From the NCBI GenBank assembly GCA_047967505.1, contig CM106538.1: DNA of 64,000 nt; one strand, 5' to 3'. The notes below the pieces were generated by a model. The model made no database searches. It saw only the letters and a list, made by a program, of their open reading frames with translations, and was not told the DNA's origin. This stretch comes from Dipteris shenzhenensis (lineage: Eukaryota). The translations under genes were made by a program, and so were the position numbers. Below are positions 1-64,000 of this stretch, in pieces (the first letter of the stretch is position 1; the number at the start of each line of letters is the position of its first letter).

Positions 1-11818: not shown

Positions 11819-12820
11819 CTCTGCACTTGCTAGTAGGGAGCTCCTTCGTGATGACGAGAGAGAGCATGTCTAGTAGGACATTGGTGGTTCCCTTTTTCCA
11901 CTCAATAGAGAAGTCATACATCGTGAAGAACTCTTCCCAACATGCGAGGCACCCTCGGCCAACCTACTTATCAATTTTCCTCATGCAAAATGTTTTGAAA
12001 TTTTGATTATGAGTTCTGACAATAAATTCTCAATTCAGAATGAATAGCTCAAGTTTTTGGATTGCAAGCTTAACGCCAAGGATTTCTTTTTCAATGGAAT
12101 GATAATTTAATTCGGCGCCTTGAAAAGTGCCAGAGTGATAAGCACAAAGAACCTCCTGAGTGGGAGTGTGTTCAAGTAAGATTGCTCCCCAGAAATTGTC
12201 GGAGGCATCAATTTCAATCACCAGGGAACTGTGGCCGAAGGAATATACAGAGCAGGCAAATGCTGGACCTTTGCCTTGATATGTTGGACTGCCTCTGGTT
12301 GGGGTGGTCCCCATGGAGGACCATCTTTGCGGCGACACAATTGGATGGAATAGCGATCTTTAGCCAATTGGTCATAGAATGGAGAGATATGGTTGAGGCA
12401 GCCCAAAAATCGTTGAAGTTGTGTGCGGGGTCATATTTCATCGAGAAAGGCTAGGAGTGCCTTGAGCACATGATCTTGCATTTGGATGCAACCTTTGTGG
12501 ATGTGGACACCAAGAAACTCGAGATGGGAATTTACATCTTGGCTATATACAAGGATGTCATCAATATAAACAAGACAGAAAGCATGATGTGGACTGAATA
12601 TGGAGTCCATGAAATTCTAAATTTCAACAAGGGCAGTTTTGAGCCCAAATGGAAGGACATTCCATTGGTAAAAACCTTACGGAACAACAAACCCTATTTT
12701 GTGTTAATCGTCAAGTTGCAGGCCACAGGTTGTAGGTTGACTTGCTAGAATCCAGCTTTGAGGTCGAACTTAGAGAAGATATTCGAGCTGAAAATAGTGC
12801 TCAAGAGTTCAACTTTTGAG
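11819..12820 (-). pseudogene. Endogenous caulimovirid (pararetrovirus) RT-RNase H fragment
   Basis: Minus-strand translation gives IFSKFDLKAGF*QV, QWNVLPFGLK, VYIDDILVYS, QLQRFLGCLNHISPFYDQLAKDR, IEIDASDNFWGAIL, YHSGTFQGAELNYHSIEKEILGV and YDFSIEWKKGTTN. There are several stops and frameshifts. Confidence 0.85.
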
Positions 12821-15053
12821 TGCACATTGTCTCAAATCGACTATGTTATCCATTTTAGCCCACGTGCTAAAGAGTTAGTATTCAACATGAACTCTTGAGC
12901 ACATGGTAATAATCAATTGTGTGGCAAGTACAGCTTTACTTTGGAAGAAGGAAAAAAGGTAGTCAAAAAGTCCAAGGAATGGTACTAAATCACATGAAAC
13001 ATGATAATACTTAACATAGTGCAGTCACTATTAAAAAATTAAAAGCAATGATTCTTGATACTTGCAACAGTCTCAAAATTTTTTAAATTTTAATTTAACA
13101 TCTATATGATTTTTTTTGAATTTTTTCCCTGGAAAAAATGTTTTTATGTGGATTTTATATTTGAGCATGTTTATGCTATTAATGGCCTAGCAGGTTGTTC
13201 ATAGCAAGGTGGTTCTTAGCCTCCTTAGAGCTACATCTTGAAGTATCTTATTGTCAGCACGACCCCCAGGTAAAAAATCATATGCATAGACATCTCCATC
13301 CCGTGACCAACTCCATGGTGTGAATAATTGGATCGGCATTTGTAAGGTTAATGAGGTCATCCATGGTCTTTTTTTTTGAGAGGGATCCATTGCTAGAATC
13401 TCCATAGTGAATGAATGCTTAAAGGGAATAGAGTCCTAGTTTGCATTGTGAAGGTACTTGCATTTGTGTGGACGAACGTTTCTCACCTTTTGTGCTTGAC
13501 TTGCATGTTAACAATGTATTGGATGTCACAAATTACAATTAGCCTTATCCAAATTGATGTGCTTTTTTCCTTTGAGCTTCTTAGGGAAAATATATATCAC
13601 CTCTTTTGCTTTACTTGTTTTACATGCTGACAATGTATTTTATGTAGGGAACTACAATAGCATTATCCAATTTGATGCACTTATGTAAGGAACCTATCTC
13701 ACCTCTTGTGCTGGATTTGTTTGCATGTTGATGATGTATTGGGTATAGTGAATTACAATTAGCCTTATCCAACTTTATGTGCTGCTTTCGTTCTAACATC
13801 CCCATTTTTAATATCCTCATAATTAGCCTTGTACCCATCCACTTCAATATTCTTCACTACCTTTGGATCTATAACTACATCCCTCAAATTTACGGCCAAA
13901 AGATTCACCTTCCTTATCAATACCCCTATTTGATACAACCAAGTTGTTGAAAGGTAGGAAATATTATAATCACCACAGCTACTTATGAAAGAGTAGAGAG
14001 AGGAAGACAAGGACACCATAGGGCACATCTCCGTTTGCATCAAGCTCCGCTAGTTGAGGCCCATTCTTTAATTGCTTTTAGTATTTTATATGCTCCACAT
14101 TCCATGTGGAGTTTTTGGGTCATCAAACCATTTCATTCATTTTCGCATATTATTTTTTACGTTCCTATACAAAATTTGCAAATATTCCACGTGTTTCTAC
14201 CATGCGCTCTTAGTATCTTAATTGGATCCTTAGTTCTTCCCCTTTTCAAACTCATACTTATGACCACTCGGTTTTTACACCACCATTACCATTTCGGAAA
14301 GATTGGAGCATTGTGGTAGGATTTTGAGAGAGGATCGATCTCCTCCATGACATCAAATGTCCGACCACTTTGAGCCTTCGCACTCTCAACTTTGAATATG
14401 TTGCTTGGTCATACGCCTCTTGCCTCTATAAAGAATTGCCTTGATCGAAACGTACTTTCGATTGCTTGATTGTTATCTACAATATGGTGCATCCATACTT
14501 ATAACAATCGGTTGAATTTGGAGTCCATCCCTACTGAATATTAGACCCACTTGGAAGACAGAAGACTAACGAACTTATTCACACACTACAAGGATGGACT
14601 CCAATCGGGTCGGAGAGATATGATGTTGCGTCATGTGTATTATGCATTTATTTTGCGTCATCAACAATAATCACATATGCAAAGGGAGAAGAGTTGAGAT
14701 GGGAAGTAAGCCAGCTAAGTCCCACTTTTTGTTTGAGAGGCTTCATGGGCATGGCGTAGCCGTTCGCATCGCAATTCTTTTAGTCCATTAACATTATTAT
14801 TTTAGCTGTTGAATACTGTTGAAACTATAACAATTATTACTCGTGTGTTGTGGGATAGTTTTAGATGAGTTTAAATGTACACAAAAAGACACACCACGCC
14901 TCTTCCTTCTGTGATGATGAGAGTTTCGACAAAGTGTGAAGGAAATAAAATCAAGGCACTTCATATTTGATTGTCTAGTCAACAATGAGATTAACGATGC
15001 TTCTGATGTCTCTTTCAGACTACATCTCTAATTGCTTGGGTACAGCATGAGCT

Positions 15054-15141
15054 CTAGGATACTTCTACTTCCTCTTTCAAGATTCCACAGGGATCAGAAA
15101 CGCTAGCTCTTCCGATGTGACTATTGTTCACCATGGTTGCC
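15054..15141 (-). CDS. Terminal coding exon of an unidentified host gene
   Basis: AACAG|G acceptor. Its 88 nt continue the phase-2 frame of the upstream exon (ATMVNNSHIGRASVSDPCGILKEEVEVS) to TAG. Confidence 0.65.
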
Positions 15142-15521
15142 CTGTTCGTTGATAATGCTTACATAGTTAATTTCCAGTAAACAACACAGTTTTACAAAGT
15201 ATGTATGGGAAGGCCTTCAACGGCAAGGTTGTTTTATTGGGGCTCCTCGGTAGAAATGATGAATAAATGTAGGGTGTGAAGATTGTGGAAACCTCTTGTT
15301 CTCTCATACCGCCTTAAAATGATGGTTTTTCTGTTATGATGCGAAGATACTGATTGCCGTGTATATAATGATGACAAAGACAATAGCATACGTCTACATG
15401 GAAGGAATGAAAGGTTGAATTGCTTCCAAAAGCTGGGAATACATTAAACTGTTTTTTTTCAAAGCAGTAAATTAGTGAAAGTTATCTGACAATACCAAAC
15501 TGAAAAAAAAATGCTACTTAC

Positions 15522-15796
15522 GTAGACCCTTCTAAAACTGTGTCAGGCTCCACCGCCTGCCCAATGGGGATCTGTGTCCGACTCCCAAATCTCCTGCTAG
15601 ACCTAGACCTGGATCTGGTAACAGGAGCAAACTCTTCATGAGGATGCGGTGCTGCAGCTGGTATAAGATCTGATTGGGTTGACAAGCAGAGTGTGCCAGT
15701 CTCATCCTGTTGCCACTGTAATTTGATCATCAACCCATACGGATGTTCTTCTGTCTGGGAATGGGGAACAGCTACAAAATCAGCTCCGATTGGAAC
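15522..15796 (-). CDS. Penultimate coding exon of an unidentified host gene
   Basis: TTCATGCAG|G acceptor and AC|GTAAGT donor. 275 nt are open (VPIGADFVAVPHSQTEEHPYGLMIKLQWQ...) with no TE motifs, within AT-rich intron-like flanks. Confidence 0.7.
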
Positions 15797-16098
15797 CTGC
15801 ATGAAATGTTGAGTGAGTCTTAAAGACATCTTGTCAGAATATTTCAGCTTTAATGTAATTTTACTACTGTAATAGGTGAGTGGGTGGGTGTGCGTGTGTG
15901 CATGCAAGCTTGCTCGTGAATGCATGCATGTGTGGATCAGCCACAAATTTAGATCCTACTGGAATGCGTGTGTGCACGTTCGCACATGCATGAGAGAAAG
16001 GAGATATGAGATATGAGTTTTTTTTACTTCGTAGCAACAATGCTAAGGAGCCGAATAGACTCGTCCGAAGCACGGGAATCGAACACACACACCATGAC

Positions 16099-16133
<35 letters not shown>

Positions 16134-16476
16134 TAGATAGTCTTTTAACGTCGTAGGAACAATCCCAAGGAGCTAGTTTGACTCATCTGACGTCGACCGC
16201 GAGGATCGAACACACACACCCAACGACAAGAGCCAGAGCCTCAACCACCAAGACCCACGCGGGTTTTACTAAACTTGATGGGGAAGGATGGCTTATACAC
16301 CGGGATGAGAGAGAGAGAGAGAGAGAGAGTACACTAAATTAGCCCTGCTTGGATCCTTGATCTAAATGCGAGCTCGTGCATTTGGAGGACATGTTATCAT
16401 CTCATATATGATGGGCTTCGGGAAATCCATCTATTGCATTTCAAGGAGTGTTTCATTTTGCAATGGACATCAGATG

Positions 16477-17160
16477 CTAGGTTTGTTGTAGCAGCTCATA
16501 TATAATTACTTTTTATCTTAAGCCTGGTATATTTTTGCCGATGATGGTGCCATCAAAGCTCATCTTCAGCTGTCCTTCATCTCTTACTTCTCGAAGCCAC
16601 CCCCTTCTATTCTTTCCTCCACTCAAGGTACATTGCAAGCATGCTACTTTCCTCTACAGACATCTGATTATGCTACGACTGCCTTGAGGAGAGGGAATAT
16701 ATCATTATTCCTAGTACTTTATGAGGACATCCAAAGATACAGGCAGTACAGCGAGGTCCTACTCACAGAAACTTCAATGCTAGGACCAAGGACACACAAC
16801 AGAGATTTTGGACTTCTAGGGTGTTGTAGCGGCTCATATACAATTACTTTTTATCTTAAGCCTGGTAGATTTTTGCCAATGGTGGTGCCATCAAAGCTCA
16901 TCTTCAGCTGTCCTTCATCTCTTACTTCTCGAAGCCACCCCCTTCTATTCTTTCCTCCACTCATGGTACATCGCAAGCATGCTACTTTCCTCTACAGACA
17001 TATGATTATACTAGGACTGCCTTGAGGAGAGGGAAGATATCAATATTCCTAGTACTTTATGAGGACATCAAAAGATACAGGCAGTACAGCGAGGTCCTAC
17101 GCACTGAAACTTCAATGCTAGGACCAAGGACACACAACAGAGATTTTGGACTTCTAGGGT
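16477..17160 (+). repeat. Tandem duplication (~339 bp x2) of a decayed LINE endonuclease segment
   Basis: Units start at 16477 and 16816 and encode ACYFP...LYEDI...NFNART-like APE motifs. Confidence 0.8.
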
Positions 17161-18336
17161 GATGCCTGAGCACTTCACCTCAGCAAGTTCAGCTGCAATT
17201 CAGAATACCTTCCATCACATAGTATGGGAGATAGTTGCTAGTAGACATTTGCACCAGTAGTGAGGTACTCGGATTTCAAAGATGGCTAGGGTCAGACAAT
17301 ACACATGCTGCCCACATGAAAGTGGCCATACCATAGTGGACTACGTCATGGGTGTCAGAATTTGAAGTGCTGAAGTACGCACTGTGCACAGCGGTGGATA
17401 ACAAAGACATAGGAGGAGGTGGAGACAGAGGAGCACTTCTTATGTTCTTTCCCAGTCTACTTCTAAAGAGCATGTGATTATCTTGGCAGGGTACTTTAAT
17501 GCGAGAATGGGCTCAATGCAAGGCATCATTACAATGGAGGGAAGCGACCCCTTATGGATGGAAGAAATAGAAGAGAATGAAGAAAGAAAGGACTGGAAAA
17601 GAACATCAAGGGATGCCAGGGAAATCACCCAAATGGGGAGGCATCCTCACCCTATGTGGATGCTTTGGATTACAAGTTTGCAATAACTCTACATATTTCA
17701 ATGAAACGGAAGGACACACCTGCGAAATCCCTCAAGGATCACGTGTAATTGACAGCCCGCATGCAAGGCACATACTCAGTACCTCAAGATTAAAGGGGAG
17801 ACTCTCCGACCGTAGAGCAATGTCTCTAGGCATCATAGGAACAAAAGATGCTGTAAAAAAATAGAGAATTACTGTATAATCAAGGCTGAGAATGGATTAC
17901 AAAAACACATATATTTATGAGAGGGAAATAGAGACAGCACTAGCACAAGGTCAAATGCCATCTACTTGCCATGAAAAATGAACAAATACATAACTGGATT
18001 TGTTGCAGATAACAGCCCAAAAATGCTTTGATAGACGCAAGGGAAGAAGCATTGGAATGCCATGCAATCACTGGTACGACCAGGAAAGTAAAGATGCAAA
18101 TAGGGCCTGGAAAACAGCAGAGACAGCCTAGAACGAGGGCAAAGCTCAAGCTTAGAAACAAAAAGAGATTATTTCTTAAAAGCAAGCCACTTGAAAGTTT
18201 TGAGGAGCTAAAACAAAGCCCTAGGAAGTTTTTCAAAATTTTTATGGCAATAAACCTCAGGAGAGGAAAGCAACATGGGAAGACATGATACAGTTCTTCA
18301 AAGACCTCTAGAAAAGGGAGGGGGAAGAGAAAGTAG

Positions 18337-21300
18337 TGTGAGAGAATGGAGAGTGAGAGAGAGCAAGAGAGTGAGAGCTGGAGAGCTGAAAGCTTGGAAG
18401 TTGAGTTGCAATAGAAGAGTGTAAAGAGTATAATTGAAAGTGTGAGAGATAAGGTTTTGTCCTAGTGACAAAACCTTAGTAGTCACTAACCATAGTTAGT
18501 GAACTAACTGCGGTTAGGGGGAAAAACCTCTTAAAGAGGGAAAAGTGCCCCTAACTAGCTTATTAAATTACATTGGTCACTGTTGAATTATATCTATAAT
18601 TCTAACACCCCCCTGCAGTGCCAATGTCATGTACAAGGCTGATCAATCACCAAAAGGATATAAGTTCAGGGCACTGCGAAATGCCTCAAACTTTTCATGT
18701 GGTAGTGCTTTGGTGCAAATATCTGCAACATTGTCATGTGTCGACACAAAGATCATACTGATCTCTCCTGCATGCAACTTCTCTCTGACGTAGTGATAGT
18801 GAATCTCAATGTGCTTCGTGCGAGCATGAAACACTGGATTCTTTGCCACTGCAATGGCACTCTGACTATCAGTGCGAATTGGAGAACGACCCTCCAAAGA
18901 CAGATGAAGATCAGCAATAGACGTCGCAGCCATACACATTCAACTGTTGCTGTGAAAGCTGCCCTGTACTCAGCTTCACATGATGAGGTAGCCACTGTAG
19001 ATTGTTTCTTGCTCAGCCAGGAAATGCAAGATTTACCCAAAAAGAAACAATTGTCACTAGTGGACTGCCTAGTGTCATAATCACCAGCCCAATCTGAATC
19101 ACTATAGGCATGCATCTGCAAGTCACCCCCCCTGGGAAATAGCAAGCCAAAAGACTTCGTGCCCTGCAAATAACGGAAGATGCGCTTAACTGCCTGCCAA
19201 TGCATAGTTTTTGGGCTGTGCATGTACATGCTCACCTGAGATACTACAAACTGAATATCAGGTCTAGTGTTGCAGAGATATATGAGGCATCCAACAGCCT
19301 GACTGTAAAGTGTGGCATCAACTAATTCTCCTGCATCATGCATTGTGAGTTTCAGCCCCGGCTCCATGGGAGTGGCTATGGGCTTACAATCATGCATGTT
19401 AAATCTGTCCAAGAGTTTTTGCACATACTTGGACTGAGACATAACAGTGCCACGTCTCTCATGAGAGAACTGGATCCCCAAATAAAAGTGAAGCAGCCCC
19501 AATGTCAAAGTTGGTCTGCAAATCAGCTTTGAAATCTGCAATTTTGTCTTCATTGGACCCTGTGAGCAGTAAGTCATCGACATAAAGAAGGATGACTAAA
19601 ATTTCCCCCCCATCTATCTTGATGTAGAGGGTGCTCTCAGTAGGACTATTGTGCAGCCTTGCTGGTCAAACATCCCAAGTCTGATTTTTTTCAATGGACT
19701 GCAACTCATCGTGCATGGCATTCATCCAATGCACATTGTCCTTTGCCTCTTCGAATGTGGCAGGCTCCTTCTCATCAAGAAGAGTACCTGCATATGCTGA
19801 TTCTACTGAATTAGCACCTTCCATGTGCCTTGCTGCACTGCGAGTTCTGCCAGGTAACAGAGCATCAATTTTACTCTCCCTGAGAGTCTGTAACAGCCAG
19901 TTTGGGACTGTTTTTGTTGCATGTATGTTTGCAATTTCTTGCTGCACCACTTGTTCCACTGCCTATGGAGGGGGCAAGACATCCTGTGGCGGAACTAAAG
20001 CATCTGGAGGTGGCTGTAAATTCTGATTTGCATCAGAAATATCAGCAGGGGAACCCAAGGCAATGGGTAGAAACCCCTCAAAGACATCCTCTGAAGAAGA
20101 AGGCATTTGAAATTCAGCCTGAGTGAGCTGAATTTTCAGCAAATATCACATCTCTACTGACTATGATCTTGCGTGTAGCAGGATTGTAGAGACGGTACCC
20201 CTTGCTTTCTGCACTGTACCCAACAAATATGCACTTAATGGCTTTATCTGACAACTTGTGCCTAAATTCAACTGGCACATGAGCATAAGCAAGGCATCCA
20301 AAGACTCGGAAGTGATCCACTGAAGGCTTTCTCCCATTCCAGACCTCATAAGGAGTTTTTGTTTTTAAAGCCTTAGTGGGAGCCCGATTCAAAATGTAAT
20401 TGGCACACATCAAGCCCTCAAGTCAGAATTTGTGAGGCATGTGTTTGCTTTTCAGCATACATCTGTCCATCTCCATGAGAGTTCTATTTTTCCTCTCAGC
20501 TTTGCCATTTTGCTGAGGGGTCAGCTTGACTGTGAGCTGATGCACAATACCCTTGCCTTTCAGAAAAGCATCAAATTCTGCAAACAAGTATTCCCCACCT
20601 CTATCTGTGTGCAATGTCTGTATCTTGAGTCCGGTTTCATTTTCAACCATGGCTGAAAAGTGTTTAAACGCCGTGAACACTTCTGATTTGCGTTTCGGCC
20701 CAAAAACCCAAGTGAAATTGGAGTAATCATCAATAAATGTAACGAAGTAGAGATGACCACCCAACGATGGAGTCCTCATGGGACCACAGACATCACTGTG
20801 TATAAGCTGTAATTTGCGGACAGCTTTAACTGAACCATCCTTCTTGAAGGGAAATCTATGCATCTTGCCTAAAATGCACCCTTCACAGGCATGTGGAGGA
20901 GGTATCTCAAGAGGTGGCAATGCATCAACCATGGAATGCTTCTGAAGTGTCATCAAGTTGTTGTAATGCATGTGGCCATATCGGGCATGCCATAATTCTG
21001 CATTCTGCATGGCGGCTGTAGGGGTAGAAACTGCAAGAGCATGGGCTGCTCTTTTCTCAAAAAGATCAAGCTGAAAAAGCCCACGCAGCAGAGTACCAGA
21101 TAATCTTAAGGCATAATCATCTTTCCTGTCTCGGACAGCACATTTGTCATCCTCAAAGATGACCTGAAATCCAGCTCTGTTAAGTGTGGACACTGAAAGA
21201 AGATTTTTTGGTTATACGAGGCACATATAAGACATCTGAAAGTCTGAAAATTGAGCCATCAATGGCAGTGAGCTCAACATCTCTTGTGCCACGTACTGAA

Positions 21301-23904
21301 TATGATGAGTTATTGGCACAAGTGACTTTCTTACCAACGGGAGGTGGATGCAAGGAAGTAAAAAGACACTTCCTAGAAGTGATGTGTTTGGATGCACCGC
21401 TGTCAAAATACCAAGTGTTCAGTGTTTCATTGACATTGAAAGCAGATGCATACGTAGAAGAGTCATAACTGCAAGTCAAAAATGCATAAGTATCATCATT
21501 ACAAGTGGCTGTACTATCCCGAGCATCTGGAACAGCCAGCCTTGAATCTGAAATGCAAGATAAAAAGGCATAATCCTATCCAACAAAGTTGGCTGCAGCA
21601 TCCCCACTGTCAGATGCATGAGGAGCTGAATCTGAAACAGCCATACCGGAGCTGTTTTTCTTCTCTTTTGCAATCTTTTTCTTGCATTCTGCAATGTGAT
21701 GACCTGGCTTTTTGCAGTAGTGACAAAAACCCTTCTTCTTGGGCTTACTTGCATCATTTTTGGCCTTTTGTGAAGGCTGTCCTGACCCACTGGAAGGCTG
21801 ATTTACTGATGTCTTTGCCTGTCCCTTTGTTTTTGATTTAAACTTTGAGAGCATGGCTTGTTCACCTGCACGTGAAGCCAAGTTTTTCCTGGTCTGCTCT
21901 TCCTGAAGCAGAAGTCCTATCAACTCATGAAAAGTGAGAGGATTTGCACCCCCCCTCAATGATAAGTTCAGCGAGGTATGAAAGTTGAGATAAGACTCAG
22001 GAAGAGAATTCAGAGTGGTTGTAATCATCTCTGAATTAGGAATAATTTCATCTATGTTTAACAATTGCTCTCTGAGATCCTGTAGCTTTGTGAGGTGGAC
22101 TGACATGGAGTCTCCCTCTTCCATATGTGTATTACTTAACTCTCTTTTCAAGAAAGATACCCTTGCATCATTCTGGGCTGCATACATGCTTTCTAAAATA
22201 TCCCATGCTGCCTTGGAGCTCTTACACGACCAGATATGCGAAATGATAAATCTTTTCACTGAAAGAGAGATGCATGACAAAGCTAAGGCATCTCTTGAAT
22301 CCCATCTCTTCTGATCTAGAGTAGTGGCCATAGCTGCACCAACAACTTGTTCTGCAGCTGCCCCCTGTGCACGACCTCTTCCACCTCCTTGCTGAGGAGG
22401 GGTATTAGGTGCCATACCTGTTGGTCGGATCTCACCCCCATTCACATAATCCCATAAATTGCGAGAAATCAGAATATTGCGTACCATAAAACTCCAGAGG
22501 GAGTAGTTGGTACCATCCAACTTGTCTTCCTGTGAAAGACCACCGAACTGGAAGTCATTCTGATTTTGCTGGGCCATATCTGAGAAAGAGATTTAAGCAG
22601 ATACAAAACTGAATTCCCTTACTGGGAACGAAATGCACAGCTCCCAAAAAACACAGCCAAGCACCGGCTGTAAATGCAACTCAGATTTCTGTACTTGCAC
22701 TGTCAGAAATCTGTCCAAGCATCAAAAACTCTCTAGAATTTGCCAAAAGTGCTGCAAAACACTTCAAGAAAGGCAGTATGAACTGAAAACTCTAGAAATT
22801 GCTCTCCCAACACAAAAGCCCCAAAATAGGCCTGAAATTGCAACCTGAAAGGGGCAAATTGATCAAAAGCCCCAAATGTTGCAAGAATTGCGCTCTGTCT
22901 GCAAAAGCCCCCAATTTCACTGTGAGATTGTAGTGTAATTACAAAATCCCCAAATTTCTTCAAGAAATTGTACTGCAAAACTGAAAGCCCCAAATTTCGA
23001 GCTTGAAATTGCAACCAGAAAGGGGCAGAAGTACAAAAAGCCCCAAATTTTGCAATTTCAGCAGAAAGCCCCAAATTTCAGACCAAATCTGCAATGTTTG
23101 CTCCAAGTGTAGCTCCGAAACTACAAAATGATTGCAATGTCTACAACAAACAAAATGCCCCAAATGTACTCCCAAAAAACTGAGCCAAACAATGGATGTC
23201 TGCAAAATGTGCCTGCCAAAGATCACCTGCGAGTTTCTTCTGTACGGAATCAAAGATTGTACGGAGGATTACCTGCTGTACGAAAGCAGGACCAGTACGG
23301 AAGTACTGTACGGAAGTACGGAGAAGGTACGTGCTGGTATGGGCGGTGACAGCAAACTGTAGGGCTGGTGGCAGCGAGCTGTACGTACAGGTACGAAACT
23401 GTACGGCGAACCGTACAGTCTGACGACGGACTGTACGGCACTTGTACAGACGCGATGTATGACGCCCTGTGTGTTGCAGATCTGTACGGCGGGTACGGTA
23501 CGGCAGGGTACGGACGTGCGGAGACGAAGTACGGATGTCGTACAGTCGTACGGACTGTACGGGCGAGGTGTAGCAGCAGGGTCGTGGGTTGTAGGCTGGA
23601 GCTGAACGGGGAAGAAGCAGGGAGTTGGATCAAATGCTCTGATACCAAATGTGAGAGAATGGAGAGTGAGAGAGAGCAAGAGAGTGAGAGCTGGAGAGCT
23701 GAAAGCTTGGAAGTTGAGTTGCAATAGAAGAGTGTAAAGAGTACAACTGAAAGTGTGAGAGATAAGGTTTTATCCTAGTGACAAAACCTTAGTAGTCACT
23801 AACCATAGTTAGTGAACTAACTGCGGTTAGGGGGAAAAAAAGTGCCCCTAACTAGCTTATTAAATTACATTGGTCACTGCTGAATTATATCTATAATTCT
23901 AACA
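18337..23904 (-). mobile_element. Copia element with paired LTRs (18337-18607, 23650-23904), TSD AGTAG; RT N-half deleted
   Basis: Near-identical TG..CA LTRs, PBS 23636-23647, PPT after 18607. Contains gag, WYFDSGAS protease, integrase and RNase H. QTWDV jumps directly to SPTESTLY at ~19665. Confidence 0.97.
21576..22577 (-). pseudogene. gag: Copia gag (UBN2-type with CCHC knuckle)
   Basis: 333-aa ORF with KLDGTNY and CHYCKKPGHHIAEC. The downstream pol is disrupted. Confidence 0.85.
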
Positions 23905-24278
23905 AGTAGATCATGACTTTTCGATCAAAGCAACAAACAACATCCTAAGAGAAGCAAACGTGTGAAAAGGGCTGAAAAAACTAGCAAATGGGACGGCTCC
24001 AGACACACAAGGGCTAATAGTGGAGATGCTCACATGCGGGGGGGAGAAGACAAAGAATATATGCTCACATGCTTATGAATATGGGGTTTTCCCCAGAATG
24101 GCAGTTCAGCAGGATTGTACCGATCCACAAAGGATGAGACAGCAAGATGGCTAAAAACTACCACACAAGCATGATGAGCAGCCAAGCTGATGGCACTATT
24201 CTTGAGCAAAAATTAGCTGATGGGCAGAGACACAGGGTCAAGGCACCATCCTAGGTAGGGTTCCACCCAAAACAGCAG

Positions 24279-25090
24279 TTGACCATTTAGTCACTACATC
24301 AAAAGGAGCCAAGCATAAAAAAGAGGCTGTATTTTGTTGCTTTTTAGATTTCAAGAAAGCCTTTGATATGGTTCCACGCAAGAAACTATGGGAAAGACTG
24401 GAAAGGCTTCACAAACTTAAAGATGCTACATACCGTCTATATGAGAAAGTATTAGCTGAGCTAGCACAACCACTTGTGGATGGATCATGCTCCAAAGGAA
24501 AAGTGGTTGTCCCCTCTCGCCAACTCTTCTTGTTCTTTTTATCAATGATCTAGAAGATTGGATGAGAATACACAGTAGAGCTGTCCAAATTTCAGGGTAT
24601 GCTCTACCATTGCTTATTTACATAGATGATGTGGTCTTCTTTGCAAAGAGCAGGCATAGAATGCAAGCACATTTGGATGCACTAGGAGACTTCTGCAGAC
24701 ACTCAGGAATACATGTCTTGACCATTTAGTGACTACATCAAAAGGAGCCAAGCATGAGAAAGAGGCTGTATTTTGTTGCTTTTTAGATTTCAAGAAAGCC
24801 TTTGACATGGTTCCATGCAAGAAACAATGGGAAAGCTTGGAAAAGCTTCACAAACTTAAAGAGGCCACATACCATCTATATGAGAAAGTATTAGCTGAGC
24901 TAGCACCACTTGTGGATGGATCATGCTCCATCATGCTCCAAAGGGAAAGTGGCTGTCTCCTCTCGCCAACTCTTCTTGTTCTTTTTATCGATGATCTGGA
25001 AGGTTGGATGAGACTACATCTAAGAGAAGGTGTCCAAATTGCAGGGTATGCTCTATTATTGCTTATTAAAATAGATGATGTGGTCTCTTT
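24279..25090 (+). repeat. Tandem duplication (~439-bp unit) of a LINE RT segment
   Basis: TTGACCATTTAGT(C/G)ACTACATCAAAAGGAGCC at 24279 and 24718. Confidence 0.9.
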
Positions 25091-25100
25091 GATATCCCAA

Positions 25101-25700
25101 ACATACTCCCTCCTCTTCTAACCGAGTCTCCATAACTTAAGCTTTGCTGGCAGGTCTCCCTCCAACCTAACTCAGGCTAGAAGGAACCATACTGCTCTGA
25201 TACCAAATGTAACATGCGGAGACTTGCTGTGTGGAAAATAGAAGAATATAAAAGGTAACTCAAGCATGAGAGACACATGAGATTTATCTAACTATAGTAC
25301 AGCACACTGCTTTATTTATACATATTGGCATACAAAACTGTGCTGAGACCACTCCCCTAACTATGACATGCGGGAGATGGAACTATGCTGCAGAAATAGG
25401 ACACCCAAACCTCACACATATGCTGGCTGGAGGCTGGGAGATGAGTCTTGAACTGAGGAAGGCTGAGTGAGTGAAAAGAAGGGCTGAAGGCCCCTTATAT
25501 AGGGCTGGGAACCAGCCAACCTTGGGCCAGCACAACTGACTGGCTGGTCGGTTTTGACCGACCAGGGTGCTGGCCCTTGTCTATAAAACCAGGCCCTTTT
25601 GGGCCATTTTAGGCAGGCTAGATAGCCAGTTGTCACTGCCACCCGGGCTTGACCTTGGTGCATGTGACGAAGGTCCGTGGACTCCCCTGCTTGTACAAAC
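25101..25700 (-). mobile_element. TRIM-like remnant: LTR, PBS, ~75-bp internal region, PPT
   Basis: LTR end at 25208, PBS 25194-25205, then AGAAGAGGAGGGAGTA-TGT at ~25101-25119. The second LTR is missing and the outer boundary is uncertain. Confidence 0.5.
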
Positions 25701-26704
25701 AGTGACCCTTTATGCTAATAGCATGGGCTCCAGCGCTCTCTTGGACCTGCTGGAAAAGAACAAAAACTTAACATAAGAGATTTCTCATAGGGAAGTTGGG
25801 GGTTAAGGCTCACCCTACCCCATCCTACTGGCTGAGACGGATACGATACCTGTCAAAGGGGAGGCATTATGCCAATTCATGCAAATTTGAGAAGACGGAT
25901 GCCAGCAGGATACCTCACAAGGCATAGCTTTTGAGATGGGATGAAATGGATGGAATTATGGAGTATAACAGTTGCTGATACACCAGAGGATGCATGTGAG
26001 GGAGTTAGTGACACAGAAGATGCTTCAAAAATTATGGCAAGACCTAAGGGCAAAAATGCACTTTGCCGACACTATTATGGCTATATATCGATGAGATCAT
26101 GACATTCATTAACCGCCTAGGAGATGAGGGATCACGGTTGGCTGATCTAATGATATAGATACTATTGTACGCAGAGAGGTATCAGTTGAGGGAGAAGTCT
26201 GTTCTTGTCTCCGTGCTTGGAGTATCCTATCGCGGTGTTTGAGCACCTCATGAATGAAACCAGCCAAACATCGCTGGTCTGGGTAGGAGAGGAAACGGGC
26301 CAACATCCAATAACTCTCTTTGAAGAGGCAGTAGAAATGCCCTCGGATCTCATAGTAAACAGGACACTTGAAGATGAAGTGTGCATATGTGCCTCTCCCT
26401 GGGTAACCGCTCTGCTCTGCCGCTCTCGATATGAAGTCTATGTGAAGAGACCCGGAACTGCCCATGGGAGATCCTCAGCGAGTGGGGTAGGTGAATCTGC
26501 GTGTATCCTGGTGGATCAATGAAACCCTCCGTTGTGATATGTAAGAAGTGATCTCTGTAGAAGCCCAGCTTCACTAGAAGATCACTCGGGCCCAACCAAG
26601 TCCGGAATGTGTGTAGCTGTAGTAGATCCTCACGAATAACCTGGTTGACCTTGTGTGATAGGAGGGGAGAGAAAGGAGCATCCATGCTATACTGGAAAGG
26701 AGGT

Positions 26705-27580
26705 TGTTACGCTCAAGTCGAGGTAACATGACCTCGGAAGGGTCAGTCGACATTTTCCTTTAAAGGATCAATGTTTGTATTATATTTGTTTGGGCTTCAT
26801 GTAAATGATAAAAAAGGAATAAAGGTCAAGGTCCTTGGTGAGGGTGACATGGCACTAGACTAGGTGGATCTAAGGCTAAGGGACCTAAATGCATGAAATA
26901 TGCCTAGGGGAAAATGGTTTCAATGATATCCCAAGAGAGGGGTAAATGATGCATTAAAATGAAGACATGTGGCATACTAGATCCATCTAGGGAATTTTGG
27001 GGCTCGTTGGGAATAAGCAAGCTGAAGTTGAAGCTTTCATGTGATCTGATTTATTATTCTAGAGCTTGCTACCACCGAGGTTGGCTGGGAGGTTATTGAA
27101 TGTGCTTGCACCCGTGATTCGACGAAATAGTTTAGGAGCAAGCAAATTTTCGTGTTAGATTTGGTATCAGAGCCGCAGGTGATTGGAAAAGGGGGATCAC
27201 GAGAGGTTTTGGGCTTGGCTAGGCGTATGCTTTTAAGCTCACGGGCTGTTTGTGTCATCTGGTTCACATTATATCCAGTAGTTCGTCAACCTTGGAGTTA
27301 TGTGTGAAAGGATGGTAGGATCGCGTACAGTCGCAGGTTTACAACTTGGTTACCTTTAGGACTGGCATCGTGGGAAGGGACTAGCTGTTGTAATCTTGTG
27401 GTGTCATATATTTCGTCGTTGATTTGAAGGTGTGGAAGACGAGCAGCGCACGACGAGAGCCACTTATGCGATAACTCAGACAGATTTGGTATCTGATTAC
27501 CAGTGTGTCCAGACTGAAGAAAGTGGTAACTGGGCATGGTTCCTTAACAATTCTCAAAGCGAAGCTTGGTATCTTGCTAC
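26705..27580 (+). mobile_element. Truncated LTR element: 5' LTR, PBS and leader
   Basis: TGTTAC at 26705 interrupts the LINE. PBS TGGTATCAGAGC at 27162-27173. The LINE resumes at ~27580. Confidence 0.7.
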
Positions 27581-29856
27581 GCCTGAACTCCCTGACTCGG
27601 TACAGATATGTAATGGGGGTGACCCAAACTCCACTCGAATGATCTGGTGAGGGGCGGATGGTTACCATGGATCATCCGTGATAACATGAGAACCTGTAGC
27701 CGCTCCACCCTGGCCCCCACTCTGTATCTGACAAGTTTGGCCCCGAGCATGGACTGCCATACATCCCTGCTGGGCGGACCAAGGAGTCAAAAAGCAGCTG
27801 GTCCGTGGATCCTGAAAGTGAGAGCGGAAGCACTGCCTCTCTAGTCTAGCCAATGAAGCATATCCTCTGCTCAAGCGCGCCTGCATCGCGGGTCTCATGG
27901 TGAAGATGGGTCCGGAAAAGACAACCCCCAGATAAGTGTATGATGAAACTACCTCAACAGGGACCCATCAAATGCGAAATGCTCATTGCGCATGACGGCT
28001 CGAGATGTATTGAAGATCATAACCTTGGTTTTACCCAAGTTGACCTTCAAATCATGAGACTCGGTTCTCGTCCTCGCCATGAGCTGCTGCTCCTCCTCCC
28101 CGTGAGCTACTGCCCCCCCCTCTCCCTCTCTCAGCCAGCCCCCCCTCTCTCTCCCTCTCCCTCGCTGCCCCCTCTCCCCCCCTTGCTGCTGCTCCTCTCC
28201 CTCCCCTCTCGCCAGCCCCCTCTCCCTCCTCCCTCACCCTCCCTCTCCCCTTTCTCCTCCCCGCCCTCCCTCTCCCCCCCCGCTGCCCCCTGCCTCTCCC
28301 TCCCCGCCCTACCTCTCCCCCACCCGTCAGCCCCCCCGCCCCCCTTCTCCTCCCCCGTCATCCCTCTCCCCCCCCTCCCCGCTGCCCCCCTCCCCACTGC
28401 CCCCTTCTCCTCCGCCCTCCCTCTCCCCCGCCAGCCCCCCCACCCCCTTCTCCTCCCCCGCCCTCCCTCTCCCCCCCCACTGCTCTCTCCCTCCCCGCTG
28501 CCCCCTTCTCCTCCGCCCTCCCTGTCCCTCGCCAGCCCCCCCGCCCCCTTCTCCTCCCCCGCCCCCCTCCCTCCGCCTCCCTCTCCCCCCCCCGCTGCTC
28601 TCCCCCCCAAGGAGACCCCCCCCCAAAAAAAAAAACCTCCTCCCTCTCCCTCCCCGCCCCCTTCCTTCCTAACTCAGCTCCCCACGCCTCCCCCTCAGCC
28701 TACCTCCGTCTCTCCCTTCAGTCTATCCTCTCCTTCCCTTCCCCTCTCTCCTACCCTCTCTTTCTCCTTCTTCCTGCGCCCGTGTTCAGGGCGTCCTGGG
28801 CAGTAGTTTCACGGACAGAGCCTTTTCAGTGTTGGAATCGGCCTTTTCACATCGATTGGCGAATAGATTCCCATTCAGCCAATCTCCGTCCACCTCCACC
28901 GGCTACGAGAACCGTCATTTTTTCAGAAGACGAGCTGCAGCAGCTCAAAAAAGATGTGGAATTAGAGGGCTCCACATCACTTTTCGCCCGCATCTTTGGG
29001 TCACACCCTTCCAGATCACAGGCTAGAGACAGGATGCTGGCGACGTTACTAGGAGACCTTGCCCCTCACCTCAGGGATATTCGACTTTTGGGACGTGGAT
29101 TCTTCCAAGTGGTTTTCGACTCCCATAAGTCCACAGCCCTTGTTCTCAAAGCTAATCCCCTGGCTTTGGGTTCGAGGAGGATCTTTCTTTTGCCCTACAC
29201 CTTGGGCTTCGATCCGATCGAGGAGGACAGGCATCGACTGCTTGCCACTATCGGAGCCACATTCGGAGTGGTCACGGAGATCCCCTTCCTTCTTGGCATG
29301 CCTTCTTCCTCGCCAGAGGCAGTCAGTGCAGACGAGGTGCCTCGTGTTAGGGTCATTGTCTCTGACCCTAACATCTCAGATGACCACATTATGCTTCAGC
29401 ATCCAGACAGCTCTCTCTTTCGACAGAGAGTCGAGATTTCAGGTAGATAGGACCAGTGCATGATTTGCAGGACCCTTGGGCACATTGCTAGAGACTGCCC
29501 AAGGAAGAGAAAAAGACCCAAGAGGTCTTCTGGTGCGGCTCCTTCACGTACTACCACAACTGCACCTCCCCAACACCCTATACCACGCACTCCAGGACCA
29601 CCAAGAGCAACAGGGCGCTCTGCTTCGTGCACCCCAAGACCACCAGGGGCAGCAGGGCACCCAATGCCCGCAGCACACCCAGTACCATGATGGAGAGCTA
29701 TCAGAGCGGCTCCCTTACCTCAGGAGGAGACTTTTGATCCTACTGTTCAGACAGACGCCTTCCAGACTCTAGAGGTGGATGTTGCTGCAGCCCCAGACAC
29801 TACAGTTCCACATCAGGAGGGGCCTTTAGATCCACCAGCCCCAGTCACTTTGGTTT

Positions 29857-32800
29857 CTGATACCATGTTAGAAAATACCCAACAGAGGGTACACGCAACG
29901 GAATACTTATAGTAATGCCCAGGAGCTCACACAGTGTGTGGTGTGGGGTGTGGAATCACAAACTTCTTTACTTATGTGCATTCAATAGATGTGCAGACTC
30001 ATCAATAGACAATGAACCAACCAGATAAAGAAACTACCAAAATATATATTTCCGTCCACAACTATGGACACAATACAAAAGAGACAGATCTAGAGTCCCA
30101 CCAATGATGTGGTCCTCTGATCTTACCACAAGGTCCTTCTCCTATCTGCTGGCTATCTCTAGACTCGAGCCCGCGTGCTCCACCTCGAGCTTCTGTAGAC
30201 TTTCCGTCCAGATCCCTTCCACCTTGCTGTCTTTGTACCAGCCTAGGTGGGCAGCACTCTGAGCTAGGTCTGCAGCTCTACAGCTCTCTTGTCTCCTTCT
30301 GGATAGAGACCCACAAGTGGCTGATCTGCTGCTCCTTCTGCTCCCTGAACTGCTGCTCCAAGTGATGAGAAGTGAGGCCACAAGGACGTCCTTTTATAGG
30401 GCCCCAAGGGCTGGCAAAAATACCGACCAGCCTGCAGCAAACTGGCCGACCAGACTGGCCGACCAGTCTGGCTGGTCCAGCCCTATAAGGGCTCACAACC
30501 CAGGGCTTTTGGGCCCGCACTTCTAGGGCCCTTGGCACTCCAATCTAGGCAAGGGCCCAGCCCTATATAAAGCTGCCATAACTGCGCCTCTGCCATAACT
30601 GCCATAACTGCGCCTCTGCCAGGCCCTTTTCCAGTTCCGCATAGAGCCGTACACCCTGTAGATGTCAGCGCCATGTGATCGCTTTTTGTTCCGGGTTCCT
30701 TGTGCTGGCTACTGCTTTGCCTTTTGCTGCTGCAGATCCATCCTAGCTCCAGGTACCCTCCATCTCTTTGATTCTTGCCCACAACAGCTCTAGATGCATT
30801 GCCCACATGACAGCCAAGATGCTGTCCATGTGGCAGCCCCATCTTATCACTCAATCCCTTCTGGCTCTTGTCCACATGGCATCCAATCAGATGCCCATGT
30901 GACAGACACTCAAACCCTAGGTTCACCCCCCCCCATGCTCTCCTCATATGGGGGCTTACAGATGGGGAGGTGACCTTTCCAACACCCCCTCTCACCGACA
31001 CATCTCGGCCCAATGCCAACACATTGATGACGATGCTCCAGTAACTCCCGGGTCGTAGTTCTCTGGAACCTTTCGGTGTCAAAATCTTTTCCTGGCTTTT
31101 CATCCAGTGGCTCTTGCTCCACCGGGTCTGGTCGCGCCTCCACACACCATCCTGGTACACAAGTCCATCTTTGGTAGCACCTCCTGGCACCACCTCCTTC
31201 AGTCACGTTCCCGCCTTCGAACTCAAGCAATCCAGCTATCACGATCTTCCAGTCGTCCCCCTCATAATGAATGAACAACCTGGAGTCTTCCGGGCACCAT
31301 GCTCTGAGGGTATGTTTCCACGTCCTTCCTGTGGCAAGGTTTGCAACCAATGAATATTTCCAGATAACCTAGACCATGAACTCTCGCCGAGTTCTCAAGC
31401 AGGTACTCTTCTGGCTTCAGTACTCTTTGTCCATCACCTTCTAGCAATCTGCATCCGAGATTTGAAGAAGCACCAATACTTCCCCTTCTGCCTTCGAAGA
31501 AGGCCAATTCCTTCCAATCTCGTATCACCTGAGACAAATGAAGAGCAGAGTCTCTCCACAGCATGCTATAAAGGCTCAAATGCAGAATATCAAATACATA
31601 CCAGACTATTGTACTGCCTGAATGTTTGCCTTGTATTGTCCCCTTCTGAACTCCAGCATCCATCTGACCATGAGACCCCAGGGCCTTCCATGGAATCCAC
31701 CATCGTGTCAGTGTCGACAGCCACACACCTGGAAGGTACCAAGCGCTCCATGCTGTCCTTCACCTTCACAAAGGCATCTGACTCCTCGTCGACCCACATC
31801 TCTATGTCAGACATCCTCACTGTGATTTCTAGATCAACATATCTGACCTCGGTAACACTCGGTGATGTCACCAGGAACAACTCCTTGATTACCACATTTG
31901 CTTTGGCCTCTCCCTCTGAATTTGAGTTAGACTCCTTTTTGTTTTTCTAATCCGCCTTTTTCTTTCTGCAGTCCTTTGCAAAATGTCCTGGCGTATCACA
32001 ATAGAAGCACTTCTTCTTATGCTTCCTCTTTGAAGTCCCCTCATCGTCAGAGTCATCTTTCTTGGACTTGCCACTGTTAGGCTTGCCCTTTCCTTTGCCA
32101 GCGGAATCCTTCGCCAGCATCGCCTTGTCGTCTTTATCCTCATTGTAGGGCTTCTCCTGAGCTTCCTCCTGTAGCAGTAACGGACCCAACTCCTCAAATG
32201 TCAGAGGTTTGATCCTCTGTCCTGCTGTCACAGTCGTAACAAAGCTCTTGAAACTCCGAGGCAGTCTCCTCAGTACCATCAAGGCCAAATGGCATGAGTT
32301 TGTCTTCTGACCAACTGTTGCCAACTGATCCCTCACCACCTTGACCTTCGTCAAATGGCTATGTACCGTATCTCCTTCTTCCATATCAAGATTGTAGAGT
32401 TGATGCTGAAGAAGCAAAATCCGGGAGGTGTTGTCCGTCTCGTACAGATCTTTCAGGGTGGCCCACGTCTCTACCAACATCTCGGCCAGCTGGATATGCG
32501 GAAGCACGGAGTCCGCTGTAGTCCCTATGATTATTGCTAGGGCATGGGCATCTCTGTCTTCCCAAGCTTCAAGCTCCTCTCTGTCTACTGCCATGAGTAT
32601 CTCCCCTTTCCTATCCACCATGTCCTCCGGCTTTGACTCCACTCCCGTGGTCAGCTTCCACAACTTCCGAGCCACTAAATGACACCGGATCTTCACTTTC
32701 TAGATCGGGTAATTAGTCTCGTCCAGGTTCCCAGACTCTCCAAAGTTAGGGATAGTGAAAGAGAGAAAACTGAGGGAGGAGGAAGGGAAAGCAGGGGCTG

Positions 32801-34186
32801 AAGAGGCTGTAGAGGTTGACATCTCTATTGTTTATACCACACAGCAAAGTCAACCATACTCAATTTCAGTAGACCAGAATTCTAAATGCACCTGACTGAA
32901 CCTGAGTCACCCTCCTTCTTGCAAGGGCACAATCCTCCAGTCGTGGAAGTCGATTCCCTAGAGCTTCTGAATCAGGGTCGTCCTTCAGCAAGGTCCCTGC
33001 CTTCAGGCTCCTACACCTGTGAGCCTCCTACTTGGGCTCTGATACCATGTTAGAAAATACCCAACAGAGGGTACACGCAACGGAATACTTATAGTAATGC
33101 CCAGGAGCTCACACAGTGTGTGGTGTGGGGTGTGGAATCACAAACTTCTTTACTTATGTGCATTCAATAGATGTGCAGACTCATCAATAGACAATGAACC
33201 AACCAGATAAACAAACCACCAAAATAGATATTTCCGTCCACAACTATGGACACAATACAAAAGAGACAGATCCAGTCTCCCACCAATGATGTGGTCCTCT
33301 GATCTTACCACAAGGTCCTTCTCCTATCTGCTGGCTATCTCTAGACTCGAGCCCGCATGCTCCACCTCGAGCTTCTGTAGACTTTCCGTCGAGATCCCTT
33401 CCACCTTGCTGTCTTTGCACCAGCCTAGGTGGGCAGCACTCTGAGCTAGGTCTGCAGCTCTACAGCTCTCTTGTCTCCTTCTGGATAGAGACCCACAAGT
33501 GGCTGATCTGCTGCTCCTTCTGCTCCCTGAACTGCTGCTCCAAGTGATGAGAAGTGAGGCCTCAAGGACCTCCTTTTATAGGGCTCCAAGGGCTGGCAAA
33601 AATACCGACCAGCCTGCAGCCAACTGGCCGACCGGTCTCTGGCTGGTCCAGCTCTATAAGGGCTCACAACCCAGGGCTTTTGGCCCCACACTTCTAGGGC
33701 CTTTGGCCCTCCAATCTAGGCAAGGGCCCAGCCCTACATAAAGCATGCCACTGCCCCCTAGCAGCCCTATTTGCTGCTCCACATCTGCGCCTGCACATCC
33801 TGCCATAACTGCGTCTGCCAGGCCCTTTTCCAGTTCCGTACAGAGCCGTACACCCTGTAGATGTCAGCGCCATGTGATCGCTTTTTATTCCGGGTTCCTT
33901 GTGCTGGCTACTCCTTCGCCTTTTGCTGCTGCAGATCCATTCTAGCTCTAGGTACCCTCCATCTCTTTGATTCTTGCCCACAACAGCTCTAGATGTGCTG
34001 CCCACATGACAGCCAAGATGCTGTCCATGTGGCAGCCCCATCTTATCACTCAATCCCTTCTGGCTCTTGTCCACATGGCATCCAATTAGATGCCCATGTG
34101 ATAGACACTTAAACCCTAGGTTCACCCCCCCCCATGCTCTCCTCATATGGGGGCTTACAGATGGGGAGGTGACCTTTCCAACACCC
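29857..34186 (-). mobile_element. Gag-only (TR-GAG-like) LTR element; LTRs 29866-30984 and 33048-34183
   Basis: Paired ~1.1 kb LTRs, PBS 33036-33047, PPT 30985-30993, Copia-type gag and no pol motifs. Flanked by TTGGTTT on both sides. Confidence 0.92.
31947..32822 (-). pseudogene. gag: Gag of the TR-GAG-like element (one in-frame stop at ~32700)
   Basis: LDETNYPI*K, UBN2-like core and CFYCDTPGHFAKDC. Confidence 0.85.
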
Positions 34187-37100
34187 TTGGTTTGTGACCA
34201 CGAGGGGGCTACAGGTACTTCTTCCCCGCAGACCGTTCCTGCCACAGTCAGGACAACCGAGAAAGTGCAGGCGCAGATGAGGGCTACTGATTCCTCTTCA
34301 CCGCAGCCACAGGCCTCCTCAACCCCCAGCGCTAGTTCTGCTGATAGAGGCGTGGCAGGTCCTTCTCCTCCATCTTCCACGAGTGCAGGTCTTCTTTGCA
34401 CTCCTCGGCCAGACTTGCTTATCAGGAATTCTTTTTCGGCACTGGCAGATTCGGCGACTTTCATGGATGATGAGGAGTTTGTGCCCTCCACCTTAGGGGT
34501 CCCGGTCATTGGGATTCCTTCTGACAGGGCCTCCCTTTCAGCAGGTATGGGGATCCTTTCACCTGTTGAGTTTCCTGCCCTTAGTAGGAGTGTTTCGGCC
34601 CAGGGGAAGCTGGTCTCCTCTACTAGGTCGGGTAAGCCTTTCCATCCAGCATCCTCCTGTCGATGAGGATAGTCAGCTGAAACATACAGGGCCTAGGCGG
34701 AGTTCCATACTGTCGCCGTAGGCAGCTGATCCGGAATCAGCTTCATCCAGGCGTCACTGGAGGTGCTATTGATATCCTTTTTATCTAGGAACACAAGCTG
34801 GATGCCAATGATTGCAGTCTGGCAAACTGCTTTCAGGACATACCTTCTGGTTGCCTGCTATGGGCACAAGGGGAGGTACTTGCATTTCGGTCTCTCTTTC
34901 TATTCTCCCCTTGGTTGCTGGACATGGTATTATCTCCCCTTCTAGAGCTCAATGGATCATTATTTTGATTGGAGGGCGTAAGACTGGTCTTCTCAATCTT
35001 TATGCTCCCAACAACAGAGGGGAGCGGATCTCCTTTTGGAAGGAGTTACTCTCTTGGGCCCCCATTGCAGATTCTTGGATCATTGGTGGCGACTTCTACA
35101 AGGTTGAGATGGCATTTTCAGCCTCAGCCTTGGTTTCTTTCTACCTCATTCCTCTGAGGTGTTTTTTATTACATTCTTAGCATGGTGTATTTCCGCACAG
35201 AGCTTGCTCTAGCGGGTTTCTTTCTTACTTAATAAAAGTCTCTTTTTTGAAAAAAAAAAATCATGAGACTCACAAAAGGACTGTAGTGCGTCAAGGTGTC
35301 TTTGGAGCCCCTCTGTTGAGGAAGACAAGAGAGCCACATCATCTGCGTAAAGTAATAACCGGATCAGCGTGCCCGTGAGAGAGCAGCCTACCCCACCCTA
35401 TGCATGCATCACTGTCTCGTCGATGTAGAGGCCAAACAAGATAGGTGATAATGGGCACCCTTGTTTGACCCCGATAGTGCTCATGATCTTGTCTGTCCTC
35501 CAGATCCTGTCCGGACTTTGCCTGAAACTCGCTCATAAAGTGCCATGACAGCCCAAATGATCTCCTGGTCGTAACCTAGATCCTGTAGGCGTCGTATGAG
35601 GCGGGCTCTCGGAACGGTGTTAAATGCCTTGCGGAAGTCCACAAAGCAACAGTGAACCCTTTGCTTCCGTGCCTTCGCCTCCTCGATGATACATTTGAGC
35701 ACGAGAATGTGGTCCATGGTCCCATGATCCCGCTTGAAGTCGGCCTGTCCCGCTGCTCTAAGTCCTCAACACTCCGCAAATCTATTGACCTCAGAATCAA
35801 GTACTGATGCATAAATCTTGGACATGACATGTCCAATCATAATGGTCCTGTAGTTCTTCGGGTTCATGGGATCCCTTGCCTTGTGGATGGGTGAGATAGT
35901 GTTGATGGTCCAAGTGTGTGGAAACCCCAAGCAAACGGCTTCATTAAATAGCTTGGCTAACATCGGGGCTAGGAGGTTAATCCCATATGCAATGAACTCA
36001 ATGCATAGTTCCTCATGATCCTTCGCTCGGCCATTATGAAGTTTCATTACGACATCCTTTACCCCCTCCCCCCCTAGTGAAGAGGGTGCATGATGTGGGG
36101 CGTGGCATATGTGATAGGTTAGGGGCTGGCTGATTTGGGATATCATAGAGCGTGCGTGCATAATCAGACCACACTTGAGTGTCAGTGAGGGGGGGGGGGG
36201 GGACCGTCTCTCTACGCCAGAAGTTCTTAGAGTTGTTACTGAACAAAATGTTCAGTAGCTCCTCCTCGTTCCGACGCACTTTGTTCTTCCTGCGTACCAG
36301 ACGACGGTACTCGTGTTACGCCTCTGGTTCGCTCGGAAGGCTATTTTTTATTCCGAATCTGATCTGACGGCGTAAAGTCTTACACTCATCATCGTACCAG
36401 CTATTACAGGGTACGGTACCAGGAGATGGTGGGCAGCTGGAGCGGGTGGTGTAGGGGAAGGCGTGAAGAGTAGCCTTGTGTAGTTAGCGAGTGACTAGGG
36501 CAGCACGGTCCTCTAATAAGGATATATAGTCAATGTATGCGAGAAGTATATACAAACGGCCAGAGTAAGTAGGTGAGTGATCGCGATCAAAGCGTATATC
36601 ATGGTAGGTGGAGTAAGAACTCAATGGGGTAGAAAGTGCTATGCGGCGAGGGGTAGAAATGCTAAAGAAAAGATAGGTATGATCAGCCCCTGGAGGGAGA
36701 GGTGCTACGGTAAAGTTAGTGATGCAAGATGTGAAGGCAGGGAATCCCATGATATAGTCCACAACACTGGAGCCTCTCCCATGTGGAAAGCAAGTGAAGC
36801 CACCTGATGCGGGCCATTTGTCAAGACCATTATAGATAATGAGATTATGCATCCTGCCGAGGTCTAATAGGGCCTACCCATAAGATGTGAGCAGTCCTCG
36901 TCTGTCAACCGAAACTCGTAGCATACCTGCCTCCTCAAGGTCAATGTCTAGCAGTAGAGTGGAATCATCCTTTGAAGTCGAGGAGTGGTGCGTGACAAGC
37001 GCCTGTTCTCGCGTTGAAGTCCCCAACTAGGAGCACTTCCCCAGGGCTAGAGAAGTCCACAATGGACTAATAAAGAGTAGCAAATGGGGATGTTTGATCC

Positions 37101-38739
37101 TTCCCTCGAATATCTCTGGCAAAGCGGGAGGTCTCGGGGGGGAAGTAGCAAACTGCAGTAAACAAATCCCGGCTATCCATGTGTTGAATCCGGATCCAGA
37201 GAAACCTGGAGTGTGGATCTCTCTGCTTCACTGAGATGGCCTCCAAAAGTGTGGATCTGTAAAGGACTGTCATTCTTCCTGACCCTCGAACCCCTCCTGT
37301 ATCCCTCGTCTCATCTCTGTAGGCAGACTCCCATGTATACCCGCTGACTACTGGTAGTGGGTGCTCTGGACTCTGATGTGTCTCTATGTAAAAGACTATG
37401 TCGTGACCTGTATAGGATTCCGAGAAGTTCCCTGGTTCTGACCATAAAGTACCATTACAGTTTCAGATGGTATAGGATAGGGTCTCGAATGTCTGGGTCT
37501 CATAGACCTCGCCTCCCTATGCGGGAGGAGAGGTGGGTGCCCAATGGGGGCCTGTAAGGAGTCGTCCATCTCGTACTACTGCCCACTTCCCCTCCTTGCG
37601 GACCTGATCCCGCTGCTGCAACAAAAAATGCCTCTCCTCAACTTGTAGTGGAGTGAGGTCCTCGTCCATGGAGATCGCTGGCTAGTCTCGCAAGGCTGAC
37701 CTACTACGTAAAGCTGAAAGTTGTGCCTAGGCATCATGGAACCGTATGATGATAAGGGGCTGCTCTCGGTTGGGATCCCTCCCAACCCGCCATGCTCTCT
37801 CAATCCTGTGCTCAGCCGCCCCTAGAGTAGTGGTCATGAAGGCCTGTGCATCTGCCATCAGGGTAGCCTCAGTGCGGGGAATCGCACGTACTCTGATGTT
37901 GAGAGCCTTGCTGGCTCTCTGCTGCTGCTCCAGGAGGGTAGCCGAAAACGGTTACCCTTGCAGGTTCTCGTTCGGCTACGTGCCTGCTCCTGGATGAAGC
38001 GTGTCTGCTCCTGTGCGAAGTGTGACAACTCCCTCTCGCGCTCTCGGATGCTCTGGACCTCCGTTAGCAAGTACTCCCAAGCCTCTGATGGGTCAACTCG
38101 TTCGTGCTTTAACGAAAATTGAAAGGACTGTGGCCTGAAAGTGTGAGGAAGAGTTTGGAGGTTGGGTGATGACTGGGTAAGATGGGTGTATGGGGATGAT
38201 GAGGAGATCCCAACAAGGTGAGGGAGCGTGGGCTGACTGAGAGGCAAAGGGGAGAGAAAGGTCAAGTAGTGTGGAACAGTGTATGACCCCTCCAAAGCAG
38301 GTGTCATAATCGGAGAGAGAGCTGTAGCACGGGAAGAAGGGAGAGATGGTGTCAGTGACAACTCCTCTATTCTAGGGGAGGATGGGGCAATCGATGTCAT
38401 GGGGTAGGGGTATTTCAAAGCCAGTAGCTGTAACTGTAGACGTTGTAGGCGGACGTGGAGCCGGAACTAGAACTAGAGCTGACACTGAGGCTGAAGCTAA
38501 GGCTGGCGCTGAGGTTGCGTATGAGGATGTAGCTTAGACCGAAGCTAAGACTAAAGCTGAGACTGAAGTTGAAGCTGAAGCTGTGGCTGAAGCTGAGGCA
38601 GAAGTGGATCCTGCCTTTGCTTTGCTGTCCACTCCATGTCCACTACGGTTGTAGCGTGTGTTCACACCTTCGAGTTTCAGCTGTGTCTGTTTTTTGGCTT
38701 TGTTGTCATCTTTCTTGGCGGCTTTATCCGTATCCTTAC

Positions 38740-41700
38740 TGTAGGTGCGGTCAGCGTGGGAGCAAGCACAAGAGTCGAAGCTGAAGGCTGTTACGTCAAC
38801 TAGAATGAAGAAAGGAAAGTACAAAGTACATGAAGATAGACCCTCGGACTAAGTGTCGTAGGTGTATAGGACTAAATGTCCTATGTGGCATAAAAGGCAC
38901 TAAAACACTAAAGTGCCTATAACTATGCCTACAAGGCACATACCAAGGCCCATAGGGCATCACTACGACCGGATGAAGATGGCCTACAAACCCCCCTTCA
39001 TGGTATGGGCTGAAGTATTCTAGAAACGTCTCAGAATACCTGGTATTTTCTGGTCACGGTGGCACATGTTCATCCAAAAGGATATAGCCACCTATGAATG
39101 TACAAGGTATGTCAGATCATGTAACAAAGGGAACCAAGTGTAAAGCCTGTCGGAAGACTTCGAACTTGGGACGAGGAAGTGTCTTTAGAAACATATCTGC
39201 TATGTTGTCCTCTGTGGGAAGGTAGGACAACTCTCTGTCTCCTGCTGACAACCGCTCTCAAACATAATGATAGTGAACTTCAATGTGCTTGGTACGCGCA
39301 TGAAACACTGGATTACACGCAATGGCCAAAGCACTCTGGCTATCAGTGTAGACCATAGTGGAGGATGTCTGGCGAATACCAAGATCTGTAAGTAATTGTC
39401 GAAGCCAGACACACTCTACTATAGCAGTGAAGGCTGCCTTGTACTCAACCTCACAGCTGGATGTGGCAACTGTTAGTTGCTTCTTGCTGAGCCAAGAGAT
39501 ACATGAATTGCCAAGCAAAAAACAATTGCTGGTATGTGAAACTTTGGTGTCAGAACAACCTGCCCAGTCACTATCCGTGCAAGCATGCATGGTAAGTGAA
39601 CCCTGATCACCGTAGAAAAGGGCTAAATCCTGAGTGCCTCTGAGATATCTGAAGACTCTCTTCACTGCCTACCAATGCTGTGAACTGGGCATGTGCATGA
39701 ACCTGTTGAGCTGGGATACTGCATACTATAAGTCAGGTCTGGTGTGGCATAAGTAAATTACACATCCAACAGCCTGCTGGTAAAGAGTGATATCACATGG
39801 TGGCTCCCATCATGAGCTGAAAATTTGAGGCCAGGGTCTACTAGAGTAGAGATTGGCTTGCAATCCTCAAACTGAAAACGATCAAGGAGCTGTCCGATAT
39901 ACTTGGACTGTGACATCATGATACCCCCCTCAACATGAGCAAACTGAATGCCCAAATAATAGTGCAGCTCTCCGTGACATTTCAAAAGCTTGCTGCAAAT
40001 CAGCCTTTGAAAGCTGCAATATGCTAAGTATTAGGGCCCATGATCAGCATGTCATCCACATATAAAATCAGCACTAAAAAATCAGATCCACTCCCACGGA
40101 CATAAAGAGTGGGCTCTGTGGGGCTATTCTGAAAGCCAAAATTTATTGGGCAAGGACTTGGCCTTAAGCATGCATCTGGCCATCTCCATAGTGGACCCAT
40201 TCTTCCTTTCAGGAACAGGATTATGCTGAGGAGTGTAAGGAGTAGTGCATGAGTCAACAATGCCCCGTGAAGACAAAAATGCATCAAACTCCTTTGACAT
40301 ATACTCTCCCCCCCCATCTGTGTTTAGGGTGACAAGCTTGCATCCTGATTCATTCTCAACCATATTCAGCCACCTTTGAAAGCATGAGAACACTTCAGAT
40401 TTGGCTTTTAAAGCATATACCCAGCAATATCTTGTGAAGTCACATCAATGAGAGTCATGAAATATTTGTACCCCCTAATGGCATTTAACTTCATTGGGCC
40501 ACAGGCATCATTGTGCATGAGCTTCAATTTCCTTTGTGAGAATTTTGGACAATTCTTTTGAAAAGGAAACCGATGCATCTTGCCCAAAAGAAAACCCTCA
40601 CAAACATGTTTGGAAACTGTGCGAGTTTGAGGTACATCATTTGCCATGCCCTGTGAATGTAACTTGCAAGAGCTCTATAATTGAGATGACCCATTCTCTC
40701 ATGCCAAAGATGAGTTTAAGCAAGCTGTGAATCTGAAATAGCAAATGCTTCAATAGAGAGTGCAGCTGAGTGATCATCAAGGTGATAAAGCCCCTTTTTC
40801 AATGTGCCAGTGAGAACTATGGCATTGTCATCACGAAGATCTTATACCAGGCATGTGTATCCATCAAAAACCGAAGTGGCAATTGCTGAAATTGAAATCA
40901 AGTTGACTTCAATTCCGGGCACAAAAAGAACATTAGTCAAAGTGACAGAATGGCTTGAAATGGATGTGAGCTGCACATCTCCAGTTCCTTTTACAGCATA
41001 GGAAGCTTTATTAGCACATGTGGCAGTCCCCCCTCGGGGTGCATTAGCTAAGGAATGAAACAACTATTTGCAAGATGTCATCCTAGAGAGCATGTGCATG
41101 TGAGGCATCTGCTCGCTCGTGGGATTCAATTGCATGTGAAGCATTAACTGTCAATCTTGCTTTCTTTTTCTCCGAAGTAATGCGCTTCTTGCATTCTGAA
41201 ATTTCATGCAGTGGCTTGAGACAATAGTTGCATCTTTTCTTCTTTGACTTATCTGCTGTATTTTTAGATGCATTGGAGGAATTGCCACTGTTAGGCGCAT
41301 ATCTAGGCTTGCTTGGAAGCCTTGCCTTTTCTTGTCTGTTGTGAAGCAAATGCATGATCAGGAATAGTAGCTTGCCTATTCGCACGACTTTGCTCTTCCT
41401 GCAAAAGAAGAGTAACTACGTGATCAAAAGAGTAGTGGTCTGGATTACCCATGGCCACTAATCGAAGGGTTGTAGCAAAACCTTGATATGTATTTGGCAG
41501 TCCATTCGATGTGGTACTGACAAGCTGAGAATTTGGCACTACCTCATTAATATTGGCAAGTTGTTCCATGAGGTCCTTGACCTTTGTCAGGTATGCATCC
41601 ATAGAGTCGCCTTCATTCATACTAACTTCCTGCAATTGCCTTCTTAAATATGCAACACGTGCCTCATTGCAAATCTGATAAAGAGAAGCCAATTTGTCCC

Positions 41701-43279
41701 AAGCATCCTTTGCTGTACTGCAAGACCGGATGTGTGGAATAATGATTCTCTTGCATGATAAAGCAATACAGGAATGTGCATTTGCATCTCTTGCATCCCA
41801 TCTTGTTTGTTCCTGAGTTGGAGGAGCAGCAGCAAGGGTGCTAGAGGATAAAGCATCAGGAGGGGTACCCTCTGTAGAGGGACCAGCAGTAGGGGTAGCC
41901 ACTCTAGCATTGGCTGGCCTCAGATCAACCCCAGAAACAATATTCTAAAAATGCCTTGCAACAAGAATATGTTTCATGAGATAAGACCACATCGGATAGT
42001 TGGTGCCATCCAACTTATCATCTTCACGAAGAATGCCAAATAGATCATGATTGTTGCTAGCCATTGCAAATGCGATACCTTGAAAAGAAAAGACCTAAAA
42101 ACACAAAAGCCTCAAGGCTATCACTGCAAAGGGCTGGCTGTCCAAAAAATGACAGCAAATGTTTGCAAGTAAATGTTTTGCAAATTTCCAGCCCAAATTA
42201 AAGGGCAAATGCAAATTTGACCCAAATGTGATTGTGTCAGGCAATGACCACTGCAAAAATCAGCAAATCTGGCAAAAGCCCCAAATGTGATGAGGGCAAA
42301 AAAAGCCAGAAAGAGGGCAAATACAAAAAAGCCCCAAATTTTGCTGAGATTTTGCAAATGTGACCCAATGTCTTGCAATCTGACCCAATGTCCTGCAAAT
42401 GTGACTGAATGTCTTGCAAATGTGACCCAATGTCCTGTAATCTCAACAAGAAATCGCAATTTAAATCCCAAAGCTCCAATGTCTTGCAAGAAGTTGCAAC
42501 CAAAAGAGGGAAAAGTACAGAAAATCCCAAATTTGCCAATGTCTTGCAAAAGCCCCAAAACTGCAAATGTCTGTAGATGACTGCAGTGAGACCCAAAAAA
42601 AAGGTATAGCAAGCAAGAACCAATAACCTAGTTCACAGCCAATGCCTAAACAGGAACGGAACCTGTAGATAGATTTGCACATGTGAAACCTATACGGAAC
42701 GCCCGAAGCAGGAACAAGCTGTACGGACAGAGGTATGCCTGCAGGTACGCTTGTACAAAAGCAAGTGCACCTGTACGGAAGGCAAGTACATGTGTATTGT
42801 ACATGCATAGTTTGTATGATGCAAGTACAATTGTACGGCGCATGTATGTATGCAAGTACGGTTGGCGTTGAACTGCAAGTAGAAGGACAGTTGACGGAAA
42901 ACACGAGGCTGTACGGTAAAGCACGTGACCTGTACGGATTGTACGGATGGGGGTGCAACTTGAGCTGGGATTAGGGAGCAATGCAGGTCCGGGGGTAGGG
43001 GAGCAGGTCCTAGGAGCTCTGATACCACTATAGGTGCGGTGAGCGTGGGAGCAAGCACAAGAGTCAAAGTTGAAGGCTGTCACGTCAACTAGAATGAAGT
43101 AAGGAAAGTACAAAGTACATGAAGATAGACCCTAGGACTAAGTGTATTAGGTGTCACATAGGACTAAATGTCCTATGTGGCATAAAAGGCACTAAAACAC
43201 TAAAGTGCCTATAACTAGCCTACAAGGCACATACCAAGGCCCATAGGGCATCACTACGACCGAGAGAAGATGGCCTACA
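38740..43279 (-). mobile_element. Copia element with LTRs 38740-38988 and 43029-43279, TSD CTTAC; multiple internal deletions
   Basis: PBS 43016-43027, PPT after 38988, gag CNYCLKPLHEISEC. Integrase is fused directly to late RT at ~40125. Confidence 0.95.
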
Positions 43280-43494
43280 CTTACCACCTTTTCCCATTTT
43301 GTTTGATTGACCCGTGTTCGGTGTGGGTCTTAGTGCAAGAGCGGGAGTAGGAGTGGGAGCATGAGCTCCCTCCCCATGATGGGAGGTATCCCCAGGGGGC
43401 TGAAAAGAGGGGGGGAGCGGGAGAGCTCAATGGATGATTGCCCCTTGTCTCTCTTTCCTATTCTTCTTGATGTGCTTGATTTTCTCAGGAACTG

Positions 43495-43540
43495 GCTCTG
43501 ATACCAACTGACATGACCCCAGCACTCTTGAAACCTCTGA
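43495..43540 (-). mobile_element. Orphan LTR 3' tip plus tRNA-iMet PBS
   Basis: ...GTCATGTCA-GT-TGGTATCAGAGC on the minus strand (PBS 43495-43506). Confidence 0.6.
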
Positions 43541-43542
43541 CC

Positions 43543-43747
43543 TTTGATGACCTTGTGGGTTCCTTTGATCACGTACATATCAAGGTCTCCTCTGGCATGT
43601 AATACGGTGTATTCGAACTTTGATGTTATTTCTGTTGTTTGCCTCTATTTTTTCTAGCCTCGCCACATAGGAGGGTTTCTCGGGATCAAAAGCACAATCT
43701 CCCACTTTGACAACCTTGTGGGTTCCTTTGATCACGTATGTATCAAG
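43543..43747 (-). pseudogene. Fragment of an EBS/SHL-family BAH-PHD gene (BAH N-terminus) with partial duplicate
   Basis: LDTYVIKGTHKVVKVGDC..DPEKPSYVARLEKIEANNRNNIKVRIH, then YYMPEET after a frameshift. This closely parallels EBS as recalled (LDSYTIKGTNKVVRAGDC...KPPYVARVEKIEADARNNVKV...WYYRPEES). Confidence 0.8.
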
Positions 43748-44584
43748 GTGAGGAGATGGGCTGAGCATTTGAAGGAGGAGGAGACGAAAGCCTCTCTCTC
43801 TCTCTCTCTCTTGGGGTCTCTCTATATCTATCTAGCAATTCTCCTTTCTATCTAGCAATTCTTCCACTCCCAAGGTCATGTAGCAAGGCGATTGTGTGAA
43901 AGCCAAGGTACTCTGCAACAGGGCCCTGAGAAGGGCGCAATGACATCAGCAGAGTACGGACCCACTGTACGGGGCTGTACGGAGGCCTATTGGCTGGAGG
44001 GCTGTACGGAGGCCTATTGGCTGGAGGACAGGGCTAATGGTGTCCTGGCTGAAGGCAGGATCTGCAGTGGCCAAAGGCGTCTGCATGGCAGAGCCTTTGG
44101 GCCTTGTATGGAGCCTGCAACAGGTCGAGAACAGGGCCAGCAGGTGGGCAGATTGCTTGGGCCCATGGCGCGCTGCAACGAACAGCCCCCAACCAGGTCG
44201 GTTTACAGATTGGGGGGGGAGGGGGGCAGACTGGTCGGCCCAAACAGACCCTAAAAGTCGGCCCTACCAGGTCTGTTGGTTCAAGGGCCTTGTGCCCTAT
44301 AAAAGGAGAGGCCCCTTGGCCTCATTTTACATCTTCTGGAGCAGCAAAACACCAACAGTCAGGAGCAGCATGAGACCTACTCTTGGAGCCTATTCGTGGA
44401 GGACCAGGAGAGAAGAAAGAGCTGCAGACTGAGCTTGAAGGGCTGCCTACCTAGGCTGACACTCAGGGCAGCCAGGTAGAGAAGAACACTTTGGACAGAG
44501 AGTCTACATACGCTTGAGGTGGAGCAAGCGGGCTCAGAGATCTAGAAGTGCTTCACATCTAGTAGGAGAACCTTTTGGTATTGT

Positions 44585-47500
44585 TGTGAACAAAAATGGA
44601 GTGCAAGAGTGAAAGTGAGCAAACGTTAAGTGTAGTGAATAGAATAGTGGAATAAAGTGAGTACAAAGAAAGAGTGAGGGGTTTTGTCTCAATGACAAAA
44701 CCCTATCCTATCCACTAACCGTAGTTAGGGATTGGACAGTGGTTAGGGGGAAAAACCTCAATGAGGGAAAAGTGCCCCTAACCTACTTATTACAATACAT
44801 TGGCCACTGCCTAGAATATGATAATAGTCCTAACACCCCCCTACAGTGCCAATGTGGTGTACAAGGTAGTGATCAATCGCCAAAAGGAGATAAGTTTAGG
44901 GCACTGCGAAATGCCTCAAACTTCTCATGTGGAACTGCTTTGGTGAAGATGTCTGCAACATTGTCATGTGTTGACACATAGATCATATTGATCTCCCCTG
45001 CATGCAACTTCTCTCTGACATAATGATAATGAACCTCAATGTGCTTCCTGCAAGCATGAAACACATGATTGTTTGCACTGCCATAGCACTCTGACTATCA
45101 ATGAGAATTAGAGAAGGACCCTCCAAAAAAAGACGAAGATCAGCGAACAAACGACACAGCCCAATGCATTCAACTGTCGTTGTGAAAGCTTCCCTGTACT
45201 CAGCTTCACATGAGGAAGTCGCCACTGTAGATTGCATCTTGCTCAACCAAGAAATGCAAGCTTTGCCCAAAAAGAAACAATTACCACTAGTGGACTACCT
45301 GGTAATAGGTATCATAGTCTCCAGCCCAATCTGAATCACTGTAAGCATGCATCTCCAAGTCACCCCCCTTGGGAAACATCAAGCCAAAAGACTTTGTGCC
45401 TTGCAAATAACGGAAGATGCGTTTTACAGCCTGCTAATGTGTTGTCTTTGGGTTGTGCATATACCTACTCACCTGAGATACTGCATACTGAATATCGGGC
45501 ATAGTATTGCACAAATAGATGAGGCATCCAACAGCCTGGCTATAAAGTGTGACATCTACTGATTGACCTGCATCATACATAGTAAGCTTCAGCCCTACCG
45601 GCTCCATGGCAGTGGCTATAGGCTTACAATCATGCATGTTGAACCTATCCAAGAGCTTCTGCACATACTGGATTGAGACATAACGATGCCACGCTTGTCT
45701 TGTATAAATTGGATCCCCAAATAAAAATTTAACATGCCCAAATCTGTCATGTCAAATTCAGCTTTCAACTCAGCTTTGAAATTTGCAATTGTTTCCTCAT
45801 TTGACCCTGTGAGCAGCATGTCATCTACATAAAGAATGATGACCAAGATATCCCCCCCATCCTTCTTGACGTAGAGGGTGCTTTCCGTCGGACTATTATC
45901 CCCCCCATCCTTCTTGGCATACCATGCATGTGGGGCTTGTTTCAGCCCATACAAAGCTTTGTTCCGCTTGCAAACCAGAAATGCATCCCAGAAAGTTTAA
46001 ATCTAGGAGGTTGTTTGACATAAACCTCTTCTTGCAAGTCCCCATTAAGGAAAGCTGTTTTTATGTCCAACTGATGGACATTTCAAACAAAATTTGCAGC
46101 CATGGTAATAACTGACCTTATGGTGGTCATCTGGGATGTAGAAGCAAAAGTCTCCTCATAATCTATGCCCTTCTTCTGTGCATAGCCTTCAGCAACCAGC
46201 CTTGCCTTGTACCTGTCAATGGACCCATCTGGTTTCCGTTTCACTTTGAAAACCCACTTGGTACCAATGGCATGCTTACCTGGTGGCAAATCTACAACAT
46301 CCCAAGTCTGATTTTTCTCAATGGATTGCAATTCATTGTGCATGGCATGCATCCAATGCACATTATCCTTTGCTTCTTTAGAAGAGTCAGGTCTTCTTCA
46401 TCAAGAAGAGTACTTGCATAAGCTGTCTCAACTGAAAGAGCTGCCCCTGTGTACCTTACTGCACTATGAGTCCTGCCAGGCAATGGTGCCTCAAGCCTAC
46501 TCTCCCTGAGAGTTTGTAGCAACCAATTCGGGACTGTTTACCACAGACATCACTGTGTATGAGCTGTAATTTTCAAGTAGCTCTTACTGCACCATCCTTT
46601 CATTAAGCTGCCATAGCCCATGTGCCCATACCTGGCATGCCATAACTCCGCATTTTGCATCGCAGCAGTGGGAGTGCTCACTGAAAGTGCAAGATCGGAT
46701 CTTTTCTCATATATGTCAAGTGAAAAAGACCCCGATACAAGGTGCCAGACAACATCAAAGCATAGTCATTCTCTTTGTCTCTGACTGCGCACTTAGCATC
46801 ATTGAATATAACATGAAATCCTCCTCTATTGAGAGAGGACACTGAAAGCAAATTATTTTTTATACCTTGCACATAAAGAACATCTGAAATTCTGAAATCT
46901 TTGCCATCAGTGGATGTGAGGATGATGTCCCCCACTCCACACACCGAATAAGAATATTTATTTGCACAAGTCACCTTCTTTTTAGTAGGTGGAGGAAGTA
47001 GAGATGTAAAAGGACTCTTCTTAGAAGTGATGTGCTTAGAAGCACCACTATCAAAATACCAAGTATTCACTGTCTCATTGACATTGAGAGAGCACGCATC
47101 CTTTGAAGGATCATAATTGCAAGCCAAGAAAGCATATTGATCATCCTCAATAGTGGCTGTAGTATCTGAAGTATCCACTAAAAAAATATGAAATGCAAGA
47201 CAAAAAGGCATAGTGCTCTTCCCTGAAGTTGGCTGTAACATTCCCTCCATCATGTGCATTAGGAGCCGATGCATTTGACACAGCCATACCGGAATCCCTT
47301 TTCGCGCTTCATTCATTCACCAATATAATGACCTGGCTTCTTGCAGTAGTGACAAATGCCCTTCTTTTTAGGCTTATTTGCATCACCCTTAGCCTTATAA
47401 GAGGGCTGTCTTGAATCAGCTTTATGCTGATGTGCGGGCTGATTGGCATGTTGCTTTTGCTGCTCTTTTCCTTTGGGCTTAAACTTAGAAAGCATGGCAT

Positions 47501-49313
47501 GCTCGCCAGCCCTTGTTGCCATATTTCTTTTTGTCTGCTCTTCGTGCAACTTCATCTATATTTAGCAACTGCTCCCTCAAATCTTGAAGCTTTGTGAGGT
47601 GAGCATTCATGGAATCTCCCTCATCCATATGCGTATGAGATAGCTCTCTCTTCAGGAAGGAAACTCTGGCATCATTTCTTGCTTCAAACATACTCTGTAA
47701 TATCTCCCAAGCTGCCTTTGAGGTCTTGCATGACCGAATGTGAGGAATAATGAACCTCTTGACAGAAAGAGAAATCAGAGATAGAGGTTGTGCATCTCTA
47801 GAATCCCATCTTTTCTGCTTTGCTCTGCTGTGGGAGCCACTGGAGCAGCAGTTACTCCAATTACTTGTGCTGCATTTTGACCTCTACCCCTGCCTCCAGC
47901 GGTAGGAGTGACAGGTGTAGCCGTAGAATCTGGCCTTGCCTCATCTCTATTGACATAATCCCAGAGATGTCTGCCAACCAAGATGTTGCGTACCATAAAA
48001 CTCCACAAGGAGTAGTTGGTGCCATCCAACTTATCGTCACTGTGTGAGGACTCCAAACACCCCATTGGGGTTCTTCTAAGCCATTTTTGCCATGGCTGGC
48101 ATTTTGAGAATTGCACAAATATGAGGCTTTTAGTTCATTTGTCCCTTTCAGGTGCAATTTCTTGGAGAAATTTTGGGCTTTTGCATTTCGGATGCAATTT
48201 GGCAGTTGAAAGAGCATTTGGGAGATTTGCAAGCAGTTTTGGACTCAGTGTGAGTCAAATTGCAGACTTTTGCCACTTTTTGCATATTTTCTTTGCAAAT
48301 TTTTGGGCATTCGCAAAGCATTGTGGTGCATTTCAAGCCTTTGATAGGCTGTGATAGTAATTGTCACTGTGGGCAGATTTTCTTTGGCAGACATTGGTTG
48401 TGCATTTTTCATCCCAAGAAGGGATTTTACTAGTTCAGTTTGCTGTGTTTTTTGAGTTTATCAACAATGGCTCACTGCACAAATGCCTGGCAAAAACACA
48501 TGCAAGATTCACCTGCAAGGAAAACTCTGCAAATGACCACCCTTCCACAGTACCCTGCAAAAGGCACCCTGTTCAAAAAAACTGCAACAGTCCATACTGT
48601 ACGGACTGTTGCAGTTTTTTTGAACAGGGTGCCTTTGCAGGGTACTCCAGTACGGATTGTACGGCTGTACGGCTGAAGTGCTGACTATTGTACGAAAACC
48701 ATACATATGTACAGACGACGAAGCTGCTTGGTATGGAATGCAGGACTGTCGTACAGAAATGCAGGGTGTACAAACAATACGGTGGTACAGTTCGCACGTG
48801 CGACGCTGACATGTACAGATGACGACGGGCTTGAATGCTGGCTGGTATGGGATGTACGGCCGTATGGAATGCAATAGTACGGGTTGTAAGGTGGCGCAGA
48901 GTGGTACAGATGGTAGCGCATAGTGGTATGGGCAGGCAGTACGAAATCCATGCAGTTGTATAGACTGTACAGAATGGAGGTTGCGAGCTGGAGCTGGAGG
49001 ACGGGAGCTGAAGGCAGTTGTATAGCAGGAGCAAGAGCTGGGAAAACCCGCTCTGATACCAAATGTGAACAAAAATGGAGAGCAAGAGTGAGAGTGAGCA
49101 AATGTAAGTGTATTGAATAGAATAGTGGAATGAAGTGAGTACAAAGAAAGAGTGAGGGGTTTTGTCCAAGTGACAAAACCCTATCCTATCCACTAACCGT
49201 AGTTAGGGATTGGATTGTGGTTAGGGGGAAAAACCTCAATGAGGAAAAAGTGCTCCTAACCTTCTTATTACAATACATTGGCCACTGCCTAGAATATGAT
49301 AATAATTCTAACA
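44585..49313 (-). mobile_element. Copia element with LTRs 44585-44835 and 49064-49313, TSD ATTGT; integrase core deleted
   Basis: PBS 49050-49061, WYFDSGAS, YKARLVAEG, LYVDDML. Related to the 18337-23904 element. Confidence 0.96.
48549..48646. repeat. 98-bp near-perfect palindrome
   Basis: AGTACCCTGCAAA(A)GGCACCCTGTTCAAAAAAACTGCAACAGTCC is mirrored around position 48598. Confidence 0.92.
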
Positions 49314-50187
49314 ATTGTATCCTGTCCTACTTTATGGACGGACAGAAATATAAAGTGTTGCTTCTATATTTGTCTCTGGCTTGCATATATATGCACATTA
49401 AGTTAAGAAGTTTGTGATTCCACACCCCACACCACACTGTGTGAGCTCCTGGGCAATTCTATCAGTCTTCCGCTGTGCGTACCCTCTGTTGGGTAATTTC
49501 TAACATGGTATTCAGAAGCTCTTGGGAATTGAATTCCACGACTGGGGGACAGTGCCCTTGCGAGGAGGGTGACTCAGGTTCAGTCAAGTGCATTCAGAGT
49601 TATAGTCTACTGAAGATTGAGTTTGGTTGACTTTGTTGTGTTGTTAAGCAGTAGAGATGTCGACCTCTACAGCCTCTTCAACCCCTGCTCTCCCTTCCTT
49701 CCCCCCCTAGTTTTCTTTTATTCACTATTTCTAACTTTGGAGAGTCTAGGAAACTGGACGGGACCAACTACCTGATCTCTAAGGTGAAGATCTGGAGTTA
49801 TTTAGTGGCTTGGCAGCTATGGAAACTGACAACGGGAGTGGAGGCGAAGCCGGAGGACATGGTGGACAGACAGGGGAAGATACTCATGGTAGTAGATAGA
49901 GAGGAGCTCGAAGCTTGGGAAGACAGAGATGCCCATGCCCTGGCATTGATCATAGGGACTACGGTGGACTCCGTGCTTCCTCATATCCAGATGGTCGAGA
50001 CGTTAGTAGAGGCGTGGGTCACTTTGAAGGATTTGTACGAGACAGACAATACCTCCCATATTTTGCTTCTTCAGCATCAGCTCTACAATCTTGATATGGA
50101 AGAGGGAGATTCGGTACATAGCCACTTGACGAAGCTCAAGGTGGCAAGGGATCAGCTGGCATCAGTTGGTCAGAAGGTGGACTCATG

Positions 50188-50528
50188 GCATATTTGGAGA
50201 GCCAGATGTACAGAGGCTTTGGAGGACTCCCACGTTCATCCTTCTCACACTATGGCCAGTATTTGGGCAAATACTATACACACTTTGATGGCCATTTGGG
50301 CGAACATACCGGGAACCTCCAGGATTGCTACTGCTAGGATGGTTGCTTTTCCTAGAGTCTGCTCTCTTTTAGGGATGAGGTGGCATTTTCAGCCGCCACC
50401 CGAGATTTTTGTTTGCTCATTCTGAGCTGTTTTTTCTCATGCTTGACATGATGTACTCCCGCACTTGAGCTTGCTCTGTGGTTTTTATTCATACTTAAAG
50501 AAGTACTTTTCTTAGGAAAAAAAAAAAA
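50188..50528 (+). mobile_element. 5'-truncated L1 insertion with poly(A), TSD GTGGACTCATG
   Basis: TSD at 50177-50187 and 50529-50539, A12 tail, interrupts gag. Confidence 0.9.
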
Positions 50529-52954
50529 GTGGACTCATGCTATTTGGCCTTTGATGGTACTGAGGAGACTACCTCGGAGTTTCAAAAGCTTTGTTACGAC
50601 CATGACAGTAGGACAGAGGACCAAACCTCAGACGTTTGAGGAGTTGGGTCCATTACTGCTACAAGAGGAAGCTAGGGAGAACCTCTACAACAACGACAAG
50701 AACGATAAGGCGCTGCTGGCAAAGGAAAGGGCAAGCCTAACCGTGGTAAGTCCAAGAAAGATGACTCTGATGACGAGGATACTTCCAAGAGGAAGCAGCA
50801 GAAGAAGTGCTTCTATTGTGACATGCCTGGACATTTTGCGAAGGACTGCAGAAAGAAGAAGGCGGATGAGAAAAACATAAGGAAGGAGTCCTTCAGAGGG
50901 AGATACAAAGGCCAAAGCAAATGTGGTAATTGAAGAGTTGTTCCTGGTGACATCTCCGTGTGTTACCAAGGTCAGATATGTTGACCTAGAAACCACAGTG
51001 AGGATGTCTGACATTGAGATGTGGGTCGATGAGGAGTCAGATGCTTTTGTGAAGGTGAAGGACAGCATGGAGTGCTTGGTACCTTCCAGGTGTGTGGTTG
51101 TTGACACTGACACGAGGGTGGATTCCATGGAGTGCCCTAGGGTTTCATGGTCAGATGGATGTTGTGCTTCAAAAGGGGACAGTACATGATTACACAGGCT
51201 ATTGGTGGATGCCTCGATGAGGTGCATGGTTTTCTTTCAGAGCAAGAACACCGGCAGTACGACGGTTTGGTAGGTACTTGATGTTCTACATTTGAGCCTT
51301 TATAGCATGTTGCGGAGAGACTCTGCTCTTCATTTGTCTCAGGTAATGTAAGATTGGAAGGAATTGGCCTTCTTCGAAGGCAAAAGGGGAAGTGTGGGTG
51401 CTTCTTCAAATCTCGGACGCAGATTGCTGGAAGGTGATGGACAAATAGTACCGAAGCCAGAAAAGTACCTGCTTGAGAACTCAACGAGAGTTCATGGTCC
51501 AGGTTATCTGGAAATATTCGTTGGTTGCAGACCTTGCCAAAGGAAGGACGGGGCATGGTGCCTAGACTCCAAGTTGTTCACTCATTATGAGGGGGACAGC
51601 TCGAAGATCGTGACGGGTGGATTGCTCCAATTCGAAGGCAGGAACGTGACTGAAGATGGTGGTGCCATGAGGTGCTACCAAAGATGGATCTGTGTACTAG
51701 GATGGTGTGCGGAAGCGGAACCAGACCTGGTGGAGCAGGAGCCACTGGATGAAAAGCCAAGAAAAGATTTCGACATCGAAAAGTTCTAGAGGACTACGAC
51801 CAGGGAGTTACTGGAGCATCATCATCGATGTGTTGGCATTGGGCCTGGATGTGTCGGTGAGAGGGGGCATTGGACTGTTCACCTCTCCATCTATAAGCCC
51901 CCATATGAGGAGAGCATGGGGGGGGTGGACCTAGGGATGTATAGATTACCACATGGGTATAGAATGGGGCTGCCACATGAGCAGCACATGAGCTGTCATG
52001 TGGACAGCACAAGAAATGCATTAGAAAACTTTGGTGCAGGAAAGATGGAGGGGGCAGGTAGCCCTAGATTTGGCCTGGCAAGACCGAACTTCAGATCAGG
52101 CATACGGCCTGCAACAGGGCCCTGAGAAGGGCACGATGACATCAGCAGAGTACGGACCCATTGTACGGGGCTGTACAGAGGCCTACTGGCTGGAGGATAG
52201 GGCTGATAGTGTCCTGGCTGAAGGCGGGATCTGCAGTGGCCAAAGGCGCCTGCATGGCAGGGCCTTTGAGCCTTGTATGGAGCCTGCAACAGCTCGAGAA
52301 CAGGGCCAGCAGGTGGGCAGAGTGCCTGGGCCCATGGCGGGCTGCCACGTGGGTCTAAAGAACAGCCCCAACCAGGTCGATTTACAGATTGGGGGGGGGC
52401 AGACTGGTCAGCCCAAACAGACCCTAAAAGTCGGCCCTACCAGGTTGGTTGGTTCAAGGGCCTTGTGCCCTAGAAAAGGAGAGGCCCCTTGGCCTCATTT
52501 TATATCTTCTAGAGCAGAAAAACACCAGCAGTCAGGAGCAGCAGGAGACCTACTCTTGGAGCCTATTCCTGGAGGACCAAGAGAGAAGGAAGAGCTGCAG
52601 ACTGAGCTTGGAGGGCTGCCTACCTAGGCTGACACTCAGGGCAGCAAGGTAGAGAAGACCACTCTGGACAGAGAGTCTACATACGCTCGCGGTGGAGCAC
52701 GCGGGCTCAGAGATCTAGAAGTGCTTTACATCTAGTAGGAGAACCTTTTGGTATTGTATCCTGTCCTACTTTGTGGACAGACGGAAATATAAAGTGTTGC
52801 TTCTATATTTGTCTCTGAGCATTGTCTATTTACTGGCTTGCACATCTATGCACATTAAGTTAAGAAGTTTGTGATTCCACACCCCACACCACACTGTGTG
52901 AGCTCTTGGGCAATACTATAAGAATTCCGCTGTGCATACCCTCTGTTTCTAACA

Positions 52955-53203
52955 GATGTGATCTAGAATAGAGTGTTGTCTCCTGAATCCTGCTTGCCCT
53001 AGTGCCTGTTGTTCCCGTGCCTCTGTATGACTGCTGATCTTCCTCTCTAGTACCGATCCATAAATTTTGGCTAGTGTGTGGCCAATCATGAGGGTGCAGT
53101 AGTTCCCAATACCCATGGGGTCTCTTGCTTTGTTTATCGGTACAATAGTGGTGGTGCTCCACGCCGGTGGGAAGCCGTGGCATACACCTTGGTTGAACAT
53201 CTG
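52955..53203 (-). mobile_element. RTEX-like LINE RT fragment
   Basis: MFNQGVCHGFPPAW...GQAGFR. Confidence 0.85.
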
Positions 53204-54046
53204 TGGCCGCCCAGGGCACCCTTATATAGGGGCATGTGACTGGCCAAGTCGGCCCAACCAGGGCCACTGACCAGGGCCAACCCTGGTCGGTTTATGGGGC
53301 CCTATGGTCGGCCACCAGACAAGGTAACCGACCCTGCTGGTCGGTCATTTGAAGGTGCCTGGGCAGAGCCTATAAAAGGCCCACTTCTGCATTCAGCCCA
53401 GCATCCAATGCATTACAGAAAGCCCTTCTCCAAGGTAGTGTTCAGCACTCAGATGTGGGACAGTTTTGTGAGAAGAAAGAAAGAAAGAAAGAAATTTTAT
53501 TAGAGTCTTCGGAAGACCCATGGGTCTATGAGACTGAAGGAAAACCTGATACAAATCACAGTAAGGGTGGAGCTACTGAAACGAGCATCATCACCCGTGC
53601 TGAACCCTAAGTCTGATCATACATAATCAAATACATTTGGATGTAACAATGAAAAGAAAAGAAAAGGATTGGAGCGGAGCGGAATCCTCCGTATGTCAAA
53701 ATGGCAAAATTGGAAATTGTGTGCCATTTCCTATTGCCATTTCTAGCTAGTTTTGTAGTCTTCGTAGTTCCATCCTCTACTGAGTAACAGTTCAGTACAT
53801 CCCCGCTGGGAGAGAGAGTTCATCAGTTTTCTCCAGCACCCTGCTGTGATTTGTATTGCTCCCTTGAAGCCATTTTTCTGCCCACCATCCGGTGGATGAA
53901 TATACTCTCTCTCTCCGTCTATACTTGCTGTTATTTCTGAGTGTGTGTTTGTTGCATCTGTGATCATCTATCTAAGTTGAGTGTGTAAGAGTTGGAGAGA
54001 TCTTGGGTGGAGGATTGAGTGATTCATTCCCTCCTCATTTCTAACA

Positions 54047-54464
54047 GGAAGATGCCTCAAAACCCTTGGTTTGATGACAAGTGCACAGAGCACAACGTAT
54101 CTTCCAACGGTTGGCACGCCGCAAGCAACGGGCCATCCTCACACACAGGATGGATGAGATCATCAGATCTTTTCGAGGGGGAGACCCGACCATTGGATAG
54201 GGGCTTCTTTTGGAGGGGCAGCCACCCATTCCCATTACTGATCTGGGATTGTGGCACACTTATGCATGCTCCTTGTATGATGTTCTGATGCAGGCACCAC
54301 CGGACATGTCCTCTATGCCCAAGCCCACTACCTGTCAATTATTCACCACACAGAATTTGTGGCTGCACTCCGCCAGCTATATAGCCGGAAATAACAAAAT
54401 CATGAGGGCATACGGACTAAGCATTTTGCACATAGCCAAGAGATCCTAGCCCCGGTTCTTTGTC
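54047..54464 (+). mobile_element. RTEX-like LINE fragment (inverted relative to its neighbours)
   Basis: MPQNPWFDDKC ... EILAPVLC. Confidence 0.75.
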
Positions 54465-56665
54465 TAGGTAGATGAAAGGGCCACTGTGGGTTGCTTCTTA
54501 CTCAGCCAAGAGATGGCACCAGATGCAAGTAAGAAGCAATACCTTGTTGTTGATCTTGTGGTGTCAGCATCACCCGCCCAATCACTGTCACAGAACCCGC
54601 CTAGTTCGATGCCTTTGGTGTAGGTGATCCCGTAGGTGCAAGTACCCTTTAGATACCTTAGCAACCGTAACCCGCATCCCAATGACTCTTTCTGGGAGAA
54701 GCAGAGAATTGGCATAATAGCCCAACTGCATAACAAATATCAGGTCAAGTATTGGTAAGGTAAAGCAAGCTTTCTACCAATCGTCGGTACAAAGGAGTAT
54801 CGACCGGCTGAGATGTTTCGTGAACACTTAGCTTGAGTCCGACCTCAATGGGAGTTACTATTGTCCTGCAATCCTCCATCTGAAATCTCTTCAGAAGTTC
54901 TCTGCAGTATTTCTCCTGTGAAATGAAGATCCTGTCTTTGGCCTGCTTCACTTCTATCCCAAGGAAGTAGTGTAATAACCCAAGGTCAGTCATCTCAAAC
55001 TTAGTCATGAGTAGCTCCTTGACTTGGGAAATCTTCTTGACATGGTCGCATGTCAAGATAAGATCATCAACATAGAGGATGAGTACCAATCGCAACCCCT
55101 TCTCAATGAACAAGTAGAGGTTTGCCTTAGAAGGGCTCCGACTTAGCCCTATCTTCTGAAAGAATACATCTATCCTTTGGTACCAAGCTCTGGGGGCCTG
55201 TTTCAGCCCGTATAATGCCTTCTTCAACCTGTAGACCTTTAATGGGGACCCTGGATCTTGAAAACCCTGTGGCTGCTCTACGTACATCTCCTCTTCCAGG
55301 GCTCCATTAAGGAATGCGAACTTTACGTCCATTTGAAAAATAGGCCAATGGAATTGGGCAGCACGGCCAATCACTGTTCGGATAGTAACCATGCGAGCTG
55401 TGGGAGCAAAAGTTTCATCAAAATCTATGCCTTCAGGCTGAGCAAAACCTTTGACCACTAATCTTGCTTTATACTTATCCAAGCTGCCGTCCGATTTGAA
55501 TTTAAGTTTGTATACCCACTTAGTGCCGATGACTTTCCGTCGCGGGGGCCTGGCCACTAAGTCCCAGGTATTGTTCTTCAGGATAGCATCCATCTCTGCC
55601 TGCATGGTAGCCTGCCATTCTGGATTGTCCTTTGCCTCCTCAAAGGACCTTGGCTCTTCAAGCCGAGCCACCAACGCAAAGTTCACGGATGGGGTCTTCT
55701 TAAGACGTTGGGACCGATGCAATCCGGAACTGCTACTCTCAGGTATATCGGTGACTCGAGAGTCTTCCAATGTTCTTAGGTACCATTGGGGCAACCTCTT
55801 CTGCTTCTCAGTGGGAGGAGGAACTGGAACTGCTTCTGGAACATCCTGCTCTTCCTCAGTACCTTGTGGAATATCACCTTCCGATTTCGCCACCTCTTGG
55901 ATGGTCAACCTGGGGCGGGGTGGGTTCGGGGATTGAACAATCTCCTCCTCCTCAACCTGAGGCTCCTCCTGGGGTTCAGATTCCTTTTCCTCGAAGATGA
56001 CATCCTGACTGATAAGGATTTGCTTCTTTACTGGGTCGAAGAGTCGTTAGGCCTTGGATTCTTCGCTATACCCAACAAAGATACATTTTTTGCTCCGGGA
56101 ATCAAGCTTGGTCCTCTCTTCCTTGTGCACATGCACCCATGCGTTAGAACCAAAAATGCGAAGATGAGTGATAGAGGGCTTCTTACCATAAAATGCCTCA
56201 TATGGAGTCTTGTTCTTGACGGCCTTCGTCTTGGTCCTGTTGAGGATGTGTATTGCTGTATGGACAGCTTCACTCCAATAGGCTTTAGAAAGGTTTCTCC
56301 CTCGTATCATAGCAAGCCCTGCCTCCGTGGTGGTTTTGTGCTTCCTCTCGGCTACCCCGTTCTGTTGAGATGTACGTGCTGTGGTGAGTTGTCGCTTGAT
56401 CCCATGCTTGCGACAAAATGTGTTGAACTCATTGGAGGTGAATTCTCCCCCCCTGTCTGTACGGAACATCTTGACATTCTCCCTTGTCTCCTTTTTAACT
56501 TTGGCCTTCTAGTCCTTGAATTTCTCGAAAGCCTGTAACTTTTTAGCCAAGCAATACACCCAGGTCATTCTACTGAAATCATCCGCGAAGAGAAGTGAGT
56601 ACCTGGATCCTGTCCACGATGATGTAGACATTGGGCCATGAACCAACTCAAGTGGTTTGCTGGCC
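54465..56665 (-). mobile_element. Copia pol fragment (integrase-RT-start of RNase H)
   Basis: RTDRGGEF, QQNGVAER, YKARLVVKG, LYGLKQAPRAW, LYVDDL and GFCDSDWAG. Confidence 0.93.
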
Positions 56666-56777
56666 CACATAAGTTAAGAAGTTTGTGATTCCACATCCCA
56701 CATGCACACTGTGTGAGCTCCTGGGCATTACTATCAGTCTTCCGCTGTGTGTACCCTCTGTTGGGTCATTTCTAACA
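56666..56777 (+). mobile_element. LTR 3' (U5) tip of the same type as the TR-GAG LTRs
   Basis: AAGTTAAGAAGTTTGTGATTCCAC...TTTCTAACA matches 49400-49505 and 52857-52954. Confidence 0.85.
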
Positions 56778-57085
56778 CTTCCCATCTTAGACCCGTGTGG
56801 ATCGGGTCGTAGGAAAGGATCTGGCAATGGCGTCCTATACTATTGAGGCAAGGGTGTCTGAGGCGTGGGCGAGGTCTATATCATCTCCTAGTAGGGTCGG
56901 AATCTCTCTAGCTAAGTAACTCACATATACTGGGTCAAGGGCACGGTCAAAGTGGATCTAGGTGCGAACAGGTGTGGCAGGAGCTCTCTCTGTGATTGGC
57001 ATAGTAGCAGAGATGCAGATGGCTAGATATGAATGGTCAGCTCCGAGTGGGGGAAGGGGTATTGTGAGGTCATGTATTCGTAAAG
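56778..57085 (-). mobile_element. RTEX-like LINE endonuclease fragment
   Basis: PLPPLGADHSYL ... AIARSFPTTRSTRV. Confidence 0.7.
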
Positions 57086-57099
57086 CGAGAGCCAAATGC

Positions 57100-58010
57100 T
57101 AGTGCGGTTGATTGTCATGTATGTAGCACCCTTTCGAGGATGCGATCTCCCGAAGATAGACTAGACGAAATTTGAGCGGCTACAGGTGATTATGAGGTCT
57201 AGGATGATTCGGTGTAAGCCTTCAGTCCCACATGAGATAGTATAGGAAGAGGTCACCATGACACCTCTCTAGATTGATGCCATCTTCAGATAGTGACATT
57301 CATTCACAGAGTCTGGGACTTACCTCACTAGAGTCTTCCTAGGCTGGCCCTGGAGACATCCAGACGATGAGCGGAGGGTGGGCAGATACATGATATGCAC
57401 ATATATCCACATGGCTTGCCAGGCACAGTATCCAGATGGACAGACTCCCCCCCTTTTAGTACAGCATGGATGCACCTCGTGAGTTGATCCCACGAGATGA
57501 GATCAACTGTATCATACAGTTAGATTTCCTCCACCTCCATACATCTCGGACTTGGGGAGGGGACTAGGAGCTCCTCACCAAGATCTAGTTCTACCGTGAC
57601 CACTTCCTAAGAGTATGGAAGGAAGGATTCATCATCAGACCCCAATACCTCGAGGACAAAGATGCCATTGGACAAATGCGGGTTTTGTCCCACCAGTTGA
57701 GGATCGAAGCAGGGAGAGCAGCAGAGGTATACCCAAAGAGCAGAGGATTTGCACACTATGCATGATGGGGGCGGTTGAGACACAGGAGCATTTCCTTTGT
57801 ATTTGCCCAACCTACTATGAGATCCAGGGGCCCACTATCATACTGATCCATTTCCATGACCAGGTTTGCATTGGGCTCTATCTAATGGAGATGCGCCGAC
57901 ATAGGGAGACACTAATGCGACAAATAAGAGAGCAACAGGAGGTGGCTAGACCACAGGACATAGAGGTTAAACAGACACAGTGTCACGTCATAGGCTTCTA
58001 CACATTTTAG
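57100..58010 (+). mobile_element. Decayed LINE ORF2 3' end
   Basis: RLPPF..SMDAP and RICTLCMMGAVETQEHFLCICPTYYEI zinc-finger motif. Confidence 0.7.
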
Positions 58011-58614
58011 TCAGCTCCAAGACACAGCGGAGTAGAGGAGGAGCTAGCTGATATGAGGGCAGCTTGGATCAGTCGAGAGAGCCAACACGATGCCTCCGAG
58101 AAAGAAAGAAATTTTATTAGAGTCTTCGGAAGACCGATGGGTCTATGAGATTGGAAGAAAATCTGATACAAATCAGAGTAAGGGTGGAGATACCGATGGG
58201 TCTATGAGAGACGGACACAAAGACCACGCGCGAGATAGAGAGTGCCCAGATCACATTCTATTGAGGTCTGACCTATCATAGCTTTCCTTAGGGGGGATCG
58301 ACAGAGATGAAGCCTAGAGAGTTCAGAGATCGAGGAGACCACATCCCCCGCCATAGTGCGAGACAGCTCGACAAACACAAATACGAGATATTTTCCTAGC
58401 TCACCAGAGAGACATCACTGTACCGGCCTTCGGTTTCTGAGTCCCATCTCCGTAACTGACTTGATTCAATTTGTACTTGATTGATTATGATCATTATGAT
58501 TCTGCCAGTATAGATTAGTACTCAGCAAGGGCCCTAGTGTGCCCTTGTTTGAGTATATTTTTTGTGTGCACTTTGTCCCATAGGCCCGCGAGCCCTCCCG
58601 CGGACGTTAATAGA

Positions 58615-58843
58615 TCTCTCTCTCTCTCTGTCTCCCTAGAATGGCCTCACTTCCTCTCCAACCACCTGTGAATCCATTCCCTACTGCCACGGACTAGAAC
58701 CTACTCTCTATCCATCTCACGTTATCCCCCTCTCTGTTTCTGCCCTCCTGAACAGTCCCATCCCCCTCTCTGACCTTGCCTCAGCCCCCTCTCTCCCTCT
58801 ACCCTCTTGCACAGTTCCGATCACCGTCCCCATCTCGCCTTAG

Positions 58844-58896
<53 letters not shown>

Positions 58897-61800
58897 CAGC
58901 TCCCCCCGCCGCCTACCTCTGGCTGCCTCCTGCCTCTCCTCTCGTGCCTCCTGCCTCTCCAGCCCCCCGCCGCCTACCTCTCGCGCCGCCTGCCTGCCTC
59001 TCCAACCCCCCCCCGCTTGCCTCTCTAGCCCCCCACCGCCTGCCTCTCCAGCTCCCCTGTCGCCTGCCTCCAGCTCCCCGTCGCCTGCCTCCTCCTCGCC
59101 GCCTGCCTCCTCCCCCTCGTCGCCTGCCTCTCCAGCCCCCCGTCGCCTGCCTCTCCAGCTCCCCCCCGCTACCTCCATCCTGCTGCCTGCCTCCTCCCCC
59201 CCGTTGCCTGCCGTCGCATTCCCTCTCCCTCTTCCACGCTGCCTCCTCCCTCGCCTGCGCTGCCTCTTACCTCACTGCCTAGACCTGCAACACCCGTTGC
59301 CCCTGCCTCGTGGTCTGAGGGCCCTTGTTAGCTGCAAGCCTTGGCTTGCCACTGGGCCTGTGCAGGCCTGCGCACCCCTACAGCAATGCTGAACAAGATC
59401 TGCCTCTGCAGGAAATCGTGCACCTAAACAAGTTCTACAATGGCCCACAAACCCAAACAGTCTTCGAAGCCAATTGTGGGAGACATCGCAAAGCGCATCT
59501 CCAGGAGTGGATTAGCAATTGACAGCCAACCAGTCCTGAAAACATCGGGTGCAATGGGCACCAATGCAGTTCTTTCTCCCGCAGCCATCATCTCTACTCC
59601 GACCACTGCCTCCCCCACCAGTGTACCAAATACCCTCAGCCTGCCTCCCACTCCAGCTCCCCCACAGTTCCTCACCCCCCACACAGCTCCCTTTTGTCTC
59701 CACCACTCTTATGTCCCCCCTTCCCCTCACCCGGCAGCCTTTCTCCACTCCCCTGCCATATACAGCCAGCCCATCTCCCATGCCCCACCAGCCCTACGCC
59801 GTGTCCTAGTTCGCACCCCCTCGGGTCCCACCTGAGACGATAGATTACATCTTTACGGAGCTACATCGACTACGGGATCATACCGTAGCACAAGATCAGC
59901 TTATTCAGAGCATGCGCTAGGAGATCACTCACCTCCGTCAGGAGGTTCTCTCTCACTTCTACAGTCACAGCGGCCCCGTGCACTACACTAGAGGTGGGGG
60001 AGCGGATCGCTACCATCGAGACTGCTATTGCGGAGACTACCAGATGGGTGGACGTTGCGAGACGGGTACCCAAAGTAGCAGTCTCAGCCACCATCGCCGA
60101 GCAAGAACAGAGGGCCAGTAAGGCTCTCAACATCTGAGTATGAGGTATCCCCCGCGCAGATTCACTCACCTCCTTAGCGGACGCGACTGCTTTCGTGACC
60201 TCTACCCTCGGCCTCGTCGAGCATGGGATCGAGCATGCATGGCGCACAGGATGGGACCCCACGCGCCCACAGCCACTCATCATCCGATTCAGGGATACTC
60301 ATGCTCGACTTGTAGCTCTTAGGCAGCGTGCTACACTACGGGACCACCCTACTATCATCATGGATGAGGATCTCACACCTATGCAGGTGGAAGAGCGGTG
60401 CACCCTGCTTCAGCAGCGAGATGTAGCCCGTCAGGAGGGGAAGTGGGCTGTCGTCCGAGATGGCCGCCTATTAGTTGGCCCCTACCGTCGAGCCCCACCA
60501 GGTACTCTAGACACGGTAGCAGGCTCCCCCTCCAAATAGGGAGACATGGTCTATGAGATGCAGACTCAGCACACAGTACCCTTGGCATGCACCATATGGA
60601 ACTGTAATGGTACCCTATGGTCTGACCCTGGGAACTTCTCAGAGTCATACAATGGACGCGACATCGTTTTCTATACAGAGACACATCAGAGCCCCGAGCG
60701 CCCTCTCCCCTCGGTCAGTGGCTATACCTGGGAGTCAATATTCCACGAGGAGACCAGATACACTGGGGGGGTCCAAGGATCAGGCGGAGTTGCAGTACTC
60801 TTTCGTTCAGCACTCACGAGCTTGATATCCGTGGTTAGACTGGATGTCCATGCCCGTTACCTATGGCTCTGATTTCAACGCCCCTCCACACGCGACCTCT
60901 TTATTGCAGTCTGCTACTTTCCTCCTGAGACGTCACATTTCGCACGGATGCTACGTGAGGATACGGGGGTATCGCCCTATTTAGATCTCTACTCAGACAT
61001 TGTGGAGTTCTCCAGACGCGGAGAGGTCCTCCTAGTTGGGGATTTCAACGCAAGGACAGGTGCACATCAGACATCACTCCTGGACTTCCACTCAGATCCG
61101 GTCCTATTACCTGAGATGGACATAGAGGACTCGGGCTTCCCCCACTCCTCGGCTGACAGTCGCGCTCTCGTTACTGCGTATGGGTAGGCTCTTTTGGACC
61201 TTGGACGTATACATGACTTGGTCATCTACAATGGACTAGACCGGTGGCCTGCCTCCTCTGGTTTCACATGTTTTCCACATGGCGGAGGAGCCAGTGTCGT
61301 CGACTACATTCTGGGATCTCTTGCTTTAGCCCCACAGATCACTGACTTCCGTACTGCGCCCTTACCCCTAGGAGCCAACCACACTTACCTGTTCTTTCAT
61401 ATCCTTGCGCCTCGAGTCCCTCCCAGCCACACCCCGCACTACACTACCTATCAGGATATACACTTTGATCATAACCTCTCACCTGATTACTCAGCCCACC
61501 TAGCCTCCCTCCTCAAACACATAGACACCATACCCTCTCTAGATCACCGAGCCGCCCTTATCACCCACTCCCTTCACAATGCAGCCCGCCACAATTTTCC
61601 TTCCACTACTCGGTCCACCCGCCCTCCACCCGCTGGCTCCACCCCTTGCAATAGCTAATATGATGACGAGTGTAAAGCATTACGCTGCACACTCCGACTC
61701 ACGACCCAGTGAAACGCTAGGGCCAACCCACATCTCACCAAGGATTATCGTCGACTAGTCCGTCGCAAGAAGCTAGCCTTCCTGTGCCAGAATGAGGATA

Positions 61801-64000
61801 CGCTACTGAACATAGCAACTCCAAGGATTTCTCGAGGAAATTTTTAGAACGCCGATCCCCCTCCCCCCTCACAGACACTTTCCTCTGGCACTCCTACGCA
61901 CGTACACTCTATGATATCCCTGATCAGCCTCCTCCTGACCTCTCAGCCACCCCCCGCCCCACTTCTTGCACCCTCTTCACAACCCAGGGAGTCACCCACG
62001 CAGCGCTTAAGCTTCACAACGGCCAAGCTAAGGATCATGAGGGCCCATGCACAGAGTTTGTTGCCTATGGCATCAAAACTCTAGCCCCCATCCTGGCAAC
62101 GCTGTTCAATGAAGCTGTCTGCCACGGGTTCCCCAGAGCCTGGACCCTGAACACTATCACACCCATCCACAAAGCAGGAGATCCCATGGATCCAGGGAAT
62201 TACAGGACCATCATGATTGGACATGTTATGTCCAAGATCTATGCATCAGTGTTAGATGGTGAGGTCAATGCTCGCGCAGAGGTACAGGGGCTCAGGGCAT
62301 CCGGATAGGCCGGTTTCAGGACGGATCACTCGACTTACGATCACATTTTTACACTTAGAGGGATCATTGAGGAGGCCAAACACAGGAGACAGGGAGTATA
62401 TTGTTGCTTTGTGGATTTCCGCAAGGCATTCGACACCGTTTTCCGCGCCCGACTCATCAGACGCCTGCAGGAGTTAGGCTACGACTCGGAGGTTATCAGG
62501 GCACTAGTAGCTCTCTATGAGCGGGTGATGGGCCATATTGGCACCAGCTGGACCCTAGAGATCACGAGCACTATCGAAGTCAAACAAGGATGTCCCTTGT
62601 CACCGACTCTATTTGGCCTCTACATCGACGAGCTCGAGACCACCATCAGGACACTCGGAGGTGCAGGCTGCTCTCTTGCGGAGGCTGTCATCCAAATTCT
62701 CCTATACGCAGACGATGTAGTACTACTATCCTCTTCTGCTACTGGTCTTTAGCGACACCTGGATGGACTTCAGGTCTTCTGTGATACACATGACTTGAAG
62801 GTCAACCTTGGGAAAACCAAGGTGATGATCTTCAACACTTCCAGACCCGCTATGCACCGAGAGTAGTTTCTCTTCGCCAGTGACCTTGTTGAGATAGTTG
62901 ACTCTTACACATACTTGGGCATTGTCTTCTTAGGCCCGATCTTCACGATGCGCCCGGCCATGTAGGCCAGGATCAGCCGGGGCTACGCTGCTCTTGCCAG
63001 GCTGGAGCGACAGTGCTACCACTCCCACTTCGAGGACCCGCGGACCAAGTCTCTCCTTTTTTATTCTTTGGTCCGCCCGGCAGGCATGTACGGTAGCCCG
63101 TGGTGGGGAGCCGACCTTTCAGACACAGAGTGGGCTCGAGTCGAGCACCTACAGATACTGATGTTTGCTTGGATGATCCGCAGCAAACCATCGGTACCAC
63201 ACCAGATCATTCTGGCAGAGTTCGGCGCCTCACCCCTACAGCTCGATGCGGCTTTCCAGGCTATCACTTATCTACATAGAGTCAGGGATTTCAGCTCCTC
63301 CTCCGACGGTCGCCTCTGCCTACCTTGGCTAGCCCTATCCTCCTCTATGGCCTTATCTGTTGATGGGGACCAGAGATGCTGGTATAGTCGTCTTTCCAGT
63401 TGGTTCACCCGACTGGGCCTCGACTTAGACCGGTTGCCTCCTTTTCAGTACAGCCTCGATGCTCCACCATCTCCCCTCTCCCCCACTGACCAGGAGGTCA
63501 ACCGGCTCATTCGAGCGGATCTGCTCCAGCTTCACACCTGGTGGACATGGTTTCTTCACCCCGAGCTTCCTATGAAGCTCGACTTCTACTGCCGACACTG
63601 CCTCCAGATCTCACAGGAGGGCTTCATCACACCTCCGGGTTACACATACCTTCATCTACCACATGCGCTCCGGATCTCCCTCGGTCAGTTTAGGGTTTCG
63701 TCACACACCGATTACGGATCGAGAGCGGACGCGCAGAGGGTATCCCACGAGAGGGCCGCCTTTGCCCACTTTGCGATTTGCAGGAGATCGAGTCGGAGGA
63801 GCACTTTGCTTTCAGATGTCCTATCTATTATGCCATTCGAGGCCGATACCACTGCCTCTTTCGCGACAGATTCGGCCCCCTCCCACACATGCTGCAGTTC
63901 TCGGATCAGCGATGCCTAGCCGCTTTCTTACATGAGATGACTCGCCACCGAGATACCTCTCTCTGAGCATGGTGACACGCGCAACACACACAGCGTGAGG
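58615..64000 (+). mobile_element. Near full-length decayed RTEX-like LINE (CT-rich 5' UTR, ORF1 ~59440-60539, ORF2 ~60546-63966)
   Basis: ORF1 PLIIRF..DEDLTP..GRLLV. APE motifs WNCNG/TETH/GDFNART/VVDY, RT DFRKAFD/KQGCPLSP/LYADD, C-terminal EEHFAFRCP. Stops and frameshifts throughout. Confidence 0.9.

Follow-up and report, generated by a model that had tools for sequence, protein, structure and literature searches.

A gag-only LTR element with primer-binding-site letters outside its 3' LTR in Dipteris shenzhenensis: probable capture of an unprocessed cDNA by host repair

In contig CM106538.1 of Dipteris shenzhenensis, a gag-only LTR element that interrupts a non-LTR retroposon is followed, directly after the terminal CA of its 3' LTR, by the letters TGGTA(TCAG) on the element strand, and TACCA, the window-strand form of the first five of these letters, is missing from relatives of the host. 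The most probable reading, to which we give a probability of about 0.6, is that a full-length cDNA with an unprocessed tail of primer binding site (PBS) sequence was joined to the host by host repair. The window referred to below is the whole stretch of DNA analysed, 64,000 nt of one strand of this contig.

The element and its age

The element, 4318 bp in length (29866-34183), has the following parts:

29866-30984, minus strand: 3' LTR, 1119 bp, TGTTGG...CTAACA on the element strand
30985-30993, minus strand: polypurine tract (PPT), GAGAGGGGG on the element strand and CCCCCTCTC as window letters, adjoining the 3' LTR
31944-32822, minus strand: gag gene, with Retrotran_gag_2 and zf-CCHC domains (Pfam E 6.7e-29 and 1.4e-5)
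33035-33047, minus strand: PBS, TGGTATCAGAGCC on the element strand and GGCTCTGATACCA as window letters, beside the 5' LTR
33048-34183, minus strand: 5' LTR, 1136 bp

The ends of the 3' LTR were set by contigs of other copies of the family together with related LTR ends at 52955 and 56777, and an identical PPT is found in a second family copy at about 51857-51865. The gag-only character originally claimed for the element is borne out by Pfam, which finds the gag domains and does not find pol: the region after gag (30985-31964) contains neither a Pfam family at E up to 1 nor similarity to pol, with about 980 bp of internal sequence belonging to no known family, and the gag frame itself is interrupted by a single in-frame stop in its translation (32700-32702). 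On these features it reads as a gag-only, Copia-type LTR retrotransposon. The PBS, whose core GCTCTGATACCA is common to this element and the three control elements of the window, is presumably a match to a tRNA primer, and no tRNA genes were found in the window. Lee et al. (2020) describe tRNA-iMet as priming Copia elements in Arabidopsis.

The two LTRs differ by 48 substitutions over 1106 aligned sites and by three indels (K2P 0.045), a divergence by which the insertion, a single event, is judged to be old; hence some of the junction letters may have changed since insertion.

Letters at the two junctions

The letters between the LTRs and the surrounding sequence are as follows:

29850-29856: TTGGTTT, left copy
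29857-29865: PBS-like letters CTGATACCA, between the left TTGGTTT and the 3' LTR
29861-29865, minus strand: TACCA, which is TGGTA on the element strand and equals PBS letters 1-5, beyond the 3' LTR
34184-34186, no strand assigned: CCC (GGG on the element strand), between the 5' LTR and the right TTGGTTT
34187-34193: TTGGTTT, right copy

The letters of both TTGGTTT copies were confirmed. The stretch repeated at the two ends of the element comprises CTGATACCA, the LTR and CCC, with differing flanks on either side of it. The letters after the 3' LTR are identical to the PBS at 9/9 positions, and those before the 5' LTR are identical to the end of the PPT at 3/3; the outside letters repeat PBS and PPT because internally GGCTCTGATACCA and CCCCCTCTC adjoin the LTRs. 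Further, the five letters beyond each LTR are TACCA and CCCTT, respectively, such that no 5-bp target site duplication (TSD) abuts TG/CA.

The original prediction took the outside letters to be overhangs of 9 nt of PBS and 3 nt of PPT. All nine PBS letters are present, but four of them, CTGA, can be host; TACCA are the sole letters that read as certainly extra, and the unambiguous overhang would be 5 nt, not 9. Similarly, the CCC is present, but a C-run already exists in host relatives (X1, see below), and these letters could be PPT letters or, more likely, the host C-run, from which they are indistinguishable. The junction letters support joining of the U5 end away from the terminal CA, while the U3 end may be flush. 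No contig among those listed bridges host and LTR at 29856/29857, this junction being known from the assembly alone.

The host retroposon before insertion

The element is inserted between two parts of the host retroposon:

28063-29860, plus strand: left part, with an ORF1-like frame and a CCHC knuckle (by eye)
29850-29860, plus strand: TTGGTTTCTGA, host letters at the left junction; contigs of relatives (two of X1, one of X3) align up to 29860
34187-35259, plus strand: right part, opening with TTGGTTTGTGACCAC, the second unit of a 15-bp duplication, and closing with a poly(A) end

This host, earlier called an L1, reads as a poly(A) non-LTR retroposon of only about 2.9 kb after subtraction of the insert. 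It is bounded by a 12-bp TSD, ATCATGAGACTC, at 28051-28062 and 35260-35271, with an A-run at 35250-35260, and its own empty site is visible where the surrounding element occurs a second time. The poly(A) tail and the TSD fit the L1 label, but Pfam finds no family in the pieces of the host ORFs. Within the window, blastn, tblastn and a pattern scan did not find the host ORF1 region a second time. The host frame to the right of the insert (159-160 aa) has no match among longer or similar-length proteins, and a single weak match (E 8.1e-4 over 27 residues) among 1.84 billion representatives. In metagenomes, a search for the uninterrupted host form returned three unrelated loci having only a 21-mer in common, and scans of genome-contig and viral-contig collections gave 0 matches each.

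The sequences that illuminate the state of the host before insertion come from contigs of public sequencing runs (identity coded), of which 8/13 hold part of the stretch with a best share of 0.17; the comparison covered 29300-33060, i.e., the left junction side. Three short contigs, from runs with shares of 0.17 and 0.09 of the stretch, carry an uninterrupted host. In the X3 relative (one contig), TTGGTTTCTGA is followed by CCACGAGG as a single unit, while the two X1 contigs read TTGGTTTCTGA-CCCC-TTGGTTTCTGA-CCACGAGG, an in-frame 15-bp tandem duplication. After CTGA these relatives continue with CCCC or CCAC, not with TACCA, and the X1 form is equivalent to the flanks in the window minus TACCA and the element, save for one C. 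Since uninterrupted relatives already carry TTGGTTT and CTGA, and those of X1 also the C-run, TTGGTTT, CTGA and CCC are most likely host letters.

This bears directly on the 7-bp TSD that was originally proposed. The relatives already read TTGGTTT-CTGA in the absence of the element and X1 carries a second TTGGTTTCTGA; hence, the repeat is probably not a TSD and instead part of a 15-bp duplication present in the host repeat family. The accompanying proposal to check whether the host already holds the overhang letters has a divided outcome, with the presence of CTGA counting against the original account and the absence of TACCA in its favor.

Ends of other family members and control elements

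The anomalous 3' junction may be set against the ends of other copies. Resemblance to the window starts exactly at 29866 in at least three contigs from three runs, and stops at 30984 in at least six contigs (X2) and at 30985 in at least three (X5). The alignment limits indicate that the termini of the family LTR are canonical, lying at 29866 and 30984, at TG and CA. Additionally, both related U5 ends within the window (2/2) are followed by non-PBS letters. Three of the four other LTR pairs in the window have a perfect 5-bp TSD directly at TG/CA (AGTAG, CTTAC and ATTGT), and these are the three Copia-like elements to which the original prediction had ascribed 5-bp TSDs, correctly so. The fourth pair is the second family copy (49391-52955), the TSD of which is unscorable because its 5' LTR is truncated, the first ~242 nt being missing. 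The further suggestion of a distinct mobilisation route for a pol-less element is left without support, because all other family ends among those listed are canonical.

Homology of the target to the primer sites

The host letters TTGGTTTCTGA and the flank of the PBS in the element (33032-33042), TTGGGCTCTGA, are equal at 9/11 positions, and the last 4-5 letters of TTGGTTTCTGA (TCTGA) are common to host and PBS. A similarity of 9/11 to the PBS region occurs at 0.27% of window positions (p about 0.003, a post hoc statistic), and a perfect match of at least 5 nt on the PBS side combined with at least 3 nt on the PPT side at 0.33% (likewise post hoc). The host target also adjoins a C-run resembling the PPT. 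This homology to the primer site preceded the insertion, as it is present in the three contigs of host relatives, and annealing of the PBS tail to such a target is probable. A different resemblance, between TGGTCAC and the PBS, had been singled out in the original prediction; it is not accepted here as the homology that matters, since it lies at the opposite, far-side junction, the homology at the PBS junction being TCTGA within the 9/11 match.

Capture of a cDNA and its alternatives

From the observed final structure, the canonical ends of the other copies and the host-family sequences, we infer a PBS tail, a route of host repair and an insertion without integrase, as follows. A complete linear cDNA of the gag-only Copia-type element would have entered the nucleus while its 3' LTR was still followed by PBS sequence, an untrimmed tail formed as the plus strand copied the primer still present on the minus strand. 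A concerted integrase reaction would not have been what inserted this cDNA. Instead, host repair, through single-strand annealing or microhomology end joining, might have attached the PBS tail to the broken poly(A) retroposon at a site resembling the PBS region (host TTGGTTTCTGA as against TTGGGCTCTGA of the element), with the other cDNA end joined at the adjacent PPT-like C-run. The predicted product has TGGTA outside the 3' LTR, no TSD and at most one lost host base, and the repeated TTGGTTT would be part of the older 15-bp tandem duplication of the host family. The cDNA of Ty1 is reportedly captured at chromosomal breaks, mostly as fragments, and its "untidy ends", from which primers are imprecisely removed, are said to be joined by host repair, much as is proposed here. 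The integrase-free capture of the original prediction survives on account of the U5 end not being at CA, the lack of a 5-bp TSD and the PBS letters outside the LTR, but no longer draws on a 7-bp TSD or a 9-nt overhang.

Points against this reading include the following. The duplicated host minus TACCA and the element leaves 14 letters, not 15, and would be one base out of frame. By contrast, removal of the insert together with one TTGGTTT exactly restores a continuous host frame (read by eye), just as originally stated. The latter is also the principal strength of an alternative in which the same cDNA was captured by a single-unit host copy, TTGGTTTCTGACCAC, generating a true 11-bp duplication (TTGGTTTCTGA and TTGGTTTGTGA), with CCC as PPT filler. 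A single-unit host relative is indeed known (X3), and one mismatch in 11 bp agrees with an LTR divergence of 4.5%. However, the X1 contigs hold the same 11-bp repeat around CCCC without any LTR element, and this alternative needs X1 to be either an unexplained coincidence or the outcome of a near-precise loss of 4.3 kb, which the junction letters did not let us derive; we therefore regard it as unlikely, though deserving of consideration. It amounts to an amended form of the original model, in which 7 of the 11 bp had been noticed.

The capture of a cDNA into an already duplicated host, which we prefer, places the CA of the U3 end flush against host letters (34183/34184), and integrase could for this reason have joined that end. 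In such a one-ended integration, the U5 end, blocked by the PBS tail and clearly not joined at CA, would have been joined later by host repair. However, the 5-bp duplication is absent, and the C-run also matches the PPT, such that homology can also explain the U3 end and the sequence cannot separate the two; a role for integrase at this end appears distinctly improbable. A genomic donor, rather than a cDNA, is more doubtful still. Tandem LTR arrays are described as common in plants (PMC11899658), and in an array or concatemer of the form int-LTR-int-LTR-int, the string TCTGATACCA-LTR-int-LTR-CCC would be contiguous and could template the repair of a break, with microhomology on either side. 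However, both breakpoints would have to fall less than 10 nt outside the LTR ends of a ~3.2-kb unit, which by our estimate has a chance of roughly 1 in 100,000 if breakpoints are random and is instead expected of cDNA termini, and no tandem array of the family was found in the window. Lastly, although the insertion is old and no listed contig spans the junction, an ordinary integrase insertion with later junction mutations or an assembly error is hardly credible, since any 5-bp TSD placement (the canonical ones on host sequence being rejected on this count) costs at least four changes within 10 nt that must yield a perfect PBS match by chance, and a misassembly would not keep both host-repeat flanks contiguous.

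Comparison with known systems

The mechanism that this plant insertion appears to resemble has already been published for Tf1 and HIV-1 (PMC11042837). In the integrase-independent insertions of Tf1 in fission yeast (Li et al. 2022, PMC11042837), the downstream flank is reported to consist of the first 5 PBS nt and the upstream flank of the final 3 nt of the PPT, and the Tf1 cDNA is described as bearing single-stranded primer tails. Here too, the flank after the 3' LTR is the start of the PBS and that before the 5' LTR the end of the PPT, the target is homologous to the primer sites and the integrase-type duplication is absent. The present case differs in being natural, in a plant, full-length and readable at both junctions, and in that the homology covers positions 5/6-10 of the PBS, therefore leaving five PBS letters as an insert. 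Moreover, most Tf1 events made tandems at existing elements, unlike this insertion. Independence from integrase and dependence on Rad52 single-strand annealing are putative here, being questions for genetics.

In a re-analysis of HIV-1 integrase-mutant insertions at PBS homologies, 1-4 PBS letters are reported to be left at the junction, and are considered virus-derived because they match the PBS yet are absent from the host (PMC11042837). The five non-host, PBS-matching letters of the present junction are comparable; however, the HIV-1 events concern a retrovirus in cultured cells with mostly truncated LTRs. In terms of its anatomy, the element recalls the TR-GAG elements (Chaparro et al. 2015, PMC4350172), described as having LTRs, PBS, PPT and gag as the sole coding domain without pol, but at 4318 bp it exceeds the size of under 4 kb stated for them and contains the ~980 bp of internal sequence without family. 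Plant tandem LTR structures have also been discussed as possible integrase-independent products (PMC11899658); those units share LTRs and the arrays mostly have 5-bp TSDs, whereas the present insertion is one unit and has PBS letters beyond its LTR.

Implications

Integrase-independent insertion at primer homologies is described as experimental in fission yeast and as inferred for HIV-1 (PMC11042837). Our literature search found no junction-level case from plants, the portions of plant papers that it returned merely citing the yeast and HIV-1 work and arguing from tandem arrays or TSD-less copies. By analogy, the present case looks like a natural plant instance of the route described in fission yeast and for HIV-1. 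A more speculative extension, which we consider doubtful, is that such a Tf1-like, primer-homology-guided and integrase-independent route operates in plants with sufficient frequency to produce full-length, TSD-less copies with PBS letters outside the 3' LTR, that gag-only elements, which are without their own integrase, may use it more than autonomous ones, and that the present copy would be the first example resolved at its junctions. The insertion also cautions that a short repeat around an insert may be host sequence and not a TSD. Being natural, full-length and legible at both junctions, this plant insertion supplies a search pattern, namely the first PBS letters after a 3' LTR and no 5-bp TSD, the occurrences of which could be tallied in any plant genome assembled from long reads.

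Structure and age of the element

The element studied here lies on the minus strand within a poly(A) non-LTR retroposon (the host), and its parts are as follows:

29866-30984, minus strand: 3' LTR (1119 bp; element strand TGTTGG...CTAACA)
30985-30993, minus strand: polypurine tract (PPT) GAGAGGGGG, adjoining the 3' LTR
33035-33047, minus strand: PBS TGGTATCAGAGCC, adjoining the 5' LTR
33048-34183, minus strand: 5' LTR (1136 bp; element strand TGTTGG...CTAACA)

Its sole recognisable gene is gag (Pfam Retrotran_gag_2, E 6.7e-29; zf-CCHC, 1.4e-5), which is interrupted by one in-frame stop at 32700-32702. The remaining ~980 bp of internal sequence matched no Pfam family even at a threshold of E = 1, and translated comparison with the three Copia-like elements of the window revealed no similarity beyond gag. 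On these sequence criteria the element is classified as gag-only and TR-GAG-like, although at 4318 bp it exceeds the limit of under 4 kb set for TR-GAGs in the available text of PMC4350172. Between the two LTRs there are 48 substitutions across 1106 aligned sites, together with three indels (K2P 0.045). At substitution rates of 1.3e-8 to 2.2e-9 per site per year, this divergence corresponds to an insertion age of about 1.7 to 10 million years.

Junctions of the element and of other LTR pairs

The letters at the two junctions are:

29850-29856: TTGGTTT, left copy, at the left junction
29857-29865: CTGATACCA, between the left TTGGTTT and the LTR
34184-34186: CCC, directly beyond the LTR at the right junction
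34187-34193: TTGGTTT, right copy, then GTGACCACGAGG, at the right junction

All of these letters occur in the window in the order given by the original prediction, which had interpreted them as a 9-nt PBS overhang and a 3-nt PPT overhang within a 7-bp TSD. Agreement between the two repeat copies spans CTGATACCA, the LTR and CCC, outside of which the copies diverge. There is no 5-bp duplication at this insertion; wherever one is placed on the host sequence, at least four changes within ten letters are required. The window holds four further LTR pairs, three of which served as controls:

18337-23904: control element, perfect 5-bp duplication AGTAG at TG/CA
38740-43279: control element, perfect 5-bp duplication CTTAC at TG/CA
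44585-49313: control element, perfect 5-bp duplication ATTGT at TG/CA

The 5-bp TSDs predicted for these Copia elements are thus perfect and lie directly at TG and CA in 3/3, and the PBS core is the same in all three. The fourth pair (49391-52955) is a relative of the focal family whose TSD is unscorable, since its 5' LTR is truncated at the start. It belongs to a diverged second gag-only member on the plus strand (43913-52955), with 83-86% identity to the focal copy in the internal part, a degenerate PBS, the first ~242 nt of the 5' LTR missing, and the 4.7-kb Copia-like element with TSD ATTGT (44585-49313) nested in that LTR.

Contigs from four public sequencing runs (X1, X2, X3 and X5) were compared over 29300-33060. 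Resemblance to the window starts exactly at 29866 in at least three contigs from three runs (X2, X3, X5) and ends at 30984 in at least six X2 contigs and at 30985 in at least three X5 contigs, these counts being drawn from the best-supported matches, with 58 further ones in existence. Beyond 30984 and 30985 the onward sequences of these X2 and X5 contigs are mutually different, as expected of separate insertion sites. There are two related U5 ends within the window; one continues into GATGT (after 52955) and the other into CTTCC (after 56777), neither of which represents PBS letters. Hence, the other family copies among the matches listed have canonical ends, and the extra letters are peculiar to the focal insertion. 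The second of these U5 ends belongs to an isolated fragment of a related LTR (56666-56777; ~90% identity over 112 nt, ending CTAACA), possibly a solo or truncated LTR.

The host retroposon and its site before insertion

~28063-35259, plus strand: host poly(A) retroposon, with 12-bp duplication ATCATGAGACTC and poly(A)

With its duplications the host spans 28051-35271, or ~2.9 kb without the LTR element. It is nested in an older minus-strand LINE, an RVT_1 fragment of which lies at 35481-35765, and its empty site is seen in a second LINE copy (62770-62860). A Pfam search of the host ORF pieces recognised none; "L1 ORF1" would thus be a reasonable but provisional label for the host frame. The 5' part of this long frame (28083-28700) is of low complexity, very rich in proline and rich in CCT/CCC, and contains 43-nt repeats at 28500-28605. 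The tail of the host recurs at 50177-50539 as a 341-bp, 5'-truncated copy (74% identity to 35102-35260) with a terminal poly(A) run; it lies between 11-bp duplications (GTGGACTCATG) and splits the gag gene of the second family member. Elsewhere in the window are three close tandem direct-repeat pairs (8251-8898, 16484-17121, 24279-24909; units of ~340-440 bp, 89-95% identical).

Contigs of uninterrupted host relatives align through TTGGTTT-CTGA to 29860 and then pass into host sequence. One X3 contig goes on CCACGAGGGGGCC..., the same as the right flank of the window after GTGA, and two X1 contigs go on CCCC-TTGGTTTCTGA-CCACGAGGGGAC.... From these continuations the host family appears to exist in two forms, one with a single unit, TTGGTTTCTGACCAC, and one in which 15 bp are duplicated in tandem and in frame, TTGGTTTCTGACCCC / TTGGTTTCTGACCAC. 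Further searches, of the window and of contig collections, turned up no additional host copy covering this site. The X1 form equals the two flanks of the window joined without TACCA and the element, differing by one C and one C/G. The simplest reading of these three contigs, which come from runs covering small shares of the stretch, is that the host copy in the window carried the 15-bp duplication before insertion. If so, TTGGTTT would not be the proposed TSD but part of the host's own tandem duplication, present in the X1 contigs without the element; CTGA and CCC would be host letters; and the insert would comprise TACCA and the element, its arrival having cost the host a single C. The proposed 9-nt overhang survives in part: CTGA and TACCA together make a perfect nine-letter PBS match, of which CTGA is already present after TTGGTTT in the host relatives and is most simply read as host, and TACCA, absent from them, as insert.

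Mechanism and implications

The host site TTGGTTTCTGA shares 9/11 letters with the PBS region TTGGGCTCTGA (33032-33042), a level reached at 0.27% of window positions with 14 registers allowed, a post hoc figure that overstates chance because true PBS copies of other elements are included. Perfect matches of at least 5 nt on the PBS side and at least 3 nt on the PPT side occur at 0.33% of positions, likewise a post hoc statistic.

Without integrase, the fission yeast LTR retrotransposon Tf1 yields insertions flanked by the opening five letters of the PBS on the downstream side and by the final three of the PPT on the upstream side; much of its cDNA bears single-stranded PBS and PPT tails, and the route requires the annealing activity of Rad52 (available text of Li et al. 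2022, PMC11042837). The same text describes HIV-1 integrase mutants with one to four virus-derived PBS letters left at PBS-type junctions. The focal anatomy fits this Tf1-type integrase-independent pathway. A full-length cDNA would have kept its unprocessed PBS tail, the tail would have annealed to the PBS-like target, and host repair would have sealed the annealed cDNA into the host. As the U3 end is flush under the duplicated-host reading, the sequence is compatible with its joining either via PPT homology or by integrase. Copying of the insert from a tandem array is unlikely, because both breakpoints fall within ten letters of the LTR ends, as cDNA termini but not random breakpoints would predict.

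Plant papers, in their available passages, tie the integrase-independent route only to tandem arrays or TSD-less copies (PMC11899658, PMC12786077, PMC13570524). A search of the main texts of openly accessible papers on plant LTR retrotransposons, microhomology, PBS and TSD found no paper, and the passages retrieved on integrase-independent LTR insertion in Arabidopsis contained no such junction. The focal insertion is a single, old event with its junction read from the assembly alone, and nothing points to a speciality of gag-only elements, such as the distinct route suggested for a pol-less element. The integrase-independent route is already known, and the insertion described here would be a natural plant example of it, probably the first of its kind.
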